Of a stretch of DNA of 64,000 nt, positions 1 to 64,000 are shown one piece after another (within the stretch, counting starts at the first letter, position 1; every line of letters starts with the position of its first letter). Origin of the DNA: an uncultured Desulfobacterales bacterium (GTDB lineage: Bacteria > Desulfobacterota > Dissulfuribacteria > Dissulfuribacterales > QOAL01). The stretch is taken from assembly GCA_964573615.1 (NCBI GenBank), contig CAZNKD010000065.1:5843-69842 (forward strand), given 5' to 3'. The position numbers were made by a program, and so were the translations under genes. Under the pieces are notes generated by a model. The model did not search any database. It was not told the origin of the DNA and worked only from the letters and a program-made list of their open reading frames with translations.

Positions 1-450
1 CCTTTTTGGGGGTGTCTCCGCCCTCTTCTCCTTGGCCCTTTTCCTCTTTGGGGATGTTGAAACCGCCTTTTTGACCGCCTTCTTTACCTTCGGCCTGGGC
101 CTTGGCTTTGGCTTGTTGACGGTTTTCTTGGGGGGCTTCTTCTCAACCTTCCTTTCCCTCTTTACCTGCTTTACAGGGGCCTTTTTCTTCTCCTCGACCT
201 TTCTCTTCTCCACCTTTGTCTCAGGAGCCTTGCGAACCTGCTCTCTTGCCGGCTCCTTCTTTGTAGGGGAAGGCCCGGGCCGCTGCTGCCTCTTGGGGCT
301 CGGCTCATAGCCGACGAGTTTCACATTATATATCTCGGCCCTCTTATTCGGCTTGAAGAGCTCCGGGAAATAGGCACTGCCTGCAAGGATGGTGACATGG
401 AGGCAGAAGGCTGCCAGGAATGCGATTATCCAAAGACGCTTAGATGTCAT
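1..450 (-). CDS. TolA/TonB-family energy transducer, N-terminal part (3' end runs off the window)
   Basis: My own minus-strand translation from the ATG at 450-448 gives MTSKRLWIIAFLAAFCLHVTILAG, a single TM anchor. A Lys/Pro/Glu-rich spacer follows (KPKPRPRPKVKK). It lies directly downstream of the tolQ/tolR-like genes. It is absent from the ORF track because no stop falls inside the window. Confidence 0.6.
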   Translation of the reverse strand, partial: MTSKRLWIIAFLAAFCLHVTILAGSAYFPELFKPNKRAEIYNVKLVGYEPSPKRQQRPGPSPTKKEPAREQVRKAPETKVEKRKVEEKKKAPVKQVKRERKVEKKPPKKTVNKPKPRPRPKVKKAVKKAVSTSPKRKRAKEKRAETPPKR

Positions 451-542
451 CTGGCCGCGGAGTTCTCCAAGTATTGCTGTTCATCGCAGTGCAAAAGGAA
501 AGTTAAAAAAGTGGCATTTTTGGGCCATCATGGAGCTGCCCA

Positions 543-1019
543 CTACTTCTTGCCATCCGCGCCTCCGGGTCCTTTTGTGTCAGCCCCTTTTTGCCTGACA
601 TCCCTTGGGCTGACCTCCTCAGGAGAGGTTACAAGGCCCAGATTGGTTATCCCGACCTCACGGATCGATGCCATGACCATGACCACCTTTCCATAAGGCA
701 CACTCCTGTCCGCCCTCAAAAGCACCTGTTTGAGCAGCCCGCTCGCCTTCATGGCGTGAAGACGCTGCTTCAGCTCATCGAGATCCAGGGTCTGGCCGTC
801 AAGATAGAGGTGGGCATCCCTGTCGAGGGTGACCTCAACATGCTTCTCCTCCTGGGGAAGGGACTTGGCCGTGGTCTCAGGAAGCTCTACATCCACCCCC
901 CTGGTCATCATCGGTGCAGTCACCATGAAGATGATGAGGAGCACCAGCATCACATCCACCAAGGGGGTTACGTTTATCTCTGAAAGAAGAGGCCCCTTCT
1001 TTCCTCCATTTCCTGCCAT
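543..1019 (-). CDS. tolR: ExbD/TolR-family biopolymer transport protein
   Basis: 158 aa. The N-terminal motif EINVTPLVDVMLVLLIIFMV is typical of ExbD/TolR. It follows a MotA/TolQ/ExbB gene. The Tol versus Exb assignment is not certain. Confidence 0.8.
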   Translation of the reverse strand: MAGNGGKKGPLLSEINVTPLVDVMLVLLIIFMVTAPMMTRGVDVELPETTAKSLPQEEKHVEVTLDRDAHLYLDGQTLDLDELKQRLHAMKASGLLKQVLLRADRSVPYGKVVMVMASIREVGITNLGLVTSPEEVSPRDVRQKGADTKGPGGADGKK

Positions 1020-1045
1020 GTGGTTTCCTCGGCTCTCTCCAGCTC

Positions 1046-1819
1046 CTAGGGATAGGACTGCCCTGTATCCTCATCATCGGACATGGATACGGGAGATTGC
1101 CCCTTCAGCCTCGGCCGCCTCGAGCCTCTGGGCGGGCTTTGCCCCCCTGACAGCCACTCCAGCTCCAGCCGGTTCAGCACCGCCTCCTTGAAGGATTCGA
1201 GCTCCTGTTCCATGCGCTGCAGCTTTGTCATGAAGAGATTGTATGAGATGACCGCGGGGATTGCGGCAGCCAGCCCGGCAGCAGTGGCGACCAGGGCCTC
1301 CGAGATGCCGGGGGCAACGGTTGCAAGGGAGGCGGAGCCCTTGAGCCCTATGCCATGAAAGCTCTTCATTATGCCCCAGACAGTGCCAAAAAGACCGATG
1401 AATGGGGCCGCATTGCCGGTGGTGGCCAGTACGGGCACTGCATACTCAAGATCCTTCATATCCAGTCTCAAGGTGCTGGTCATCTCCCTTTCCAGCATCT
1501 CGACCATGGCCGAGCCCGGGATCTTCCGGCTCGAGGAGCGGGCCCGTTCGAGCACCGACTTCATCCTTATCATAGCTGCAGAAAAGATCGCCGCCATAGG
1601 TGAGCGGTCCTGAAGACGCATGGCCCTCGACTCCAATCTCTCAAGGCTGGAGGTGGACTCGAAGAAGTAGAGGAACTCCTCGTTTTCCCGTTCGACCCTT
1701 TTTATATGAATAAACTTGACTATTATTATGGTCCAGCACAGGAGCGAGATTACCAGAAGGGCCACGAGCACGCCCATGACCACTGGCCCCGATCCTGCCA
1801 CCATATCCAATATTCCCAT
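1046..1819 (-). CDS. tolQ: MotA/TolQ/ExbB proton-channel protein
   Basis: 257 aa with a three-TM layout and the conserved stretch PFIGLFGTVWGIMKSF...APGISEALVATAAGL. The Tol versus Exb assignment is not certain. Confidence 0.8.
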   Translation of the reverse strand: MGILDMVAGSGPVVMGVLVALLVISLLCWTIIIVKFIHIKRVERENEEFLYFFESTSSLERLESRAMRLQDRSPMAAIFSAAMIRMKSVLERARSSSRKIPGSAMVEMLEREMTSTLRLDMKDLEYAVPVLATTGNAAPFIGLFGTVWGIMKSFHGIGLKGSASLATVAPGISEALVATAAGLAAAIPAVISYNLFMTKLQRMEQELESFKEAVLNRLELEWLSGGQSPPRGSRRPRLKGQSPVSMSDDEDTGQSYP

Positions 1820-1840
1820 ATCTTCTCTCTTCTCCTGACA

Positions 1841-2710
1841 CTATTTTTCCAGGAAGATGGGCTGCCCTTTTCCATCTCCTGGATGGGACGAGATTATTCC
1901 AGCCTGGCCGGCAAGCTGAAAAAGCTGCTCTACCGCCCTCCTGCCCTGCTCCCCCATGTCCAGGGTGAATTCGTTCACATAGAGCCCGATATGCTGCCTC
2001 ATGACATCTTCGGATATCTCCTGGGCATAGTCTCTTGCAAAGGAGAGCGAGGGGCCAGGCTCCTTCAATGCCGCCTCGATACTCCTTTTCAGCGCCTTGT
2101 CGAATCGCTTCAGCACGGAGGTGCCAAGGGCCCTCTTTCCAACTATGCATCCGAGCGGTATGGGGCTTCCTGTCTGCTCTTCCCACCACCTGCCGAGGTC
2201 CTCAACGGCAACAAGGCCCTTTTCCTGGTAGGTGAAGCGGCTCTCATGGATTATCAGACCCGCATCCACCTGGCCGGAGGCCACGGCATCGGGAATCTCG
2301 CTGAAGAGCATCTCCTCCAGGACCGGCTCCCTTGGACTCAAGGGCCTTTCATGTGCAAAAAAGAGCCTCAGAAGCAGGGCAGCCGTGGTATTGCGTCCAG
2401 GAATCGCCACCACCGGTTCAGCTACAGAGGCAAGATCCATACCTGGCCTGGTCAGCAGAAGGGGGCCGCAGCCCCGCCCAAGGGCTGCCCCGGAATTCAG
2501 GATCAGGTAATCGGAAAGGACCTTTCCTGCAAGGTGAAACGATACCTTTGTGATGTCCAGCCGGGAGGCAAGGGCCAACCGGTTGAGCTCCTCCACATCC
2601 CGAATCACGAACTCTGTCTCAAAGGGGAGCTCTATCCTGCCGGAAATGAGTCCGTGGAAGGCAAAGGTATCGTTTGGACACGGGGAGATGCCTATCCTGA
2701 GTCTTGACAT
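1841..2710 (-). CDS. mqnD: 1,4-dihydroxy-6-naphthoate synthase (futalosine pathway)
   Basis: 289 aa. The N-terminal RIGISPCPNDTFAFHGL motif is characteristic of MqnD (VitK2_biosynth fold). It sits adjacent to mqnB. Confidence 0.8.
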   Translation of the reverse strand: MSRLRIGISPCPNDTFAFHGLISGRIELPFETEFVIRDVEELNRLALASRLDITKVSFHLAGKVLSDYLILNSGAALGRGCGPLLLTRPGMDLASVAEPVVAIPGRNTTAALLLRLFFAHERPLSPREPVLEEMLFSEIPDAVASGQVDAGLIIHESRFTYQEKGLVAVEDLGRWWEEQTGSPIPLGCIVGKRALGTSVLKRFDKALKRSIEAALKEPGPSLSFARDYAQEISEDVMRQHIGLYVNEFTLDMGEQGRRAVEQLFQLAGQAGIISSHPGDGKGQPIFLEK

Positions 2711-2759
2711 GCTTGCCTTCTTGACGCCTTCAGACCTTTCATGCCCTTAATCCAGCGAA

Positions 2760-3494
2760 CTACCCCTTTACCAGGGCCTTTATGGCCTCTGAGCGCTCGA
2801 ACAGGGCGACAATAGCCGATCTCAAGAGAGAAAGCGCGCCCTCTATGTCCCATTTGGCGCGATCGGGCTCTCCAGCATAGTTGCTTATGGCCCTGATCTC
2901 AATGAAAGGGATATCATACTCCCTTGCAACCATGGCTGCAGCTGCCCCTTCCATATTCTCCACCCTGATCCGCGGCCTGCCCCTTCTCATGGCCTCTGCC
3001 CTCTGCATGCTCGCACTGGAACAGCACACGGTTCCAAATCCTGCAGACTTGAAAGAAAGGGCCTCTCTTATGGAATGCGGCACAAAGATGGAGGCATATT
3101 CAGACAGATCGAACTCGTAGGCCACCTGCCTTCCATCGATCTCTATGAAAGAAAAGGCATCATGGGAGCATCGGCCAAGATCCAGAAAGACCTCTTTCTC
3201 TGCCACCACCACGTCCAGGGGGCCTATCTCTTCATCTCCACCGGCGGGCAAGGGATCTCGGCCAGCCGCATGCCTGTAACATCCGGCGATCCCTGTCATG
3301 AGGATAAGCCTGGGCCTTGAGCCACTACCTGCTGCCCCACCCCCTGCCCTTTCCAAAAAGCGGCAGAGCTCAAGGGCAGTGCGAGCAGGACCTATTCCGC
3401 ACTCGAGAAGCGAGACATTTGACGGGAGATCGCCCGGCAGCTCCGCCCTTGTAGCTGCACAGATCAGGATATCAGCATAGGAGGCCACACTCAA
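2760..3494 (-). CDS. mqnB: Futalosine hydrolase (PNP/UDP/MTA nucleosidase fold)
   Basis: 244 aa with the nucleosidase motif VENMEGAAAAMVA...IRAISNYAG. It sits next to mqnD. Confidence 0.75.
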   Translation of the reverse strand: MSVASYADILICAATRAELPGDLPSNVSLLECGIGPARTALELCRFLERAGGGAAGSGSRPRLILMTGIAGCYRHAAGRDPLPAGGDEEIGPLDVVVAEKEVFLDLGRCSHDAFSFIEIDGRQVAYEFDLSEYASIFVPHSIREALSFKSAGFGTVCCSSASMQRAEAMRRGRPRIRVENMEGAAAAMVAREYDIPFIEIRAISNYAGEPDRAKWDIEGALSLLRSAIVALFERSEAIKALVKG

Positions 3495-3549
3495 AGTCCT
3501 TCCACTCTATCTCCTCTTGCGACTTGCCCTCTGACAGGGCAGAGGCGCT

Positions 3550-4074
3550 TCATCGGGTCGCCCCCAGTGGATCAGGGATCATCTCCATCAGCCTTCTTTC
3601 TATGAGCCAGGCAAGATAGAGCTCTCTTCCATACGTAGCCCGAAGTGCCTCAAGCTCCTCCGGCTCCATTGCCCCCGTGATCCTGGAGCAGAGATAGTTT
3701 ACGCAAAAGTGGTACCTCGCCTTCAGGGTGCAGCCCGAATCCCCCAAAAATATGCAGCACTCCTTGAAGGTGCGCTCCTTCTTCAGCTCTATTCCCATGA
3801 GCAGGTTCATGAGGAGCAGATAGGGGTCATACCAGTCGTCCACCCCTTGGCCGCAACATCCACCCCCAGGCTCCCTGGTTGCACAATTGTAGCAGATTTC
3901 AGGGATCCTGCCCCTGTGCATGAGCCCCCAGCTCTCCTCCACTGCCTGCCCGTAGGAGCGGAGGAGTCCGGCCAGCACAGGGTCTCCTTCCAGATCCTTC
4001 CTGTAGAGGGCGTGGAGCCTTTCGGCAAGGGCGATCTTCTCCCTTATGGGAAGCTCTCTGCCCACTCGGATCAC
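3550..4074 (-). CDS. Cys-cluster protein, YkgJ/UPF0153-like (CxxCxxCC type)
   Basis: 174 aa with CYNCATREPGGGCC and CIFLGDSGCTLKARYHFCVNYLC patterns. Its start overlaps the stop of the upstream kinase by 4 nt (ATGA). Confidence 0.55.
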   Translation of the reverse strand: MIRVGRELPIREKIALAERLHALYRKDLEGDPVLAGLLRSYGQAVEESWGLMHRGRIPEICYNCATREPGGGCCGQGVDDWYDPYLLLMNLLMGIELKKERTFKECCIFLGDSGCTLKARYHFCVNYLCSRITGAMEPEELEALRATYGRELYLAWLIERRLMEMIPDPLGATR

Positions 4075-6077
4075 CCTCCATCCCTCGAAAGGGAGCCTGG
4101 CTCCACACCAAATATGGAAGATATGGCCTCTTCGAGATCGCTTCGAGAAAAGGGTTTTCTCAGAAAGGCAGACATGTGCCCCTCAGGGATCTTTCCGATC
4201 ACATTCCGTTTCTCATAGCCGCTGATCACCATTATGGGCACCCGGGAGTTCAGGCCGCGGATATGGCGCAGCAGCTCGAAACCATCTATCTCTGGCATCA
4301 GAAGATCCAGGATCACCAGATCTATCTCATCCTTTCTCCTAACGAACAGCTCGAGCCCCTCCCGGCCGTTTGCAGCAAAAATCGTCCGGAAGTTCAGGTC
4401 CTCGAGATAGTTCTCCAGCAGTTCCCTCACCAACACCTCATCATCTATGACGAGCACGAGCGGGCGGCGCTCCTGGAGCTTTATGGCCTGTTCCTTTACG
4501 AGTCTGGCAAGGCTGTCTGTGCCGAAGACAGGCAGGTAGATGGTTACAGTAGTCCCCTGCCCCTGGGCCGTCTCCAGCTCCAGGGCGCCTTGATGCCCCT
4601 TGACGATGCCGAGGGTTGCAGGAAGCCCGAGCCCCCTTCCGGTGAACTTGGTGGAAAAGAATGGATCGAAGGCCTTGTCCTCCACGTCCGGGGCCATTCC
4701 GCATCCGGTATCGGAGACCTTTATGAAGCAGTATGTCCCCGGCACCGCCTCGTCTCCGCCTATAGTGTTCTGGAAAAGCGCGCCATCCGCCTCTATGCGG
4801 CCCGCCTCTATGGTAATGGTCCCCCTCTTGTCTCCGATGGCCTCTGCTGCGTTCGTTATGATGTTCACAAGCGCCTGGAGGAGCTGGTTCCTGTCCGCCT
4901 CCACCCGCAGATCCCCTGGGTCTATCCTGTACTCGAAGCGGATCTTCTTGGAGGCCGTGGCCTCGATGATTGGGCCGGCATCCCTTATCAATTCAGACAG
5001 CTCCACCTCCTCCTTGGACAGGAGCGAGAGCCCGGAAAAGGCCAGCATCTGTCCGGTGAGATCGGCAGCACGCCTGGCCGAACCCTCGATCCTGTCCACA
5101 TATTTCAGGATCTCCAGGTTGCCCTGCCCTTTGAGCTTGATGAGCTCGGAAAAGCCGAGGATGGCCATGAGGATGTTGTTGAAGTCATGGGCGATACCGC
5201 CAGCCAGTATCCCGAGGCTCTCGTAGCGCTGACTGGCGATGAGGCGCTCCTGGAGCCTCCGAGCCTCCTCCTCCGCCCTCTTCTTCTCTGTTATGTCCCG
5301 GAAAATGCCCCTGGTGTTCACGAGCCTGCCATTTTCAAAGCGGCCGTTTACGCTCCCTTCGAGGTACACGGTCCGGCCATCCTTGGCGATGAAGGCGGTC
5401 TCGAACCTGGACAGGGCCTTTCCCTCAAGGAGCATGGAGTACATCTGCTGGCAGTGCTCCATACACTCACTGCTTATGAGATCCCAGAATTTCAATCCCT
5501 TTATATCGTCATCGCTATAGCCCAGGGTCTCCTTCCAGGCCCTGTTGACATAGAGGATGGAGCCGTCTGGCCCAACGCACTGGATGAGATCGTTTGCATG
5601 TTCCACGAGATCCAAAAGGTCCACCTGCCTGAGGGCGGTATCGGAAAGTTGTTCCCGGCATAGCAGACAGAGGAAATGTGGGGCCGTGCCCTGATCAGCG
5701 TCCAGACCAGCTATGGTGGAGGCGGCATCTTCGTCCAGCTTTTCCACGTGGCATGTGTACCCCTTTCCTGCAAGGGATACGCGCAGGGTGTAACTGGTCT
5801 CTTCAGGCCCTCTGGAGGCATGCTCGTCAAGCTCCTCGGTTGCACCTTCAAAGAGCCCCTTTAGCTCCCTGCCGGACAGTGCCGATCTATCGCGGCCCAA
5901 GAGCTCGGAAAGGGTGCTGTTGGCCAGGACTATCCTCTTTTCCCCGTCCAAGATGGCCGCAGGGACAGGGATGAGATCGACAAACAATCCCCCAGAGGTT
6001 ATGGCCTTATTCCTTTCAGGCTCCATAATGCGTCTTTCTTCGTATGATGCCCCTTTGAAGGCAAGGTCGATGCACAT
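4071..6077 (-). CDS. Hybrid PAS sensor histidine kinase with C-terminal receiver domain
   Basis: 668 aa. It has a PAS region and the H-box IAHDFNNILMAILGF. HATPase G-boxes are DTGCGM and GRGLGL. The receiver carries VLVIDDE...DLVILDLLMPEIDG...KPF. Confidence 0.9.
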   Translation of the reverse strand: MCIDLAFKGASYEERRIMEPERNKAITSGGLFVDLIPVPAAILDGEKRIVLANSTLSELLGRDRSALSGRELKGLFEGATEELDEHASRGPEETSYTLRVSLAGKGYTCHVEKLDEDAASTIAGLDADQGTAPHFLCLLCREQLSDTALRQVDLLDLVEHANDLIQCVGPDGSILYVNRAWKETLGYSDDDIKGLKFWDLISSECMEHCQQMYSMLLEGKALSRFETAFIAKDGRTVYLEGSVNGRFENGRLVNTRGIFRDITEKKRAEEEARRLQERLIASQRYESLGILAGGIAHDFNNILMAILGFSELIKLKGQGNLEILKYVDRIEGSARRAADLTGQMLAFSGLSLLSKEEVELSELIRDAGPIIEATASKKIRFEYRIDPGDLRVEADRNQLLQALVNIITNAAEAIGDKRGTITIEAGRIEADGALFQNTIGGDEAVPGTYCFIKVSDTGCGMAPDVEDKAFDPFFSTKFTGRGLGLPATLGIVKGHQGALELETAQGQGTTVTIYLPVFGTDSLARLVKEQAIKLQERRPLVLVIDDEVLVRELLENYLEDLNFRTIFAANGREGLELFVRRKDEIDLVILDLLMPEIDGFELLRHIRGLNSRVPIMVISGYEKRNVIGKIPEGHMSAFLRKPFSRSDLEEAISSIFGVEPGSLSRDGG

Positions 6078-6477
6078 TTAAAAAAGCCACCTGCCCCAGG
6101 CGGATCTTTCATGTGGCGGCAGGCCCTTCCTGGTGCGCCAAGATCGCAGGTGCACCAAAATCGAATTGTCTTTTTTGTCTCTTTGCTCTCTAATGATCCC
6201 GCAAAAAGGCATTCAGGGACCATGGCCAGATGCCACCCTCAACATAACACGCTCTTTGGCCGCCTGCCAGCCAACTAAAGATTGCCCTGAAACCGGCTTT
6301 GGACTAAATTGGGCTGCTGACTTCCCTGTTTTTCAGGGCCCGAGGCCGAAACAGGCGGCTTTTGGCAGGCACCGAATAGGCCTGCCAGCCCTTGCCTCAT
6401 CGGAAGAAACAGGCCCCGGGGAAGAATTTCAGCGAAGATCAAAAAAGACGTTCCATCAGGAGCAGAAAGAAGAGAAT

Positions 6478-7386
6478 ATGCCCCTTGACCATCTGAAGAA
6501 GAGAATAGACAAGGCCCTCAAAAAGGGCCAGGAAGGAAGCGCCATCCAGCCTGTCAGGCTCGAGAAGGACAGCACCTTCAAATTCCAGTGCCATCCAGGC
6601 GTCAGCTGTTTCACAAAGTGCTGCCGCAACATGAATATAATCCTCACGCCATACGACATCATCAGGCTGAAGCAGCGGCTGGGTCTTACGTCCGACCTCT
6701 TTCTGCGCCTCTATACAAAGCCAGAACTGCTCGGGATCACCGGGGTTCCTGTGGCCCGGCTGCTAATGATGGAGGAGCGGGGAGGAAAGTGCCCCTTTGT
6801 CACGGAAAAGGGGTGCCAGGTCTACAGCGACCGGCCTGTCTGCTGCCGCTACTATCCTATCGGCCTTGCAAGCCTCAGACAGCAGGAAAAGAGTGCAGGA
6901 GAAGAGGAGGAGTTCTTCTTCCTCATCAAGGAGGATCACTGCAAGGGCTTTGAGGAGCCGGTGGAGTGGACGGTGGAGTCCTGGCGTGAGGATCAGGAGT
7001 CGGACTTCTACGACCGGATGAACAGGGAGTGGATGGAGCTGCTGCTTAGAAAGCGCTCCTTTGGGGAGGAGACCGAGATGCCGGAGCGGGCAAAGGAGCT
7101 GTTCTACATGGTCTCCACCAACATGGAGCGGTTCCGCCAGTTCGTTTTCGGAAGCCGCTTCCTGGACACCTACATCGTAGATGGAAAGCTCCTGAGAAAG
7201 ATCCTCGAAGACGATGTGGAACTCATGCAGTTCGGCTTCGAGTACCTGAAGGTGGCGATCTTCGGGGCCGAATCCGACATCATGAAGCTCAAAGAGGATA
7301 TCCTGGATGCCACGGTGAAACAGATCATCAAACGGAGGAAGAAGAGGAGGCGCAGGCTCGAAAGGCTGGCTAAGGGGCGTAAATAG
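6478..7386 (+). CDS. YkgJ/UPF0153-family zinc/iron-chelating Cys-cluster protein with a basic C-terminal tail
   Basis: Motifs are FKFQCHPGVSCFTKCCRN and GKCPFVTEKGCQVYSDRPVCCRYYP. I place the start at the internal ATG 6478 (MPLDHLKK) because the 115 upstream codons do not look protein-like. Confidence 0.7.
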   Translation: MPLDHLKKRIDKALKKGQEGSAIQPVRLEKDSTFKFQCHPGVSCFTKCCRNMNIILTPYDIIRLKQRLGLTSDLFLRLYTKPELLGITGVPVARLLMMEERGGKCPFVTEKGCQVYSDRPVCCRYYPIGLASLRQQEKSAGEEEEFFFLIKEDHCKGFEEPVEWTVESWREDQESDFYDRMNREWMELLLRKRSFGEETEMPERAKELFYMVSTNMERFRQFVFGSRFLDTYIVDGKLLRKILEDDVELMQFGFEYLKVAIFGAESDIMKLKEDILDATVKQIIKRRKKRRRRLERLAKGRK

Positions 7387-7458
7387 AACCGGCAGGGGCC
7401 TTTTCCGGCCACGCACCAGCCATTAGCCACCGCGGCCTTCCTTTGGAGAAAAGCCCAG

Positions 7459-8259
7459 GTGGAGATCGGCCTTAAAAACATCACCTTTCGCTACCAAGAG
7501 GCCAGAAATCCAGTATTCACACAACTGAGTGCCAGGCTCAGCCTCAAGGGTTTCAATGCGTTCTTCGGCCTTTCCGGCTCAGGAAAGAGCACCCTTGCAC
7601 GTCTGATAGCCGGGCTAGAAAGCCCGTGCTCAGGCTCCATAGAGATGGCCAGAGGGGCAAGCAGCAGCAGGGGCATCCTGTACTCCTGGAACGGGGAGAG
7701 ACTTCCTGGCTGGCAGCGGATCATAGACCACCTGCACAGGGTGACCCCGGAGGAATCCTACGGGCTTCTCGATGAATTGACCAAACAGTTCGGGATAGAG
7801 GACCTGCTGCTACACCGGTTCAGCAGGCTCTCCATGGGCCAGAAGAACAGGGTCAACCTCGTGCGTTATCTGGTGCAGGACTCCGGCCTTCTCATCATGG
7901 ACGAGGTACTGGCCAATGTGGACGAGCCCATGAGACACCACATCCTGGCCTGCATAAAGAGGACCTTTCCGGACAGGGACATCGTCTATATCGCCCACAG
8001 TGCAGCAGAGGTGGCCGCCTTTGCGGCAAGGGTCTTCATCCTTCCTCAGCCTGGCGAGGAGGGCATATCCTCAATCATGGAGGCAGAAGGCCTGGATCTT
8101 GGGGAGATCCAGGAAATAGACCAAAGGACCCAGGAGCTCATCCGGCAAAAGAGCATGGAGCTCCTTGAAAAGGCGTCCTCCTCGACTCTCCTGAACCCGT
8201 TTGCGCAGGGGCAGACCTCCAGGCCAGCGGCAAGTATAGATGGGAGGGACGGCCTTTGA
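7459..8259 (+). CDS. ABC transporter ATP-binding protein
   Basis: 266 aa with Walker A GLSGSGKST, signature LSMGQKNRV and Walker B LLIMDE. Confidence 0.9.
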   Translation: MEIGLKNITFRYQEARNPVFTQLSARLSLKGFNAFFGLSGSGKSTLARLIAGLESPCSGSIEMARGASSSRGILYSWNGERLPGWQRIIDHLHRVTPEESYGLLDELTKQFGIEDLLLHRFSRLSMGQKNRVNLVRYLVQDSGLLIMDEVLANVDEPMRHHILACIKRTFPDRDIVYIAHSAAEVAAFAARVFILPQPGEEGISSIMEAEGLDLGEIQEIDQRTQELIRQKSMELLEKASSSTLLNPFAQGQTSRPAASIDGRDGL

Positions 8260-8993
8260 GGATATTCCAGTTCCTTGCCATCTATCTCGTTGGCCTGGCA
8301 CTGCTCTTTGGTGCCAAGTTCGCATTTCAGCTATCCGATTACCTGGTCCCAAACCCCCTGGAGTTGATCCTTTTTGCAAGAAAGGAGGGGCGAGTCTTCA
8401 TGGAAGCGGCAGCCAACACGACCATGGTCGCCATCGCGGGCCATGGATGCTCACTCCTGCTTGCAGCAGCGGTCGCCTTCATATCCAGGGGCGCAAACAC
8501 CATCGGGCAGCTGGTGAAGACCGCCGCCTACAATCTCCAGGCCTATCCAGTGGTGGCCCTTGCGCCCATCGTCTTCATATTCCTGGGGGATGGGCTTGCA
8601 AGCCGACTGCTGATAGCTGCCATCATCTGCTATTTTCCACTCCTTCTGAACTTTCTTGGGGTCTTTGCAACGCCGGTACAGGAGGTGGAGCTCTTCTTTC
8701 AGCAGACAGGAAGGCTGGGCCCTGTGTTGGAGGTCAAGATACGCGTCTTCGAAAATCTTCAAAAGATCGTGACGGTCGTTGCAGGCAGCAGCACCCTGGC
8801 CATGGTGGGGACCATAGTGGCCGAATTCCTGGCGGCCTCCAACGGGATAGGCTACTTGATAAGAAAGGCCCTCTATCAGAACAACCTGAATGCGATATTG
8901 ACGGCCCTATTCTGTATCGGGCTCTTCTCCTCCGGATACTTCTGGACGATCGAGTGGGCAGGAGAGAGGATCAGAAAAGAGCTGTCCGGCTGA
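8256..8993 (+). CDS. ABC transporter permease (NitT/TauT-like)
   Basis: 245 aa and polytopic hydrophobic. It overlaps the ATPase stop by 4 nt. Confidence 0.8.
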   Translation: MRIFQFLAIYLVGLALLFGAKFAFQLSDYLVPNPLELILFARKEGRVFMEAAANTTMVAIAGHGCSLLLAAAVAFISRGANTIGQLVKTAAYNLQAYPVVALAPIVFIFLGDGLASRLLIAAIICYFPLLLNFLGVFATPVQEVELFFQQTGRLGPVLEVKIRVFENLQKIVTVVAGSSTLAMVGTIVAEFLAASNGIGYLIRKALYQNNLNAILTALFCIGLFSSGYFWTIEWAGERIRKELSG

Positions 8994-9112
8994 ACCCTCG
9001 GCTGCAGCCATCCAGGATCTATCTGTCGAGCTTTTCTCGAAACACGGCACAGGCAACCGCGTGACAACCGGAAGGAGTACCTTCGGCAGATAAGCTCAAA
9101 CCTGCACCCGCC

Positions 9113-9751
9113 CTACTCGATCAGATGGCCTATCCGGGAAAGCCTCGGGAGATGCTCCTTTGAATCCCAGCTCCAATAGATGATGAAGGCCTTGCCCTTT
9201 ACATCCTTTATGGGCACAAAGCCCCAGAAACGGCTGTCGAAGCTCTGATCCCTGTTGTCCCCCATGACAAAGAGATTGCCTTCGGGCACGGTGACAGGGC
9301 CCATGTTGTCTCTTGGCTGCACGCCGGCAGGGATGATGTTGGGATCAGTGTGCTGCACCCCGGGCGGGTCCGGAAAGGGCTCGCCATTTACCAACACCTT
9401 CTTGTTGATGATCTGGACCGTATCACCAGGCACCCCGATCACCCGCTTTATGAAATCCTTCTTCCTGTCCATTGGAAAGATGAAGACGATCACATCGCCC
9501 CTTTCCGGCTCCCCGAAATCGATCCACTCCGTCCTGGTAATGGGGTTTCTGACACCATAGATGAACTTGTTCACCAGGATATGGTCCCCGATGAGCAAGG
9601 TCTTGATCATGGAACCTGAGGGGATCTTGAAGGCCTGCACCACGAAAGTCCTTATGAAGAGCGCAAGGACAAGGGCGATCAGTATGGCCTGGGCATACTC
9701 CTTGACCACCTCGACCCATTTAAGCTGGGGGATTTCTTCTCTATGCTTCAT
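9113..9751 (-). CDS. lepB: Signal peptidase I
   Basis: Catalytic motifs are IPSGSM (Ser), GDHILVNKF (Lys region) and GDNRDQSFDSRFWG. The start is placed at MKHREE; the ORF track extends it to 9775. Confidence 0.9.
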   Translation of the reverse strand: MKHREEIPQLKWVEVVKEYAQAILIALVLALFIRTFVVQAFKIPSGSMIKTLLIGDHILVNKFIYGVRNPITRTEWIDFGEPERGDVIVFIFPMDRKKDFIKRVIGVPGDTVQIINKKVLVNGEPFPDPPGVQHTDPNIIPAGVQPRDNMGPVTVPEGNLFVMGDNRDQSFDSRFWGFVPIKDVKGKAFIIYWSWDSKEHLPRLSRIGHLIE

Positions 9752-9971
9752 GATCCGGCAATAGTAGTTCCCCAAACCGCTTCTGGCAAGGAGCCTTTGG
9801 ACAGGATTCCTGCAGCAGGTCCAAGCAAGGGGTGAATCGAGCTATACAGCCGGCTCCAAATAGGGTAAAAATTCAGTAAAAAGATAAGGGAACCTCGATC
9901 GAGAGGCGGGTTTATGAAAGACGGCGTTACAGGAATCCCCAAAAAAGGAGGTCCCAAAAAGGAGGTCTTTG

Positions 9972-10643
9972 ATGAACAAAATCGCATGCCTTGCCCTTGC
10001 CATCCTTTTGTCAGCACTATCCTTGAGCGGGTGCGGCCCCAAGGCCCCTGAGCCAACAGGCTTTCTTCACGACTACTCAAAGCTGAGGCCGGGAAAGGAG
10101 GGAGAGGCCCTAAAACGCTATGTCGATCCAGCAGCGGACTTTTCCAAATACAACAAGATCATGCTCGATCATGTGGTCTTCTACTTCAAGGACAACAAAA
10201 ACCAGGTGGGCATCTCACCTGAGGAACTCAAACAGCTCTCCGACTACTTCGAGCAGGCCTTGATAAATGCACTCAAGGACAAGTATCCCATAGTATCCGA
10301 GCCAGGCCCAGACGTACTGCGAATTCGCATTGCCATCACCAATGTGAAGGCGGGAAATCCGGTACTCGGGGCGGCATCTGCGGTACTGCCGGTGGGAGTT
10401 GCCGTGAACGCCCTCTCAAACGTGACCACGGGAGAGTCGGTCAATGTTGGAGAGGCCTCCATCGAGGCGGAATTCATGGATTCCGAGACAGGAAAGGTGA
10501 TAGCGGCCATGATAGACCGCAAGGTGGGCTCCACCTACTCGTCTGGAACAGTGAAAGGAAAGTGGGGCCATGCAAAACAGGCCTTCGACACCTGGGCAAA
10601 GATCCTGAGAAAACGCCTCGATGAGATGCTCGGAGGCAGTTAG
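9972..10643 (+). CDS. Lipoprotein (DUF3313-like)
   Basis: It has a signal peptide with the lipobox LSLSGC. A strong SD (AGGAGG) lies 6 nt upstream of the ATG. The family call is from memory only. Confidence 0.6.
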   Translation: MNKIACLALAILLSALSLSGCGPKAPEPTGFLHDYSKLRPGKEGEALKRYVDPAADFSKYNKIMLDHVVFYFKDNKNQVGISPEELKQLSDYFEQALINALKDKYPIVSEPGPDVLRIRIAITNVKAGNPVLGAASAVLPVGVAVNALSNVTTGESVNVGEASIEAEFMDSETGKVIAAMIDRKVGSTYSSGTVKGKWGHAKQAFDTWAKILRKRLDEMLGGS

Positions 10644-10757
10644 GGAGCAGGGACAAGAAATCCAGCCTATTAGAAAATGGGCTGACGAAAAGGGGCTGAG
10701 AAAAGCAGATCCTTATCAGAGCGATTAGGTATCTGGCCGATTTGGTATCTGGCTAGC

Positions 10758-11492
10758 TCAGCCCCTGGCGAGGAACTCTTCCGCCTCTTTGAGGTCTTGG
10801 GGCCTGTCCACATCTATGACCTTCCCCACATCTATGCCGTAGGCCCTGCGGCCCTGCCTCAAAAGCCATCCAAGAAACTGCCTCAGTGCAGGAAAATCAC
10901 CAGGATCGACCCCCTCTGCCCAAGATGCAGGAAGGCAGTAGAGCCCGCAGGTTACCGGCCCCTCGGATAGATCCCCACCAAGGTCCACTATCCTGCCGGA
11001 ACCGTCCAGACGGCAAAAGAGCGGCTTTTCATCATCCACGAACCGGGTGATGCCCAGAAAAAGGGCCTCCCTCTCCCCACTTTTGAAGATCTGTTCCCTG
11101 AAGGCATTCAAAAGACCCGGCCTGTAGATGGAATCCACCGTCGATACCAGCACCAGAGTATCCCTTCCCATCTGCCGCAAGACCCTTTCAAGCAGCCTTA
11201 TGAAGCTCTCGGCCGAGCTTTCGGTATCGCGGCAAAAGGGCCTGATATCCGCGGAAGGGAAGGCCCCCTCGAGATAGTCCCTGCACTCGTGACAGACGGT
11301 CGAGTTCAGGATGACGAAGACCGGGCACAAGGCCGCCCTTTCAAACTCGGCCACCTGCCTTCCTATGAGCGGCATACCGCCTATCTCGACCATCTGCTTT
11401 GGGACGGATATCCCAGCCCCTAAAAGCCTGGTTCCATGCCCGGCGGCAATGATGCCGCCGCATACCATGGGCGCCTTCATCAAGTTGCCCAT
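10758..11492 (-). CDS. Sugar-phosphate nucleotidyltransferase family protein
   Basis: The N-terminal GIIAAGHGTRL (GxGTRL) motif is present. The exact start is uncertain, with several Met codons in the first 9 codons. Confidence 0.75.
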   Translation of the reverse strand: MGNLMKAPMVCGGIIAAGHGTRLLGAGISVPKQMVEIGGMPLIGRQVAEFERAALCPVFVILNSTVCHECRDYLEGAFPSADIRPFCRDTESSAESFIRLLERVLRQMGRDTLVLVSTVDSIYRPGLLNAFREQIFKSGEREALFLGITRFVDDEKPLFCRLDGSGRIVDLGGDLSEGPVTCGLYCLPASWAEGVDPGDFPALRQFLGWLLRQGRRAYGIDVGKVIDVDRPQDLKEAEEFLARG

Positions 11493-12175
11493 CTGGACAG
11501 CAGGGCCTCAAGCTCATCCAGGCCCGATATGACAGGTATCTCCAGCCTGAGGGCCTCGGCAGCAGCCCTCATCCATGGAGGAACCAGCCAGACCGGTCTC
11601 ATCCCCACCCCAAGGGCCCCCTTGATGTCCCTGGGGAGCGAATCCCCCACCATGACAGCCTCATGGGGCTCTACACCCACGGCCTTCAGCGCAGACATGA
11701 ATATGGCGGGGTTCGGCTTTTCACACCCGAGGATCCTGGAATCCACCATGACATCTGCAAAATAGATGAGACCGGTCTGCCTGCAGATGGCCTCCAGATT
11801 GCCATAGTTGTTGGAGATGATGCCTATGGCATAGCGCTCCTTCAGCCTGGAGATCAGCTCGATGTTGCGCCGTATGCTTGTCAGGCTCTCATCCAGAAAC
11901 CGCCTTGAGATCTCATCCGCCAGCACCCAGTCCCGGATCCCCAGGCCGGCGAGCACGCGTCTGACCTGCTCCCTGACCACCTGATCCAGATCCATGTGGC
12001 TCGGGCACTCGGCCACCAGGGCATCATCTGCCTGATAGAAGGCCCTGGTGAAACGATCAAAGGGCACATGCACCCCGCACTTCACATAGCAGCTATAGAA
12101 GTGCTCTCTCCACGGGATTCCAGGAGAGTCCAGGGTGCCACCATAGTCGAAAAATATGGCCCTTATCCCTGACAT
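11480..12175 (-). CDS. HAD-superfamily hydrolase
   Basis: HAD motifs are present: I (IFFDYGGTL), III/IV (ISNN... and MVGDSLPRDIKGA). Confidence 0.85.
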   Translation of the reverse strand: MSGIRAIFFDYGGTLDSPGIPWREHFYSCYVKCGVHVPFDRFTRAFYQADDALVAECPSHMDLDQVVREQVRRVLAGLGIRDWVLADEISRRFLDESLTSIRRNIELISRLKERYAIGIISNNYGNLEAICRQTGLIYFADVMVDSRILGCEKPNPAIFMSALKAVGVEPHEAVMVGDSLPRDIKGALGVGMRPVWLVPPWMRAAAEALRLEIPVISGLDELEALLSRWAT

Positions 12176-12202
12176 GGTCTCTTTTCCCCCTTTTTCGAGC
12201 GC

Positions 12203-12970
12203 CTAAACGCACTCATTTGCCTGTTCCTCAAGCCTTGCAATCAGCTCGTCTATGGTATGGGTCTTCAGGTAAAAGGCGTACTCCACCCGTTTGAGGGAGA
12301 GATCGCTCACCCCCATTGCGATCACACTCACTATCTTGTACCCCCTGGGTGTGGGGTGCATGAGGTAGTCCAGCTCCACTTCATCACCGTCTGCCTTGAT
12401 GAGAACCGTCTTGACCTTGAGCCGGCCGCGCCGGGATGGCACCGTCTGCCTGGTCTCGAACCTCTCGCCATTCCAGGACTTGAACCGCTTGGCATAAGTG
12501 GCGATGCTCATGGAGGAAAAGGCCGCTATGAAACGCTCCTTCTCCTCCTTACTGAGGCCCTTCCACGCCCTTCCAAGCACGATGCGGGATATCAGGGGAA
12601 AATCGAACACCTCTGTCACAACCCCCTCTATCTGCGCATATCTCTGCCTGCATGTCGCCCCCTTCTGACCTGCCTTCATTATCCCCAAAAGGGCCGAGTG
12701 AAGCCTTTCGACCACCAGGGCCGCCTCCCTGGCTGGAGCCTCCTGTTCTCCCCCTTCTGAAGACGATGCGAGCTCGACCGTGCCCCCCCTTTCCAGCTCA
12801 GGCCCTTCATTGCCTGCCAAGACCGAACAGGCCTGACCCCAAAAGGCCGTGATCATAAAGGCTATGGCCATGAAAGAGGCGGCCCTGGACCAGAGCCGAA
12901 ACCATCTCCTGCTGCCTGCCCGCCTCTCTTTTTCCAGCCCTCCTGCCCTTTTGTCTCTGATTCCTTCCAC
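12203..12970 (-). CDS. MlaC/Ttg2D-family lipid-binding periplasmic protein (HpnM-like)
   Basis: The core FDFPLISRIVLGRAWKGLSKEEKERFIAAFSSMSIATYAKRF is typical of the MlaC family. An N-terminal signal/anchor is present. Confidence 0.7.
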   Translation of the reverse strand: MEGIRDKRAGGLEKERRAGSRRWFRLWSRAASFMAIAFMITAFWGQACSVLAGNEGPELERGGTVELASSSEGGEQEAPAREAALVVERLHSALLGIMKAGQKGATCRQRYAQIEGVVTEVFDFPLISRIVLGRAWKGLSKEEKERFIAAFSSMSIATYAKRFKSWNGERFETRQTVPSRRGRLKVKTVLIKADGDEVELDYLMHPTPRGYKIVSVIAMGVSDLSLKRVEYAFYLKTHTIDELIARLEEQANECV

Positions 12971-12988
12971 TTATGTCTCCTTCTATCC

Positions 12989-13999
12989 TTAAGGTTTCAT
13001 TCTCCTGAAGATCAGCCGCCCCTCTTCCACCTGCCAGGCCACAAGTGCCGGAATGCCCAGGACCAGCTCCCTGAACCTCTTGGCAAGTGACATGCTGAGG
13101 GCAATCTCGGGGCTCAGGCCAACCATGCTGCCGAGGAAGACAAAACCGCCCTCCTGGACCCCATAGGCACCCGGGATCAAAAAGGCGATCCCCCTGATGA
13201 CATGCCCCAGGCTCTCGAGCAGCACGGCCTTTAGTATGGTGGGCTCTGCCCCCATGAACCAGAGAGCCAGCCAGACCTCTGTAGCCCCTGCTATCCAGCC
13301 GGCCAGCCTCCACAGGAACGAGATGGCCACCTTCCTCTTTGCCTGATATGTACTCCTTATGGCCTCGTCAAGGGCCTCTGCGTTTCCGGCAAGATCGTTA
13401 AGCCTCTCACGCCCTACGAACACGGCCAGCAGATTGACCAGTCTTGCCCAGAACCCCCTCCTCTGCGCCCAGATGAAGAGTGCCACCAGGGTGAGGAGCA
13501 ATGCAAAGCCGGACAGGGCGTGTAGCAGGATCTCATGCCCGCCCAGGGAGATCAGGCAGCCTATGCCGATCAGGGTGAAGACCAGCTGGGAGAGAAGGGC
13601 TACAGTGACCTCCACGAAGACGCTGGCCCCTGCCTCAGGTACTGGATAGTTCCTTACTGCCAGCAGCCTGGCCCGCACCATGTCTCCGCCGATCTGAGCT
13701 GCCGGCAGCAGGGAGTTTATGGCCTCGCCGATCCAGCGGGCATAGATGAGAAGATGGAGCGGAGGCACCCTTCTGCCGATGAATAGCAGACGCCAGGCAT
13801 GGGAATCCATGAAGAGCGGCAACGCATGCGAGGCTGCAACCAGCACAAGGCCCCAGCCTGCTGCGGCCAGGGCCTCCATGACATCGCCGATCCCATAGTA
13901 GAGCAGGATGGCGATCAGGAGCGAAAGGCCCAGGAAAAAGAGGATGTATCCCTTATGCTTCACCGGGGGCCCAAAAAGCTGAGTCCAAGGCCCTGGCAC
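12989..13999 (-). CDS. Flippase-like membrane protein, lysylphosphatidylglycerol-synthase TM region family (UPF0104, HpnL-like)
   Basis: 336 aa with about 8 TM segments and the Gly/Ala-rich pattern typical of UPF0104. It pairs with the MlaC-like gene. Confidence 0.65.
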   Translation of the reverse strand: MPGPWTQLFGPPVKHKGYILFFLGLSLLIAILLYYGIGDVMEALAAAGWGLVLVAASHALPLFMDSHAWRLLFIGRRVPPLHLLIYARWIGEAINSLLPAAQIGGDMVRARLLAVRNYPVPEAGASVFVEVTVALLSQLVFTLIGIGCLISLGGHEILLHALSGFALLLTLVALFIWAQRRGFWARLVNLLAVFVGRERLNDLAGNAEALDEAIRSTYQAKRKVAISFLWRLAGWIAGATEVWLALWFMGAEPTILKAVLLESLGHVIRGIAFLIPGAYGVQEGGFVFLGSMVGLSPEIALSMSLAKRFRELVLGIPALVAWQVEEGRLIFRRMKP

Positions 14000-14081
14000 C
14001 CACCCAGACAGGTCTCACAAGATGGACTGTATGACAGGCCAGCCATGTCTCTATCCTGCACCAAGGCGGTAACAGGGGGTC

Positions 14082-15818
14082 TTAAAAGTCCCAGAAGGTA
14101 TCGATCTCCTCACCGGTAAAGTCCCATACCGTGTTGTGGGGCGGAAGCGGCTCCCTGCTGAAGAACTCAGGCAGCCGGTCATCCCGATTGGTGAATCCGG
14201 CCCTCTGGTTGAACTCCCTTTCGGTCTTCAGGATACGTTTTCCAAGCTCCATTACATCGTCAACAGTAAGCTCTGTGCCGAAACGGGCATTTATCATATC
14301 CACTATGGCTGGCAGCAGGGCCTCGTCGTCCAGGATGGCAAAGGCCGTGAAGAGGCACAGCCCGGTGGAATCGATGGCGGCAGTGGCGATCTGGAGATTG
14401 CGGGAGAGCTCTATCTGCCCATCCTTTGAGAGCGGATCAAGGTTTCCGCCACTTCCGAGTATATTCGTGGCAATGGTGTATCCAGCCGTATGGTCTGCAC
14501 CCATGGTCGAGGTGGCATAGGTTATGCCAATTCCCTTTACCGCCCGAGGATCATAGGCGGGGATGGCCTGATTCTTCACGACCGGCACCCTTGTGACACC
14601 ATAGGCGCGCCCAACGGTTGCGGCCCCGTTTCCTATGATGCGCCCAAGGGGGGTGCCCTTTGCGATCTCCTCCCTGATGATGCGCACCATCTCGTTGCCA
14701 TCTCCGAAACCGAGCACCCCTGCCTCCATGGCGACCCCGAAGGCAACCCCGATCTCCACTGTGTCAAGGCCCAGGTCATCGAGCCAGTGGTCCGCCTCGG
14801 CAAGGATGTCCAAGTTGTCCACACAGCAGTCGGCTCCCATGGCCCAGATACTCTCATACTCGAAGCCAGAGGTCTTGTAGCGCCCCTCCTTGTCGTTGAA
14901 GACCTGGGAGCACATTATGATGCACCCCTTGTGACAGTTATGGCGCACCTTGCCGCCACGCTCCTTGATAAGGGCGTTCATGGTCTCGCCTGCGATGGCA
15001 TCATGCCCATCGAACTGCCCCTTGGTGAAATTCCGCGTGGGCAGTGCACCTGCATTGTGGATGATGTTTATCAGGACATCGGTCCCGTACTCGGCAAGGG
15101 CCTTGGTGATCCCATGATCCGCCACCCCCTTTGCAAAGACCTTGGCGGCCTTGCTGAAGGCCTCTGGATCAGCGATATGGATGCCCGGAGCCCCTTCCGG
15201 ATCGATGGCTATGAACTTTATCCCCTTTGATCCCATGACGGCCCCAAGGCCCCCGCGGCCATGGCTCCTGAGCTTGCCGTCCGGATCCTTTACGGAGATA
15301 TTCGCTGCAAGCATCTTCATCTCGCCTGCAGGACCTATGGTGAGCACAGAGCACTTCTGCCCAAAACGTGCAGCCACACCCTCCACCACCTTGAAATTGC
15401 CGGCACCTACGAGCTCTTCCTCTCGCGAGATCTCGACCCCGTCCTTGGACACCTTGATGCCGTAAAAGCCCTCCTTGGCCTGCCCCTCTATTATGATGGC
15501 CTTTATACCGAGCTTTGCCAGGGCCTGGGCCGCGGTTCCGCCGGCATTGGTCTCTTTGATGGTGCCCGTAAGGGGGCTCTTAGCCCCGGCCGACAGCCTT
15601 CCGGAATTGGCTGCGGGCGTGCCGGTAAGCAGCCCTGGTGCGAATATGAGCTTGTTTGAGGGCCCAAGGGGATGGCAGAGGGGATCGACCTCCCTGGAGA
15701 CGATCTCAGAGGTCAGGGCCCTTCCCCCGAGCCCCATCCACTCCTCTGGGGTCTGCTCGATCTTCCATGTCAGCTCATTCATATCTATACGGACTATCCT
15801 GTCTGGGCCTGCTGCCAT
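14082..15818 (-). CDS. aor: Aldehyde:ferredoxin oxidoreductase (tungstopterin enzyme)
   Basis: 578 aa. The AOR N-terminal domain shows LGGRALTSEIV...GPSNKLIFAPGLLTG. C-terminal AOR family blocks are present, including DSTGLCLF. Confidence 0.9.
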   Translation of the reverse strand: MAAGPDRIVRIDMNELTWKIEQTPEEWMGLGGRALTSEIVSREVDPLCHPLGPSNKLIFAPGLLTGTPAANSGRLSAGAKSPLTGTIKETNAGGTAAQALAKLGIKAIIIEGQAKEGFYGIKVSKDGVEISREEELVGAGNFKVVEGVAARFGQKCSVLTIGPAGEMKMLAANISVKDPDGKLRSHGRGGLGAVMGSKGIKFIAIDPEGAPGIHIADPEAFSKAAKVFAKGVADHGITKALAEYGTDVLINIIHNAGALPTRNFTKGQFDGHDAIAGETMNALIKERGGKVRHNCHKGCIIMCSQVFNDKEGRYKTSGFEYESIWAMGADCCVDNLDILAEADHWLDDLGLDTVEIGVAFGVAMEAGVLGFGDGNEMVRIIREEIAKGTPLGRIIGNGAATVGRAYGVTRVPVVKNQAIPAYDPRAVKGIGITYATSTMGADHTAGYTIATNILGSGGNLDPLSKDGQIELSRNLQIATAAIDSTGLCLFTAFAILDDEALLPAIVDMINARFGTELTVDDVMELGKRILKTEREFNQRAGFTNRDDRLPEFFSREPLPPHNTVWDFTGEEIDTFWDF

Positions 15819-16022
15819 CTTGCCTTACCTCCTGTGCTTGTGTTTCTGGTCTCTTAAGGTATATATAACATATTTTCAGTTCCTGCCCGATGAATTCCGT
15901 ACCCCCTTGCGGCATGGCAAAGTTTTAATTGACCGCGAAACCAAGTCCGAACATATTATGTATCAGAAAAAATTTTCTCCTGAACCCTTCAAAGACCCAC
16001 TATCAAGAGGTACTTACTGAAT

Positions 16023-19000
16023 ATGGCCCAAGAAGCAATCATCCAACCAGAACTGTCTTGCAACCACTATTCTTTCCCGGGCTTCGAGGTCGATATCTCC
16101 GGCAGCCTCATACGGATCGGTTGGGACCATTCGGCCATATCGGGCCGGATCAACACCGCAATGGAGGACCTCTGGGTGGAGGTATTCAGGCCCTGGGACC
16201 AATCCTGCATCTTCAGCAGGAAATGCACCTTTCAGAAGGGGACGGAGTTCTTCCTGGATGAGACCGGCACCTTCGAGATCCGCCTGGTGAGAAAGGAGCA
16301 CTTCAAGCTCATCGTCTCCACGGACAGCCATTACAGCCCAAAGGTCTCTGTGGTGTCCGAAAACGAGGCCAGGCACCATATCACCTGGAGCGATATCGAC
16401 TGGGACAGGATCAGGAATGAAGTAGAGCGGGCCTGGGGCCTGGACTGGGAACAGGATGTGGAGCTCTGCCTCCATGTGCTCAGATGGCCGGATCCTTCAG
16501 GCAACCTGGAAGAGGAGGAGTGGATAGGGGTCGGGCTTTCTGACTACAGCCTGGTGCTTGGTGCGCTGAAGCGTGTGAACCTCGCCGTTGTCAGAAAGGA
16601 CTCCCTTACGGCACGGAAGGGCAGGGAAGGCCAGGGCCCTGAACTGTTGAAGATCATCTATTCCATCTGCTTCGGGGCGCCCGAAACCCTGGAGGTGCTC
16701 TCTTCCGGCACCATAGAGCTGGCTGCAAAGGCACCGTATTTCGAGCTGAAACGAGAGATATGGGAGGAGGACAGTGTGCAGCTCAGGGCCTGGTGGCGCC
16801 TTCCGGATTCCATGTGGGACGAGGTGAGAAGGGCGGCAGAGCGCCACGGGCTCGACTGGAAGGAGTGCCATGTGGCCATTGGCCTCATGAAGAGCGATGA
16901 AAAGGGGAGATTCATCCCGGAGGGACAGGGAGGCAGGCTGATCCCTGAGACCAATGACTGGCTCTTTGCCGGCCTCAAGGATGGTGCGGCCTACAGGGCA
17001 CAGCTCCTCATCAGGTCGGAAAACGGGTCCAGGGAGCTCCTTCTCATGGAGTCCAACATATGTCCTGTACCGGCAAAGCCCGATCACATAGTGCTCATCC
17101 CAATAGATGAAAGGCGGGCCTATACCTACTGGCATCTGGACAGAGGCCGTCTTGAAAATAGCCTTGAAGAGCTCCACAGCAAGACAGGCACCCAGGTGCG
17201 CACCTACATCAAGGTACTTCACGAGTGGGGTGGCCAGAGCTTTCACGAGATGGACAAGGACGTGGAGGTCTATCTCGGGGCCACTGACAACTACTACCTG
17301 AATCTCGATCCTGACAAGATCTACAGGGTGCAGCTGGTGGCGGTCTCTGGAAACAGCATCCGGGAGCTCACAGCACCCTCAAACCCCATCCAGACCGCCC
17401 GCACATCTCCTGGCACCAATCCGGTCCAGTACAAGGAGGTCACTCCCATCAGGCAACATCCCTCCCAGAGGGAGTTGCGCTCGGTGATGGGCACTGCCCA
17501 GCACAGCATCGGCCTTCTGATCATCCACCTCCATGCACACCTTCCCTACATAAGAAAGAGGGTGGAGTACGGCTCATCCGGCATATGGCAACCCATGGGC
17601 TATCCTCCGGAGTGGTTCCATGAGGCCATACACAACACCTATGCCCCGTTGATCCTCATGTTCGAGCGACTCCATGAAGAGGGTGTGGACTTCCGCCTCT
17701 CCATGGACATCAGCCCCACTCTTTCGAACATGATGCGGGACGGGCTGCTCCAGGAGGAGTTCCTGAAATACATCGACAGCCACATCAATCTGGCAAGGGC
17801 CGAAGTGGATCGCACCAGGCGTGAGGCCCCGCACTATCATGACACCGCCTGGATGCACCTCAACCGCTTTCTCGAGGTGAGAGACTGCTTCCTGAGATAT
17901 GGGTGTGACCTTACCAGGGCCTTCAGGCGGTTCCAGGACCTCGGATATCTGGAGATCTCCACCTGCGGCGCCACCCACGCCTTTCTGCCATTTCATACCG
18001 CATTTGCCGAATCCGTCCGGGCACAGATAGAGACAGCGGTTGAAGACTACATCGACACCTTCGGGATGGAGCCCAATGGGATCTGGCTGCCGGAGTGTGC
18101 CTATGTGCCGGGGCTTGAGCGCTTCGTGGACGGAGCAGGGCTGAGATACTTCTTTGCAGAGACCCATGCCGTACTCCTTGCAGACTCCCCGCCCGAATTT
18201 GGCACCCATGCGCCGGTCTTCATAAAGGGTTCTGACGTGGCCGTCTTTGCCAGGGACCCGGAGACGGGCAAGCAGGTCTGGAGTGGAGAAGAGGGCTATC
18301 CGGGTGATCCGGACTATCTGGACTTCCACTTCAAGGGCGGCCCGCTTCGCTACAACCGCATCACGACCAGAAAAAACGACTGGAAGGAGCCATATGTGCG
18401 GGCATGGGCCCTCGAGAAGGCGGCCCGACACGCCCAACACTTCATGGAGGCCAGGAATTTCCGCTTCAATCATATCAAGAACTGGTTCTGGAAGAAGCCC
18501 CTGGTGGTGGCCATGTACGATGCCGAACTCTTTGGCCACCACTGGTACGAGGGCACGGACTTCCTGTATTTCCTGCTGAAGAAGCTCTATTACAACCAGA
18601 ACGAGACCGAACTCACCACCCCTACGGCATATCTGGATCGCTACCGCAGGAACCAGGATGTTTTCATAAATGCCTCTTCCTGGGGGGACAAGGGCACCTT
18701 CGACAAATGGATGTACGGATCAGTGTCCTGGATGCACAGGCACACCCATGAGGCGGCAAGGGAGATCGTGGCCATGGCCACGGACCTCAAGAACAACCAG
18801 CCAGACAGCGAGCCTGCAAGACGCATAGTGGCACAGGCAGGAAGGGAGCTCCTGCAGGCCATGAACAGCGACATCCCATTCGTGATCTCGAACGGCCACT
18901 TCGTGGACAGGATGAAGGAGCTCTACTTCGAGGATCTTGAGCGGTTCTGGATACTTCAGGGCCTGTACTGGGGAAAGAACTATGACAATCATGCCGTAAG

Positions 19001-19079
19001 ATGCAGGCTGGAATACCTGGAGATGACAAATCCCATCTTTCCCAAGCTGGATCCGTTTCAGTTCGTGTACGGTGCCTGA
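16023..19079 (+). CDS. Glycoside hydrolase family 57 alpha-glucan branching-type enzyme with a long N-terminal extension
   Basis: 1018 aa. From about residue 497 it shows GH57/DUF1957 blocks: LLIIHLHAHLPYIRK, GYLEISTCGATHAFLP, GIWLPECAY, MYDAELFGHHWYEG. Residues 1 to about 490 have no enzyme motif I recognise. Confidence 0.85.
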   Translation: MAQEAIIQPELSCNHYSFPGFEVDISGSLIRIGWDHSAISGRINTAMEDLWVEVFRPWDQSCIFSRKCTFQKGTEFFLDETGTFEIRLVRKEHFKLIVSTDSHYSPKVSVVSENEARHHITWSDIDWDRIRNEVERAWGLDWEQDVELCLHVLRWPDPSGNLEEEEWIGVGLSDYSLVLGALKRVNLAVVRKDSLTARKGREGQGPELLKIIYSICFGAPETLEVLSSGTIELAAKAPYFELKREIWEEDSVQLRAWWRLPDSMWDEVRRAAERHGLDWKECHVAIGLMKSDEKGRFIPEGQGGRLIPETNDWLFAGLKDGAAYRAQLLIRSENGSRELLLMESNICPVPAKPDHIVLIPIDERRAYTYWHLDRGRLENSLEELHSKTGTQVRTYIKVLHEWGGQSFHEMDKDVEVYLGATDNYYLNLDPDKIYRVQLVAVSGNSIRELTAPSNPIQTARTSPGTNPVQYKEVTPIRQHPSQRELRSVMGTAQHSIGLLIIHLHAHLPYIRKRVEYGSSGIWQPMGYPPEWFHEAIHNTYAPLILMFERLHEEGVDFRLSMDISPTLSNMMRDGLLQEEFLKYIDSHINLARAEVDRTRREAPHYHDTAWMHLNRFLEVRDCFLRYGCDLTRAFRRFQDLGYLEISTCGATHAFLPFHTAFAESVRAQIETAVEDYIDTFGMEPNGIWLPECAYVPGLERFVDGAGLRYFFAETHAVLLADSPPEFGTHAPVFIKGSDVAVFARDPETGKQVWSGEEGYPGDPDYLDFHFKGGPLRYNRITTRKNDWKEPYVRAWALEKAARHAQHFMEARNFRFNHIKNWFWKKPLVVAMYDAELFGHHWYEGTDFLYFLLKKLYYNQNETELTTPTAYLDRYRRNQDVFINASSWGDKGTFDKWMYGSVSWMHRHTHEAAREIVAMATDLKNNQPDSEPARRIVAQAGRELLQAMNSDIPFVISNGHFVDRMKELYFEDLERFWILQGLYWGKNYDNHAVRCRLEYLEMTNPIFPKLDPFQFVYGA

Positions 19080-19150
19080 TGTGGGGCCTGATGTGGGACC
19101 TGATGCGGGGCCTGAGGATGGATCTGATAAAAAGTGGCCTGATGGACGGA
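19075..19150. repeat. Tandem 12-nt repeat array (CCTGATGYGGGR-like, about 6 units)
   Basis: Units read directly are CCTGATGTGGGG, CCTGATGTGGGA, CCTGATGCGGGG and CCTGAGGATGGA, then a degenerate unit, then CCTGATGGACGG. The first unit contains the GH57 stop codon. Confidence 0.85.
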
Positions 19151-19328
19151 AAAGGCCGATGAGACAGAGCTGATGCGGCCAAGAATGTCAAAATTATGAC
19201 TTCTTTTTGATCCCTGGCCCCTCACCCTCAAAAAGGGGCGTCGAAAACAGGCCCCTTCCCTTCAGGACAGATCCTTTACTTTATTTAATATCCCGTAATA
19301 TCAAATAGTTGAAAAGGGCCTTCCTTAC

Positions 19329-19344
19329 TGGCACCGCCTTTGCT
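19329..19344 (+). promoter_or_regulatory. sigma54 (-24/-12) promoter
   Basis: TGGCACcgcctTTGCT has the canonical GG-N10-GC spacing and lies 35 nt upstream of the ATG at 19379. An IHF-consensus match tATCAAatagTTg lies at 19299-19311. Confidence 0.7.
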
Positions 19345-19378
19345 TTTCATGGCAATTACGAAACTATCGGACCATGCC

Positions 19379-21622
19379 ATGAAAACCCGCTATCCCACAC
19401 ATATAATCATTGCGGCCCTTGCCGTGTCGGCCCTGTTCCTTGCGTATACAGGCCAACCATACGGGAAGGCCCTGGCAGCACCTGCTGCCAACAAGCAGGA
19501 AGGAAGTGGTACAAAAAGCGGGGCCACCCTGCCTCCAGATGAGCTTGCATGGCTCAGCCTCAAGCCGGAACTCGAGGCATTCTGGCGCAACATGGAGGTG
19601 GAGCCCTACTCCACAGGCCAACACGTCTGGGGCCTCATCTACATGCTCAAGGACTTCATCAAGCGCTATCCGGACTCATCCAGGATCCCAGAGGCCTATT
19701 TCATCCTGGGTGAGGCTTACGGGGCTGCTGGTTACTGGCCAGAGGCCCTGGCCCACTGGAAGATAGTGACCAGGTATTTTCCAGACTCCCAGTGGACCAA
19801 CGATGCCCTGAATTCAATAGTCTCATATCTGGCAGTCCATGGAAATCAAAAGAAAATCAATGACTTTTATATGGAAGTAATGCGTCAGTTTCCTGACACC
19901 ATTGCAGCAAAGATCGTAAAGTGCCTCCTGGCCAAACAGGCCCTTATGGAGGGCAAGGAGGATCTGGCCAACAAGGCCATAGCCGAGATCGAGGCCGCCA
20001 ATCCCAATGCCGCAGCCCTGATGCCGGAGATCCTGGATCTGAAGGCCCGCCTGGCCCTAAGGCATGGCGACGCGAAAGGGGCGATATCCTACTGGCTCCA
20101 CTATCTGAACCTGATAAAGTCCCGCCAGGCCAGGGCCAAGACCCTCTTCACGATAGCAGAGACCTACAGGGAGATGGGACGAAAGCTTGAGGCCAGAAAA
20201 TACTACTCACTGATAAGGAGAGATTACAGCGGCTTTCCTGAGGCGCTATTTGCCAGATTTCGCATGCTCCAGATGGATGAGGAGGCAGCGAAGAAGCTGG
20301 CCCAGGTAACGGGCAAGGTGCCTGGCAGAAAGGATCTCACCAGGGCAGAGCTGCTCCTTGAAAAGATCGTCAAGGAGTTTCCAAGACACCCCCTTACAGA
20401 CGAGGTCATGAAGGAGCTCATCGAGACGGAACTGGAGGCCAAGGACTATCTCGAGGCCCTGATCGAGGCGGATCAGTTCATCAAAAGGAACGATCAGAGC
20501 CCATATCGCAAGCAGATCCTCGATATGGCCCTAACGGCCAGAGACGGCCTCCTCAATACAGACTATCCCGTTCCGTTTCTGGAGCGTGTCGTGAATCAGG
20601 GAAGGAGCTATCTGAGGTTCCCCCCGAGCAACCAGGTCCAGAAATACATCAGACAGGTGACACAGAAGTTCTGGCTCCGCCTAATAGACGGACTCATCGA
20701 TGAAGAGCGACCTGAAGAGGCACTTGCCTGGTACTGGGACTATCTGGATCTCTTCGACGGCAACCATCAGGCACTGAAGGAGGCCCTGCCTGTAGCAAGG
20801 CGTGCGGTCGTGGCCATGGACGAGATGCTCATCTCGAAGGATAGGCCCTTTAAGCTCGTGAGATACTACTATGCGCACAGGAAGGGGATAGACGATCTGA
20901 AGGTGGCCGAACACTACTGGTACCTGGGTAAGGCACTGGAGTCTCTCGGCTTCAGGCGCGCTGCAGCCAGATCATTCTTCAGGGCCTGGCAGCTTGAGCC
21001 CCCTGTTCAGGTCAGATGCCAGCTACTGCTGGACTGGGCGGCCACAACCCTCGAGATCGCAGATCCGGAGGAGGTCCAGAGCATCATAAGTCTCATGGAT
21101 GCCACCTGTCCCCAGGCGGCCATGGCCCCAGAGGCCATGCTCATCAAGGCCAAGGCGGCCATGGCCCAGCACGACTGGCAGGCGGCCTACAACATGGCAT
21201 CGAGCAGCCTGGAGATGGAAGAGAGCCTGGATGCGGCCCTGATGGCCATAGAGTCCCTTCTCAAGCTGGGGCAGTGGCAGCAGGCAAGGCTCCTGTTCAG
21301 ACGCCACAGCCCCCTCTTTTCGAATGAGCAGAGGCTCTCCATCCTGAGGAGCTGGGGGGATCAGGCCCTCATGCTCACGGAGGCGGCCGAGGCCCTGCGG
21401 GTCTACAAGGAGCTGATCTCCTTGGAGCAGGAGATGGAACAGCAGCCCCCCTCTGCCGATGTCTTCAGGCTGGCCCTGGCCGAGAGGATGCTGAAGGGGC
21501 CCAAGGCCGCAGGCGAGATCTTCCGGCAGCTTTCAAAGGAGGGGGAGAATCCGTGGAAGAATGCAGCCAAGGAGGAGATCCGCCTCGAACAGTTTCTTGC
21601 AAGCATCGAGGGGGTGATATGA
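19379..21622 (+). CDS. Secreted TPR-repeat protein
   Basis: The start is placed at MKTRYPTHIIIAALAVSALFLAYTG (signal peptide), because the longer ORF would overlap the sigma54 promoter. Repeated TPR-like helices run throughout. Confidence 0.7.
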   Translation: MKTRYPTHIIIAALAVSALFLAYTGQPYGKALAAPAANKQEGSGTKSGATLPPDELAWLSLKPELEAFWRNMEVEPYSTGQHVWGLIYMLKDFIKRYPDSSRIPEAYFILGEAYGAAGYWPEALAHWKIVTRYFPDSQWTNDALNSIVSYLAVHGNQKKINDFYMEVMRQFPDTIAAKIVKCLLAKQALMEGKEDLANKAIAEIEAANPNAAALMPEILDLKARLALRHGDAKGAISYWLHYLNLIKSRQARAKTLFTIAETYREMGRKLEARKYYSLIRRDYSGFPEALFARFRMLQMDEEAAKKLAQVTGKVPGRKDLTRAELLLEKIVKEFPRHPLTDEVMKELIETELEAKDYLEALIEADQFIKRNDQSPYRKQILDMALTARDGLLNTDYPVPFLERVVNQGRSYLRFPPSNQVQKYIRQVTQKFWLRLIDGLIDEERPEEALAWYWDYLDLFDGNHQALKEALPVARRAVVAMDEMLISKDRPFKLVRYYYAHRKGIDDLKVAEHYWYLGKALESLGFRRAAARSFFRAWQLEPPVQVRCQLLLDWAATTLEIADPEEVQSIISLMDATCPQAAMAPEAMLIKAKAAMAQHDWQAAYNMASSSLEMEESLDAALMAIESLLKLGQWQQARLLFRRHSPLFSNEQRLSILRSWGDQALMLTEAAEALRVYKELISLEQEMEQQPPSADVFRLALAERMLKGPKAAGEIFRQLSKEGENPWKNAAKEEIRLEQFLASIEGVI

Positions 21623-23196
21623 TCCCTGATCCCATTTGTCAGGAAAGGGGCCATGTGCTCGTTGCCGCAAGCGAGCTGAGACAGAGACTCAACCTCCAGA
21701 AAGAGCTGGAGGAGATGGGCCTTGAGGTGACAGCAGCCCCGGACCTCCACACCGCCCTCCAGATCGCCTCGAAAAACAGCTTCCTCCTCATCCTGATGGT
21801 CCACGATCCCGAGGGCATGGATGGTATAGAGTTTCTGAAGGAGATGAGCGAAACAGGTGGCATCAACCCTCCAGGATCGGTCGTACTCCTCTCTGAGGCG
21901 GCTCACATGGATGATGCAGTACAGGCTCTGGAGCTTGGGGCTGCGGATTTCAGGCTGAGGCCCTGGGAGGGCAAGGTGCTCGAGCTTCTGATCAAACGGG
22001 CCCTTTCAAACAGGCCCGCCCCTGCCCCAAAAAGCGATAAAGGGCAGGAGACAGGCCCGCCCAGGGATACTTCTTCCGACCAGACAGAAAAGCCAGGGCA
22101 GGAAGCCCCCTCTTCCGGGAGGAAGGAAGATGCCAGGGGCCCAAAGGCCATTGGTGAAGGAGTTGATAAAAAGGAGGATGAAGCCCTTGTCAGCCAGGGC
22201 CAGGAGAGCCGCTATCGCATCCTCACCAGGAGCAGCTCCATGGAAGAGGTGCTCAGCAAGGCCCGGATGGTGGCAAGGAGCAAGGCCCCTGTACTCATTC
22301 AGGGAGAAAGCGGCACAGGAAAGGAGCTCCTTGCGCGCTTCATCCACAGGCACAGCGACCGGAGTGCAGGCCCGTTTGTGGCCCTGAACTGCGCCGCCCT
22401 TCCAGAGACCCTTCTTGAAAGCGAGCTGTTTGGCCATGAAAAGGGGGCCTTTTCCGGTGCACTCTCCAGGAAGGCAGGAAAGTTCGAGCTGGCCCATGGT
22501 GGCACGATACTGCTCGATGAGATCACCGAGATGGCCCTTGCCCTTCAGGCCAAGCTCCTTCGGGTACTCCAGGAGGGGGAGGTGGACAGGCTTGGGGGCA
22601 CAGGGCCCATCAAGGTGGATGTCCGGGTGGTGGCCACCACGAACAGGGATGTCCTCAAGGCAGTGCGGGAAGGCAAATTCAGGGAGGATCTCTACTTTCG
22701 GCTGAACGTGATTCCCATGCGTCTTCCGCCACTGAGGGAGCGCAAGGGTGATGCCCTATACCTGGCGCAGGAGTTTCTGAAGGAGTTCTGCACCCTTTAC
22801 GGGAAAAATGGACTGGAATTTGCGTCCGATGTCATCGAGTTCATCGAGAGCTATTCATGGCCCGGCAACGTGCGGGAGCTCAGGAACATGATAGAGCGCG
22901 GGGTGCTGCTTGCCCAGAACAACTCCATAACCAGACAGATCCTGCTCGCGGAGCAGGAGCACGGGGCCGGAGGTGCTGAAAATTTTTCCGCATCGGGCCA
23001 AGCCGGACCAGCAGGAGCTGCCGCCCATGATCGGGAAGAGAGCTTCAATCTGAGTGACATGGAGAGAGAGATGGTGAAAAGGGCCCTTGCAAAGACGCAG
23101 GGCAACAGGACCCATGCAGCGAAACTCCTCGGGATAAGTGTCAGGACCTTGAGGAACAAGCTGTCCGAGTACAGAAAGATGGGTCTGGTGCTCTGA
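21619..23196 (+). CDS. sigma54-dependent transcriptional activator (FleQ/FlrA-like, degenerate receiver)
   Basis: The AAA+ core shows GESGTGKELLARFIH, ESELFGHEKGAFSGA (GAFTGA-type loop) and RVVATTN. A C-terminal Fis-type HTH is present (AAKLLGISVRTLRNKL). The ATG overlaps the upstream stop (ATGA). Confidence 0.9.
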   Translation: MIPDPICQERGHVLVAASELRQRLNLQKELEEMGLEVTAAPDLHTALQIASKNSFLLILMVHDPEGMDGIEFLKEMSETGGINPPGSVVLLSEAAHMDDAVQALELGAADFRLRPWEGKVLELLIKRALSNRPAPAPKSDKGQETGPPRDTSSDQTEKPGQEAPSSGRKEDARGPKAIGEGVDKKEDEALVSQGQESRYRILTRSSSMEEVLSKARMVARSKAPVLIQGESGTGKELLARFIHRHSDRSAGPFVALNCAALPETLLESELFGHEKGAFSGALSRKAGKFELAHGGTILLDEITEMALALQAKLLRVLQEGEVDRLGGTGPIKVDVRVVATTNRDVLKAVREGKFREDLYFRLNVIPMRLPPLRERKGDALYLAQEFLKEFCTLYGKNGLEFASDVIEFIESYSWPGNVRELRNMIERGVLLAQNNSITRQILLAEQEHGAGGAENFSASGQAGPAGAAAHDREESFNLSDMEREMVKRALAKTQGNRTHAAKLLGISVRTLRNKLSEYRKMGLVL

Positions 23197-23226
23197 TCGG
23201 TCCCTGGTATGAGAGGAGGAGAGAGC

Positions 23227-23676
23227 ATGATCAAGAGACTATTCGGATCAACGGTGGAGATCCTGGAAAAGGGCCTCAGTCTTCGGGCCAAGCGTCAGGC
23301 CGTGCTCGCATCAAATGTGGCCAATGCCGATACCCCGGGCTACAAGGCAAAGGATCTCGATTTCAAGAGATTGATGAAGAGATTCATGGAAAAGGAGCTG
23401 CAGATGAATGTGCACGGCAGGGCTGGGCAGAAGGCCGCTTCCGGCAGGCTGGAGCTCGCCGTGACAAACCCTGGCCACATGAGACCAGCCAGGGATGCGG
23501 AGATAGACGCCGGCATCATCGTCTCTGATGAGACAGGCATCCCCAACAACGTGGATCTCGACCTCGAGATGGCAAGACTCTCGGAGAACAGCATCCAGTA
23601 CCAGACGACCCTACAGCTCCTCATCAAGAAGTTTGAGGGTCTCAAAAATGCTGCAACCGAAGGAGGAAGGGCATAA
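23227..23676 (+). CDS. flgB: Flagellar basal-body rod protein FlgB
   Basis: The LASNVANADTPGYKAKDLDF motif is present. The SD GAGGAGGAG precedes the ATG at 23227. Confidence 0.9.
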   Translation: MIKRLFGSTVEILEKGLSLRAKRQAVLASNVANADTPGYKAKDLDFKRLMKRFMEKELQMNVHGRAGQKAASGRLELAVTNPGHMRPARDAEIDAGIIVSDETGIPNNVDLDLEMARLSENSIQYQTTLQLLIKKFEGLKNAATEGGRA

Positions 23677-24126
23677 ATGGACCTCTTCACTGCAATGGAT
23701 ATCAGCGCAAGGGGCATGAGGGCCGAAAGGGTCAGGCTCAACGTGGCCGCCATGAACGTGGCCAATGCCCATGTGACCAGGACACTTGAAGGTGGCCCCT
23801 ACCGGGCAAAGAGCGTGATCTTCGAACAGGAGCCCATTGGACCCAAAGGTAACGGAAGCGGGCGAAACGATTTTGAACAGCGCCTCGAGTCCATACTCTC
23901 CAGCGTGAAGGTGAGCCGGATCGTGGAGGACAAGGAGCCATTCATGGAGGTCTTCGATCCCTCCCATCCCGATGCGGATGAAAACGGGATCGTCCGTCTC
24001 CCCAATGTGAACATAATGGAGCAGATGGTGGACGTCATGTCGGCGACCCGTGCATACGAGGCCAATGTGAGCCTGCTCGAGAGCGCAAAGTCAATGGCCT
24101 TGAAGACCCTGGAGCTTGCAAGGTAG
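23677..24126 (+). CDS. flgC: Flagellar basal-body rod protein FlgC
   Basis: Motifs are MDISARGMRAERVRLNVAAMNVANAHVT and the C-terminal ATRAYEANV. Confidence 0.92.
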   Translation: MDLFTAMDISARGMRAERVRLNVAAMNVANAHVTRTLEGGPYRAKSVIFEQEPIGPKGNGSGRNDFEQRLESILSSVKVSRIVEDKEPFMEVFDPSHPDADENGIVRLPNVNIMEQMVDVMSATRAYEANVSLLESAKSMALKTLELAR

Positions 24127-24172
24127 CTGATTGCCACCGCCCTATACCTGCCAGTGATGCAAGGAGAGAAGC

Positions 24173-24499
24173 ATGAAGATAGACGGTAAGCCCTTACCTT
24201 TCCAGACAACCGAGACAGCAAAAGGGCCGGCCAGCTCCCCGCATGCCCCGGTCGAGGCAGATGGCTCAAAGGAGGAGGCGGCCAGCTTTGAAAAGATGGT
24301 CATAGAGGGCATAGAGGGGGTGAACAGGTCCATGGCCAGGGCCGATGAACTCTCTGCCATGGCTGCTGCCGGCGAGCCGGTCGGAATTGCCGAGACCATG
24401 GTGGCCGTGGCCAAGGCGGACCTGTCCTTTCGACTGCTTCTGCAGGTGCGGAACAAGGCCCTTTCCGCCTATGAAGAGATCATGAGGCTGCAGTTCTGA
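24173..24499 (+). CDS. fliE: Flagellar hook-basal body complex protein FliE
   Basis: 108 aa, positioned between flgC and fliF. The C-terminal FRLLLQVRNKALSAYEEIMRLQF is typical of FliE. Confidence 0.88.
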   Translation: MKIDGKPLPFQTTETAKGPASSPHAPVEADGSKEEAASFEKMVIEGIEGVNRSMARADELSAMAAAGEPVGIAETMVAVAKADLSFRLLLQVRNKALSAYEEIMRLQF

Positions 24500-24564
24500 T
24501 GGCCGGTCATATGTGCACCATGCCTGAAACAATACCCCATCATCAGAGGAGGAACTGAACCGAC

Positions 24565-26169
24565 ATGGCAACGGCTTCCGAATATGTGGACCAGCTGAAA
24601 CAGCTCTACAGTGACCTGAGCCTGAGGCAGAAGCTCATTGCTGCCGGTGTGACAGTGGCAGTGCTCGCGGGCTTTGCCCTCCTGTTCATCCTCATCAACA
24701 GACCGAGCTACCGGACCCTCTACACCGAGCTCGACCAGAAGGATGCCGCTGACATCGTCCAGTTTCTCAAGCAGGAGAAGATCCCCTACAGGTTGAAAAA
24801 CGGCGGCACCACCATCCAGGTACCCGACGACAAGGTCTATGACGTGAGGCTGGCACTGGCGAGCCAGGGTATCCCACATGGCACCAGTGTCGGTTTCGAG
24901 ATATTCGACAAGTCCAACCTCGGGACCACGGACTTCGTCCAGAAGGTGAACTACCAGAGGGCGCTCCAGGGAGAGCTTGAAAAGACCATATCGCGCTTTC
25001 CAGAGGTAAAGGGCGTCCGTGTCCATATCGCAAAGCCCAAGGAGTCCCTCTTTGCAGTGGACAAGGAGAAGCCCACTGCATCCGTGGTCCTGGAGATGAA
25101 GCCCGGCCGCGAGCTGTCAAAGACTCAGATAAAGGGGATCGTCCACCTGGTTGCCTGTGCTGTGCCGCGACTCAGCAAGGAGAATGTCTCCGTGGTGGAT
25201 ACGGCAGGAAACGTCCTCTATGAATACAGGGAACCCGTTGGTGACTCGTCGGCCGAGCAGACCAGGCTGAGGCTTGCATACCAGAAGAGGCTTGAGGCCT
25301 ACTACCGCCACAAGATCCAGTCCATGCTGGAAGACGCCCTTGGGACCAACAAGGCCGTGGTGAGGGTGGCAGCCGAGATCGATTTCGACAAGGTTCTCAC
25401 CAAGGAGGACCGCTTCGATCCCGATGCAGTGGCAGTGAGGAGTGAGCAGAAGAACCTGGAACTCGTGAGGCCCGATCAGGCAGGAGGCATCCCCGGAGTC
25501 AAGGGGGGGCTTTCGGGAAAGCTCATGGGCAATACTGCTGGTGCGGGTTCCGAGGACTATCTGACCAAGAAGGAAGAGAGCACCAAGAACTATGAGATAA
25601 CCAGGCTGCAACGCCAGATCGAGGGCTCCATAGGCACCATAAAACGGCTCTCTGTGGGGGTGCTGGTAGACGGAAGATATGAGGAGAAGGATGGGAAAGA
25701 GGTATATGTGCCCAGGAGCGAGGAGGAGATCGACAACCTCACCCAGATAGTGAAGGTGGCCATGGGATATAGCGACGAACGCGGAGATGATGTGAGCGTG
25801 GTGAACCTGCCGTTTTCCCAGAAGGCCCCGGAAAAGGGCGTTGTGGAAAGGGCAGGCGAGATCTTCTCCAAGTTCATAAAGCCGGTGGCCAATCTGATAC
25901 TCGCCCTGATATTCATCTTTGCCATCTTGAAGCCCCTGCTCGATCGCTTCGTGCTCAGGCCCCCTGAAGAGGCCGGCATGATCACAGGCGAGGAGGAGCT
26001 TGCCCTCGAAGGGGCAGGGGCCGCACCGGGGGAGCTGCCGCCTGCATTCGAGCCTGCACCCGATGCCAAGGGTGAGCTGAGAGAGCTTGCCAGCAACTAT
26101 CCTGAGCGGGCAGCGGCCCTCATAAAGATATGGCTCAGGGAAAAGATGGAAGAAGAGGAAGGGAAGTAA
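24565..26169 (+). CDS. fliF: Flagellar M-ring protein FliF
   Basis: 534 aa. It has an N-terminal TM followed by the YRTLYTELDQKDAADIVQFLK block, and a second TM near the C-terminus. Confidence 0.93.
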   Translation: MATASEYVDQLKQLYSDLSLRQKLIAAGVTVAVLAGFALLFILINRPSYRTLYTELDQKDAADIVQFLKQEKIPYRLKNGGTTIQVPDDKVYDVRLALASQGIPHGTSVGFEIFDKSNLGTTDFVQKVNYQRALQGELEKTISRFPEVKGVRVHIAKPKESLFAVDKEKPTASVVLEMKPGRELSKTQIKGIVHLVACAVPRLSKENVSVVDTAGNVLYEYREPVGDSSAEQTRLRLAYQKRLEAYYRHKIQSMLEDALGTNKAVVRVAAEIDFDKVLTKEDRFDPDAVAVRSEQKNLELVRPDQAGGIPGVKGGLSGKLMGNTAGAGSEDYLTKKEESTKNYEITRLQRQIEGSIGTIKRLSVGVLVDGRYEEKDGKEVYVPRSEEEIDNLTQIVKVAMGYSDERGDDVSVVNLPFSQKAPEKGVVERAGEIFSKFIKPVANLILALIFIFAILKPLLDRFVLRPPEEAGMITGEEELALEGAGAAPGELPPAFEPAPDAKGELRELASNYPERAAALIKIWLREKMEEEEGK

Positions 26170-26181
26170 AAGACTAGAGAT

Positions 26182-27213
26182 ATGGGCGCAATAATTGATC
26201 CAGCGATACTGGTCGACCCCAAGGGCCCCATAAAGGCGGCAGTCTTTCTGCTGGCCATGGGCGAGGGATTTACGGCAGAGGTGTTCAAGCACCTGAAGGA
26301 GGAAGAGGTCCGGAAGGTCTCGGCCCTAATGGCGCAGATACAGAACATCCCCGGAGAGGCCATCCAGAAGGTCCTGGACGAGGTGAGAGAGAAGATGGCA
26401 GTGGTGCAGGGTGAGGTCTCTGTGCCAGTGGAGGACTTCCTCAAGAAGGTGCTCTTCTCCTCCATGCCTGAAGACCAGGCCCAGCAGATCTATGAGGAGA
26501 TCCTGCGCCAGCTCCATCCCTCCACATTCCAGAAGCTTTCAAGCCTTGAGCCCAAGGTGATCGTAAACTTCCTCGTAAATGAACACCCTCAGACCATTGC
26601 GGTGATACTGGCCCACCTGGAGCCTGAGCTGGCCGCCCAGATCCTGGAGCAGCTGCCTGAAAAGCTCCAGTCCGACGTGATGCTCCGCATAGCCAACCTG
26701 GAGAAGATAAGCCCCGATATCGTGGCCGAGATCGACCGAGTCCTCGAAGAGGAGCTCTTTGCAGTGGAGATGAGTGATGCCACCAAGGTGGGCGGCGCAG
26801 AGAAGGTGGCCGAGATCCTGAACAGTGTGGAGCGCAGCCTGGAAGATACCCTCATGGAGACCATAGAAGAGGCCTCGGAAGAGCTGGCAGAGGAGATCAG
26901 AAAGCTCATGTTCAAGTTCGAGGACCTCCTGGAGGTGGACGACTCTGCCATCGTGGCCATCTTGAAGGAGATCAGCACCGATGAGCTCAAGCTGGCCCTG
27001 AAGGCCGCTTCCGACGAGCTCAAGGAGAAATTCTTTGGAAACATGTCCGAGCGTGCGGGCATGATGCTCAAGGAAGACCTCGAGACCATGGGGCCTGTAA
27101 AACTCAAGGACGTGGAGCAGGCCCAGCAGGCCATAATCAGGGTTGCCAAGCGTCTTGAGGCAGAAGGAAAGATCGTCCTTGGAGGAAAGGGCGGAGACGA
27201 GGTCCTGGTGTGA
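26182..27213 (+). CDS. fliG: Flagellar motor switch protein FliG
   Basis: 343 aa with KAAVFLLAMGEGFTAEVFKHL, EHPQTIAVILAHL and MFKFEDL blocks. Confidence 0.93.
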   Translation: MGAIIDPAILVDPKGPIKAAVFLLAMGEGFTAEVFKHLKEEEVRKVSALMAQIQNIPGEAIQKVLDEVREKMAVVQGEVSVPVEDFLKKVLFSSMPEDQAQQIYEEILRQLHPSTFQKLSSLEPKVIVNFLVNEHPQTIAVILAHLEPELAAQILEQLPEKLQSDVMLRIANLEKISPDIVAEIDRVLEEELFAVEMSDATKVGGAEKVAEILNSVERSLEDTLMETIEEASEELAEEIRKLMFKFEDLLEVDDSAIVAILKEISTDELKLALKAASDELKEKFFGNMSERAGMMLKEDLETMGPVKLKDVEQAQQAIIRVAKRLEAEGKIVLGGKGGDEVLV

Positions 27214-27236
27214 TCCGGGAGAAGGCTTAAAGGAAC

Positions 27237-28298
27237 ATGGCCCGAATAATCAAACAGGGAAAGTGCACTTATGCCCGGATCGAGCCGCCCCAGACCTCGC
27301 CAGAGGCCGGCAGGGATGGCAGAACGGCAGTCGGATCCCACAAAGGGGACGAAGAGACAAAGAGGCCGCTTTCATTCAACTCCCTCAAACAGCTCTTTCC
27401 AAAGGATGAGCATAAAGAGACCGAACAAGACCGTGAGCAAAGCGAGCAGGGCCTAAATGGATCTACCGGCCAGGACAGACGCGATGATGCCTCCCTGGAG
27501 ATAGAGAGACTGAAGGCAGAGGCCCAGCAGATAAAAAAGAGGGCGGAAAAAGAGGCAGAGGGGATCATAGACAGCGCCAAAAAAAGGGCGGAAGAGATCG
27601 AAAGCCAGGCCTATAGCGCCGGTTATGAACAGGGCCAGAAGGATGGGCTCGAGATAGGCAGGCAGCAGTACCAGATCAAGGTGCAGCACCTGGAGTCGGT
27701 CATAAACCAGCTCCAGGAGGAGTCCATGACACTGGCCTCCAAATATGAGGCTCAGCTCTTAAGTGTCGCCATCGCTGTTGCCAGACAGGTTGTAGGAAAG
27801 GAGCTTCGTGAAAACGGCCAGGCCGTCCTGGAGGCGATCAGGTCGGCACTTGCAAACGTGGTGGAGGGCAGCTCCATAGCGATCCATCTCCATCCAAGAG
27901 ATTTCGAGTCGGTAAACATGGATCTGGACAGCCTGTTTTCAAGGCCAGGGGCCAACAGGATAGAGCTGAAACCGGATCAGGCGGTTGACAGGGGCGGATG
28001 CCTGATCCAGACCGATTTCGGCCTGATAGATGCCACCGTGGAGTCACGCTGGGATGCAGTGATGCATGAGATAGATACGGTCCTGAAGGAGAGGACCGGC
28101 CTTGGCCTCTCCCCCTCCCTGAAGGCCCCGCCATCATCCCAGCCATCCACGATATCCCCGTCAGCCCCGATATCAATGGATGGCCAAGAGCCCGATCCAG
28201 CAGAGGGCACTCATACTCCCACTGATGCCCCTACTGATGCTCTCACTGATGCTCCCACTGTTACCCCCATGGACGAGGATTCAGGAGATCAGAAGTGA
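27237..28298 (+). CDS. fliH: Flagellar assembly protein FliH (long form)
   Basis: It lies between fliG and fliI. It has a charged coiled-coil region, the FliH-type C-domain (GGCLIQTDFGLIDATVESRWDAV), and a low-complexity Thr/Asp/Ala/Pro tail. Confidence 0.8.
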   Translation: MARIIKQGKCTYARIEPPQTSPEAGRDGRTAVGSHKGDEETKRPLSFNSLKQLFPKDEHKETEQDREQSEQGLNGSTGQDRRDDASLEIERLKAEAQQIKKRAEKEAEGIIDSAKKRAEEIESQAYSAGYEQGQKDGLEIGRQQYQIKVQHLESVINQLQEESMTLASKYEAQLLSVAIAVARQVVGKELRENGQAVLEAIRSALANVVEGSSIAIHLHPRDFESVNMDLDSLFSRPGANRIELKPDQAVDRGGCLIQTDFGLIDATVESRWDAVMHEIDTVLKERTGLGLSPSLKAPPSSQPSTISPSAPISMDGQEPDPAEGTHTPTDAPTDALTDAPTVTPMDEDSGDQK

Positions 28299-29608
28299 CG
28301 GCCCGACTGGACTTCTCCCCATACACCAAGGCAGCGGAAGAGACCAGGGCCATCCGCACCTGCGGCATCGTTCAGGAGGTAACCGGCATGGTCATAAAGG
28401 GTCACGGCCCTGCCCTGCCTGTTGGCGGCATGTGCTCTGTGGAGACAAAGGGGGCTGGAGCCATCCCAGCGGAGGTGGTGGGCTTCAGGAAGAATACCGT
28501 GCTCTTGATGCCCCTTGGTGAGATGCTGGGCATCGAGCCTGGCAGCAAGATATGGGCAGGGGACGAAACCGCCTCGGCCGCTGTGGGAAGCGGACTCTTG
28601 GGCAGGATACTCAGCGGAACAGGCGAGCCGATAGACGACAAGGGCCCACTTCTGCCGGAGGCCCGCTACCCCCTCTATGCAAAGCCCCTCAACCCCATGG
28701 AGCGTCCGCGGATAGACAGCCCGGTAGATGTAGGTGTGCGCCCCATAAACGCATGCCTTACCCTGGGAAAGGGCCAGAGGATCGCCATCATGGCGGGTTC
28801 TGGAGTGGGCAAGAGCACGCTCCTTGGCATGATTGCCAGGAACACCACGGCAGACGTGAGTGTCATCGCCCTCATCGGTGAAAGGGGGCGTGAGCTTCGG
28901 GACTTCATAGAGCGCGATCTGGGCAGAGAGGGCCTGGAGCAGTCCGTGGTCATAGTGGCCACATCCGATCAGCCCCCGCTCATCCGCCTGCGCGGTGCAT
29001 ACCTGGCCATGGCAGTGGCCGAATTCTTCAGGGATCAGGGGAAAGATGTGATCTTCATGATGGATTCCGTAACCCGCTTTGCCATGGCACATCGGGAGGT
29101 CGGACTCTCCATCGGGGAGCCACCCACCTCCAGAGGCTATACTCCATCGGTATTTGCCGAACTGCCAAGGCTCCTGGAAAGGGCCGGCCGTAAAGGGGAG
29201 CAGGGCAGTATAACCGGTATCTACACGGTACTGGTCGAAGGGGACGACATGAACGAGCCCATAGCAGATGCAGTGCGCTCGATCGTGGACGGGCACGTGG
29301 TGCTGAAGCGGGAACTGGCCCATCAGGGCCACTATCCTGCAATAGACATACTCTCGAGCGTATCGAGGGTCATGAAGGACATTGCAGCCCCAGGACAGCT
29401 CCAGGCTTATCAGAAACTCATAAAGGTGCTCTCCACATATGAGAGGGCGGAAGACCTAATAAATCTCGGCGCTTACAACAAGGGGAGCAATCCGGACATA
29501 GACTACGCCATAAACAAGATAGGAAAGATCCGCGACTTCCTGACCCAGGAGATCGATGAAAAGGTCTCATACAGCCAGAGCATAGAGCAGCTGATAGGAC
29601 TCTTTTGA
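28295..29608 (+). CDS. fliI: Flagellum-specific ATPase FliI
   Basis: 437 aa with Walker A GSGVGKST, Walker B VIFMMDSVTRFA, and overall T3SS ATPase architecture. Confidence 0.95.
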   Translation: MTARLDFSPYTKAAEETRAIRTCGIVQEVTGMVIKGHGPALPVGGMCSVETKGAGAIPAEVVGFRKNTVLLMPLGEMLGIEPGSKIWAGDETASAAVGSGLLGRILSGTGEPIDDKGPLLPEARYPLYAKPLNPMERPRIDSPVDVGVRPINACLTLGKGQRIAIMAGSGVGKSTLLGMIARNTTADVSVIALIGERGRELRDFIERDLGREGLEQSVVIVATSDQPPLIRLRGAYLAMAVAEFFRDQGKDVIFMMDSVTRFAMAHREVGLSIGEPPTSRGYTPSVFAELPRLLERAGRKGEQGSITGIYTVLVEGDDMNEPIADAVRSIVDGHVVLKRELAHQGHYPAIDILSSVSRVMKDIAAPGQLQAYQKLIKVLSTYERAEDLINLGAYNKGSNPDIDYAINKIGKIRDFLTQEIDEKVSYSQSIEQLIGLF

Positions 29609-29670
29609 CCTGGCCATGCGCCCCAAAAGACATGAGAAGATAACACCTGACAGGAAAAGGCATAGGAAAG

Positions 29671-30123
29671 ATGGCCTTTCGTTTCAGACTAGAGACACTC
29701 TTAAGGATCAAAAGGCGCCTGGAAGAGGCGGCCCAGATGGAGCTTTCCGGGCTGAGTGCCAAAAAGGCCGGCTTGGAAAAAAAGCAAAGGGAACTGCTTG
29801 ATGAGCTGAACCTCCTTAGGGGGCAACTCAAGGAAGGGCTCAAACAGGGACTGAACGCATCTGAATATCAGCTCTGCCAGCAGGCCCTGTCCTTCAAGAC
29901 GAATGAGCTCGACAGATTGAGGCAGGATATATCGAAGATCGAGCTTGAGATAATAAAGGCCAGACACAAGCTCACCGGAATCTACAGGGAGCGAAAGCTG
30001 GCAGAGAACCTCAGACAGAGGCAGCTCGATGAGTACAAGAGGCAGGAGGCCAGGGCCGAGCAGAATGAACTCGATGATCTGATGGGCCTGCGTCTTCCGA
30101 ACAGTTCCCATCAGACCGGATAA
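29671..30123 (+). CDS. fliJ: Flagellar export chaperone FliJ
   Basis: 150 aa all-helical coiled coil starting MAFRFRLETLLRIKRR. It lies immediately after fliI. Confidence 0.8.
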   Translation: MAFRFRLETLLRIKRRLEEAAQMELSGLSAKKAGLEKKQRELLDELNLLRGQLKEGLKQGLNASEYQLCQQALSFKTNELDRLRQDISKIELEIIKARHKLTGIYRERKLAENLRQRQLDEYKRQEARAEQNELDDLMGLRLPNSSHQTG

Positions 30124-30149
30124 GGAATCAAAAGAGGCGATAAGTAGCG

Positions 30150-30743
30150 ATGAAACAGGATACCTTCTCAAGGCTGTTGGGTGTCATAACAGCGATAGCC
30201 ATTCTAAAGCTTGCGTTGACAGGGCTGTTTCTGTTGCCTGTCTTCAGTGGACCGGACAGTGTCGAGGCTGCATCCGATGCGAGCCAAAAAGGGCAGCCCG
30301 CCGGCCAAAAGAGCCCCTCCCGCAACAGGTTCGAGATGGCTTCCAGCCAGTGCAGCCAGGAATTTCTGGACCTGATAAATGCAAGGGCCCATGAACTCGA
30401 CGAGAAGGAAAAGGCGCTCATGGCCAAACAGGAGGATCTCAAACTCCTCGAAGAAGAGATAGACAAGAAGATAAAGCTGCTAAAACGGCTACAGCGCGAC
30501 CTGGAAGGGCCCATCAAGAAACGGGCCGCTGATGAAGAGGCGAGGCTACAGCACCTGGCAGGCGTCTATGCATCCATGGAGCCTGCAAGGGCTGCAGCCC
30601 TGCTGAACAAGCTCGACGATGAGACGGTTACCAAGCTCTTTTCCATTATGAAAAGCAAGAAGGTGGCCTTCATACTGGCCAACATGGAGCCTGAAAAGGC
30701 TGCAAGGATCAGCAGCTATCTATACCGGAATCCAGGGATGTAG
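30150..30743 (+). CDS. MgtE-N-domain flagellar protein (FlbB/MotE-like)
   Basis: It has an N-terminal TM, a coiled coil, and a C-terminal AALLNKLDDETVTKLFSIMKSKKVAFILANMEPEKAARIS (MgtE intracellular N-domain pattern). Confidence 0.65.
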   Translation: MKQDTFSRLLGVITAIAILKLALTGLFLLPVFSGPDSVEAASDASQKGQPAGQKSPSRNRFEMASSQCSQEFLDLINARAHELDEKEKALMAKQEDLKLLEEEIDKKIKLLKRLQRDLEGPIKKRAADEEARLQHLAGVYASMEPARAAALLNKLDDETVTKLFSIMKSKKVAFILANMEPEKAARISSYLYRNPGM

Positions 30744-30759
30744 CCACAACCGCCTGATT

Positions 30760-33738
30760 TCAGTCCTCGATTCCATAGGCCCCCTTCCACCCTACCGGGA
30801 GCCTCACCAGGGCCTTTGCCTTGTTTCTGAAGAGCAGGTAGCCCTTTCTTTGGCCGAACATGAATAGATCCCGGGTGAGCCGCACATCATCCTTGCAGTA
30901 CTCCAGCACCTTTCTGATCTCACCGGCCTTCCACCACTTGAGGGCCATGAGACCATCTGCGCTCTTGCGGGCCCCAAGGGTTGCAGAACAGAGCGCATCC
31001 AGGGAGAGACGATAGCCCAAGCGCTCTTTAACGGCATCAAGGATGTCCAGGGTTGGCAGCGACCACAGATCCATGGTCGTGTAGGCGGAGAGCACCTTGT
31101 AGTCGAAGCGCCTTATGTTGAAACCGACCACGAGGTCCATCCTCGAAAGCAGCCTGAAAAAGGCCTCTAGCTGCCCTTCCCTGAAACAGACGAAGGATCT
31201 GGTAGCAGAATCGTATACCACGGCACAGCTGACGCCCATTGCCTCTGCCCTGTGCCAGCCTCCAACCTCCTGGGCCGAACGCTGGGTCTCCAGGTCGAAG
31301 ACGCAGAATCGCCTCACCCTTGAAGGCACGGCAGACGAGGGCTGGCCCACATGGCGAGGCAAACTGCCACCGGCACGGCCGGGGCTATCTGTCAAGACCG
31401 GGGTGGGAGATGGCCGGGCACTGCCCTGGGAGGCCTCTTTCCAGCCATATCTCAGCCCCTTCAGGATGAACAGGGCTGCCTCCTTGTCTATCGGGCGATT
31501 CCCGGAGCCGCACTTTGGGGAGTGGACGCACGAGGGACAGCCGAGCTCACAACCGCATGTCCTTATGGTCTCATGGGTCGATGTCAGGAGCTCAGGGGCC
31601 TTTTCAAATGCCTGCCTGGAGAGCCCCGCCCCGCCAGATATCCCGTCATAGACGAAGACCGCGGCCCCACCAACCTGAGGGTGGAATGTGATGGAGATGC
31701 CGCCGAGATCGTTCCTGTCACAGAGCACGAGAAGCGGCATGATCCCGATCACTGCATGCTCCATTGCATGGATGCCACCCATGAAGTGGAGCTGCCTGGC
31801 CTCTGTAGCCCTTCTGAGTCCATCCGGGATCTCGAACCACAGCCCCATGGTTTCGAAGATCAGGGGCGGAAGGTCGAGGCTCACCCTGCTTATCAGCCTC
31901 TGGCCCCTCACAAGCCGCATGTCATAGCCGGTGACCTCCTCGGTCACCCGCAGTCTTCCGGTAAAGACCCTGAACCTGCCCGTGTCTATCGTATCCTGGA
32001 TCTCGAGTATCTCGGTCGTCTTTGATGACCGGACCCTGGTGTAGTAGTTCACCTTTCTGGGCCTGGCGAAGACCCTCCTCGAATCTTCATCGATCCTGGT
32101 CACCACATAGGTTGTCCCCCTGTGGAGATAGACCGCCCCTGGATGGGTCTCCTTGTAGAGCCTTATGGCATCTATAGTGCCGATCTGGGGCCCATCCGGA
32201 TCGTGGACGATCTGAAAACTCTTCCCGCTCCCCCTCAAATCGACTTCTCTCTGGGGATAGCGTCTGAGGCTTACGAGCCCCCCGCCTTCCTCCATCTCGA
32301 AGAGCCTGCTCTCGGCAAGGAGCTCCTGTGCCAGCCCCGGGGCACTCGGGTCGAAGGAGGCAAGCTCATCAGGATCGATGGGCCGCTCTGATGCAGCACA
32401 GACGAGATGGGCCGATGCCACCACCTCGTTTCCGGGATTCAGCACCGCCTCTTCCGCAGGGCGCTCCACAAGCTCCTGGGGGTGGTTGAGAAAATAACGG
32501 TCAAGGGCGTCTTCCCCGGCTATCATTATCACCGCAGACTCCCTCAGGGCGCGCCCGACCCGGCCGCTTCTCTGCCTGAGTGACATCAGAGTGCCCGGAT
32601 ATCCCACCAGTATGCAGAGATCCAGCTCTCCGATATCGATCCCAAGCTCGAGGGCGCTGGTACTGATCACTGCCAGGGTCTTTCCGGAGGCGAGATCGGC
32701 CTCTATGGCCCGCCTCTCCTCTGGCAGATAGCCTGCACGATAGGCTGATATCTTGTCTGCCAGGCGTCCTGCACGCTGACTTGCCCAGAGGCTTACGAGC
32801 TCGGTGAGCTTTCTGCTCTGGGTATAGACGATGGTCCTGAGCCCCCTGTGTATGGCTGCAAGAAGGAGCTGCACTGCAGTGGCAGGCGCCCCTGCCTCCT
32901 CCGGCTCCATCAGCACCAGATGGCGTTCGGCCTGTGGAGCCCCGCTGCAGGTGATCTCCTCCACATGCCTGCCTATAAGCTGCCTGGCCAGGGTGCCCGG
33001 GTTGCCGATGGTTGCCGAGCAGAGCACGAATACCGGATCAGAGCCATAGTAGGCGCACATGCGGCGAAGGCGTCTGAAGACCCAGGCCATGTTGGAGCCC
33101 AGGATGCCCCGATAGGTATGTACCTCATCTATCACCACCATGGACAGGCCCTGCCAGAAGGAACTCCACTTGTCATGGTATGGGAGCAGAGACAGATGGA
33201 GCATCTCAGGATTCGTAAGGAGGCAATTTGGAGGCTGCTGCCTGATGCGTCCCCTTTTCCATGCAGAGGTGTCCCCGTCATAGATCGCTGCACTAGGCCT
33301 CTTGGCCCCTTTCAGCAGGCGGGAGATCCGCTCAAGCCCCTTAAGCTGGTCCTGGGCCAGTGCCTTCAGGGGAAAGAGATACAGAGCGTGGCTTTCGGGG
33401 TGGGCCAGGAAGCGCTCCAGCATCGGCAGATTGTAGATGAGGGATTTTCCGCTTGAGGTCGGGGTCGCAACCACAACGCTCTTGCCACGCCGAATCAGGT
33501 CTATGGCCTTGGCCTGATGGGAGTAGAGGGCATCTATACCCAGACGGTCGAGCAGATCTGTTACTTCTTTTGGAAGGGGCGGATCGGGAAGGCCGGGCAC
33601 AGCACCTCGTGGGCCCTGCCTGTGATAATGGACCACAAGCCTGCCCAGGGATGGAGAAGCCCTCAGGGCATCCAGATACTCCTTTACCGAGGGCCGTTTG
33701 TCCTCTATTTCGGCATCAAGGGTCTTGAGGGAGGCCAT
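30760..33738 (-). CDS. DEAD/DEAH-box helicase with DUF1998/MZB zinc domain (MrfA/YprA-like) fused to a C-terminal DEDD-type RNase H-fold exonuclease (MrfB/YprB-like)
   Basis: 992 aa. Helicase motif I is ATPTSSGKS and motif II is VIDEVH. A 4-Cys cluster reads CGCELGCPSCVHSPKC. After a Pro/Ser linker the last 182 aa carry FDLET, GFNIRRFD and YCKDD exonuclease motifs. Confidence 0.85.
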   Translation of the reverse strand: MASLKTLDAEIEDKRPSVKEYLDALRASPSLGRLVVHYHRQGPRGAVPGLPDPPLPKEVTDLLDRLGIDALYSHQAKAIDLIRRGKSVVVATPTSSGKSLIYNLPMLERFLAHPESHALYLFPLKALAQDQLKGLERISRLLKGAKRPSAAIYDGDTSAWKRGRIRQQPPNCLLTNPEMLHLSLLPYHDKWSSFWQGLSMVVIDEVHTYRGILGSNMAWVFRRLRRMCAYYGSDPVFVLCSATIGNPGTLARQLIGRHVEEITCSGAPQAERHLVLMEPEEAGAPATAVQLLLAAIHRGLRTIVYTQSRKLTELVSLWASQRAGRLADKISAYRAGYLPEERRAIEADLASGKTLAVISTSALELGIDIGELDLCILVGYPGTLMSLRQRSGRVGRALRESAVIMIAGEDALDRYFLNHPQELVERPAEEAVLNPGNEVVASAHLVCAASERPIDPDELASFDPSAPGLAQELLAESRLFEMEEGGGLVSLRRYPQREVDLRGSGKSFQIVHDPDGPQIGTIDAIRLYKETHPGAVYLHRGTTYVVTRIDEDSRRVFARPRKVNYYTRVRSSKTTEILEIQDTIDTGRFRVFTGRLRVTEEVTGYDMRLVRGQRLISRVSLDLPPLIFETMGLWFEIPDGLRRATEARQLHFMGGIHAMEHAVIGIMPLLVLCDRNDLGGISITFHPQVGGAAVFVYDGISGGAGLSRQAFEKAPELLTSTHETIRTCGCELGCPSCVHSPKCGSGNRPIDKEAALFILKGLRYGWKEASQGSARPSPTPVLTDSPGRAGGSLPRHVGQPSSAVPSRVRRFCVFDLETQRSAQEVGGWHRAEAMGVSCAVVYDSATRSFVCFREGQLEAFFRLLSRMDLVVGFNIRRFDYKVLSAYTTMDLWSLPTLDILDAVKERLGYRLSLDALCSATLGARKSADGLMALKWWKAGEIRKVLEYCKDDVRLTRDLFMFGQRKGYLLFRNKAKALVRLPVGWKGAYGIED

Positions 33739-33872
33739 GCCCTCTATAATAATCTGCAGGACAGACTATTTGCATGGCAAAAATGACCTCCCGGCACAGA
33801 ACCCTCAAGGGAGTACAGGGGCAAATCTTTTTAAGAGATGAAAAATCTTTTTATTGCCCCCTGTGGCAGCAA

Positions 33873-34169
33873 CTATTTGATGTTCAGCACCTTTCTTTCG
33901 TGCTCTATCTCCTTCAGTTTCTTCTTGTAGAACTTTATGCAGCGCTTCACGAACCGCTTTCTTCCCCACTTGGTAGAGAGGTTCTCCCGCTCGACAGGGG
34001 CATCCCAACAGGCCAGCAGAACCAGCTTGATGGGCATGTTCATGCGCTCGAGCACCTCTATCTTGGACTCGTAGTACTCCTGCTTGGCCTTGAGCCTTAG
34101 CTTGTGGTTCTGACCGCTGTAGGTTATCGGCGCCTCATGCTCTTTCTGTAGGGCAATCATGGCTTTCAC
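33873..34169 (-). CDS. Small basic hypothetical protein (98 aa)
   Basis: A good SD (AAGGAGGG) lies 8 nt upstream of the ATG. A sigma54 promoter match lies about 45 nt upstream. The protein is Lys/Arg-rich and I recognise no family. Confidence 0.55.
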   Translation of the reverse strand: MKAMIALQKEHEAPITYSGQNHKLRLKAKQEYYESKIEVLERMNMPIKLVLLACWDAPVERENLSTKWGRKRFVKRCIKFYKKKLKEIEHERKVLNIK

Positions 34170-34210
34170 CCTCCTTTTTTACAAATTTTGTCGCTTCAGG
34201 TGACATTAAA

Positions 34211-34226
34211 TGCAAAGAGCCTGCCA
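34211..34226 (-). promoter_or_regulatory. sigma54 (-24/-12) promoter
   Basis: The minus strand reads TGGCAGgctctTTGCA with canonical spacing, upstream of the 98-aa ORF. Confidence 0.6.
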
Positions 34227-34239
34227 TTTTGTGACAGAT

Positions 34240-34266
34240 TAAACTGGAAAGATCGGGGGCCGATAC
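34240..34266 (+). promoter_or_regulatory. sigma28 (FliA)-type promoter
   Basis: TAAA-N15-GCCGATAC compares with the consensus TAAA-N15-GCCGATAA. It ends 13 nt before the HDOD ATG, so the leader would be very short. Confidence 0.45.
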
Positions 34267-34279
34267 CAATAGTAGGACG

Positions 34280-35185
34280 ATGAAGAGCTCTCAGGTCATA
34301 AAAAAGGGGCCCGCTCCCCTCAAGCCCATTGATATAAATGCAGAGAAGAGGAAGCGGGAGATCATAGCAAAGCTCGATGCCATTCCCCCTTTGCCTGCCG
34401 CGGCACAGGAGGTACTAAGCATCATATCGGGGGAGCCTGCCAACATAAAGAGGCTGGAGCAGGTGATACTGCACGACCCCGCCCTCACCTCCCAGCTGCT
34501 GAAGGTGGCAAACAGCGCGGCATACAGCCCGGCATCCAGGATAGATACCGTCCAGAGGGCCATAGTATTCCTCGGTTTCTCAGAGGTGAGGAGCATTGCA
34601 CTCAGCCTCTGCATAGGAAACCTCTTCAAGCAGAAAAAGGGCAGGCACAGCATCAACAGACAGCGTTTCTGGGAGCACTCCATAGCCACAGCCATGATCT
34701 CGCGGATCCTGGCCCTGGAGGTGGGAATGGAAGAGACAGATCTCATCTTCACCTGCGGCCTGCTCCATGACCTGGGCCATCTGGTGCTCGACCTGTGCTT
34801 TCCAGAGGAATGGGAAGAGATAATCCGGTTCGTATGGGAGCATGACTGCTCACTCCTTGCAGCAGAGAGGCATTTCGGCTATCCCCACAATCTCATAGGC
34901 ATGTGGCTCGCCCGTACCTGGGGCCTCCCAGAGGTCTATGCCAGGACCATCGCAGGCCACCATCTGCCTGTAGGTCACCCCAAGGAGAGCTTTGAGGGAC
35001 ACCTGGTACAACTTGCAGACCACCTGAGCCATGAACTCGAACTGGGCCTGTTCGCCCCGCCCAAATTCAACAAAGAGAGTGTAGCCAGCTATCTGGGCCT
35101 TGGCCCCAGCCGCCTCGAACTACTCGAGGAGCACCTGATCCACATAGGTGAACTGGCAGATGCCATGACGGCAGGCTTCATGTAG
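34280..35185 (+). CDS. HDOD domain signalling protein
   Basis: 301 aa with PPLPAAAQEVLSII, a DPALTSQLLKVANSAAY block and the LLHDLGHLVL motif. Confidence 0.88.
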   Translation: MKSSQVIKKGPAPLKPIDINAEKRKREIIAKLDAIPPLPAAAQEVLSIISGEPANIKRLEQVILHDPALTSQLLKVANSAAYSPASRIDTVQRAIVFLGFSEVRSIALSLCIGNLFKQKKGRHSINRQRFWEHSIATAMISRILALEVGMEETDLIFTCGLLHDLGHLVLDLCFPEEWEEIIRFVWEHDCSLLAAERHFGYPHNLIGMWLARTWGLPEVYARTIAGHHLPVGHPKESFEGHLVQLADHLSHELELGLFAPPKFNKESVASYLGLGPSRLELLEEHLIHIGELADAMTAGFM

Positions 35186-35290
35186 GCCGCGAGCCGCCCC
35201 CTCCCGCCCCTGCCTTACTCAAAACCGTTTTCTATATGTTCAAATGGTGTATCATGGGCCCGTAATGCCGATTGATTCAAAGATGGGATA

Positions 35291-36670
35291 ATGGTGCAGG
35301 ATTCTTTCAAAAAAGGCCTCCGGGATGCCCCCTGGGCCCTGCTCTGCCCTTTTTGGGCCCTCTTCTGCCTTGCTCTCCTCGCTACACCCTTGGGGACCTG
35401 GGCGGCTCAAGGCCCAAAGGCGCTGAAACGGGCCGAACGGGTCACACGGCTCGGCTCCGGGCAGATAGAGATGTGCCTTTCATGCCACTTCGAGGAGCTA
35501 GACAAGGCCCACAGCCGTGAAGCCGCAGGATGCTGGTCCTGTCACCTTGGAAATCCCCTTGCAGGCACGCCAGAGCTCGCCCACAAGGGCATGGTCCTGA
35601 ATCCGGGAGAGCTCCAAGTTGTGGAAAAGACCTGCGGAAGGAGCGGCTGCCACGCCACAGATGCCCGGGACATCAAAAAGACCCTGATGGCCACCAACAG
35701 GGGGATCATCTCCACCCTCAGATTCTACTGGGGAGAGGAGGATGACAATGAATCGAAACTGACAGTGGAGGAGCTGATAAGGACGGGAAAGAACTCCCCT
35801 GCCCTCGACTATTTCAGAAAGCTGTGCGGTACATGTCACCTCTGGCTTGAAAGACACCGCTATCCCGGCTTCCTCGGCGAAAAGGGTGGCGGATGCAGCG
35901 CCTGCCACCTTAAAGATAGAGAGCAGGGGACAAAGGGGGCACCCCATCCCCGTGTCACAAAGGCCATCGGGCTTGAAAACTGCGTGCGTTGCCACAACAG
36001 GAGTGGCCGCATCGGCCTTTCATATCAGGGCAAGTATGAATCAGAGGGGTATGGGACCCCGTTTGATGGGGCCGATTTCAGTGAAAGTCAGTTGCCGGAC
36101 GGCAGATTCATCTGGAAGGGCCTTCCCCCCGACGTCCATTTCACCAAGGGGCTCGTCTGCATAGACTGTCACACCAGAAAAGAGGCCATGGGAGATGGAA
36201 GCTCACACGCACACCTTGAAGAGCAGGTGGAGATCAAATGCTCCACATGCCATACAGGGCAGAAGGAGCTTTCGAGGCTTGTTGCCGGCATGGACGATGA
36301 CAAATCACGGCTCCCGAAGATAACCGGGCTCAAAAGGGAGATTGACGGAGCGATCTTTCAAGAGGGCAAGCTGAACAAGAAGCGCTACAGGCTCTCTCCG
36401 CCAGACGATAGGTGCATGAGCCCGGTACATGAACGGCTCTCATGCCAGGCATGTCACTCAAGATGGGTCCCCCAGTGCTATGGCTGCCATGTGAGGATGG
36501 ATGGGTCAAGGGAGCAGCTGGACAAGCTGAAGGGTGAGGCCACCCCGGGACTATGGCAGGAGTATAGATCCTTCATAAGGCTTGAGAGCCCTGTCCTTGG
36601 GGTCAAGATGGCCCACACCATCAGGGATGTGGCCCAGAAGGAGGAGATCGTGATCCTGGTTCCCGGCTGA
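35291..36670 (+). CDS. Periplasmic multiheme cytochrome c, as delimited by a TGA (see finding: possibly continues through it)
   Basis: It has a signal peptide. Nine CxxCH motifs are present (CLSCH, CWSCH, CGTCH, CSACH, CVRCH, CIDCH, CSTCH, CQACH, CYGCH), plus one CX4CH (CGRSGCH). Confidence 0.9.
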   Translation: MVQDSFKKGLRDAPWALLCPFWALFCLALLATPLGTWAAQGPKALKRAERVTRLGSGQIEMCLSCHFEELDKAHSREAAGCWSCHLGNPLAGTPELAHKGMVLNPGELQVVEKTCGRSGCHATDARDIKKTLMATNRGIISTLRFYWGEEDDNESKLTVEELIRTGKNSPALDYFRKLCGTCHLWLERHRYPGFLGEKGGGCSACHLKDREQGTKGAPHPRVTKAIGLENCVRCHNRSGRIGLSYQGKYESEGYGTPFDGADFSESQLPDGRFIWKGLPPDVHFTKGLVCIDCHTRKEAMGDGSSHAHLEEQVEIKCSTCHTGQKELSRLVAGMDDDKSRLPKITGLKREIDGAIFQEGKLNKKRYRLSPPDDRCMSPVHERLSCQACHSRWVPQCYGCHVRMDGSREQLDKLKGEATPGLWQEYRSFIRLESPVLGVKMAHTIRDVAQKEEIVILVPG

Positions 36671-36676
36671 CAGGAC

Positions 36677-36708
36677 TTCATCTCCTTTCTGGATGAAAGG
36701 GGAAGATG
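36677..36708 (+). other. SECIS-like stem-loop immediately 3' of the in-frame TGA
   Basis: Hand-folded. Positions 681-689 pair with 695-703, giving 9 bp including one G-U. The apical loop is UGGAU at 36690-36694. Two to three more pairs follow a 1x1 mismatch. The loop lies 19 nt after the UGA. Confidence 0.45.
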
Positions 36709-36742
36709 GCGAAAGGACTTCAAGAGGCTCACCGCCTCCTCC

Positions 36743-37147
36743 ATGGATCCGCACACCACGTCCAAAGAACCGCGTCCTTGCACAGAGTGCCACATGAACA
36801 CGAGGGCACTGGGGCTTGGGGCCGGGACATTGAGCATCGACGGCGATGCCTGGATCTTCTCCCCAATCCTTGCCGAAGACAAGGGGATTTTTGGCCATGG
36901 ACAGAGGCTGGATCAGTTCGTGACCCCTGAGGGCCGGCCGACAGTCCACATGTCAAGGCCGTGGCTCCGTCCATTCGACTCCGGTGAGCTTCTGAAGATC
37001 GTAAATGTGGGCCCGTGCCTGAAATGCCACAGGGACATGGAAGACCCGGTAATGAAGGGTTGGAAGAAGGGCTCACCGCCTACTCCATGCAGGTTCAGCC
37101 CGTTCAGGCAGTGGCCCCAAAAGATCATCCTCAACCCTCTTCCTTGA
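36743..37147 (+). CDS. Cytochrome c segment (2 CxxCH), most likely the C-terminal continuation of the preceding cytochrome
   Basis: CTECH and CLKCH motifs are present. It is in the same frame as 35291..36670. There is no SD and no signal peptide of its own. The 24 codons upstream, back to the TGA, are open. Confidence 0.6.
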   Translation: MDPHTTSKEPRPCTECHMNTRALGLGAGTLSIDGDAWIFSPILAEDKGIFGHGQRLDQFVTPEGRPTVHMSRPWLRPFDSGELLKIVNVGPCLKCHRDMEDPVMKGWKKGSPPTPCRFSPFRQWPQKIILNPLP

Positions 37148-37226
37148 TCTTTTTCCGCATCGAGACTTTAGGAAAAGGACCAAAGTATCGATACGAACCA
37201 AAACAGTACCTTTTTGAAGACAGATC

Positions 37227-38210
37227 ATGCCCGGAGCCGAGCTACACAATATCAATGTGCAGAACAAGCTGACCCTGACCCAGCAGGTGACCAATACCGC
37301 AAGGGTTGCCCTCAAAAACCTCATTCAAAAGGGCAAGCTCCCTTGGCCGAGATATTACGGTGAAGAGTTCTGGTCGGTGGCAAGGAAGCTCGGTTTCTTC
37401 TCCGTTGCAGCCCATGCAGAGCCGGAGCCCTTGATGCCGGAGGAGCTCGAAAACTTCCTGGAAGAGACCAACAACATCCTGGGCGGGGTGCAGGATACCC
37501 TTGAAAACCTGGTATCCGGCACGAGAAACCGTGTCGCCGACATGATGGGCTCCATAGATGCCCTTGAAGACAAGGACCTGGAGAACCGCTTCATAGAGGA
37601 GATCCAGGAGCTGCGCCGAAAGAACGAGGAGCTTGAGAAACACTCGGAAGATGCAGAGAAGAAGATAAGGGAGCAGACCAAGCTCATAGAGCAGCTGAAG
37701 AACCAGGTTCGGATAGATCCGCTCACAGGCCTCTATAACAGGCGTGCAATGGAGCCAGACCTCAAAAAGGAGATGGTTCGGGCCCGCAGATACAAGTTCC
37801 CCCTCTCCCTTGTCATGTGTGACATAGACCACTTCAAGCAGATCAATGATACCTACGGCCACAAGATCGGTGACCGTGTACTTCAAAAGCTCGCCAAGAG
37901 CCTGCAAGAATCCATCCGTACATCGGACAACATCTACCGATATGGCGGAGAGGAGTTCCTCATCCTGCTGCCCCACACAGATGCAGAACATGCGCTCATC
38001 TTTGCCGAAAGGCTGCGGGAGACCATCATGGGCGTGCGGTTCGTATCCAAAAAGCACGGGCTCAACCTTGGCGTCACCCTCTCCTTCGGCGTGACCGAGA
38101 TGAAGCCCACCGACTCCATCTCCTCTTTCATAGCAAGGAGCGACAAGGCCCTCTATCTTGCAAAGCTAAATGGCAGAAACAGGGTAGAGCTTATAACAGA
38201 AGAGGTATAG
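37227..38210 (+). CDS. Diguanylate cyclase (GGDEF domain) with N-terminal coiled coil
   Basis: DPLTGLYNRR, an active-site RYGGEEFLILL and the CDIDHFKQIND block are present. Confidence 0.9.
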   Translation: MPGAELHNINVQNKLTLTQQVTNTARVALKNLIQKGKLPWPRYYGEEFWSVARKLGFFSVAAHAEPEPLMPEELENFLEETNNILGGVQDTLENLVSGTRNRVADMMGSIDALEDKDLENRFIEEIQELRRKNEELEKHSEDAEKKIREQTKLIEQLKNQVRIDPLTGLYNRRAMEPDLKKEMVRARRYKFPLSLVMCDIDHFKQINDTYGHKIGDRVLQKLAKSLQESIRTSDNIYRYGGEEFLILLPHTDAEHALIFAERLRETIMGVRFVSKKHGLNLGVTLSFGVTEMKPTDSISSFIARSDKALYLAKLNGRNRVELITEEV

Positions 38211-38344
38211 GCCTGTCCGCCTTTACTGGCCATGAAATAGCCCAGCCACCGTCATCTCCTGCCCATCCTGCCCAACATAAGGCTTGGTGCCAAGGGCAGC
38301 CCTGTTGTATCATTGTCCAAAAATCTCAAAGGAGAAAAAGAATC

Positions 38345-38962
38345 ATGAACCCAGGAAGAGAGCTTGCCGGTCGTTTGATGTTTTCTGTCAATCTGTTGGC
38401 ACTTCTGGCCCTTTCCTGTCTGATTTGTGCCTGTAGCGGCAATGGAGGAGGCAGCTCGCAAAAACTCAAGGAGTTCAAGGCAGAGCAGGTCATCAAGGGC
38501 CCTGACGGACAGGAGATGGTACAGATCGTCTATTATGCACCCCAAAAGATGAGATATGAGCAGGACTCGCCCATGGGCAAGACCATAACCATCATCCGGA
38601 TGGACAAGGGCGTGATGTGGATACTCAACCCGGATGGCAAGACCTATATGGAGATGAAGGCAGACAAACATGCCATGGATGCCAGAAGCGGCATCGTCGA
38701 TCCCGAGACCCCAGGGATGAAAAAGGTTGGCAGAGACGAGGTGGAGGGGATCCCTTGCACCAAGTATGAGATGCCAGGCGGCGGAACCATCTGCATTGCC
38801 GATGGCGCCCAGATGGCCCTCAGGTTCGAATCGCCGGACGGTACGGTCATGTTCCTCAGAAATATCCAGCCAGGCGGCCTTGATGCAGATCTCTTCGAGA
38901 TACCCCAGGGGCGACAAAAGGTCTCCTTTCCAGCAATGCCCATGGGGGCACTGGGCAGATAG
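38345..38962 (+). CDS. Putative lipoprotein
   Basis: It has a signal peptide with the lipobox LICACS. Its beta-rich composition is preferred over the overlapping antisense ORF 38252..38917. Confidence 0.6.
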   Translation: MNPGRELAGRLMFSVNLLALLALSCLICACSGNGGGSSQKLKEFKAEQVIKGPDGQEMVQIVYYAPQKMRYEQDSPMGKTITIIRMDKGVMWILNPDGKTYMEMKADKHAMDARSGIVDPETPGMKKVGRDEVEGIPCTKYEMPGGGTICIADGAQMALRFESPDGTVMFLRNIQPGGLDADLFEIPQGRQKVSFPAMPMGALGR

Positions 38963-38988
38963 AGACGATCAGCCGCCATTCTATGAGT

Positions 38989-39017
38989 GAAAAAAGGGGG
39001 GCCTCAAAAGCCTCCCT
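38989..39017 (-). terminator. Rho-independent terminator after putP
   Basis: The minus strand reads GGGAGGC-uuuugag-GCCCCCC followed by UUUUUU, 9 nt after the putP stop. Confidence 0.55.
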
Positions 39018-39025
39018 CCCTGCCT

Positions 39026-40525
39026 CTATCTGGAGCGGTTGGGAAAGAGGAGGCTGAAGGCCATGCAACTGAGCAGGCATGTCAGGAAACCTGGCACCAT
39101 CTCGTAGAGATCGAATATCCCGCCCTCAAGCTGCCGCCAAAGGATGACGGTAAGGCTGCCCGCCAGAATGCCTGCCAGGGCCCCTGGTCCGCTCATCTGT
39201 TTCCAGTATAGGCTAAGCACTATCACTGGTCCGAACCCGGCCCCAAAACCTGCCCAGGCATAGCCCACCATGTCGAGCACCCTGCTTTCGGGATCGGCGG
39301 CAAAGAGGGCCGCTGCCGCTGCCACCAGAATCACGGTCAGCCTGCCTGCCCACACCAGCTCCCTCTGAGAGGCAGCAGGCCTGAAAAGGCGCCTGTAGAA
39401 ATCCTCTGTCAGGGCAGATGATGAAACGAGCAGTTGGGAATCGGCAGTGCTCATTATGGCTGCCAGGATGCCTGCCAGGCAGATGCCTGCAGGCACCGGA
39501 TGGAGCAGGGCCTTTACCAGCATTATGAAGACCTTTTCAGAGTCTCCAAGCGGCTTGGTGAAATAGGCGGACCCTGCAAGACCGGCTGCGATGGCGGCTG
39601 CCATGCCAATGAGAGCCCAAGACGTGGCGATACGCCTTGCAGAGACGGCCTGTTCGGGATCGGAGAGGGCCATGAACCGGGCAAGGATATGTGGTTGGCC
39701 AAAATAGCCAAGCCCCCAGGCAGCCAGGGATATGGCGGATATTATGGAAAGATCCTGGTCAGCCACGGAGGCCAGGGCCGCCATCAACCGCTGAGATGCC
39801 GCCAACCCGTTACTATCTGCCGTAACGGACAGGGCGGAGATGGCCATGGCAGGCACTATGAGCAGAGCGGCCAGCATCAAGATGGCCTGAAAGGCGTCTG
39901 TCCACGACACTGCCAGAAAGCCCCCCAGAAACGTGTAGGCCATGATGGCCCCACACCCTATCAGCACGGCATCCATGTATGGGAGTCCAAAGACCTCGGT
40001 GAACAGCTTTCCACCTGCAACCAGGCCGGAGCTGGTATAGATGGTAAAGAAAAAGAGGATGAACAGGGCAGAGACCGCCCTCAGGGCAGCCCCGGAAGCA
40101 GAGGCCTTTCCAGTTGGCGGGCTGAATCTGCGCTCCAGATATTCGGGAATGGTAAGCGAGTCACCATATCTCTCGCTCTTCATCCTGAGGCCCTGGGCAA
40201 CGATACGCCAGTTCAGCCAGGTGCCTGCAAGGAGCCCGGCTGCAAGCCAGAGGGCCTTGAGGCCAGACAGATAGGCAAGGCCGGGCAGCCCCAGTAGCAG
40301 CCAGCCACTCATGTCCGACGCACCTGCCGAAAGGGCTGCCACCAGGGGCCCCAGCCTCCTTCCACCAAGGATATAGTCGCCGATATTCTCGGTCCTTCTC
40401 CACGCAACCAGGCCGATGGCCAGGACTATGGCCATATATGCCAGGAAGGTTGCACCCACCGCAGGATCTGCCCTGTGCAAAAGGGATTCGCCCTGCAGCA
40501 CTATGTCTGCACCTGTATCAGCCAT
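39026..40525 (-). CDS. putP: Sodium:solute symporter, PutP-like
   Basis: 499 aa. The block DYILGGRRLGPLVAALSAGASDMSGWLLLGLPG closely resembles the PutP signature region as I remember it. The substrate is not proven. Confidence 0.85.
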   Translation of the reverse strand: MADTGADIVLQGESLLHRADPAVGATFLAYMAIVLAIGLVAWRRTENIGDYILGGRRLGPLVAALSAGASDMSGWLLLGLPGLAYLSGLKALWLAAGLLAGTWLNWRIVAQGLRMKSERYGDSLTIPEYLERRFSPPTGKASASGAALRAVSALFILFFFTIYTSSGLVAGGKLFTEVFGLPYMDAVLIGCGAIMAYTFLGGFLAVSWTDAFQAILMLAALLIVPAMAISALSVTADSNGLAASQRLMAALASVADQDLSIISAISLAAWGLGYFGQPHILARFMALSDPEQAVSARRIATSWALIGMAAAIAAGLAGSAYFTKPLGDSEKVFIMLVKALLHPVPAGICLAGILAAIMSTADSQLLVSSSALTEDFYRRLFRPAASQRELVWAGRLTVILVAAAAALFAADPESRVLDMVGYAWAGFGAGFGPVIVLSLYWKQMSGPGALAGILAGSLTVILWRQLEGGIFDLYEMVPGFLTCLLSCMAFSLLFPNRSR

Positions 40526-40533
40526 GCATGGGA

Positions 40534-41349
40534 TTATATCCCAATTGACGCCGGAGAAAACCGGTTTTGCCAGGTATCTGGCATCTCTTGGCTTGCAAGC
40601 TGCCTGGCAAGGGCCATGAGCTCACCATCCTTGGTGTTGACGATGGCGGCATCCAGTCCTGAAATGGCGAGCATGGACAGGACCTGACAGTGGAGCCTGC
40701 TCCTTGAGTGCCTGGAAAGACCAAGAGAGATGTTGCTGAGCCCGACCACGGTCCTGACCTTCTCCTGCCTCAGCTGCGATATGATGTGCAGGGCATCCAT
40801 GAAAAGGGTTATGTCGGGCATGGCCCTGGCCAGGAGCGATGCGGCCACATCACTCCTTGGCCGCAAGATCGGGTCGATCATGATGCGATCCAGGGGAAAT
40901 CCCCGCTTCTCTGCCAGCTCCAGCACACCTTCTGCCATGATCACCATCTCCTCCAGGCAGGAGGGCAGAAAGCCTTCACGCACCAGCATGATCACAACAC
41001 CGGCCCCAAAGCACTCGGCTGCAGCAAGCATGCTCTCAAGCCGGGCCTCATCGGCGGTGGCCCCGTTTATCCATGCGCCCTCCCCTGCCTCCTTGAGCCC
41101 CGGAGCCAGGGCCTCGGCAGGGGCGGTGATGAACAAGGGTATTTCGGCAGCCGACCTGATCACCGATATGGCCCACGGCAGCCAATTCTCGGATGCCCTA
41201 CGGCAGACCCCGAGGTTCACCTCCAGGGCATCTGCCCCAGCCTCTATCTGCTGCTCGACGACAGAGACAAAGGCCTTTTCATCCCTCTCCTCTACAGCAC
41301 GGAATATGGCTGGATTCAAGATGTTACACCTTTCCCCCACAATGATCAT
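40534..41349 (-). CDS. Pterin-binding (DHPS-like) methyltetrahydrofolate methyltransferase domain protein
   Basis: 271 aa. IIVGERCNI...GADALEVNLG is the N-terminal pattern of MetH/AcsE/MtrH-type pterin-binding barrels. It contains no other domain. Confidence 0.75.
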   Translation of the reverse strand: MIIVGERCNILNPAIFRAVEERDEKAFVSVVEQQIEAGADALEVNLGVCRRASENWLPWAISVIRSAAEIPLFITAPAEALAPGLKEAGEGAWINGATADEARLESMLAAAECFGAGVVIMLVREGFLPSCLEEMVIMAEGVLELAEKRGFPLDRIMIDPILRPRSDVAASLLARAMPDITLFMDALHIISQLRQEKVRTVVGLSNISLGLSRHSRSRLHCQVLSMLAISGLDAAIVNTKDGELMALARQLASQEMPDTWQNRFSPASIGI

Positions 41350-41511
41350 GATGCACTACTCCTTTTTCATGTTCTTGACACCAGCCAGATGATGTTTCAG
41401 GGGAAAACAGGGAGGAAGGAACTGAAACCTAGAGATAGCAGGAGCCGCTCCTGCCAAACCACAGCCCTGTGTGATCGGGCCTTTAGCCACGAGGCCCATC
41501 GATCACCCTCC

Positions 41512-41666
41512 CCTTCAGGCCGGTCTCCCGGCTCGCGGATCAACCTACCGGCTGCGCCTTCCCATCACGCCTCTGGCGTGACAGTGGCACCCTGTGCAGC
41601 CTTCGTCCCCGCTCACGGTTGCGGGCCAGCGCCGGACTCTCACCGGACTTCCCGTTCACCTGAAGG
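41512..41666 (-). promoter_or_regulatory. Cobalamin (B12) riboswitch aptamer
   Basis: The minus strand reads CCTTCAGGTGAACGGGAAGTCCGGTGAGAGTCCGGCGCTGGCCCGCAACCGTGA...GCCACTG...GGGAAGGC...GAGCCGGGAGACCGGCCTGAAGG. This covers the conserved core, the B12 box and a closing P1 (CCTTCAGG/CCTGAAGG). It lies 160 nt upstream of the pterin-binding gene. Confidence 0.88.
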
Positions 41667-41712
41667 TGTCCATTCGATCCTATCGTGTATCTTTTGAGGG
41701 AATTCTTACAGC

Positions 41713-43017
41713 TCAGGAACCGGGGATGTCAACAAAAACATCATCATGCGCCTTGGTGCCGCCCTCCCCACACGTGGATGCACTGCCCAACAGCTCGAGA
41801 TCATGGCCCGATGGGCGCTGATAGATCCTGAGGCCGAACTCGGGCACACAGGCCAGCACGTGATCGAAGATGTCTGCCTGGATCGCCTCGTAATTGGCCC
41901 AGACGGTATCGTTTGTGAAGACATATATCTCCATCGGGAGGCCATCGGGTGTCGGGGCGAGCTGTCGTACCAGGAAGGTCATGTCCTTTCTGATCTTTGG
42001 ATGTTGCTTCAGGTATTCCACCAGATAGGCCCTGAAGGTACCGAGATTGGTCATGCGCCTTCCGTTGACCTTCACCGAGTCGTCTATTGCGTGGACGGCA
42101 TTGTACTCCTTGAGCTCCCGCTCCTTGGCATCTATATAGGGCTTTAGGATCTGGATCTTCCTGAGCCGCTGGATATCGCTCTCTTCAAGGAATCTTACAG
42201 AGCGCTGGTCTATGAGGATGGCCCTCTTGATGCGCCTTCCGCCGGCCACCTTCATGCCGCGCCAGTTCTTGAAGGAGCCCTCTATGAGCTTGTAGGTGGG
42301 CACAGTGGTGATGGTCTTGTCCCAGTTCTGGATCTTGATGGTGTAGAGGGCGATCTCTATGACATCGCCGTCGGCATTGTATTGGGGCATTTCGATCCAG
42401 TCCCCCACCCTAACCAGATCGTTCATCACTATCTGGATACTTGCCACAAAGGAGAGGATGGTATCCTTGAAGATCAGCAGCAGCAGGGCAGTTACTGCAC
42501 CAAGGCCGGAAAGAAGTGCCCAGGGAGACTCCCCGAGGAGATAGCAGATGATGATTATGCCTACTGCGATATAGAGAAAGATCTTTACTATCTGGATATA
42601 GCCCCGTATGGGATAGCGCTGGGCGACAGGATAGCGTTCATAGATGGCCTCGCCCACGGCCATCAGCCTGTCGAGGATCAGAGCGATATCGAAGAGCACG
42701 AAGGGATAGAGAAGCTGCCTGAAAAAGTCCGGCAGCTCCGGAAAGAGCCTAAGGCCATAATGGAGCAGGATGGCTGGGGCCAGCAGGGCCACCGGCCCAA
42801 AGACCCCCTTTTCTATGAGCAGATCATCCCACTTGTTTCTCGTGTGTCTGAATGCGGCATGGATGAATCTCAGAATGATGAAGCGGACCAGGATGAAACT
42901 GACAGCTGCCGCGACAATCAGGACAACGCTCCAGAAGAGATAGTAGATGGGCGTCTGAGGTTCAAGTACCTGGTTTACCAGATCTATCAGCTGAGAAATC
43001 CCGTTTTCCATTGCCAT
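41713..43017 (-). CDS. Mechanosensitive ion channel family protein (MscS-like)
   Basis: 434 aa. Several TM segments are followed by the MscS beta-domain block VRVGDWIEMPQYNADGDVIEIALYTIKIQNWDKTITTVP. Confidence 0.88.
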   Translation of the reverse strand: MAMENGISQLIDLVNQVLEPQTPIYYLFWSVVLIVAAAVSFILVRFIILRFIHAAFRHTRNKWDDLLIEKGVFGPVALLAPAILLHYGLRLFPELPDFFRQLLYPFVLFDIALILDRLMAVGEAIYERYPVAQRYPIRGYIQIVKIFLYIAVGIIIICYLLGESPWALLSGLGAVTALLLLIFKDTILSFVASIQIVMNDLVRVGDWIEMPQYNADGDVIEIALYTIKIQNWDKTITTVPTYKLIEGSFKNWRGMKVAGGRRIKRAILIDQRSVRFLEESDIQRLRKIQILKPYIDAKERELKEYNAVHAIDDSVKVNGRRMTNLGTFRAYLVEYLKQHPKIRKDMTFLVRQLAPTPDGLPMEIYVFTNDTVWANYEAIQADIFDHVLACVPEFGLRIYQRPSGHDLELLGSASTCGEGGTKAHDDVFVDIPGS

Positions 43018-43050
43018 ATTCCCCTGTTACTGCTCCTGCCAGAGAAGATC

Positions 43051-44964
43051 CTATCCGGACAACTTGTCCGCCTTTCCGGTGCCCTTCCAGCCGGCCGCCC
43101 TGGCCTGCTTCACCAGGGCCAGGGGCACCTCCCACTTGTTCAGCGGGCTTATGAGATATAGGCCATCAACCATGGAATGGATACGCTCCAGAAGGCCCTG
43201 GGTCAGCTCAAGGCCCGCCTTCCGCTGATCCTCAAGCCTTTCATACGATCTCAAATGGTCTCTGATCTCCTGAGGGATGGTGATGCCGGGAAGCTCGTTG
43301 TGAAGGAACTCTGCACTCCTCCAGGAGATGAGCGGGAAGATCCCAGGAAATATCAGCACATCCAGATGGGCGGTGATCTCCATCATCGCCTCCACTGAGG
43401 CGGGATCGAAGATGGGCTGGGTCATGACGAAATGGGCACCGAGGGAGACCTTCTTCTCAAGCCGCCTCAGCTGCAGCTCCGGCTTGCTCGGCCTGAAGCT
43501 GAAGGCGACCCCTATGGAGAAGTCTGTGGCCTCCTTCATGGGTCTTCCAGCCATGTTTAGCCCCCTGTTGAAGCCTGAAATCATGCGGACAAGGCCATAG
43601 GAGTTGACATCGAACACCCCGCTGACTCCGGGCTGATCACTTGAAGATGCGGGATCTCCCGTCACCGCCAGGATCCCCCTGATCCCCAAAAGATGCGCCC
43701 CCATGATCTGGGCCTGGAGCCCGAGCACGTTTCTGTCTCGGCAGGTCAGGTGGATCACGGTCTCCATCCCGCAGTCCTCTTTTATGATATGGGCCAAAGA
43801 CAGATTGTCACACCTCAGCACGGCAAGGGGATTCTCTGCCAGGGTCACCCCGTCTGCCCCTGCCTCCTTGAGGTGGCGTGCCCCCTCGATCACACCCTGG
43901 ACATCCAGATGTGCAGGGGGGTCAAGCTCCACCAGAATGGGAAGCCTGCCTTTCTCCAGGCCCTTTAGAAGGGCACCGGGCCCCTCCTGCTCGGATGGTG
44001 CGGGGCCGCCCTGGATGGCGGGCCCAGTGACAGCTGGCTGCTGTCTCTTGACCTGTCTGACATGCAGGCGTTTTTTGAATTCATGTATATGGGCAGGGGT
44101 GGTTCCACAGCACCCTCCCACGAGCCGGACCCCGAGCTTTACCATCTCTGCCACCTTGCCAGCCATATAGGCAGGAGGTGTGGAGTATACCATTCTGTGA
44201 TCTATCACCTCTGGGATACCGGCATTTGGAAAGGCGGAAAGGGGCACCGACGCACCGAGCTGGGAGAGCTTCTCCACTGCTTCGAGCATGGCCTTCACAC
44301 CCCGGCCACAATTGGTGCCAAAGAGATCAGCACCTGCACGTATCGCTTCAGTGGCGCAGTGTACGGCATCGAGCCCAAGGGCGGTCTTGCCCTTGGCGGG
44401 AAAGACCATCTGAGCCACTACCGGAAATTCGGGGAAATGCCTCTTTGCTGTCTCGATGGCCAAGAGCAGCTCATCCAGGTGTGTGAAGGTCTCCAAGATG
44501 AAGAGATCCACACCGCCCTCGACCAGGGCCTCCATCTGCTCCAGGAAAACCTCTCTGACCAGCTCCTCCGAAGCAGCCGCCTCCCCTCCCTCTCCCTCAT
44601 GGCCCAGAGGGGAATCCAATGGAAAGTCCAGCCCGGTTGGGCCGACAGAGCCTGCCACAAATATCTTGCCAGCAGCGGCCTTGGAGGCAATCGCCGCCCC
44701 CTGCCTGTTGATCTCAGGGGCCAAATGGCCACTTCCCCTGGCCTCAAGCCGCAGCCTGTTGGCGGCAAAGGTATTGGTCTCGATCAGCTGGCTGCCAGCC
44801 CTGATGTACTCTTCATGAACGCCATAGATGAGATCGGGATCCTTCAGATTCAGCAGATCGGTGTTGGTCCCAAGTTGCACCCCCTTCTCATACAGATAGG
44901 TCCCTATGGCCCCATCTGCCAGGATCACCTGTCTCTCTATAAGTTGAAGAAAGTCTTCTCTCAT
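43051..44964 (-). CDS. Bifunctional homocysteine S-methyltransferase / 5,10-methylenetetrahydrofolate reductase (YitJ-like)
   Basis: 637 aa. The N-terminal Hcy-binding domain shows ILADGAIGT...ETNTF...GGCCGTTP. The C-terminal MTHFR-type barrel follows. Confidence 0.85.
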   Translation of the reverse strand: MREDFLQLIERQVILADGAIGTYLYEKGVQLGTNTDLLNLKDPDLIYGVHEEYIRAGSQLIETNTFAANRLRLEARGSGHLAPEINRQGAAIASKAAAGKIFVAGSVGPTGLDFPLDSPLGHEGEGGEAAASEELVREVFLEQMEALVEGGVDLFILETFTHLDELLLAIETAKRHFPEFPVVAQMVFPAKGKTALGLDAVHCATEAIRAGADLFGTNCGRGVKAMLEAVEKLSQLGASVPLSAFPNAGIPEVIDHRMVYSTPPAYMAGKVAEMVKLGVRLVGGCCGTTPAHIHEFKKRLHVRQVKRQQPAVTGPAIQGGPAPSEQEGPGALLKGLEKGRLPILVELDPPAHLDVQGVIEGARHLKEAGADGVTLAENPLAVLRCDNLSLAHIIKEDCGMETVIHLTCRDRNVLGLQAQIMGAHLLGIRGILAVTGDPASSSDQPGVSGVFDVNSYGLVRMISGFNRGLNMAGRPMKEATDFSIGVAFSFRPSKPELQLRRLEKKVSLGAHFVMTQPIFDPASVEAMMEITAHLDVLIFPGIFPLISWRSAEFLHNELPGITIPQEIRDHLRSYERLEDQRKAGLELTQGLLERIHSMVDGLYLISPLNKWEVPLALVKQARAAGWKGTGKADKLSG

Positions 44965-45218
44965 GGCTAAAGATCCCTTTTTATAGCTTTGTAGCCCTCT
45001 ATTTTTCTCTTTTGTCCCGGCTGGCCGTGATTCCCCCGGCCCGATGATTATATTAGAAGCCAGGACAAATTACTAATATCTTGCCGCCTTGCCTTGAGGC
45101 CGCAAGAAAGGCGGTTAGGCCGCGCAGCCCGGAACAGGCAGGGCACGCGGACACACAAGTGCAGGAACGGATAGAACCTTTTTGCGATCGTATCGGATCG
45201 TATCAGGAGGATCGGATC

Positions 45219-45788
45219 ATGTCAGAAGAGAGACTTACGAAGAGTGACAAGATAACGCTTCTTAAGATAGCCAGACAGGCCATCAAGTCGGAACTTGAAG
45301 GCAGGGCGCTCAGGCTTCCCACTATCACAAGCCCTGCCCTGATGGAACCGAGGGGGGCCTTTGTAACACTCCACAAACATGGCCAACTCAGGGGATGCAT
45401 CGGAAACTTCACATCCTCCAACCCCCTCTATCATACCGTTGCCGAGATGGCCATTTCAGCCGCCTTCAACGATCCGCGCTTCAGGCCCCTGGCTCCACAC
45501 GAGTTCGATGAGATCGACATAGAGATCTCGGCCCTCACCCCCCTCAGGCCCATAAAGAGCGTGGATGAGATAGAGGTGGGCAAACATGGCATCTATATCA
45601 TCCAGGGGCCCTACCGGGGTGTACTCCTGCCCCAGGTGGCCACGGAATATGGCTGGGACCGCTATACCTTTCTGGACCAGACCTGTATAAAGGCAGGTCT
45701 CTATCCGGGATGCTGGAAGGAGCCCTCCACCCAGATATTGATCTTCAGTGCAGAGGTCTTTGGCGAGAAGGAGCTGGGCCTCGTCTGA
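45219..45788 (+). CDS. AMMECR1-domain protein (AmmeMemoRadiSam system protein A)
   Basis: GAFVTLHKHGQLRGCIGNF and HGIYI...GVLLPQV motifs are present. The SD AGGAGG precedes the ATG at 45219. Confidence 0.85.
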   Translation: MSEERLTKSDKITLLKIARQAIKSELEGRALRLPTITSPALMEPRGAFVTLHKHGQLRGCIGNFTSSNPLYHTVAEMAISAAFNDPRFRPLAPHEFDEIDIEISALTPLRPIKSVDEIEVGKHGIYIIQGPYRGVLLPQVATEYGWDRYTFLDQTCIKAGLYPGCWKEPSTQILIFSAEVFGEKELGLV

Positions 45789-45806
45789 ATAGGAGGCCTC
45801 AAGGCC

Positions 45807-46307
45807 TCAGCCCTTCTTTGCCCTGAGCTGCTGGTATCTCTCCTTCATCTTCTTCTCCACCAGGGGGGGGACGAGCCCTTCGAGGCTGCCTCCAAACTGG
45901 GCTGCCTCTTTGACAATGGTGGAGCTTACGAATATCCAGCGAAAACCCGTCATGAGAAAGACGGTCTCTATATTCCGATCCAGTTTCCTGTTCATGATGG
46001 CCCGCTGCAGTTCATATTCAAAATCGGAGACCGCCCTGAGGCCGCGGAGTATGGCATTTGCCCCGTGACGCCTGGCAAAATCCACAAGCAGGCCATCGAA
46101 TGCCTCCACCTCTACGCCCTCCATGGTGCCGATGGTCTGCCGGATCATATCGACCCGCTCATCAAAGTCGAACAGCGGGCTCTTTCCCGGATGGACACCT
46201 ACGGCCACTATCACCTTGTCAAAGAGTTTGAGGGCACGCTTGATGAGATCGATGTGGCCATTCGTTATGGGATCGAAGGTGCCTGGATATACTATGATTC
46301 TTGACAT
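45807..46307 (-). CDS. coaD: Phosphopantetheine adenylyltransferase
   Basis: 166 aa with the YPGTFDPITNGHIDLIKRA motif. Confidence 0.95.
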   Translation of the reverse strand: MSRIIVYPGTFDPITNGHIDLIKRALKLFDKVIVAVGVHPGKSPLFDFDERVDMIRQTIGTMEGVEVEAFDGLLVDFARRHGANAILRGLRAVSDFEYELQRAIMNRKLDRNIETVFLMTGFRWIFVSSTIVKEAAQFGGSLEGLVPPLVEKKMKERYQQLRAKKG

Positions 46308-46391
46308 ACCGGATCCGATTTCTCCTTGCCGATTCTCATGGGTGCGCCCTGTGCGCTGGCCCTAGCCCTGTGTGACAGGTGGCGCCTGCCC

Positions 46392-47033
46392 TTATGAAGG
46401 GCGATAGAACAGGATCTTCGTCTGACCATAAACCCTTTCATCCGCCAGGAAAAGCCCCTTGGCTCTGCCGCCCTCCAAAGAATCCTTCTCAAACCTTCTC
46501 GGCAGCTCCTCTCCCTTTCCGGCCTCACAAATCAGGACCCCCGAGTCATGGAGCAGTTCTGCCTGACAGATGGCCTGAATAAGCGGCTGCAGCAGCCCTC
46601 TTCCGTAGGGGGGATCCATGAAGACCATTCCAAAAGGCCCCCACTGCCCCTCACCCATACCCTCGGCTTTAGCCATGTTCTTCCTGATGGATAAGAAGAA
46701 TCTCGAAACCTCTCCCCTTGCCAGATTGAACCGGACGGCCTGAACCCTCTCCCCCACTCCCATTGCTCCGGCATTTTCAAGGGCCTGAGAGAGTGAACGT
46801 CTAGAAGAATCCACCATCAGGGCACCATCCGCCCCCCTGGAGATGGCCTCAAGGCCGAGCGCCCCGCTGCCGCAAAAGAGATCGAGCACCCAGAAACCTG
46901 GGGCGGGCTGTCCGAATCTGACCTGTGCAATCTGAAACAGGGCCTCGCGCACCCGATCGCTGGTGGGACGCACCTTTAACCCACGTGGACAGACAAGGCG
47001 CCTGCCCTTCAGGCTTCCTCCGGTAATCCTCAT
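46392..47033 (-). CDS. rsmD: 16S rRNA (guanine966-N2)-methyltransferase
   Basis: Motifs are MRITGGSLKGRRL...RPTSDRVREALF, the SAM motif DLFCGSGALGLEA and DPPY. It shows the classic rsmD-coaD pairing. The start is placed at the internal Met. Confidence 0.85.
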   Translation of the reverse strand: MRITGGSLKGRRLVCPRGLKVRPTSDRVREALFQIAQVRFGQPAPGFWVLDLFCGSGALGLEAISRGADGALMVDSSRRSLSQALENAGAMGVGERVQAVRFNLARGEVSRFFLSIRKNMAKAEGMGEGQWGPFGMVFMDPPYGRGLLQPLIQAICQAELLHDSGVLICEAGKGEELPRRFEKDSLEGGRAKGLFLADERVYGQTKILFYRPS

Positions 47034-47132
47034 ACTCTCCTTACGAGTTTCTTGCCTGGCCTGAAGCAGCAAAAAGGGCGGCACGTCAATGTGCCGCCCT
47101 GCCACTGCCCATTATGACCGAATCGTGTGGCA

Positions 47133-48407
47133 CTAATCATCGAAATCGCCGGAAGGCCCCTTGTCACTGGTGATGAGGGCAGCCTTCTGACGGATCTTTT
47201 CTGGGGTCCACTCTGCCGGGTCCTCTATTCGCTCTGCCTTCGGGCCTATATCGTAGGAGCCGGCCTCCATGATGATGTCATAGGCGATAGGGGCCGTATC
47301 CGCGGCATTGAACACATTTGCCAAAAGGTCATAGACAAACTCCTCCACACCCTTTGCCATCCGCTCCCTGATCTCCTGAGGCTGGCCCATTATCTTGTTC
47401 TCAAAGGGCAGGTTCAGCTTCTTGTATGCACCGCCCTTCCAGCCCCGCTCCTTGGCATAGGCCTTCATCTCCTGCCAGAGCTCGTCGGTAACACCCTGGT
47501 CGGGCAGCTTGATGAATTCCCCGTTCTCATCCATTACCGCATTCCCGTATTCATCCACCTTTACCCCCCAACTGATCATCTGGAGGGCTGTTGCAACGTT
47601 CGCCTTGGTTGTGCGGGTCTTTTCAGCTATCTCGCGCAGGCGCTGGGAGTTGTTGCCAGAGGTGCCATGCTGTGCACCGGATACCTTATAGGGTGCAAGG
47701 GCCTCGTGGATCTCGGCGGTGAGATCTACCTGTATACCCTGGTCGCTTGCCTGAATACCGTGGGTGGTACCGTTGTTAAGCGCGATCCAGTCCGGGAATA
47801 TCCCGTGGGCATTGAGGCCCTGGATCAGGAACAGTGCCTCCTCCACAGTGGAGAGCCCTTCCTTGCCCTTTATCTCACCGACCTCTGTCTCGAGCCCGGC
47901 CCATTTCGGTACATAGGGATTAAGCTCTATATTTGCAAGAAGATTCTCGTCGTCGGGCATGTGGGAGGCATCTATGGCAATGGATGTGATCCCCATCTGA
48001 AACAGCGTGGGGATCTCAACCTTTGCAGGCTCGATATCCTCCCTCTTCTTGATACCGTAGTGGTCTGCATGTATTGCAACAGGCACTGTTATCCCGAGCT
48101 CATTGGCGACCTGATCCACACGGCGGGCAAGATTCCAGAAATTGGTGGCGCAATAGGCATTGGCACCCCCCTCAGACCTGGCTATCTCCATGATGATGGC
48201 GGCATTTGCCCTCTGGGCCGCTGCCAGCACCCCGCGAACGATTATGTAGTTCCGGGCATTGGCCGCTATGGTCATGGCCTTGCCCTTTTTGAGAAGGGCC
48301 CGGTCTATGACCTTTCCACTCACTATCAGGGCCTTGGAGTTTGGAAAGAGCCTCTTGATATTTGGCGGACGTCCGATCTCAAGAACCTTTTCAAAGTCAC
48401 TGCTCAT
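47133..48407 (-). CDS. fba: Class II fructose-bisphosphate aldolase (long form)
   Basis: 424 aa. The F_bP_aldolase pattern includes VAIHADH and NNGTTHG metal/substrate motifs. Confidence 0.8.
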   Translation of the reverse strand: MSSDFEKVLEIGRPPNIKRLFPNSKALIVSGKVIDRALLKKGKAMTIAANARNYIIVRGVLAAAQRANAAIIMEIARSEGGANAYCATNFWNLARRVDQVANELGITVPVAIHADHYGIKKREDIEPAKVEIPTLFQMGITSIAIDASHMPDDENLLANIELNPYVPKWAGLETEVGEIKGKEGLSTVEEALFLIQGLNAHGIFPDWIALNNGTTHGIQASDQGIQVDLTAEIHEALAPYKVSGAQHGTSGNNSQRLREIAEKTRTTKANVATALQMISWGVKVDEYGNAVMDENGEFIKLPDQGVTDELWQEMKAYAKERGWKGGAYKKLNLPFENKIMGQPQEIRERMAKGVEEFVYDLLANVFNAADTAPIAYDIIMEAGSYDIGPKAERIEDPAEWTPEKIRQKAALITSDKGPSGDFDD

Positions 48408-48591
48408 GGCATCACCTCCTGGAAAGAGAAGCTGGATTTTCCTTCTGGCTCAAAAAATTTCCTATCAAACAGCCCCTTCGACTCTCAGCTGTCCATCTTG
48501 ATTGATAAAATTATAATGCCTGAAAGAAATAAGAAAAGCCTGTAGCGGCGTGAAGCAGGGAAGTTTCCTGATCCCCTCTCGAAGATCAGAC

Positions 48592-48625
48592 GAAAAGGGG
48601 CCGGGGGACCCATCTTCCCCGACCC
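48592..48625 (-). terminator. Rho-independent terminator after the porin gene
   Basis: The minus strand shows a GGGUCGGGG ... CCCCGGCCC stem followed by CUUUUCG, about 30 nt after the stop. Confidence 0.45.
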
Positions 48626-48655
48626 GCGATGCAAATGAGAGGCATGTAGTGCCAA

Positions 48656-49450
48656 CTAAAAGGAGAAGCTTACCGTTACCCCTCCATATACGAAGTTGTT
48701 GTCACTGTTCACCAGTGCCCGGTTTGACATGTCGTTTGAGCCATCTCCACTTATGGGAAAGACCCAGTGGAGCTCGGGTGTGATGGTGAAATAGCGCGCA
48801 TCCTTTGAGGTGATGAATGAAGAGGCCGGGATGCTCAGGCTCAGGGATGCTTCACCATGGTGCAGCCCTGAGTATTCGTCATCGGCATCGTCCGGATCTG
48901 GATAGGAGGCCTCGTCATCGGAGAACAGGGCACTGCCGAGCAGGCTGAAATCAAGAGAGATATCCCTGACAAGAGGGATGGAGTGGGAGACCTCGAGGGT
49001 GACGTAGGTACTTGGATAGTGGGAGAACTCCCTGTAAACCGTGATTGTCGGTGCAAATAGGATATCCAGCCCGGCGGAGACGAAGAGTTCCTGACTGTCG
49101 AGGGCCTGATCCAATGCATAGTAGATGTAGCCCACAGATCCGCTCACCATGGCGAAGCTGTAATCGTAGGCCATGGTGTAGTCGGTCTCGGTCAGGTTGT
49201 CCAACTCCTCGATGGAATCGTGCAAGTTGGTATCGTAGTTGGCCCAGATATTTGCAGAAAAACCCTTGTAGGCAAAGGTTGCAGATGGCTGGATCACTAT
49301 GCTGTCCCTTGAAAGCTCCTGCCCGCGCCAGATATATTGGCTGAGAACGCTGACGGAAAGGTCGGCGCTGGGCCTGTCATCGTCGCCAAATACCGGTACC
49401 GCTGTAGCCATTGCCATGAGTGCAAAAACGAATGTGACAATCCTGTTCAT
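48656..49450 (-). CDS. Outer-membrane beta-barrel protein, TorF-family putative porin
   Basis: It has a signal peptide and the early block VSVLSQYIWRGQELS. Alternating beta-strand pattern is present, with the C-terminal sequence GVTVSFSF ending in Phe. Confidence 0.7.
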   Translation of the reverse strand: MNRIVTFVFALMAMATAVPVFGDDDRPSADLSVSVLSQYIWRGQELSRDSIVIQPSATFAYKGFSANIWANYDTNLHDSIEELDNLTETDYTMAYDYSFAMVSGSVGYIYYALDQALDSQELFVSAGLDILFAPTITVYREFSHYPSTYVTLEVSHSIPLVRDISLDFSLLGSALFSDDEASYPDPDDADDEYSGLHHGEASLSLSIPASSFITSKDARYFTITPELHWVFPISGDGSNDMSNRALVNSDNNFVYGGVTVSFSF

Positions 49451-50077
49451 TGGTCGAATCCCTCCTCTTGTCTTGACGTGTCTCTGCTATAGTTGACTGA
49501 TTTGATTATCTATTTAGAAAGCCTACAGATAAGAAGATGAAGGCGTGTGGCATAAGGCCTACCGTCCCACTTCTTCACCATTTTTCTGTCCTTTTTCTCT
49601 CCCTAAAACAGCTATATCGCCCCCTTTCCGTTCTCCCCACCAAGCTTCTCCATCCAGGCCTCTTCCCTCATACGGACTCCACTGCGACATGGCGGCCACG
49701 AGCAATGAATGCATCCGTGCAATCTTCTAAATAGCCCTAAAGCAACAAGAGGGCCAACCAGAGCAAAATGCTGCGATATGGCAACACAACTTATTGTTAT
49801 GACAGAATAAAAAGACCCAAAAGATCTCTTTACAGCCCACTCTTTCGATTCTCTTTTAAAGAGAATATTTCATTTTTGAAAATAATCTGAAATAGAAAAA
49901 CACATTTTTGTAACAAATAGGCTGTTTTCCAGCAAAGGGAAGCAGGACGGGCCATCTATCAAGGATGTACCCAAAATGGAGACAAGATATGGGTTATGGA
50001 TATTGATGGATAAGAGCCTAAAACGACGAAGAAAATGAAAAAAAGCAGGCAAAAGAGGTTGAGGGCCTCTGCCCAAC

Positions 50078-53000
50078 TCACCCGGATATTCGCTGAATAC
50101 GGACCTGGGTACTGCTGAAATCCGGTATCCCGCCCAACAGGTCCACCATGGGAGTGTTGGCCAGGGCAGGGTCGAGATTTGTTACAAAATTGGAATTTAT
50201 TCCTCTTCCAAGGGAGGGATCCGGCAGCAGCCGATCCGCCTTGGCCACGGAAGGGCCACCAAGAAAGACCTCTGATGCCCTGCCAACCCTGAGGGGGCTG
50301 GCCCCGAGCTGGCTGTGACCGTAATGGTTGGATATGGCAATGCAGCCCCTTCGTATCATGGGCCCCACTTTGGCCCGGCCAACTACTCCACCCTTGGCAG
50401 ATGTACTCCTGGAGCTTACCCGCACCAGGTCTCCGGTGCCTATGCCAAGGGCGGCCGCATCGGCCTCATGGATATAAACGTGATTCTCCGGCATGATCTG
50501 CCGGGCTATCCGGTGCCATATGGTCCTTGATTGTGTATGGATATTGAGCTTGTGGGTAACCAGGGTGAAAGGAAATTCCCTCTTGTCCCGCTCAATGAGA
50601 TTCTGCCCCTGGCTGTCAGCGGGCAGGACCAGCTCTACCGTGCCGGAAAACCTGCTGCCATCCAGGCTGTTTCTTATACCGGAAAGCCTTTCATTGTAGA
50701 GCACCACCCGCTTAACCCCATGAAGAAAGCTGTTGCCGGAAAAGAGGCCCTCCCTGGGCAGAAAGATACCGCCTCTGGCCAGGGCATAGCAGAGCCTGCG
50801 CCAGATAGGCCGAGGAAGCAGATCCCGGAACTGGGCCACAGGATAGTTCTCCTGCACGAAGCCGATCTCATGTCCGGTGGCCTCCGGAACCCCTGCCGAA
50901 AGGACTATATTGGCCATACCGCGCAGGTAGAACTCCTCTGCCCTGAACAGATCCAGATCCCCCTCCTTTGAGGGGATGGCCCCCTTTCCAAAACCGGGAA
51001 GATCAAGGGCCAGGGCCAGGTCTATCAAAAAGGTCTCCAGGCAAAAGGGGCGTCCGTCTCTGGTCTTGCCGGTCAGGGGCTCTATCACTGGGGTCCTCAG
51101 GGCCGTGAACCTCTGGGCAGGCGCATGGGGTGCCAGCCATCCGTAGTGGCCCTCTGCAAAGGTGACATCCGGAACGATGTAGTCGGCATAGATGTTGGAT
51201 TCATTGATGCCTATGTCGATGGAGACGTGCAAGGGCACCTTGTCAGGGTCCTCAAGGGTGTCGATGAAACGATATCCGCCGGGGATGGAGTAGACCGGAT
51301 TGAAAAAATAGGTGAACAGCACCTTGCATCCATAGGGATATGCCTCATCGATTCCGGCCATGGTCTCCACACAGAGCCCTCCCTTGGTGAAGGGGAACCA
51401 GGGCCTCTTTGCCGGATAGCCCCTTTTACGAAACTCCAGGCTCTCTTCATATCTCGCCTTCTCCCTGGAGATGGCAACCCCTTTTGGCCTCCTTGCCCCG
51501 GGAAAGGTGCCAAGCTGACAAAAGCCATCCCTCCAGCCCCCTGCCTGACCGCCACCACTCATGTAGCCGCCCCTGGTCTCTACACTGCCCACGAGTACAT
51601 TGAGCAGTGCAATCGCATAGGAGGCATGGCTTCCGCCCACATAGTTTCCCGCCCCATGATACTGACAGACAGCGGCCCTTGGCCCATAGGAGGAAAACTC
51701 CTTTGCAAGTGAGGCTATCTCCTCTTCGTCCACGCCAGAGATGGTGGCGTACTCGGACAGCCCGTTTTGAAACACGGACTCCTTGAGGAGTCTGAAGGCG
51801 CTCTTCACCCTGATCCCTTTGCCATTGGCATCCATGAGGAGCGCTTCGGCATCATAGAGGGCACGGGCTGTCTTCTCGAAATGTACCGGAAGGTGCATCT
51901 CTCCCTGTGCCCCGGCATCGAGGACCACAAAGGCCTGCTCCTCACCTGCCGGACACTGCCTCATCAGATGGGAGAGTCTCAGAAATCTGCCTTCATCCTT
52001 GTGGCCGGGCTCCACGATCACAAGATGGGAGGCATTGCAATAAGCGCCGTTTCCAAGACGCTGGGCCGCACCGAGATTGGGCGCTGACAGATAATCATGG
52101 TTGATGGCCCCATTTTCTATCATCCACCTCATCATGCCCATGGCCAGGGCAGCATCGTGTCCAGGCCTGACGGCCACCCAGCGGCTTGCATGTGAAACCG
52201 CAGCATGACCCCTTGGATCGACCACACTGAAGCGCAGCCTTCCCTTGGAACTGCGCATGGCAACTGCAGCCCCATAGGTATTGACCCCGGGCTGCAGGGC
52301 GGAATAGATGTTGGCCCCAAAGACCAGGATATATTCCGCTTCCCAGGGATCTGCCTTCATCTCGACCTGCTTGCCTTCTGTCATGGTGAAGTTGCCCATG
52401 CGAAAGCCAAGGCCGCATATGTCGGTATGGCCAATGCGGTTTCTGGAGCCAAAGGCCTGCTTGACGAACCTGTCTATAAAGGCCTTGCGGCCATGCTGCA
52501 TCCTGCCTGATATGAAGACAAATGCGTTGCGCTTGGGACCAAGGCCCGGATCTGAAGGATCCACAGGCTCATCGGAGTCGAGTTCGGCAAGCCCGGGGAG
52601 ATCCCTGTCCTCTCCAAGATGCGCAAAGAGCCTGCCCCCTTTACTGATCTCCTCTATGAGCTGATCCCAGCTGATGGGTTCAAACCGGCCCTCTCCACGT
52701 TTTCCTGCCCGCTTCAATGGGACGAGCACCCGATACGGGCTGTAGACATAGCTTATGGAGTCTATGGCCTTTGCACAGACAGTGGCACTCTGGTCCGACA
52801 AGGCCTGGCTAAGAGGGGCACCATAAGATAAGGGCTGCCCCAGCATGTTGTATGGATGGTATGGGTTGCCCTTGAGGGCAGTAAGTCTTCCATCCTTTAC
52901 GACTGCCCTTATGCCGCACCTGGCATTACATGCAAGACAGACAGAAAATATGACCCTGTCATCCGATCCCTTTGGATCGGCGACACACCCAAGGAAGGAG

Positions 53001-53092
53001 GCAGCACGTTTCAAAAGACGCCTCCTGTCAATGCCCTTTCTATCCAGCCTCTCGTCCTGTCTGCCCATGGCTAAATCCTGAATATGGCCCAT
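50078..53092 (-). CDS. Tat-exported molybdopterin oxidoreductase catalytic subunit (tetrathionate/thiosulfate/polysulfide reductase-like, about 1000 aa)
   Basis: The twin-arginine signal is DRRRLLKRAASFLG. The N-terminal FeS motif is CLACNARCG. The length and overall layout match the bis-MGD family. The substrate is not assignable from sequence by eye. Confidence 0.85.
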   Translation of the reverse strand: MGHIQDLAMGRQDERLDRKGIDRRRLLKRAASFLGCVADPKGSDDRVIFSVCLACNARCGIRAVVKDGRLTALKGNPYHPYNMLGQPLSYGAPLSQALSDQSATVCAKAIDSISYVYSPYRVLVPLKRAGKRGEGRFEPISWDQLIEEISKGGRLFAHLGEDRDLPGLAELDSDEPVDPSDPGLGPKRNAFVFISGRMQHGRKAFIDRFVKQAFGSRNRIGHTDICGLGFRMGNFTMTEGKQVEMKADPWEAEYILVFGANIYSALQPGVNTYGAAVAMRSSKGRLRFSVVDPRGHAAVSHASRWVAVRPGHDAALAMGMMRWMIENGAINHDYLSAPNLGAAQRLGNGAYCNASHLVIVEPGHKDEGRFLRLSHLMRQCPAGEEQAFVVLDAGAQGEMHLPVHFEKTARALYDAEALLMDANGKGIRVKSAFRLLKESVFQNGLSEYATISGVDEEEIASLAKEFSSYGPRAAVCQYHGAGNYVGGSHASYAIALLNVLVGSVETRGGYMSGGGQAGGWRDGFCQLGTFPGARRPKGVAISREKARYEESLEFRKRGYPAKRPWFPFTKGGLCVETMAGIDEAYPYGCKVLFTYFFNPVYSIPGGYRFIDTLEDPDKVPLHVSIDIGINESNIYADYIVPDVTFAEGHYGWLAPHAPAQRFTALRTPVIEPLTGKTRDGRPFCLETFLIDLALALDLPGFGKGAIPSKEGDLDLFRAEEFYLRGMANIVLSAGVPEATGHEIGFVQENYPVAQFRDLLPRPIWRRLCYALARGGIFLPREGLFSGNSFLHGVKRVVLYNERLSGIRNSLDGSRFSGTVELVLPADSQGQNLIERDKREFPFTLVTHKLNIHTQSRTIWHRIARQIMPENHVYIHEADAAALGIGTGDLVRVSSRSTSAKGGVVGRAKVGPMIRRGCIAISNHYGHSQLGASPLRVGRASEVFLGGPSVAKADRLLPDPSLGRGINSNFVTNLDPALANTPMVDLLGGIPDFSSTQVRIQRISG

Positions 53093-53862
53093 TAAACCTG
53101 TTCTTCCGCCTCACCCCTTAGACCTACATAGAAGACATGGAACATTTCTGCCGCCTCCCCGTGTGGACCTGCAAGAAGGCTGCTGCTTCCGCCTTTTTCT
53201 GCCCTGGCCAGATAGGTGGCAAATTCGCCTTCCGGATGCTCCAGATCCCCGAATAGCCTGGCCCTGCTCGGACACGCCTCTACACAGGCCGGCACAAGCC
53301 CCTCATCCAGCCTGTCTGCACACAGGTCACAGGCATTTGCCCTGTTTCCCAGGCCAGGATCCGGAAATCTCATCCCGTAAGGACATGCTTCAATACAGGC
53401 ACCGTCTGCACTGCAAAGCTCCCAGTCGGTAACCACCATGCCCGACTCCAGCCTTTTTATGGCCCCATTGGGACAGGCCCTCATGCAGGCAGCGTTCTCA
53501 CAGTGAAAACACATGACCGGCACGAAAAGAGGTCTCATCCTTCCATCTTTTTTCTCCACGATCCTCGACTCGATCCTCGTAAGAAGGGGCAGGCAGGCCG
53601 GATCTTTGGAGGCCTTGCAGGCGCTCACGCAGGACTGGCACCCCATGCATCTTGTAAGGTCGATTATCATTGCCAGGCGCCTGCCCATATGGGCAAGTCC
53701 CTTCTCTCCGCTGCCTGATGCTGTTTCACCATGGATCACGGCACCGGCAGCCAGGACCGAACAGACGCCCTTTAGAAATCCCCTCCTCGATATGCCTGCC
53801 CCCTTTCCATACCTGGGGCCCTTGCCCGCATCACTGCACTCCGTGCCGTCTTTGATCTTCAT
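53092..53862 (-). CDS. 4Fe-4S ferredoxin-type electron-transfer subunit with Tat signal
   Basis: The start is placed at MKIKDG. The Tat signal is SRRGFLKG. Multiple CxxCxxCxxxC(P) clusters are present (CMGCQSCVSAC, CFHCENAACMRACP, CSADGACIEACP). Confidence 0.85.
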   Translation of the reverse strand: MKIKDGTECSDAGKGPRYGKGAGISRRGFLKGVCSVLAAGAVIHGETASGSGEKGLAHMGRRLAMIIDLTRCMGCQSCVSACKASKDPACLPLLTRIESRIVEKKDGRMRPLFVPVMCFHCENAACMRACPNGAIKRLESGMVVTDWELCSADGACIEACPYGMRFPDPGLGNRANACDLCADRLDEGLVPACVEACPSRARLFGDLEHPEGEFATYLARAEKGGSSSLLAGPHGEAAEMFHVFYVGLRGEAEEQV

Positions 53863-53863
53863 T

Positions 53864-54958
53864 CTACTTGCCTTCACATCTCTCCCTTGTCTTGGCCCGG
53901 CCCCCTGAAGGATCTGGAGAAAAGGTGATCCGATAGCTGAAGGCCTTGGGCTCCAGCCAATCCAGGCTCTCAGTGCCAACCTGTGCAAAAGGGTACATGA
54001 GGTAATTCAACGGCTTGCCATACTGCCTGGGATTCAGGGTCAGGTCCCTGCCGTATGACAACCTCAACCGATATGGATCGACACTGCCCCAGAAATACTC
54101 CTTGAGCCGCCGAATATAGGGATGATCCTTTGAATAGCCGGTCTTCAGAACCGCCTTGGTGACATCAGCAGGGTCCACTACCACCCATCCGTAGCCAGGA
54201 TGATAGAACTCGGCCCAGCAGTGGTAATCCCCTGTGATCTCCGCCTCCTGCCGATCATCTCTGGAAAGGCGTATGCCAAAGACCTCCCTGGCAGGCACGC
54301 CGGCAGCCCGGGCAAGGGCCACAAACACCGAATGGAGATCCACACACTTTCCTCCTTTCCTGTCCAGGACCAGGCAGACGTCTCCCCGGCCACAGCCCTT
54401 GACAGATGGATCCCTGTGCAGGCATTCACATATCCAGTCGTAGATGGCCCTTGCCTTGGCCTGAACACCCGTACAGCCCCTGGTGATCTCGTCTGCAAGC
54501 TCTTTTACCCTGCCGGTAACCGGCCCAAGGCTCGTAGGGGCCAGATAGGGCTGAAGTGCCGCCAGATCCAAGCAGGGCTCCCTATCTGGAAGAGGGCCCT
54601 CTTTTCGCTCAAGGCGCCTGACGTGAAAGGAGAGGCAAAAGCGTCTTGGCTGCTGATCTCCCGGCCTCCACAAGACAAAGAGGATCGGATTTTGAAATCT
54701 TCTATCTGTATAAACGGCAGCATGATCCTGTGTGCCAGAGATCTCGATGGAGTCCACAACCTGCCATTTGTCAGAAACTGGATACGGAAGCCAGAGCCTG
54801 ACCTCGTCGCTTGTAGGATATCTTGAAAGGTCAAACTCCATTACAACCGTGCCTGAGACGCAACCTGCTCCTTCAGCGGCAAAGGCCGGATTGTACATGG
54901 AGGCCAGAAGCAAGAGTGCGAAAAAAAGCCGAAGAGACGAGAGAAGAATCATTGCCAC
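53864..54958 (-). CDS. Secreted transglutaminase-like (Cys-His-Asp) domain protein
   Basis: It has a signal peptide. The catalytic-core pattern reads GGKCVDLHSVFVALARAAGVPAR...YHCWAEFYHPGYGWVVVDPAD. Confidence 0.8.
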   Translation of the reverse strand: MAMILLSSLRLFFALLLLASMYNPAFAAEGAGCVSGTVVMEFDLSRYPTSDEVRLWLPYPVSDKWQVVDSIEISGTQDHAAVYTDRRFQNPILFVLWRPGDQQPRRFCLSFHVRRLERKEGPLPDREPCLDLAALQPYLAPTSLGPVTGRVKELADEITRGCTGVQAKARAIYDWICECLHRDPSVKGCGRGDVCLVLDRKGGKCVDLHSVFVALARAAGVPAREVFGIRLSRDDRQEAEITGDYHCWAEFYHPGYGWVVVDPADVTKAVLKTGYSKDHPYIRRLKEYFWGSVDPYRLRLSYGRDLTLNPRQYGKPLNYLMYPFAQVGTESLDWLEPKAFSYRITFSPDPSGGRAKTRERCEGK

Positions 54959-55112
54959 TATCCCATGATGTTTCTATGCGCTGCCGACATACAAGACGGC
55001 ATCTGTCTTTTTGGCCTCTCTTTATCAGTACCCCTTATGCATGTCCAATATTTATTATCGATAATTGGAATAAGATTTATAGTTTTTAACTATCTAGATT
55101 TATGAGTGTCCC

Positions 55113-55148
55113 CAAAAAAAACCGGACCAGCGAAAAACGCTGGTCCGG
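55113..55148 (-). terminator. Rho-independent terminator after the carbonic anhydrase gene
   Basis: A perfect 11-bp stem CCGGACCAGCG-aaaaa-CGCTGGTCCGG is followed on the minus strand by a run of eight U. Confidence 0.8.
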
Positions 55149-55212
55149 CTCTTTTGTTGGCTTGCAGCCTATTAAGGTCAGGCAGATCCGCTGATCTTCA
55201 CTGCAAGGGTAC

Positions 55213-55953
55213 CTATTTCAGGATCGGCCTGGCGTAGGTGGGCTGGACCGGACGATTGTTGGGGTGATGCATCACATGGGCAAACTTCTCCACCTGCTCT
55301 TTTGAGACCGTGGCATACTTTTTAAGCACTATCCAGCGAACACCCTCGGTACAGGGCGGTGTCGTAAGGGAGCCGTTGAAGCGATAGTAGTCACGATCCT
55401 CTGGCAGGAGATCATAGGGCTTGAACTCTGGCTCAAGGCTTGCGCTTTCACCGGCCTTTTCTGGCATTTTGGCCCAGAGCTTCTCAATTATCTCGTTCTT
55501 CTCTCCCTCCTCGAACATGAGGGCGACAACGGTCAGGTTTCCGTCCTCATCCGCATGGACAAAGTGGGCCTCCATGGGGAAGTATTTGCCCTCTATGGTA
55601 TTCTCACTCGGGGTATGGAAATGGAACTGGAGAAGGGTGAATGTGCGTCCATCCAGGGTGATGGTGCTCCCCTTGTCACAATTGATCTGGATGGAGTGGC
55701 CATTGTTCACGATATTGTTCCACTTTCCATTATCGGTGTAGGTCATGGGCTCAAGCTCAGCCTCTATGAAGCCCTTCAGATCGATAGGGGCCTGATTCCT
55801 ACCCTTTGCGCACATCTCATACGCAGGATCAAGGGCACCCCAGTGCTCCGGGGCTTCATTGCCAGTATATCCCCAGTGTGCATGTCCAGCGGCAAAGGCT
55901 GTTCCTGCAATGAGGGCGGCCCCAGAGATCATGGCAGCTACTTTCTTTTTCAT
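55213..55953 (-). CDS. Alpha-class carbonic anhydrase, secreted
   Basis: It has a signal peptide. Motifs HWGY...PEHWG, SPI-type block QAPIDL, QFHFHTPSEN (zinc His) and LTTPPCTEGV are present. Confidence 0.92.
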   Translation of the reverse strand: MKKKVAAMISGAALIAGTAFAAGHAHWGYTGNEAPEHWGALDPAYEMCAKGRNQAPIDLKGFIEAELEPMTYTDNGKWNNIVNNGHSIQINCDKGSTITLDGRTFTLLQFHFHTPSENTIEGKYFPMEAHFVHADEDGNLTVVALMFEEGEKNEIIEKLWAKMPEKAGESASLEPEFKPYDLLPEDRDYYRFNGSLTTPPCTEGVRWIVLKKYATVSKEQVEKFAHVMHHPNNRPVQPTYARPILK

Positions 55954-56182
55954 CGTTATAACTCCTCCTCTCGCTTTTTTATGGGTTTAACCTCAGGACT
56001 GAGATCATAGTTAAAACAGCTCAGAATGCAAGGCGCAAGCCATCTCCATGTCCAAGGCCTCGGGATTCTCCCTAGCCCCTTGTTTGCAAAGGATGTCCAG
56101 GATGATTACCAAAGATAAGAGGACAAGCTGTAACCGGGTTATTTTCCCAAATGGCACCTGAAAGGAGGTATTATCACCCAAG

Positions 56183-56692
56183 ATGAGGATATTGATGCTT
56201 ACAGCAGACCAGTTTGAAGACAGCGAACTCCTGTGTCCCATGTATCGATTCAAGGAGGCAGGTTTTCAGGTAGATATCGCTGCCCCCGATTGGGGACAGA
56301 TAAAGGGAAAGCATGGCTATACAGTCAGCGCCAATCTCTCTCTGGACGATGTGGCGCCAAGCGCCTTTGACATGCTATATCTGCCCGGTGGAAAGGCGCC
56401 GGACAAATTGAGATATGATGACAGGGTGCTGGCCATAGCAAAGGAGATCCATCAGGCAGGAAAACCGATAGCGGCCATTTGCCATGGCCCTCTCATTCTG
56501 GCAGATGCAGGTATCTTGAATGGCCGGCGGGCCACTTGTTACTGGAAGATAGAGGAACAGCTCAGGAAGGCGGGGGCAATCTATGAAAATTCGCCCGTGG
56601 TGGTGGATGAAAACCTCATAACCTCAAGAGAGCCCAAAGATATTCCAGAGTTCATGCGCGAGATCATGAAAGGCCTCGGAAAATTGGGCTGA
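56183..56692 (+). CDS. DJ-1/PfpI-family protein
   Basis: 169 aa. The nucleophile-elbow motif is IAAICHGPLIL and the family block LYLPGG is present. Confidence 0.88.
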   Translation: MRILMLTADQFEDSELLCPMYRFKEAGFQVDIAAPDWGQIKGKHGYTVSANLSLDDVAPSAFDMLYLPGGKAPDKLRYDDRVLAIAKEIHQAGKPIAAICHGPLILADAGILNGRRATCYWKIEEQLRKAGAIYENSPVVVDENLITSREPKDIPEFMREIMKGLGKLG

Positions 56693-56768
56693 AAAGGGAT
56701 AGAGGGCCAGCCTTGGAGCGTCAAATCAAGTCAGTTACAGGGGGAAGCAGGCCTTGGAGAACAACGGG

Positions 56769-57959
56769 TCACTGCACAGGTCTCCAGGTCCTGCCCATCC
56801 ACTCAAGGATCAGGAGAGATTTGGGCTGAAGGCCAGAGTGATCGCTCTTTCCCGGCCGGAAGATCCCTGTTACCCCTCTATACTCCTGAATCTTCTCCTC
56901 AAGGGCTTCCTTGACGGACTCTGACCTTGTGGTGCCAGCCTTTTCGATGGCCTTTGCTGCCATATGGATGGCGTCCCAGACCTGGGCCGCCACCAGGAGC
57001 TGGTGGACGTCCATGTCAGCAATCTCTTCCGGATCCAGATATCTCAGAAAGCGCCTGCACTGAAAGGCACAGGGATGCCAAGATGGAACCGCATCCTTGA
57101 GGAATATCGCAGGGGCGACCCCGTAGATCTTTACAGGCATGAAACGGGCTCGGCCCTGATCGTCCACAGGTGGCTCGAGGGCTGTATGGAATAACGCTGC
57201 GGGATTCCTCATCCCGAGAATGGCCCCCCATATATGCTCTGCCCCATCCCAATCTGCCCAGATGATGTTCAGCTTGCTCGAACATCTATCCAACTGTGAA
57301 AAACGAAGGGCCAGGTTCTCCACCTCTGGGTCGAAGTAGCCCATACAGGCCAGCCTCAATCCATATTCCCGTGAAAAGCCCCTTATCCATAGCCCTACCC
57401 TGCGCCCCTCTTCGGAGCTTTCGAGGGCAGCGCCTATGGCAGAGATCCGCTTGGAGCGCAGAAATCTGAACAGGGCCTTGATCTCGGCAGACAGATTGAG
57501 GGATGTACTGAATGAGTAGGTAATCCTCTTTTTACGGAGAGGGAGCATGGGTTCGATGCCGGAGACCAAGAAGAGTATACGCTTGTAGGTCTCGGCATAG
57601 CGTCTTGCAAGGTCGTTCAGGGCCGGGTTTTCGGGGCCGATGAGTATCGCTGCGCCGTGCTGTTCATTCAGGGTCTTGGCTCCGGCAAGCATCCGATCCC
57701 CCTGCCCAAAGGTGTCCACCACCGCAAACTCTACATTCCTGCCCCTTATCCCCCCGGTCTCATTCAGCTCGCGTACCGCGGCACGGGCTGCGGTTACGGC
57801 GGCCTCACCCAGGTCGAAATTGGGCCCTGAAAGATCGAACAGCCCACCGATCACTACAGGACCAGAGGCTGCTGCCGGAAGGCCAGGGGCAAGCAGCAGG
57901 AAGAGCAGGCAAAAAAGGGCGCAGCCCATGAACGTGCCCGATTTGAAGGGAAAGACCAT
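56769..57959 (-). CDS. Periplasmic substrate-binding protein, type I (LivK/Peripla_BP_6-like)
   Basis: It has a signal peptide and VIGGLFDLSGP...AVRELNETGGIRGRNVEFAVVD, typical of the branched-chain amino-acid binding family. No cognate ABC genes are adjacent. Confidence 0.7.
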   Translation of the reverse strand: MVFPFKSGTFMGCALFCLLFLLLAPGLPAAASGPVVIGGLFDLSGPNFDLGEAAVTAARAAVRELNETGGIRGRNVEFAVVDTFGQGDRMLAGAKTLNEQHGAAILIGPENPALNDLARRYAETYKRILFLVSGIEPMLPLRKKRITYSFSTSLNLSAEIKALFRFLRSKRISAIGAALESSEEGRRVGLWIRGFSREYGLRLACMGYFDPEVENLALRFSQLDRCSSKLNIIWADWDGAEHIWGAILGMRNPAALFHTALEPPVDDQGRARFMPVKIYGVAPAIFLKDAVPSWHPCAFQCRRFLRYLDPEEIADMDVHQLLVAAQVWDAIHMAAKAIEKAGTTRSESVKEALEEKIQEYRGVTGIFRPGKSDHSGLQPKSLLILEWMGRTWRPVQ

Positions 57960-57999
57960 CTTCTTTACTGTCCGGCTTCAGTCCCTTACAACTACGGAA

Positions 58000-58896
58000 C
58001 TATTTGAGGCGTGCAAGCTGCTTTCTTGCCACCTTGGCCTGCGGGCTGTTCGGATAGGCCTTGAGCAGCTTCTTCAGGACAATGCGCGCACTTTCAACAT
58101 CGCCGAGGCGTGCAAAGGCAAAGCCCTGTTTAAGCAGGGCATCGGGCACCTTGTTGCTCTCGGGATAGTTGCTTATGACCTTCTGATACTCCAAGATGGC
58201 CTCTTCAAAACGGTTGGACTTGTACTCGCACTCACCGATCCAGAAGTAGGCGTTGGCCACCAGGGGGGCCTCAGGATTCTGCTGGATATAGGCCTTTAAG
58301 ACCTGCTTTGCCTCCTGAAACTTCTCCTGCTTGAACAGCTCAAGCCCCTTCTGATAGAGGTCGATCCGGCCCTCCTCCACCTTCTTTCTGGTCTCTTCCA
58401 CTTCACGGGCTGTCTCGGCAGAGGTCTGAACAAGTGAGAGCTCCTTTCTGAGCTTGTTTATCTCATCCTGGATCAGCTCCCGCTGCTTCTGAAGCTCCTG
58501 TTCCTGCTGGTCCTGGCGATACTTCACCTGCTCCAGAAACCCGTTGATCCGAAGCATCTCACTCTCAAGGGCATCTACCCGCACCTTCAGGTTGGCCACC
58601 ACCTTACGAATATCTGCCTCACCATAGCTTCCGGTCTCACCGGTCACCGCCTTGACCTGCTGCTGGAGCTCCTGGACCTGCTTTGTCAGGCGTTCATTCT
58701 CCACCTGAAGCCCTGCAATGTTTCGCTCAAGCATGTTGATCTGCGCCTGCGGGGCGCATCCGGCCACTGCCAACATGGCAGCAGCAACAGATGCCAGCAG
58801 CAGATACCATCTCCCTGATCCTTTAACAGCCTCCATTTGACAAGATACCTCCTTGTCCATCGATTGTTCCAATATCGTTTTCCGATCAGAAGCCAC
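58000..58896 (-). CDS. cpoB: Tol-Pal system protein CpoB/YbgF (coiled coil + TPR)
   Basis: It has a long coiled coil and the C-terminal TPR block AYFWIGECEYKSNRFEEAILEYQKVISNYPESNKVPDALLKQGFAF. It follows tolB. The signal sequence ends in the lipobox-like LAVAGC. Confidence 0.8.
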   Translation of the reverse strand: MASDRKTILEQSMDKEVSCQMEAVKGSGRWYLLLASVAAAMLAVAGCAPQAQINMLERNIAGLQVENERLTKQVQELQQQVKAVTGETGSYGEADIRKVVANLKVRVDALESEMLRINGFLEQVKYRQDQQEQELQKQRELIQDEINKLRKELSLVQTSAETAREVEETRKKVEEGRIDLYQKGLELFKQEKFQEAKQVLKAYIQQNPEAPLVANAYFWIGECEYKSNRFEEAILEYQKVISNYPESNKVPDALLKQGFAFARLGDVESARIVLKKLLKAYPNSPQAKVARKQLARLK

Positions 58897-60188
58897 TATC
58901 TGAACACGTTAGGCCCCCAGAATGGGAAGTAATCACTGGCACCATAGTCCAGGAGAAGCCTTTGTCCTTGGCCATCTGCAAACATCACAAAGAGGCTCTT
59001 CTTGCCCCCTCGCCTGGTGGATGAAAAGAGTATCTGTCTGCCATCAGGGGACCATGTAGGGTTCTCGTTACTCCCCTCCTCAGTGAGCTGGGCAGGCTCT
59101 CCGCCATCAGGAGATATGGTAAAGATATGGAAACGCCCTGCCATCCTGCTCACATATACGATCCTGTCCCCCCTGGGAGACCACTGGGGGTCGGTATTGT
59201 AGCTACCTGAGAAGGTGAGCCTCCGCACCCTCAGTGTAGCCAGATCCATTATGTAGAGCTGGGGTGAGCCGCTTCTGTCGGAGACGAAGACTATGCGGTT
59301 GCCATCTGGTGAAAAGGATGGAGATACATTTATCCCCGGCCCCCTGGTGAGTCTCTTGAGGATCCTGCCATTCAGATCCATCAGATAGAGATCAGGGTTT
59401 CCGGACTTGCTAAGGGTGACGCACAGCCGCCTGCTGTCTGGTGCCCATGCTGGTGACATGTTCAGACCTGAATGGGATGAAAGCCTCCTGACCTGACCTG
59501 TCGATCTGTCCTTGAGATAGAGGCAGGGCCTTCCGCTCTTGAAGGATACGAATACGATATAGCGTCCATCAGGAGAGTAGCGAGGAGACATGACAATGCT
59601 TTTTTCACGGGTCTCCTGCCTGATATCGAGTCCATCAAACTGGGCAGAATAGACCTCCTGCCCCCTCGATGAGCGTGAGACAAACAGAATCCTCGAAAGG
59701 CTTACACCGTGCTCCCCTGTTATGGCCAGGATTATCTCGTCACAGAACCTGTGACAGACACGATCGAGATCCGAGGCCGATGAGATATAGCGCTTCCCGG
59801 AGATCATCTCTCCAGAGGCCCTGTCCATCAACCTCAGCTCCACCACAAGCTCTCCACCCCTGTCTTCGACACGGCCTATCACCTCGTAGTCAGGGGCCCT
59901 GCCTGGAACGCCTGTATCGAAGGAGATCACGGAGAAAAAGCCGTGAAAGAGCAAATCCTTGGAGAGCCTGGTGATTATGCGTCTTACCGACTGGGCCTCG
60001 GAAGGGGTGCCATTGGCCGGTGAGATCTTGACCAGACTGATAGGGATCTTCCTGACATAGGGAGATGAGATGTCTATATAGAGCTTTCCGGCCCCCACCC
60101 TGGACACACCCGGCACAAAAAAGGAGGTGAGGAGCAGGACAAACAACGCTGCTACGATGATCCGTTGTGGTCTGTTTTCCTCATACAT
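58896..60188 (-). CDS. tolB: Tol-Pal system beta-propeller protein TolB
   Basis: Repeated SPDG propeller motifs are present (YSPDGRYIVFVS, FSPDGNRIVFVSDRSG, WSPRGDRIVYVS, WSPDGRQILFSS). The start is placed at MYEENRPQ, just before the signal peptide. Confidence 0.9.
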   Translation of the reverse strand: MYEENRPQRIIVAALFVLLLTSFFVPGVSRVGAGKLYIDISSPYVRKIPISLVKISPANGTPSEAQSVRRIITRLSKDLLFHGFFSVISFDTGVPGRAPDYEVIGRVEDRGGELVVELRLMDRASGEMISGKRYISSASDLDRVCHRFCDEIILAITGEHGVSLSRILFVSRSSRGQEVYSAQFDGLDIRQETREKSIVMSPRYSPDGRYIVFVSFKSGRPCLYLKDRSTGQVRRLSSHSGLNMSPAWAPDSRRLCVTLSKSGNPDLYLMDLNGRILKRLTRGPGINVSPSFSPDGNRIVFVSDRSGSPQLYIMDLATLRVRRLTFSGSYNTDPQWSPRGDRIVYVSRMAGRFHIFTISPDGGEPAQLTEEGSNENPTWSPDGRQILFSSTRRGGKKSLFVMFADGQGQRLLLDYGASDYFPFWGPNVFR

Positions 60189-60220
60189 GGGCAAAATTAT
60201 ACGTGAATCGGGACTGAATG

Positions 60221-60263
60221 AAAACAAAAAAGCCCCGGCCGCCTTGTTGGCTACCGGGGCTTT
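60221..60263 (-). terminator. Rho-independent terminator after the YTD-type cluster
   Basis: The minus strand reads AAAGCCCCGG-uagccaacaaggcgg-CCGGGGCUUU followed by UUUGUUUUC, 45 nt after the last gene's stop. Confidence 0.7.
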
Positions 60264-60307
60264 ATGTCTTGTCTTCTTGATGGTGTGAGGGATCCAGGAA
60301 TCCTCTC

Positions 60308-60499
60308 TTACCACCAGCTTATTACCTGGTCAGCATCCCAGATCATCTGTACCAGGGTATCATAGTTGGGATCATTCATATAGAGTTTGAACTCCATGAC
60401 ATCCCTGTCCCTGTTGAGGATCTCCACAAGCTTCTTGGTGTCCTCGTTGGGCTCTGAACGGTAAACATGCAATATTTTCATTTTCTTTTCGTCGCTCAT
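60308..60499 (-). CDS. Small conserved hypothetical protein (63 aa), fifth gene of the YedE-TusA-DsrE cluster
   Basis: It is tightly packed, 13 nt after the preceding gene. I recognise no motif beyond a DsrH-like N-terminal beta strand (KILHVY). Confidence 0.55.
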   Translation of the reverse strand: MSDEKKMKILHVYRSEPNEDTKKLVEILNRDRDVMEFKLYMNDPNYDTLVQMIWDADQVISWW

Positions 60500-60512
60500 G
60501 AGTCACCCCCTC

Positions 60513-60854
60513 TTAGTCTTCTGAACATGCTGGTGGAGGAGTCTTGGACTGCTTGGGCAGGCCGTAAGGAATGATGTAATCGGCCTCACGAAGCCTCTCG
60601 CCCAGCTCTTCCAGGCTCAGTTTGGTGAGCTCAACGCCCTCGACATCATCGCCGTCGATGGTGAAGACATCACCCTCCATATCCTTGATCCACTCGATGT
60701 TTTCCTTCACATAGTCGGAAAAACGGGGATACTCGTTGTACATAAAACACGGATATGCATAGTGGTTCTCCACTGCGAGACCCAGTGCGGAGCGCACTGC
60801 ATCCCCTGCATACATCCGGTTCTGCATTATGAAGTAGCACTTTTTGGATTCCAT
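60513..60854 (-). CDS. Conserved hypothetical protein (113 aa), DsrE/F-fold-like, fourth gene of the cluster
   Basis: It is tightly packed. The N-terminus KCYFIMQNRMYAGDAVRSALGLA resembles the DsrE/DsrF fold, but I see no obvious active-site Cys in the DsrE position. Confidence 0.55.
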   Translation of the reverse strand: MESKKCYFIMQNRMYAGDAVRSALGLAVENHYAYPCFMYNEYPRFSDYVKENIEWIKDMEGDVFTIDGDDVEGVELTKLSLEELGERLREADYIIPYGLPKQSKTPPPACSED

Positions 60855-60871
60855 CTTCTATGCCTCCTTGA

Positions 60872-61204
60872 TTACAGCACCAGGTATTTGCCGCACTCGT
60901 CGATGATAGCACCGTGATAGGCCTGGGTCCTCATCTGACGCGGGGTCAGTCCCTTGGGGACGTCGGTCTCCACGTCATAGCCCTCACAGGTGTAGCTGTC
61001 TGCGCAGATGGCCAGGTCTTCCACTTCGCACATGTTTGCCAATGTCACGAAGTCAGGATGCTTGGTCAGGTGAACGGACTTGAATGTGAAGAACACCATG
61101 ACCTTCTTGCCGGCGCGTGTGGCAGCAGCGGCAACACCCACCACATGCCTCATGTACTGGGGCGATGTTACGAATATTCCAAGTTTGTTGGGATCAGCAG
61201 ACAT
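60872..61204 (-). CDS. DsrE-family sulfur-relay protein
   Basis: 110 aa. KLGIFVTSPQYMRHVVGVAAAA... then AICADSYTCEGY, a DsrE/DsrF-like fold with conserved Cys residues. Confidence 0.7.
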   Translation of the reverse strand: MSADPNKLGIFVTSPQYMRHVVGVAAAATRAGKKVMVFFTFKSVHLTKHPDFVTLANMCEVEDLAICADSYTCEGYDVETDVPKGLTPRQMRTQAYHGAIIDECGKYLVL

Positions 61205-61241
61205 TAGTCTAAACCTCCTTTTGATCTCGGAGAATCGGTTG

Positions 61242-61499
61242 TTACTTCTTCTTTACGTAGAAGCGGATGAATCCGTCGTCTTCCTTCTCACCCAGATACT
61301 CGTGTCCGGCGCGGGCACACCAGCCGGGGATGTCGTTCCTGGAACCGGGATCGGTTCCGAGGATCTCCAGGATCTCACCAGAGTTGATCTTCTCGATCTC
61401 CTTCTTGGTCCTCAGCAGAGGCATCGGGCAGCTCAGTCCCTTTGCATCCAGAGTCCTTGCTACCTGCAATCCGTCAGGGGCCTGTTTGATGTCGCTCAT
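61242..61499 (-). CDS. tusA: TusA/SirA-family sulfurtransferase
   Basis: 85 aa with the canonical LDAKGLSCPMPLLRTKK (CPxP) motif. Confidence 0.9.
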   Translation of the reverse strand: MSDIKQAPDGLQVARTLDAKGLSCPMPLLRTKKEIEKINSGEILEILGTDPGSRNDIPGWCARAGHEYLGEKEDDGFIRFYVKKK

Positions 61500-61619
61500 A
61501 ACTCCTCCTTTTTACTATTTTTTATTTATGCCTGAAAAAAATTTATCCAGACGGCCCAAGGGCCGGTGCTCTCCCGATTGCCGGCCCCGAGTCTTTCTCT
61601 AATCAATCAAGGCTCAAGC

Positions 61620-62954
61620 CTACATCTCAACGATGAGCTTGTTGCTGTCCTCGTTCCAGTCAACGATAAGGTACCAGAGGAACATCATGAATACAATCAA
61701 GGCTAGGGTGCCGCCATAGCCCAGGACCCTGGGCAGGTATATGTGGTATCCGAGCTTGCTGCCCTCGTGCATCAGGCCCACACCCTCCATCTTCATCGCC
61801 TTGAACCAGCTGGTCATGATGGCATTGGTTATGCCAAAGAAGGGAACCACGAGCCAGAGCTTTACCTGGCCCTCACCCACACGCCAGAGGGTACCTGAAC
61901 CACAGCCGCCTGCCAGCATGGCACCAAAGCCGAAGAGGAAGCCGCCGAGGATTCCACCCCAGCCAAAGGTACCGCGGACATAGTTGTCCGGGTTCAGAAC
62001 GGCCTGGGCCCTCAAGGATGCGGCCTCGGCTGCATCGATGACGTCATCCAGGGTATCTGCCAAATCCTCGTCATCTATCTCGTCTGTGTCGATATCCTCC
62101 ACGACACTCAGCATGGAGGTGATCTCAGCGGCCCTCATGGGCACATAGTACTTGAGCACAGCTCCACCGATGGCCAGGACCACCAGGCTGATGGCCACGG
62201 ACTTGGCCAGGGTGCAGTCTCCTGTCATGTGGGGCTCACGAAAGGCCTGGACCATGCACCAGCGTCCGCGCTGCATGGTGTAGCCAAGGCCTGCCGAGAT
62301 GAGAAGGATGCCGCTCAGGGAGGCGACATAGGCATCGGTATTGCCTGAATAGACATATGCGCCCCAAATCAGGGCCACTGCCGTGCCAAGCCCGAGTATG
62401 ACCTTGAGGGCAAATGGAAAGTCTATGGTCTTTCCGCCGCTGATACCCCAGGTGATGTGCTCCATCTCCCAGTAGATGTACTTGAGGCCGACCACCACGC
62501 CGATAACCAGGCCGAGCCACATGGTAAAACCGTTTGCGGCCAGGTTTCCGATGGCATTGTACATACCGCCTACGTTACAGCCGCCGGCGAATGCAGAGCC
62601 CACACCCATGAGTATGCCTGCCATTACTGCCTTGACCAGCTCCCAGGGCGGCGGGATCCGGATGGCAAAATCGTTTCCGAGACAGGCAGAGAGAAAGGCG
62701 CCTGCCACAAAGCCAATACCTATGACGGAGCCGGAATTGGTCCAGAAACCGGCTGGTGTATGGTCCCAAAGCCCAACACCATAGAGTATCCACTCACCCC
62801 AGTTCCTGATGGCTCCAACTGCACCCCAGGGCCTCCACCAAGCCATGATCATGATGCTCAAGATGGCCACGATGATACCGGCCACTGTGGCATTCCACTC
62901 GGTCTGGCAGAGACCTTTGAAGATACCCTTGGCCTTTTCACCCAAAGAACTCAT
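61620..62954 (-). CDS. YedE/YeeE-family sulfur (thiosulfate/selenium)-compound transporter with an acidic loop insertion
   Basis: 444 aa and polytopic. Conserved Cys motifs are CLGNDFA, GGCNVGG and GGCGSG. An acidic insert VEDIDTDEIDDEDLADTLDDVIDAAE spans residues 284-312. Confidence 0.85.
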   Translation of the reverse strand: MSSLGEKAKGIFKGLCQTEWNATVAGIIVAILSIMIMAWWRPWGAVGAIRNWGEWILYGVGLWDHTPAGFWTNSGSVIGIGFVAGAFLSACLGNDFAIRIPPPWELVKAVMAGILMGVGSAFAGGCNVGGMYNAIGNLAANGFTMWLGLVIGVVVGLKYIYWEMEHITWGISGGKTIDFPFALKVILGLGTAVALIWGAYVYSGNTDAYVASLSGILLISAGLGYTMQRGRWCMVQAFREPHMTGDCTLAKSVAISLVVLAIGGAVLKYYVPMRAAEITSMLSVVEDIDTDEIDDEDLADTLDDVIDAAEAASLRAQAVLNPDNYVRGTFGWGGILGGFLFGFGAMLAGGCGSGTLWRVGEGQVKLWLVVPFFGITNAIMTSWFKAMKMEGVGLMHEGSKLGYHIYLPRVLGYGGTLALIVFMMFLWYLIVDWNEDSNKLIVEM

Positions 62955-63061
62955 AGTCGCCTCTCCCCCTTGCTCAAAGAGTTTGTTTTGAGTTACCCGT
63001 TGCGCTCGTGAAGCTTAAAAGGTAATAACTTACAGGTACGGATATCGAGGTCTGTACCAAA

Positions 63062-63092
63062 ATTCAACATCCATGTCAAGAAGATGTTGAAT
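63062..63092. promoter_or_regulatory. Perfect 10-bp inverted repeat (operator-like) over a TTGACA -35 box of the putative yedE promoter
   Basis: ATTCAACATC-N11-GATGTTGAAT. On the minus strand the spacer contains TTGACA, with TACAGA 17 nt downstream. Confidence 0.5.
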
Positions 63093-63155
63093 GAGTATTC
63101 AGTCTTTCTGCCCGGTTGAATCTCAGTTTCAAAATCTACAATGAGGTGAAATCAC

Positions 63156-64000
63156 ATGATTTTTCCCAAGCTGTTAGGGCTTGCAATAGCGCTGTTCTTC
63201 ATCTGCTTGATGGCCGCTGAGATGGCCCAGGCAGGCGAGGCCTCTGCCATCCATGTAAAGAGGCTGAAAAACGGGCTCAGCGCCATCGTGAAAGAGAGCC
63301 ACAGGGCCCCTGTGGTAGCGGTGCAGATATGGGTGCGGGCAGGCAGCACCTTCGAAACAGAGAAGCAGGCCGGGATCACCCATCTCATCGAGCACATGAT
63401 ATTCAAGGGCACAGAGAGGCGGCCGCCAGGTGAGCTTGCCCGCACCATAGAGTCCCTTGGAGGGACCATCAATGCATATACTTCCTACGACTATACGGTA
63501 TATCACTGTGTGGTGCCCAAGGATCACCTGGATACTGCCCTGGACATCCTGGAGGATGCGGTCTTCCACTCCACCTTCGACCCCCAGGAGTTGGAGCGGG
63601 AAAAGGAGGTGGTGCTGGAGGAGATGCGCATGAGAAACGACCGCCCCCAGACCGTGCTCTTCGAGGATCTCATGAGGATCTCATACCAGAAGCTACCCTA
63701 CAAAAGGCCGATAATAGGCTATGAGGAGACGGTGAGATCCTTTACCAGGGACGACATCCTGAAATACATGGCAGACCGCTACAGGCCGGCACACATGGCT
63801 GTAGTTGTCACAGGCGACGTGGACGGAAAGGATGCCATATCGAGGATAGAAGCCATCTTCTCCAAGGAGCCCAAGGAGCCCGCCCTCGAGATGGTCTTTC
63901 CAAAGGAGCCGAAACAGGGCGACATACGCCTTTCAATAAAAGAGATGGACTGCCAGCAGGCATACCTTGCGCTCTCCTTTTCCGGCCTGCCGGGCTTCGA
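63156..64000 (+). CDS. M16-family (insulinase/pitrilysin-like) zinc peptidase, N-terminal part (runs off the window)
   Basis: My own translation from the ATG at 63156 (SD GAGGTG) gives a signal peptide. The HxxEH zinc motif is GITHLIEHMIFKG, and the downstream Glu block is EREKEVVLEEM. Confidence 0.85.
   Translation, partial: MIFPKLLGLAIALFFICLMAAEMAQAGEASAIHVKRLKNGLSAIVKESHRAPVVAVQIWVRAGSTFETEKQAGITHLIEHMIFKGTERRPPGELARTIESLGGTINAYTSYDYTVYHCVVPKDHLDTALDILEDAVFHSTFDPQELEREKEVVLEEMRMRNDRPQTVLFEDLMRISYQKLPYKRPIIGYEETVRSFTRDDILKYMADRYRPAHMAVVVTGDVDGKDAISRIEAIFSKEPKEPALEMVFPKEPKQGDIRLSIKEMDCQQAYLALSFSGLPGF

Follow-up and report, generated by a model that had tools for sequence, protein, structure and literature searches.

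The two cytochrome open reading frames (ORFs) analysed here lie within a 64-kb window (the whole stretch of DNA that was examined, obtained from a metagenome) and are flanked by an HDOD/HD gene on one side and a GGDEF gene on the other. The two ORFs, of 459 and 134 amino acids, are in the same reading frame (offset 1452 = 484 x 3) and are separated by a single TGA (Table 1). The 24 codons between this TGA and the ATG of the second ORF are open and read QDFISFLDERGRWRKDFKRLTASS. Reading through the TGA gives a protein of 618 residues with 11 CxxCH motifs and one CX4CH motif (CGRSGCH), in which the TGA occupies position 460 (..ILVPG-U-QDF..). The N-terminus presents a hydrophobic core (WALLCPFWALFCLALLA) compatible with an export signal or membrane anchor, with a possible cleavage site that was inferred by eye, and the AF2 model of a homologue, P0003, has an N-terminal helix at residues 9-35. 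Just after the TGA, a hairpin of 9 pairs including one G-U could be folded, with 19 nt between the UGA and the loop. These observations confirm in every detail the sequence features described in a previous sequence-only reading, which had proposed a selenocysteine (Sec)-containing multiheme cytochrome produced by UGA recoding with a downstream SECIS element, and this core interpretation is strongly supported by the comparative analyses described below.

Table 1. Coordinates of the features at the cytochrome locus, in positions of the window
Feature	Position	Strand	Description
Upstream ORF	35291..36670	+	459 aa
Downstream ORF	36743..37147	+	134 aa
Probable selenoprotein gene	35291..37147	+	618 codons plus terminator; ExtM-like dodecaheme cytochrome c
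N-terminal export signal or membrane anchor	35291..35407	+	Residues 1-39; possible cleavage after TWA-A
Span of the twelve heme-c attachment motifs	35474..37030	+	Residues 62, 81, 115 (CX4CH), 179, 202, 231, 290, 317, 385, 396, then after the UGA 497 and 576
Cys375 codon	36413..36415	+	TGC; outside any heme motif
UGA, probable Sec460	36668..36670	+	Motif VPG-U-QDF
C-terminal extension	36671..37144	+	158 residues made only if the UGA is decoded; hemes 11 and 12, His488, Cys600
Bacterial SECIS-type hairpin	36681..36703	+	Stem 36681-36689 / 36695-36703; apical loop UGGAU 36690-36694
True terminator	37145..37147	+	Also TGA

Among the 120 closest homologues, 108 are contiguous across the junction and carry an invariant Cys (PG-C-QD) at the UGA column, while the other 12 end exactly at ...VPG, one residue before it. 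At the nucleotide level, among 80 loci from genomes of different species, 43 have TGA at this codon and 37 have TGC/TGT; the stop is always TGA and never TAA or TAG. In all 43 Sec-type genes the frame stays open for 134-180 codons after the TGA, is conserved as protein (QDF[IV]SFLDE.G) and, in 42 of them, carries two further CxxCH motifs. The complement of 11 CxxCH and one CX4CH is found in 41 of 43 Sec-type and 37 of 37 Cys-type genes. The same column is also TGA, each time with its own hairpin, in two further lineages, represented by the loci L082 (PG-U-QV) and L083. Altogether, at least 45 genomes and metagenome lineages carry the Sec form, and hundreds carry the Cys form, the carriers including cable bacteria, Desulfocapsa, Desulfobulbus and Geobacter (as ExtM). 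Although a single in-frame stop in an otherwise intact gene is what a recent nonsense mutation looks like, and the window comes from a metagenome, a pseudogene or an assembly error is effectively refuted: the identical TGA is present in an independent JGI contig and in the 43 genomes of other species, at 45-57% protein identity, with an intact and conserved downstream frame in all of them, and their divergence excludes a single contaminant sequence.

The possibility that the locus encodes two separate genes, with the downstream 134-158 residues made independently by re-initiation at the second ATG or another start and then associating with the large subunit, is likewise very unlikely. Gene callers and RefSeq do annotate it in this way: the product of Thermosulfurimonas dismutans is a 415-aa "hypothetical protein" (WP_153303720.1), a 117-aa downstream gene is called in the JGI contig, and an ATG 24 codons after the TGA is present in most Sec-type genes. 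However, the sequence upstream of this ATG (caccgcctcctcc) contains no Shine-Dalgarno-like purine run, and the downstream peptide, starting with MDPHTTSKEPRPC, has no hydrophobic leader, yet its two CxxCH motifs need periplasmic heme attachment. The 24 codons between the TGA and the ATG are conserved as protein and align residue by residue with contiguous Cys-type homologues, and the break always falls exactly on an invariant Cys codon. In addition, one Sec-type gene (locus L063) has no ATG until 127 codons downstream, and the conserved Met at +24 tracks the clade rather than the TGA, since two Cys-type loci, probably the two nested in the Sec clade, carry Met there too.

The hairpin of the window meets all four published bacterial SECIS (bSECIS) criteria (PMC13188914). 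The published model describes an apical loop of 3-9 nt, an upper stem of 4-16 bp, G in the first two loop positions, 16-37 nt between the UGA and the loop and a minimum free energy of at most -7.5 kcal/mol; the window's element has a 5-nt loop with G at positions 2-3, a 9-bp stem, a 19-nt spacing and -11.5 kcal/mol. On the single sequence, its folding energy is not unusual (z = 0.55 against shuffles of a 71-nt segment), and the evidence that it is real comes instead from comparison. In the Sec-type genes a hairpin recurs in register, with its 5-bp core paired in 92.6% of cells and 17 sequences showing a UA->CG double change, a result reached by 0 of 500 shuffles, whereas the Cys-type genes lack the structure (34.6% paired). 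Under a strict, contiguous-stem version of the bSECIS rules, 21 of 46 Sec-type and 0 of 37 Cys-type genes pass, the window being the strongest, so that only about half of the Sec-type genes satisfy it, and five or six of them use a different, shifted hairpin. Rfam has no family for this element: a search in gathering mode recovered only a cobalamin riboswitch elsewhere in the window, and a sensitive search restricted to 36600-36800 gave only chance-level hits. A promoter/terminator scan gave nothing above shuffled expectation.

UGA is an ordinary stop in this organism, as the gene's own terminator and other genes in the window end in TGA, and the recoding is therefore site-specific. No other selenoprotein gene was detected among the same-frame ORF pairs of the window split by TGA, the only real protein pairs being adjacent genes, such as a sigma-54 regulator followed by FlgB. 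Searches with E. coli SelA/B/D retrieved nothing in the window and one weak GTPase-domain hit among the other loci (in L019), and no tRNA was found in the window, which says nothing about the rest of the genome. Read-through of the UGA as another residue, for example Cys or Trp by near-cognate suppression with the hairpin acting only as a stimulator, is a rival reading, as Sec machinery is not shown for this organism and the hairpin is short in many relatives; nevertheless, we consider it improbable. The alternation of UGA and Cys codons at an invariant Cys is the accepted signature of Sec, and the hairpin has the bSECIS spacing and a G-G at loop positions 2-3. Moreover, the TGA-bearing genomes include that of the cultured T. 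dismutans S95, a species reported to carry a Sec-type homologue of MccSep, which implies Sec machinery, and selenium has been shown by mass spectrometry in the Geobacter orthologue of MccSep (PMC13510729). Taken together, the locus is best explained as one gene for an exported, twelve-heme c-type cytochrome of the ExtM-like superfamily in which codon 460 is decoded as Sec (probability of roughly 0.88), directed by the hairpin 11-33 nt downstream, which would recruit SelB carrying Sec-tRNA(Sec), a scenario supported by comparison and not by experiment.

Regarding its family, the best NCBIfam match of the protein is the 12-heme ExtM (NF040943) over the full length (E 1.3e-75, 255 bits), below the equivalog cut-off of 800 bits. 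A true ExtM, P0198, scores 826 bits and has PG-C-QT at the corresponding position. Sec460 replaces a Cys that is invariant in ExtM proper and in the Desulfobulbales and cable-bacteria orthologues, and this Cys in turn occupies a column that is an invariant Met in the largest branch of the superfamily. Among 150 cluster representatives the column holds Met in 97, Cys in 40 and His in 1, although a few members have Gly, Val or Tyr. Two other invariant Met (133 and 300) exchange only with His across the superfamily, from which we infer that the family does use Met axial ligands. Furthermore, there are 12 hemes but only 7 invariant His outside the motifs and 2 invariant Met, and exactly three invariant Cys/Sec (375, 460 and 600); His488 is invariant. 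Cys375 is invariant in the PG[C/U]QD subfamily, whereas this column is His in ExtM proper and in most other Cys-type subfamilies; it is a candidate second thiolate heme ligand or a partner of Sec460. In the AF2 model of P0003, the closest contiguous Cys homologue, the Cys lies in the turn between strands 444-450 and 454-459. A sequence search of the PDB found nothing related (best E 0.31), and a Foldseek search of this model against the PDB gave no match with E <= 0.001, as is usual for loop-rich multiheme proteins modelled without hemes.

From these substitution patterns alone, we infer that residue 460, at the tip of a beta-hairpin (P-G-U), reaches the distal face of one heme, where the selenolate either ligates the iron (a His/Sec heme) or sits beside it as the nucleophile of a catalytic site, possibly together with Cys375, with the other hemes feeding electrons to this site. 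An alternative is that Sec460 is not at a heme but forms a remote redox pair, a selenenyl-sulfide with Cys375 or Cys600, acting as a thiol/selenol switch in an otherwise plain electron wire. The three invariant Cys/Sec outside the heme motifs could fit this idea, many selenoproteins use U...C redox pairs (PMC13188914), and flanking HDOD and GGDEF signalling genes recur in 11-12 related loci, which could fit a sensory role. It nevertheless appears unlikely, because the column is Met in 93 of 93 full-length Met-type paralogues, which cannot form such a pair, because Sec460 also occurs with His at column 375 (L082), and because only 9 invariant His/Met ligands serve 12 hemes. More tentatively, and less likely than not, Sec460 could be the distal axial ligand itself, giving a natural His/selenolate-ligated cytochrome c heme reached by Met -> Cys -> Sec replacement at one ligand position; this heme, perhaps with a second, Cys375-ligated heme, would be the catalytic centre of a so far uncharacterised periplasmic sulfur/selenium oxidoreductase, widespread in sulfur-disproportionating and sulfate-reducing Desulfobacterota.

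The likely chemistry is the reduction or oxidation of S-S / S-Se compounds such as polysulfide, thiosulfate or selenite, as inferred from the taxa that carry the gene, which are sulfur reducers, disproportionators and oxidisers, and from the sulfur-carrier genes next to relatives. In Geobacter, ExtM lies directly downstream of the Sec polysulfide reductase MccSep, in a cluster that includes the rhodanese-like ExtH (PMC5877670; PMC13510729). Rhodanese is adjacent in L082, TusA/DsrE is near in L083, and TusA, a faint DsrE-like match and Rieske flank the true ExtM in a further locus, L087. In contrast, the gene has no sulfur-metabolism neighbours in this window. No universal neighbour or conserved operon partner was found across the 80 loci, and Cys-type genes sit between housekeeping genes such as NAD synthetase and histidinol dehydrogenase (named from their sequences and not from a family search).

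Selenocysteine in multiheme cytochromes was demonstrated biochemically only in 2026, for MccSep/ExtKL, and the present protein adds a second, unrelated and much larger cytochrome scaffold that probably uses Sec. Its family is recognised as selenoproteins neither in the 119-family selenoprotein catalogue of May 2026 nor in RefSeq, where it is mis-annotated even for a cultured species, and on this reading the gene calls for these cytochromes are wrong by about 150 residues and two hemes. ExtM, long treated as an electron-transfer cytochrome, carries a conserved reactive Cys/Sec and is encoded next to MccSep, which suggests that the ext cluster as a whole is built for sulfur/selenium chemistry. 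The Met/Cys/Sec series at one position is, in addition, a natural experiment on how the axial or near-axial chalcogen tunes a c-heme. The catalogue also lists two CXXCH-containing proteins with one Sec, the Otr-type octaheme cytochrome (TIGR04315) and the GSU2204-family protein (NF041027) (PMC13188914), but neither model hits this protein at E <= 0.01.

The sequence-only reading had named some ExtK/ExtL-type cytochromes of Geobacter as a possible precedent. This precedent is real, as ExtKL (GSU2937-2936) is MccSep, the Sec-containing pentaheme polysulfide reductase of Geobacter sulfurreducens (PMC13510729; NF040886), but the present protein is not ExtKL. Both are periplasmic multiheme cytochromes c annotated as two ORFs split by an in-frame UGA with a downstream SECIS-like hairpin, and in both the Sec follows a Gly in a loop of a beta-rich C-terminal region (D-G-U-P in MccSep, P-G-U-Q here). 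In both, Sec-type and Cys-type forms coexist, with Cys forms nested among Sec forms, in the same phyla and partly in the same organisms (T. dismutans), and an invariant extra Cys is present (C239, which ligates heme 2, in MccSep; C375 here). However, there is no ExtKL hit at E <= 0.01 and no detectable sequence match, the protein has 12 hemes and 618 aa against 5 hemes and about 430 aa, and the Sec context is VPGUQDF against IPDGUPTPNR. In MccSep the Sec is not the heme ligand, while here the Sec column is itself Met, Cys or His in paralogues.

The closer relative is ExtM (GSU2935), the 12-heme cytochrome of the Geobacter extHIJKLMNOPQS cluster (PMC5877670), with which the protein shares full-length homology (profile positions 17-585, and 13-586 of 599, covered in relatives), twelve heme motifs and a similar length. 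The "ExtM homologues" of cable bacteria (PMC11976967) probably correspond to the Cys-type loci found here in Candidatus Electronema genomes. Nevertheless, its score shows that it is not an ExtM equivalog but a distant homologue, it does not sit in an ext operon next to ExtKL, ExtN and a Rieske/cytochrome b pair, and ExtM is not listed as a selenoprotein family. As for the catalytic c-hemes with His/Cys ligation of sulfur enzymes (TsdA and SoxAX, as cited in PMC13510729), the common point is a Cys, here Cys or Sec, at a position that behaves like a distal heme ligand in organisms that live on sulfur compounds, although no homology was shown, ligation is here inferred rather than observed, and none of those enzymes is known to use Sec as the ligand. 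Finally, the native Sec-ligated cytochrome P450 (ncCYP subfamily M; bioRxiv 10.1101/2024.12.22.630014) is a natural replacement of a heme-ligating Cys by UGA-encoded Sec, found in the same way from truncated ORFs ending at the ligand codon; that protein binds heme b, has the P450 fold and uses Sec as the proximal ligand, whereas here the site would be the distal ligand of a covalently bound c-heme in a multiheme protein.

The features described in the sequence-only reading, namely two same-frame ORFs split by a single TGA and a hairpin just after it, are all present in the sequence. The 24 intervening codons read QDFISFLDERGRWRKDFKRLTASS, and read-through gives 618 residues with 11 CxxCH and one CX4CH motif, of which ten motifs lie before the TGA and two after it. 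The hairpin, with its apical loop UGGAU, folds as that reading had it, and the downstream piece presents neither a Shine-Dalgarno sequence nor a hydrophobic leader. The real terminator of the gene is also TGA, and other genes in the window end in TGA; therefore, UGA is a normal stop in this organism.

Coordinates of the cytochrome gene, its surroundings and the related loci discussed in the text
Feature	Sequence	Coordinates	Strand
Flagellar region	window	21328-23196, about 23200-23670, 29671-30743	+
DEAD-box/MrfA-type helicase gene	window	30760-33738	-
HDOD/HD-domain gene	window	34280-35185	+
Upstream cytochrome ORF (459 aa)	window	35291..36670	
In-frame TGA	window	36668-36670	
Hairpin stem	window	36681-36689/36695-36703	
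Residues 482/485	window	36734-36745	
Downstream ORF (134 aa)	window	36743..37147	
Terminator TGA	window	37145-37147	
GGDEF diguanylate cyclase gene	window	37227-38210	+
Sodium:solute symporter gene	window	39026-40525	-
Pterin-binding-domain gene	window	40534-41349	-
Cobalamin riboswitch	window	41501-41678	-
ExtM-like gene with TGA (PG-U-QV)	L082 (JGI Ga0071347_1004714)	1707-3854	
TGA of the Thermosulfurimonas dismutans gene	L049 (NZ_LWLG01000001.1)	7177 (locus position)	
Cys-type gene nested in the Sec-type clade	L012	7113	
Cys-type gene nested in the Sec-type clade	L039	7315	
Weak match to E. coli SelB	L019	8244-8927	-

To evaluate whether the UGA is a selenocysteine (Sec) codon, we searched 5.8 billion proteins with the concatenated sequence and aligned the 120 best hits. 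Of these, 108 are contiguous proteins of about 550-640 aa with an invariant Cys at the UGA column, in the motif PG-C-QD, while the other 12 stop exactly one residue before it (...VPG). A scan of one genome per species returned 80 loci, in which this codon is TGA in 43 and TGC or TGT in 37, and no locus has TAA or TAG. In all 43 genes examined, which include the window's own, the frame stays open for 134-180 further codons, is conserved as protein (QDF[IV]SFLDE.G) and carries two more heme motifs in 42 of them. Across the 80 loci we also noticed a reciprocal shift of Met by three residues, just before the invariant His488: Cys-type genes have Met482/Ile485, whereas Sec-type genes have Val482/Met485, this Met485 being the ATG that gene callers take as the start of the downstream ORF. 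The shift tracks the clade.

The TGA-bearing genomes include the isolate Thermosulfurimonas dismutans S95 (locus L049), Thermodesulfatator and Dissulfuribacterales MAGs, and a Seep-SRB2 MAG. In contrast, the Cys-type genomes are Desulfobulbales: Desulfocapsa, Desulfobulbus, Desulfurivibrionaceae and the cable bacteria Candidatus Electronema. In a neighbour-joining tree, the Sec forms make one large clade, with two Cys forms carrying TGT (loci L012 and L039) nested inside it. L012 still keeps a degenerate copy of the SECIS stem (TTCCTTCCTGGATACAGGCGG). These two genes look like recent Sec-to-Cys reversions, as described for MccSep (PMC13510729).

Forty-three Sec-type sequences (the UGA plus 45 nt) align without gaps. 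The 5-bp core of the window's hairpin is a standard pair in 92.6% of cells, 17 sequences show a UA-to-CG double change at one pair, and no shuffle out of 500 reaches the observed values, while the full 9-bp stem is paired in 76% of cells. In contrast, the same structure imposed on 36 Cys-type sequences is paired in only 34.6% and shows no signal. The consensus bacterial SECIS model has four criteria (PMC13188914), and the window's element satisfies all four, with a 5-nt loop bearing G-G at positions 2-3, a 9-bp stem, a 19-nt spacing and -11.5 kcal/mol. Using a strict contiguous-stem implementation, 21 of 46 Sec-type and 0 of 37 Cys-type genes pass, and five or six Sec-type genes, including that of T. 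dismutans, use a different hairpin shifted a few bases downstream. On the single window sequence, the folding energy is not exceptional (z = 0.55), and the case rests on comparison. Within the 64 kb, no tRNA, no selA/B/D and no second selenoprotein gene were found; a weak tblastn hit of E. coli SelB (26% identity over its first 218 residues), found about 5 kb from the Sec-type cytochrome gene of locus L019, could be SelB or another translational GTPase. Although the Sec machinery of this organism is unverified and there is no experimental evidence of selenium, the Sec interpretation is supported, with a probability that we estimate at about 0.9.

Regarding the identity of the protein, the NCBIfam hits are ExtM (NF040943, E 1.3e-75, 255 bits, below the 800-bit equivalog cut-off) and weak partial hits to ExtN and others, whereas no hit was obtained to ExtKL, the Otr-type octaheme family or the GSU2204 family. 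Among these models, NF040968 ('FeS_ExtO'), named for the ExtO Rieske subunit, is 416 positions long and hits the same cytochrome segment (about 215-345) with almost the same scores as the ExtN cytochrome model (415 positions); it seems to describe an ExtN-like cytochrome rather than a 14-kDa Rieske protein. ExtM (GSU2935) is the 12-heme, 68-kDa cytochrome of the Geobacter extHIJKLMNOPQS cluster (PMC5877670), encoded directly downstream of extKL, which is now known as MccSep. MccSep is a five-heme polysulfide reductase in which selenium was shown by mass spectrometry, and in which Cys239 ligates heme 2 while Sec325 is the nucleophile (PMC13510729). The sequence-only reading, which had named some Geobacter ExtK/ExtL-type cytochromes as a possible precedent, is therefore right about the precedent, but the window gene belongs to the neighbouring family and its assignment is corrected from ExtKL-type to ExtM-like. 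A cluster representative that passes the ExtM cut-off (P0198, 826 bits) has PG-C-QT at the column, and the reactive Cys is thus a feature of ExtM itself. The cable-bacterial 'ExtM homologues' noted previously (PMC11976967) probably correspond to the Cys-type loci that we found in Candidatus Electronema genomes.

A profile search of 1.84 billion cluster representatives found 1,801 relatives, 419 of them below E 1e-30. Among the best 150, the UGA column holds Met in 97 (motif PGM[IV][ML]T[IL]D), Cys in 40, His in 1, and Gly, Val or Tyr in 4, while two further proteins end at ...PG. The DNA for those two (loci L082 and L083) shows TGA followed by an open conserved frame, two heme motifs and a local hairpin. 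L082 is a different ExtM-like subfamily (PG-U-QV, with His at column 375), with its own hairpin (loop GGAU) and a 165-codon conserved continuation, and L083 is a further locus with PG-U-QD. The Sec recoding at this column is thus seen in more than one lineage.

Two other invariant Mets (133 and 300) are replaced only by His across the superfamily, which is the behaviour of axial heme ligands. In the 80 close loci there are 12 heme motifs, but only seven non-motif His (74, 98, 219, 283, 308, 380, and 488) and two Met are invariant, together with exactly three Cys/Sec (375, 460, and 600). In the AlphaFold2 model of the closest contiguous homologue (P0003, mean pLDDT 79), which has no hemes, the Cys lies in the turn of a beta-hairpin in a beta-rich domain; no solved structure is related. 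From these patterns, we infer that residue 460 reaches the distal side of a heme, where it would either be the ligand itself or act as a nucleophile beside it. This heme-proximal placement is plausible, about as likely as not, while direct Se-Fe ligation is less likely than not. Column 375 (Cys here, His in ExtM proper) may be a second unusual ligand or the partner of Sec460.

Several clues point to redox chemistry of sulfur or selenium compounds, although the substrate is inferred. The carriers are sulfur reducers, disproportionators and sulfide oxidisers, and ExtM sits next to the polysulfide reductase MccSep in a cluster that also encodes the rhodanese-like ExtH. In L082, a rhodanese gene and a TPR gene lie directly upstream of the Sec-type gene, resembling the ExtH arrangement in Geobacter, and a TusA/DsrE gene lies near the one in L083, while TusA, a faint DsrE-like match and a Rieske protein flank the true ExtM in locus L087. 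In addition, many Met-type members of the superfamily (P0151 and about 40 other representatives of 860-970 aa) have an N-terminal extension of about 320 aa, which in P0151, the only one scanned, matches cytochrome b (ExtP / b6-like). These may be fused quinol-oxidising modules, which fits an origin as a quinol-linked electron-transfer module, later converted into a catalytic one.

In this window, however, the gene is monocistronic-looking and lies between an HDOD/HD-domain gene upstream and a GGDEF diguanylate cyclase gene downstream, an arrangement that recurs in 11-12 related loci, mostly Sec-type. Response-regulator/HD and chemoreceptor-like genes, named from their sequences and not from a family search, flank the cytochrome in others. 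A sensory or regulatory link cannot be excluded. Elsewhere in the window, a cobalamin riboswitch (Rfam RF00174, 93.8 bits) lies upstream of a minus-strand pair formed by the pterin-binding-domain and sodium:solute symporter genes, suggesting B12-regulated uptake or methyl-transfer genes. In the flagellar region, a sigma-54-type response regulator is followed in the same frame by FlgB (both also named from their sequences), and further along lie FliJ and a protein with weak MgtE_N/FliG_M matches. The helicase is a 991-aa protein with a C-terminal RNase H-like domain.

A May 2026 catalogue of 119 prokaryotic selenoprotein families (PMC13188914) lists ExtKL, a GSU2204-family CXXCH protein and an Otr-type octaheme cytochrome, but nothing ExtM-like, and our full-text searches found no paper describing Sec in ExtM-like cytochromes. 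In the databases, the T. dismutans gene is annotated as a truncated 415-aa hypothetical protein in RefSeq (WP_153303720.1) and as a truncated 405-aa 'cytochrome c family protein' in GenBank (OAQ21864.1), while two full-length Cys-type orthologues (P0022 and P0047) are named 'amino acid ABC transporter substrate-binding protein'. A natural Sec-ligated heme has been reported for a P450, and therefore a His/Sec c-heme would be new for cytochromes c, but it would not be the first natural selenolate heme. Sec-containing multiheme cytochromes are already known, and what differs here is that the Sec occurs in a different family and at a ligand-like position.

Follow-up and report, generated by a model that had tools for sequence, protein, structure and literature searches.

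The five tightly packed minus-strand genes at positions 60308-62954 of the window, by which we mean the whole 64-kb stretch of DNA analysed, probably form one transcription unit for a sulfur import-and-relay chain. The first-pass annotation had considered the two small proteins of this cluster unassignable and its mechanism unresolved, a view that is out of date, as papers from 2026 name the two proteins as DsrF and DsrH of the DsrEFH type II system and attach in vitro activity to them. By itself the cluster adds little, being one more among about a thousand known genomes with yedE-tusA-dsrEFH type II, and its presence suggests a capacity of the source organism to channel sulfane sulfur into the Dsr pathway.

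Gene content and identity of the cluster

The five ORFs agree in coordinates and lengths with the first-pass annotation; each is preceded by a GGAGG-type ribosome-binding site, and the intergenic gaps from yedE to the last gene measure 120, 37, 17 and 13 nt. Two antisense ORFs, 61080-61535 (+) and 62457-63011 (+), overlap this conserved coding sequence on the opposite strand and were taken as spurious. The source organism, which is uncultured, is related to Dissulfuribacter and to metagenome-assembled genomes labelled 'Thermodesulfatator'. All four genes tusA-dsrE-chp1-chp2 adjoin yedE, in co-directional or divergent arrangement, in 64 of the 67 related loci with enough flanking DNA, and thus the five-gene order, including the two small ORFs, is not a matter of chance. 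The genes correspond to the YTD cluster as it has been defined (PMC9676032, PMC13293266), with a yedE-related gene, tusA, one dsrE-like gene and a pair of small genes, and its identification as YTD-type was correct.

The yedE-like gene (61620-62954, minus strand) encodes a protein of 444 aa with a Pfam Sulf_transp match (4.7e-37) and about ten membrane segments predicted from hydropathy. The family alignment contains conserved Gly, Cys and Arg columns and three conserved cysteine motifs, GGC126NVG, RGRWC233 and GGC351GSG. The protein matches StYeeE of Spirochaeta thermophila (6LEO; E=6e-15) with its halves swapped and E. coli TsuA (E=1e-21) in permuted order, and it is colinear with E. coli YedE. 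Cys233, Cys351 and Cys126 align to Cys22, Cys91 and Cys293 of StYeeE, together with the RGRxC and GGCxxG motifs. In the transporter, halves arranged as in YedE, and swapped with respect to YeeE/TsuA, therefore go together with a retained cysteine triad of YeeE, a combination that we did not find in the literature on this system. Its scores with the NCBIfam TsuA models were 85 bits (cut-off 400) and 69 bits (cut-off 645), and it is not colinear with the 9-helix YeeE.

The following gene, tusA (61242-61499, minus strand; 85 aa), carries the motif GLSCPMP, in which C24PMP represents the CPxP active-site cysteine. Its Pfam TusA match (1.1e-26; 92.8 bits, cut-off 28.6) places it in the TusA family; the NCBIfam TusA model gave 62.7 bits, below the E. 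coli TusA equivalog cut-off of 78, and the TsuB/YeeD model 19.6 bits (cut-off 147.5). The protein is 68-96% identical across 70 related loci. The dsrE-like gene (60872-61204, minus strand) encodes 110 aa, with the sulfur-binding Cys67 in LAIC67ADSYTC. In Pfam the protein matched DrsE_2 only (E=0.13), and weak DrsE_2 and DsrE signals occurred in 17 and 6, respectively, of 50 family members. It has 208 homologues, and C67, C73 and C104 are invariant in an alignment of 50 sequences. It is 70% identical to a 110-aa protein of Candidatus Electronema sp., with which it shares the LAICADSYTCEGYD motif, and Cys67 is the active residue of DsrE in Electronema aureum (PMC13293266).

Neither of the two small proteins, CHP1 and CHP2, had a meaningful Pfam match. 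The CHP1 gene (60513-60854, minus strand; 113 aa), characterized through its homologues and predicted fold, has 340 homologues, with 60% identity to those of Ca. Electronema halotolerans and Desulfolithobacter dissulfuricans (GF1_30720), and lacks an invariant cysteine. Its AlphaFold2 model (pLDDT 90.8) gave as best two Foldseek matches in the PDB the DsrE/DsrF-family structures 2qs7 and 3pnx (probability 0.99-1.0, TM 0.49-0.61, E ~0.009), and CHP1 is thus modelled as a DsrE/DsrF-like fold. The CHP2 gene (60308-60499, minus strand; 63 aa) has 131 homologues of 63-95% identity, the Desulfobulbus and Desulfogranum orthologues among them at 63-70%; the protein has no cysteine and ends in an invariant C-terminal WW. 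The order of elements in its AlphaFold2 model (pLDDT 90.4) is beta-alpha-beta-alpha-beta, for which Foldseek returned nothing significant in the PDB but generic Rossmann-like fragments (E>0.3). Of the Foldseek searches that had been suggested for both proteins, the one for CHP1 thus yielded a DsrE/DsrF-like match, and that for CHP2 no significant one. CHP2 is probably DsrH type II, as suggested by its position and its orthology to the co-purifying partner of DsrE and DsrF in E. aureum (PMC13293266).

Judged by identities of 60-70%, the window proteins are clear orthologues of the DsrEFH type II proteins that cable bacteria and Desulfobulbales possess, a comparison made with sequences of Ca. 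Electronema sp., Ca. Electronema halotolerans, Desulfobulbus and Desulfogranum. Of the features by which DsrEFH type II is recognised, three syntenic homologous genes, the conserved Cys67 of DsrE and synteny with tusA and yeeE/yedE are present. The same DsrEFH-like assignment was reached elsewhere by means of AlphaFold-Multimer models (PMC13047784).

Promoter region and acidic loop of the transporter

The predicted promoter (63051..63079, minus strand) consists of a -35 box TTGACA (63079-63074), a 17-nt spacer containing a third TGAAT, and an extended -10 box TGgTACAGA (63059-63051). It was read directly from the sequence; a generic sigma-70 scan did not list it. The module was matched by regular expression in 14 related loci and aligned, so that the promoter suggested by the first-pass annotation is borne out as a conserved element. 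The other two TGAAT copies belong to a palindrome, TGAATACTCATTCA (TGAAT-N4-ATTCA; 63088..63101, minus strand), also written TGAATGGCCATTCA, which ends 8 nt upstream of the -35 box and is a candidate site for a dimeric transcription factor. This palindrome occurs once within the 64-kb window, is kept in the alignment of the twelve closest relatives (L001-L012), and 55 of 80 related loci contain it at most 450 nt upstream of yedE, where chance would account for about two. The geometry of palindrome, 8 nt and TTGA is unchanged in loci where tusA, not yedE, is the gene that the palindrome faces. No papers were retrieved by a literature search with three spellings of the palindrome, and its placement 8 nt upstream of the -35 box may be new to the literature on this system.

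Between promoter and yedE lies a 5' leader of about 90-100 nt (62955..63050, minus strand) with partly conserved blocks in the alignment, namely TTATTA..CTTT and an invariant GCA inside a TTCAyGCAA-like block, followed by the ribosome-binding site GGGGGAGAGG; Rfam matched no family within 60100-63300. The yedE-tusA spacer (61500..61619, minus strand) contains a GC-rich hairpin, which was rejected as an attenuator after folding against shuffled sequences and comparison with relatives, being no stabler than the shuffles (z=-1.17) and absent from the relatives, whose spacers are 55-85 nt long and AT-rich. A scan of this spacer on the same strand found neither a promoter-like nor a terminator-like site. 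Downstream of the cluster stands a Rho-independent terminator (60221..60263, minus strand), formed by GCCCCGG...CCGGGGC and U6GU4 (UUUUUUGUUUU), with a folding energy of -31 kcal/mol and z=-6.97, a stability equalled by 0 of 200 shuffles; beyond it follow a promoter-like TATAAT of tolB and the tolB start. The earlier description of five genes enclosed between a promoter and a clear terminator was therefore accurate, and since a single conserved promoter-operator module precedes the five genes and a single strong terminator follows, they would form one transcription unit. In Dissulfuribacter thermophilus, however, the abundances of TusA and the YTD YedE shift in opposite directions between conditions (PMC13490349), which argues against simple co-regulation.

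The acidic 29-residue loop that had been pointed out in the transporter is real, its coordinates were exact, and it is absent from characterized YeeE. It belongs to a long loop (61989..62132, minus strand; aa 275-322) that ends just before the conserved NYVR327GTFGW, and its acidic core (aa 284-312, nt 62019-62105; VVEDIDTDEIDDEDLADTLDDVIDAAEAA) contains 14 D/E and no K/R. A loop length of 67-70 aa between fixed anchors, with 14-16 D/E, is restricted to the window and L001-L012; in 65 of 80 loci the loop measures 20-39 aa, mostly 28, and in 3 of the 80 it carries a different 65-aa insert. The acidic insertion thus amounts to about 40 residues and occurs only in the window and the 12 relatives closest to it. 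The loop aligns with the periplasmic StYeeE loop that carries the thiosulfate-binding Lys67 (PMC7449682), and the conserved Arg327, directly next to the insertion, aligns with Lys67 itself at the periplasmic mouth of StYeeE. By homology to StYeeE, the insertion would be located at the periplasmic substrate entrance. It may have been gained in one hydrothermal-vent lineage, possibly as a feature that has not been described before, and could change what is imported, whether by gating the channel, by cation-dependent capture or by docking a periplasmic sulfur carrier. Being specific to one clade and placed at the predicted mouth of the channel, the acidic insertion offers natural variation with which the determinants of substrate choice in YedE/YeeE transporters could be examined.

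Likewise, the regulator of DsrEFH type II, and with it the physiological signal, could be sought through the conserved candidate operator; whether this system serves oxidation or disproportionation in vivo is a matter of dispute. The joint reading that TGAAT-N4-ATTCA is the operator for a regulator of DsrEFH type II across Desulfobacterota and that the acidic insertion also alters import through the channel is possible, albeit on the whole doubtful.

Proposed sulfur relay and alternative functions

In the relay that we propose, the channel of YedE architecture would take inorganic sulfur from the periplasm, likely sulfane sulfur or polysulfide and possibly thiosulfate, and move it along three cysteines, the outer one being Cys126 and the inner ones Cys351 and Cys233. 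After a presumed hand-over from the transporter, TusA would accept the sulfur as a persulfide on Cys24 and pass it to Cys67 of DsrE within a DsrE-DsrF-DsrH type II complex, in which CHP1 (DsrF) and CHP2 (DsrH) would be non-catalytic scaffold subunits. The complex would then load DsrC, which carries the substrate of dissimilatory sulfite reductase, and the sulfur could subsequently be oxidised to sulfite. The corresponding E. aureum proteins co-purify in a 1:1:1 ratio, and in vitro sulfur is transferred in both directions between TusA and DsrE, dependent on Cys67, and in one direction only from DsrEFH to DsrC (PMC13293266). The direction of flow in vivo is our inference, and others prefer sulfite or disproportionation chemistry over a reversed Dsr pathway (PMC13047784). 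Expression at the protein level in relatives has been reported (PMC13490349; PMC9751629 as cited in PMC13047784). A search of the large ORFs of the 64-kb window revealed no dsr gene, and thus the DsrC/DsrAB partner is assumed rather than seen. Among the 985 genomes carrying DsrEFH type II, 73.9% have reductive dsrAB (PMC13293266). A Ttr-like molybdoenzyme is encoded 7 kb away from the cluster, an observation that fits a sulfane-sulfur-to-Dsr reading.

The retained YeeE cysteines and the matches to StYeeE and E. coli TsuA described above would also suit assimilatory thiosulfate uptake by a YeeE/YeeD (TsuA/TsuB) system, in which the TusA-like protein splits thiosulfate to sulfite and sulfide for cysteine and the DsrE-like proteins serve as acceptors. 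Moreover, a TusA-family gene follows the transporter gene as yeeD follows yeeE, and a DsrEFH-like complex has been proposed as the acceptor for YeeD-bound sulfur species (PMC13047784). Such a function is nevertheless unlikely, given that the TsuA and TsuB scores fall far below their cut-offs, that the transporter halves stand in YedE and not in YeeE order, and that the partner scores as TusA and not as YeeD. In addition, the E. aureum orthologues were unreactive with thiosulfate in vitro, and the family follows genomes with dissimilatory dsrAB, not assimilation genes (PMC13293266). A YedE/YedF-type route of selenium uptake and trafficking that supplies the organism's selenoprotein machinery had been raised by the first-pass annotation and appears extremely improbable. 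E. coli YedE, with which the transporter is indeed colinear, carries an annotation as putative selenium transporter, TusA gives a sub-threshold YedF match, a multihaem cytochrome ORF at a distance of 24 kb contains a candidate in-frame TGA, and a YedE-like protein has been implicated in selenium transport in Methanococcus maripaludis (as cited in PMC11582611). However, all NCBIfam/TIGRFAM selenium models remained far under their cut-offs, with 73 bits against 350 for the selenium YedE/FdhT model, 22.8 against 200 for seleno_YedE, and 40.8 against 79 and 33.4 against 110 for YedF, and the longer YedF model TIGR03527 (194 positions) was matched over its first 68 positions only, the TusA-like part. 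E. coli YedE also lacks two of the three cysteine motifs kept here, the transporter gene is constantly accompanied by dsrEFH type II genes and not by sel genes, and neither selD, selA or selB nor other selenium-utilisation genes were found among the scanned large ORFs of the 64-kb window.

According to the original YTD hypothesis, the cluster would be a dedicated marker and engine of disproportionation, with CHP1 and CHP2 contributing disproportionation-specific catalysis unrelated to DsrEFH. In line with this, the closest named relatives are the disproportionators Dissulfuribacter, Dissulfurimicrobium, Dissulfurirhabdus, Desulfocapsa and Desulfolithobacter, and YTD proteins in D. dissulfuricans, as well as TusA in D. 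thermophilus, were more abundant during thiosulfate disproportionation (PMC13047784, PMC13490349). However, only 25 of 63 cultured disproportionators (40%) carry the cluster and many non-disproportionating sulfate reducers do so (PMC13293266), and Thermodesulfatator indicus, despite possessing it, did not disproportionate (PMC9676032). The use of YTD as a marker of disproportionators, put forward in the first-pass annotation, is thereby weakened. The predicted DsrE/F-like fold of CHP1 also speaks against a catalysis unrelated to DsrEFH, and since CHP2 has no cysteine and CHP1 no invariant one, a catalytic sulfur role of either protein is unlikely. Taken as a whole, the original hypothesis seems very unlikely.

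Relation to known sulfur-transfer systems

With E. coli YedE/YedF and the selenium-associated YedE/FdhT, the window transporter shares the order of its halves, a similar length and a TusA-like gene that follows. It differs from them in its gene neighbourhood and in not reaching the selenium models, and E. coli YedE keeps only one of the three cysteine motifs. The YeeE/TsuA transporters with their YeeD/TsuB partners (S. thermophila, 6LEO and 8J4C; E. coli) have Sulf_transp fold elements, three cysteines with their motifs and an adjacent TusA-family partner in common with the window. In contrast, the halves of the window transporter are swapped, it has about ten membrane segments instead of nine, its scores are far under the family cut-offs, and a long acidic insertion occupies the loop that in StYeeE holds the thiosulfate-binding Lys67.

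The canonical DsrEFH of Allochromatium vinosum (2HY5) and TusBCD of E. coli (2D1P) likewise consist of three small paralogous-type subunits in the order E, F, H, with the active cysteine in the E subunit, TusA as donor and DsrC as acceptor (PMC13293266), and the predicted fold of CHP1 is DsrE/F-like. Sequence similarity to these systems was nevertheless not detectable. Profile searches against all PDB sequences gave no match for the DsrE-like protein and for CHP1 only chance-level matches unrelated to DsrEFH/TusBCD, and hhalign against E. coli TusD, TusC and TusB produced short, topologically sensible local alignments (E=0.09, 0.06 and 0.53), none of them significant; paralogy among the three small-protein families was not detected by hhalign either. 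Moreover, the window DsrH has only 63 aa and no equivalent of Cys20, and DsrEFH type II goes together with reductive dsrAB, not with oxidative dsrAB as does the canonical system (PMC13293266).

The system of cable bacteria, DsrEFH type II with TusA and YeeE/YedE of E. aureum GS (PMC13293266), which is equivalent to the DsrE-like/Chp1/Chp2 part of YTD (PMC13047784), comprises the same five gene families. The subunits are of similar size, with 110 aa for DsrE, 113 versus 115 aa for DsrF and 63 versus 57-63 aa for DsrH, and both systems have DsrE Cys67 in the same motif, a cysteine-free DsrH and a tight tusA-dsrE-dsrF-dsrH operon. They differ in that yedE lies upstream on the same strand under a shared promoter in the window and about 20 close relatives, whereas it is divergent in most Desulfobulbales, and in that the acidic transporter insertion of about 40 residues is present in the window but missing from cable-bacterium-type genomes.

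Gene order and conservation of the YTD cluster

The YTD cluster occupies 60308-62954 of the window, where the ORF list returned five consecutive minus-strand genes with coordinates and lengths exactly as claimed in the first-pass annotation. From yedE onward these encode a YedE-like transporter (61620-62954; 444 aa; Pfam Sulf_transp, 4.7e-37), TusA (61242-61499; 85 aa; Pfam TusA, 1.1e-26), a DsrE-like protein (60872-61204; 110 aa) that matched Pfam DrsE_2 at E=0.13 only, and two small proteins, CHP1 (60513-60854; 113 aa) and CHP2 (60308-60499; 63 aa), for which nothing meaningful was matched in Pfam. The genes are separated by gaps of 120, 37, 17 and 13 nt, and a GGAGG-type ribosome-binding site precedes every one of them. 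The clear terminator that had been proposed was recovered 3' of CHP2 as a hairpin of -31 kcal/mol (z=-6.97) with a U-run behind it, beyond which lie a TATAAT box and tolB, followed by a TPR-repeat gene. Since the opposite flank is likewise bounded, by an M16 peptidase gene on the plus strand starting at 63156, the cluster forms a self-contained unit.

The closest matches came from MAGs of uncultured Deltaproteobacteria and 'Thermodesulfatator' (transporter 73-78%, DsrE 87-95% identity), and none of the three small proteins had an exact match in the protein collection, where the best hits were 91-96% identical. The source organism is probably a not yet described representative of the Dissulfuribacter/Thermodesulfobacteriota radiation. 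Scanning with the transporter, one genome per species, yielded 80 loci of 54-78% identity, nearly all from Desulfobacterota MAGs, plus Desulfosediminicola. When all five window proteins were searched against these loci by tblastn, yedE was found adjoining tusA-dsrE-chp1-chp2 in 64 of the 80, while 13 were truncated at contig ends and just three carried a yedE paralogue alone; conservation of the small genes beside yedE-tusA-dsrE, on which the earlier reading had been staked beforehand, is therefore borne out. The three solitary paralogues (L058, L072, L073), with no tusA-dsrEFH genes within the available flanking DNA, have a 36-aa loop containing a conserved cysteine (DAFDLDECPDAEGF) and FFGW replacing TFGW. 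All five genes share a strand in the window and in most of L001-L020, the loci nearest to it, and yedE is divergent from tusA-dsrEFH in most Desulfocapsa and Desulfobulbaceae loci. These two arrangements indicate that the constant unit is tusA-dsrE-dsrF-dsrH, with yedE always beside it, whichever way that gene points.

The window also contains flagellar, Tol-Pal, aldehyde:ferredoxin oxidoreductase and Ttr-like molybdoenzyme genes. The last of these, about 6-7 kb from the cluster (50078-53988, minus), encode a TtrA-like molybdopterin oxidoreductase of 1004 aa, whose 549 bits fall short of the TtrA cut-off of 1750, together with a TtrB-like 4Fe-4S subunit; the scan of neighbouring ORFs recognised neither a TtrC-like membrane subunit nor a TorD-like chaperone. 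Comparable 'Ttr homologue' and MOLY clusters have been discussed as disproportionation genes (PMC13490349, PMC9676032). Genes for a eukaryotic-type (alpha) carbonic anhydrase (55213-55953, minus; 1.1e-42) and a DJ-1/PfpI protein (56183-56692, plus) sit between the Ttr-like and Tol-Pal genes.

A conserved palindrome-promoter module

Upstream of yedE, at 63051-63101 on the minus strand, TGAATACTCATTCA is followed by 8 nt, TTGACA, 17 nt and TGgTACAGA, a module that is nearly identical across the twelve closest loci (L001-L012). Allowing one mismatch, TGAAT-N4-ATTCA was present in the 450 nt preceding yedE at 55 of the 80 loci (41 of them exact), compared with about 2 expected from its rate elsewhere in the same loci. 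In the divergent loci the palindrome, then 8 nt and TTGA, is oriented to tusA; with two exceptions, its distance upstream of the tusA start is 93-211 nt, most commonly 149-166 nt. Because the same geometry faces tusA there, one module appears to drive tusA-dsrEFH in those loci and the whole of yedE-tusA-dsrEFH in the window clade. The palindrome is likely the operator for a regulator of dsrEFH type II; our literature search for the motif found no paper.

Scans of the yedE-tusA spacer revealed no promoter-like or terminator-like sites, and the hairpin within it is neither significant nor conserved. Together with the one strong terminator, this makes co-transcription of all five genes the likeliest reading of the sequence. 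In Dissulfuribacter thermophilus the TusA and YTD YedE proteins were reported to shift oppositely with growth conditions (PMC13490349), which speaks against simple co-regulation. The yedE leader (62955-63050, minus; about 95 nt), which had no match in Rfam, contains blocks partly conserved with L001-L012, namely TTATTA..CTTT and an invariant GCA inside a TTCAyGCAA-like block.

Transporter architecture and the acidic loop

The transporter matches Spirochaeta thermophila YeeE (StYeeE, 6LEO) at E=6e-15 with its halves in reverse order: residues 217-259 align with YeeE 6-48 (Cys233 on Cys22), 333-379 with 73-119 (Cys351 on Cys91) and 49-151 with 219-315 (Cys126 on Cys293). E. coli YedE (L082:8278-9483) is colinear with the window protein, whereas E. 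coli TsuA/YeeE (L083:9468-10526) is permuted relative to it, and since the two E. coli proteins show the identical permutation to one another, the swapped order is a property of YedE versus YeeE families. However, the window transporter has all three YeeE cysteine motifs, of which E. coli YedE has only one, and its distance from the two E. coli proteins is about the same (65 and 49 bits). The most fitting name is a transporter of YedE architecture that has a YeeE-type cysteine triad; for this combination of swapped halves and retained triad we found no statement in the cited literature.

A link of this transporter to selenium metabolism, raised in the first-pass annotation, is not supported. 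The transporter scored far under every curated cut-off, TsuA and selenium YedE alike, the selenium-specific models being missed widely; its constant neighbours are dsrEFH, and the scan of the window's large ORFs showed no selenium-utilisation gene. Two ORFs for a multihaem cytochrome c-like protein at 35291-37147 (plus), in the same frame and split only by a TGA at 36668-36670 (…VILVPG*QDFISF…), presumably correspond to the candidate selenoprotein mentioned there; the in-frame TGA is a separate finding and uninformative on the transporter.

The acidic stretch described earlier lies exactly where it had been placed, at residues 284-312 (nt 62019-62105), with 14 D/E and no K/R. Measured in all 80 loci between the fixed anchors VLKY... 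and ...FGW, the loop comprises 67 aa in the window and is slightly longer in L001-L012 (68-70 aa); all of these carry 14-16 acidic residues and the conserved core DE(I/V)xD(E/Q)(D/E)LAD(T/A)(L/V)(E/D)(D/E). The remaining loci have loops of 20-39 aa, mostly 28 aa, except L014, L034 and L050, where it is 65 aa long with 9-11 acidic residues and an unlike sequence; the insertion is also missing from more distant family representatives. Its conservation in one clade and absence elsewhere argue for a lineage-specific insertion under selection rather than noise. The other insertion, of 65 aa, sits at this position in these three loci and in protein P0361, within a Desulfobulbia group; it was either gained independently or is the same insertion diverging quickly. 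The counterpart of the loop in StYeeE is residues 49-72, and in the HMMER alignment StYeeE Lys67 falls on window Arg327, within a near-invariant NYVRGTFGW motif immediately after the insertion. Hydropathy and the positive-inside count are compatible with a periplasmic side, and homology would place the acidic insertion at the periplasmic channel mouth, where possible roles include a gate, a cation-binding site or a docking surface.

Relation to the DsrEFH type II system

Protein-collection searches returned 340, 131 and 208 homologues of CHP1, CHP2 and the DsrE-like protein, respectively, which form large, well conserved families without annotation. Those relatives that have names come from sulfur disproportionators and cable bacteria: DsrE is 80-85% identical to proteins of Dissulfuribacter thermophilus, Dissulfurimicrobium and Dissulfurirhabdus, and others belong to Thermosulfurimonas, Thermosulfuriphilus, Desulfolithobacter, Desulfogranum and Candidatus Electronema. 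A 110-aa protein of Candidatus Electronema sp. shares 70% identity and the LAIC67ADSYTCEGYD motif with window DsrE, whose Cys67, Cys73 and Cys104 are invariant in an alignment of 50 homologues. Likewise, CHP1 is 60% identical to proteins of Ca. Electronema halotolerans and Desulfolithobacter (GF1_30720), and CHP2 is 63-70% identical to its Desulfobulbus and Desulfogranum orthologues and, similar to the reported DsrH type II, lacks cysteine. Sequence methods showed no connection of the three proteins to canonical DsrEFH/TusBCD, in agreement with PMC13293266 and PMC13047784. AlphaFold2 models were confident (pLDDT 90.8 for CHP1, 90.4 for CHP2); the top two Foldseek matches of CHP1 in the PDB were the DsrE/DsrF-family structures 2qs7 and 3pnx (probability 0.99-1.0, TM 0.49-0.61, but E only about 0.009), and CHP2 had no significant match. 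Close orthology and partial fold evidence thus suggest that DsrE and CHP1 are DsrE and DsrF type II, while orthology and position point to CHP2 as a probable DsrH type II.

In Electronema aureum, DsrE, DsrF and DsrH type II co-purify 1:1:1, DsrE is loaded by persulfidated TusA but its Cys67Ser variant is not, the complex transfers sulfur one-way to DsrC, and thiosulfate loads none of the proteins tested (PMC13293266). The genes occur in 985 genomes of 20 phyla, and reductive dsrAB is present in 73.9% of these genomes (PMC13293266), and AlphaFold-Multimer models led to the same DsrEFH-like double-trimer assignment (PMC13047784, BMC Genomics, March 2026). The two small proteins, initially considered to lack an assignable function, accordingly have literature assignments as DsrF and DsrH type II, to which the window proteins are orthologous (60-70%). 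The YTD naming was correct, whereas the mechanism can no longer be called unresolved, since the system was assigned and in part characterised in two papers from 2026. What is left as new is modest: an acidic insertion specific to one clade, placed by prediction at the channel mouth, and the conserved candidate operator. The cluster itself is another copy of an already known system.
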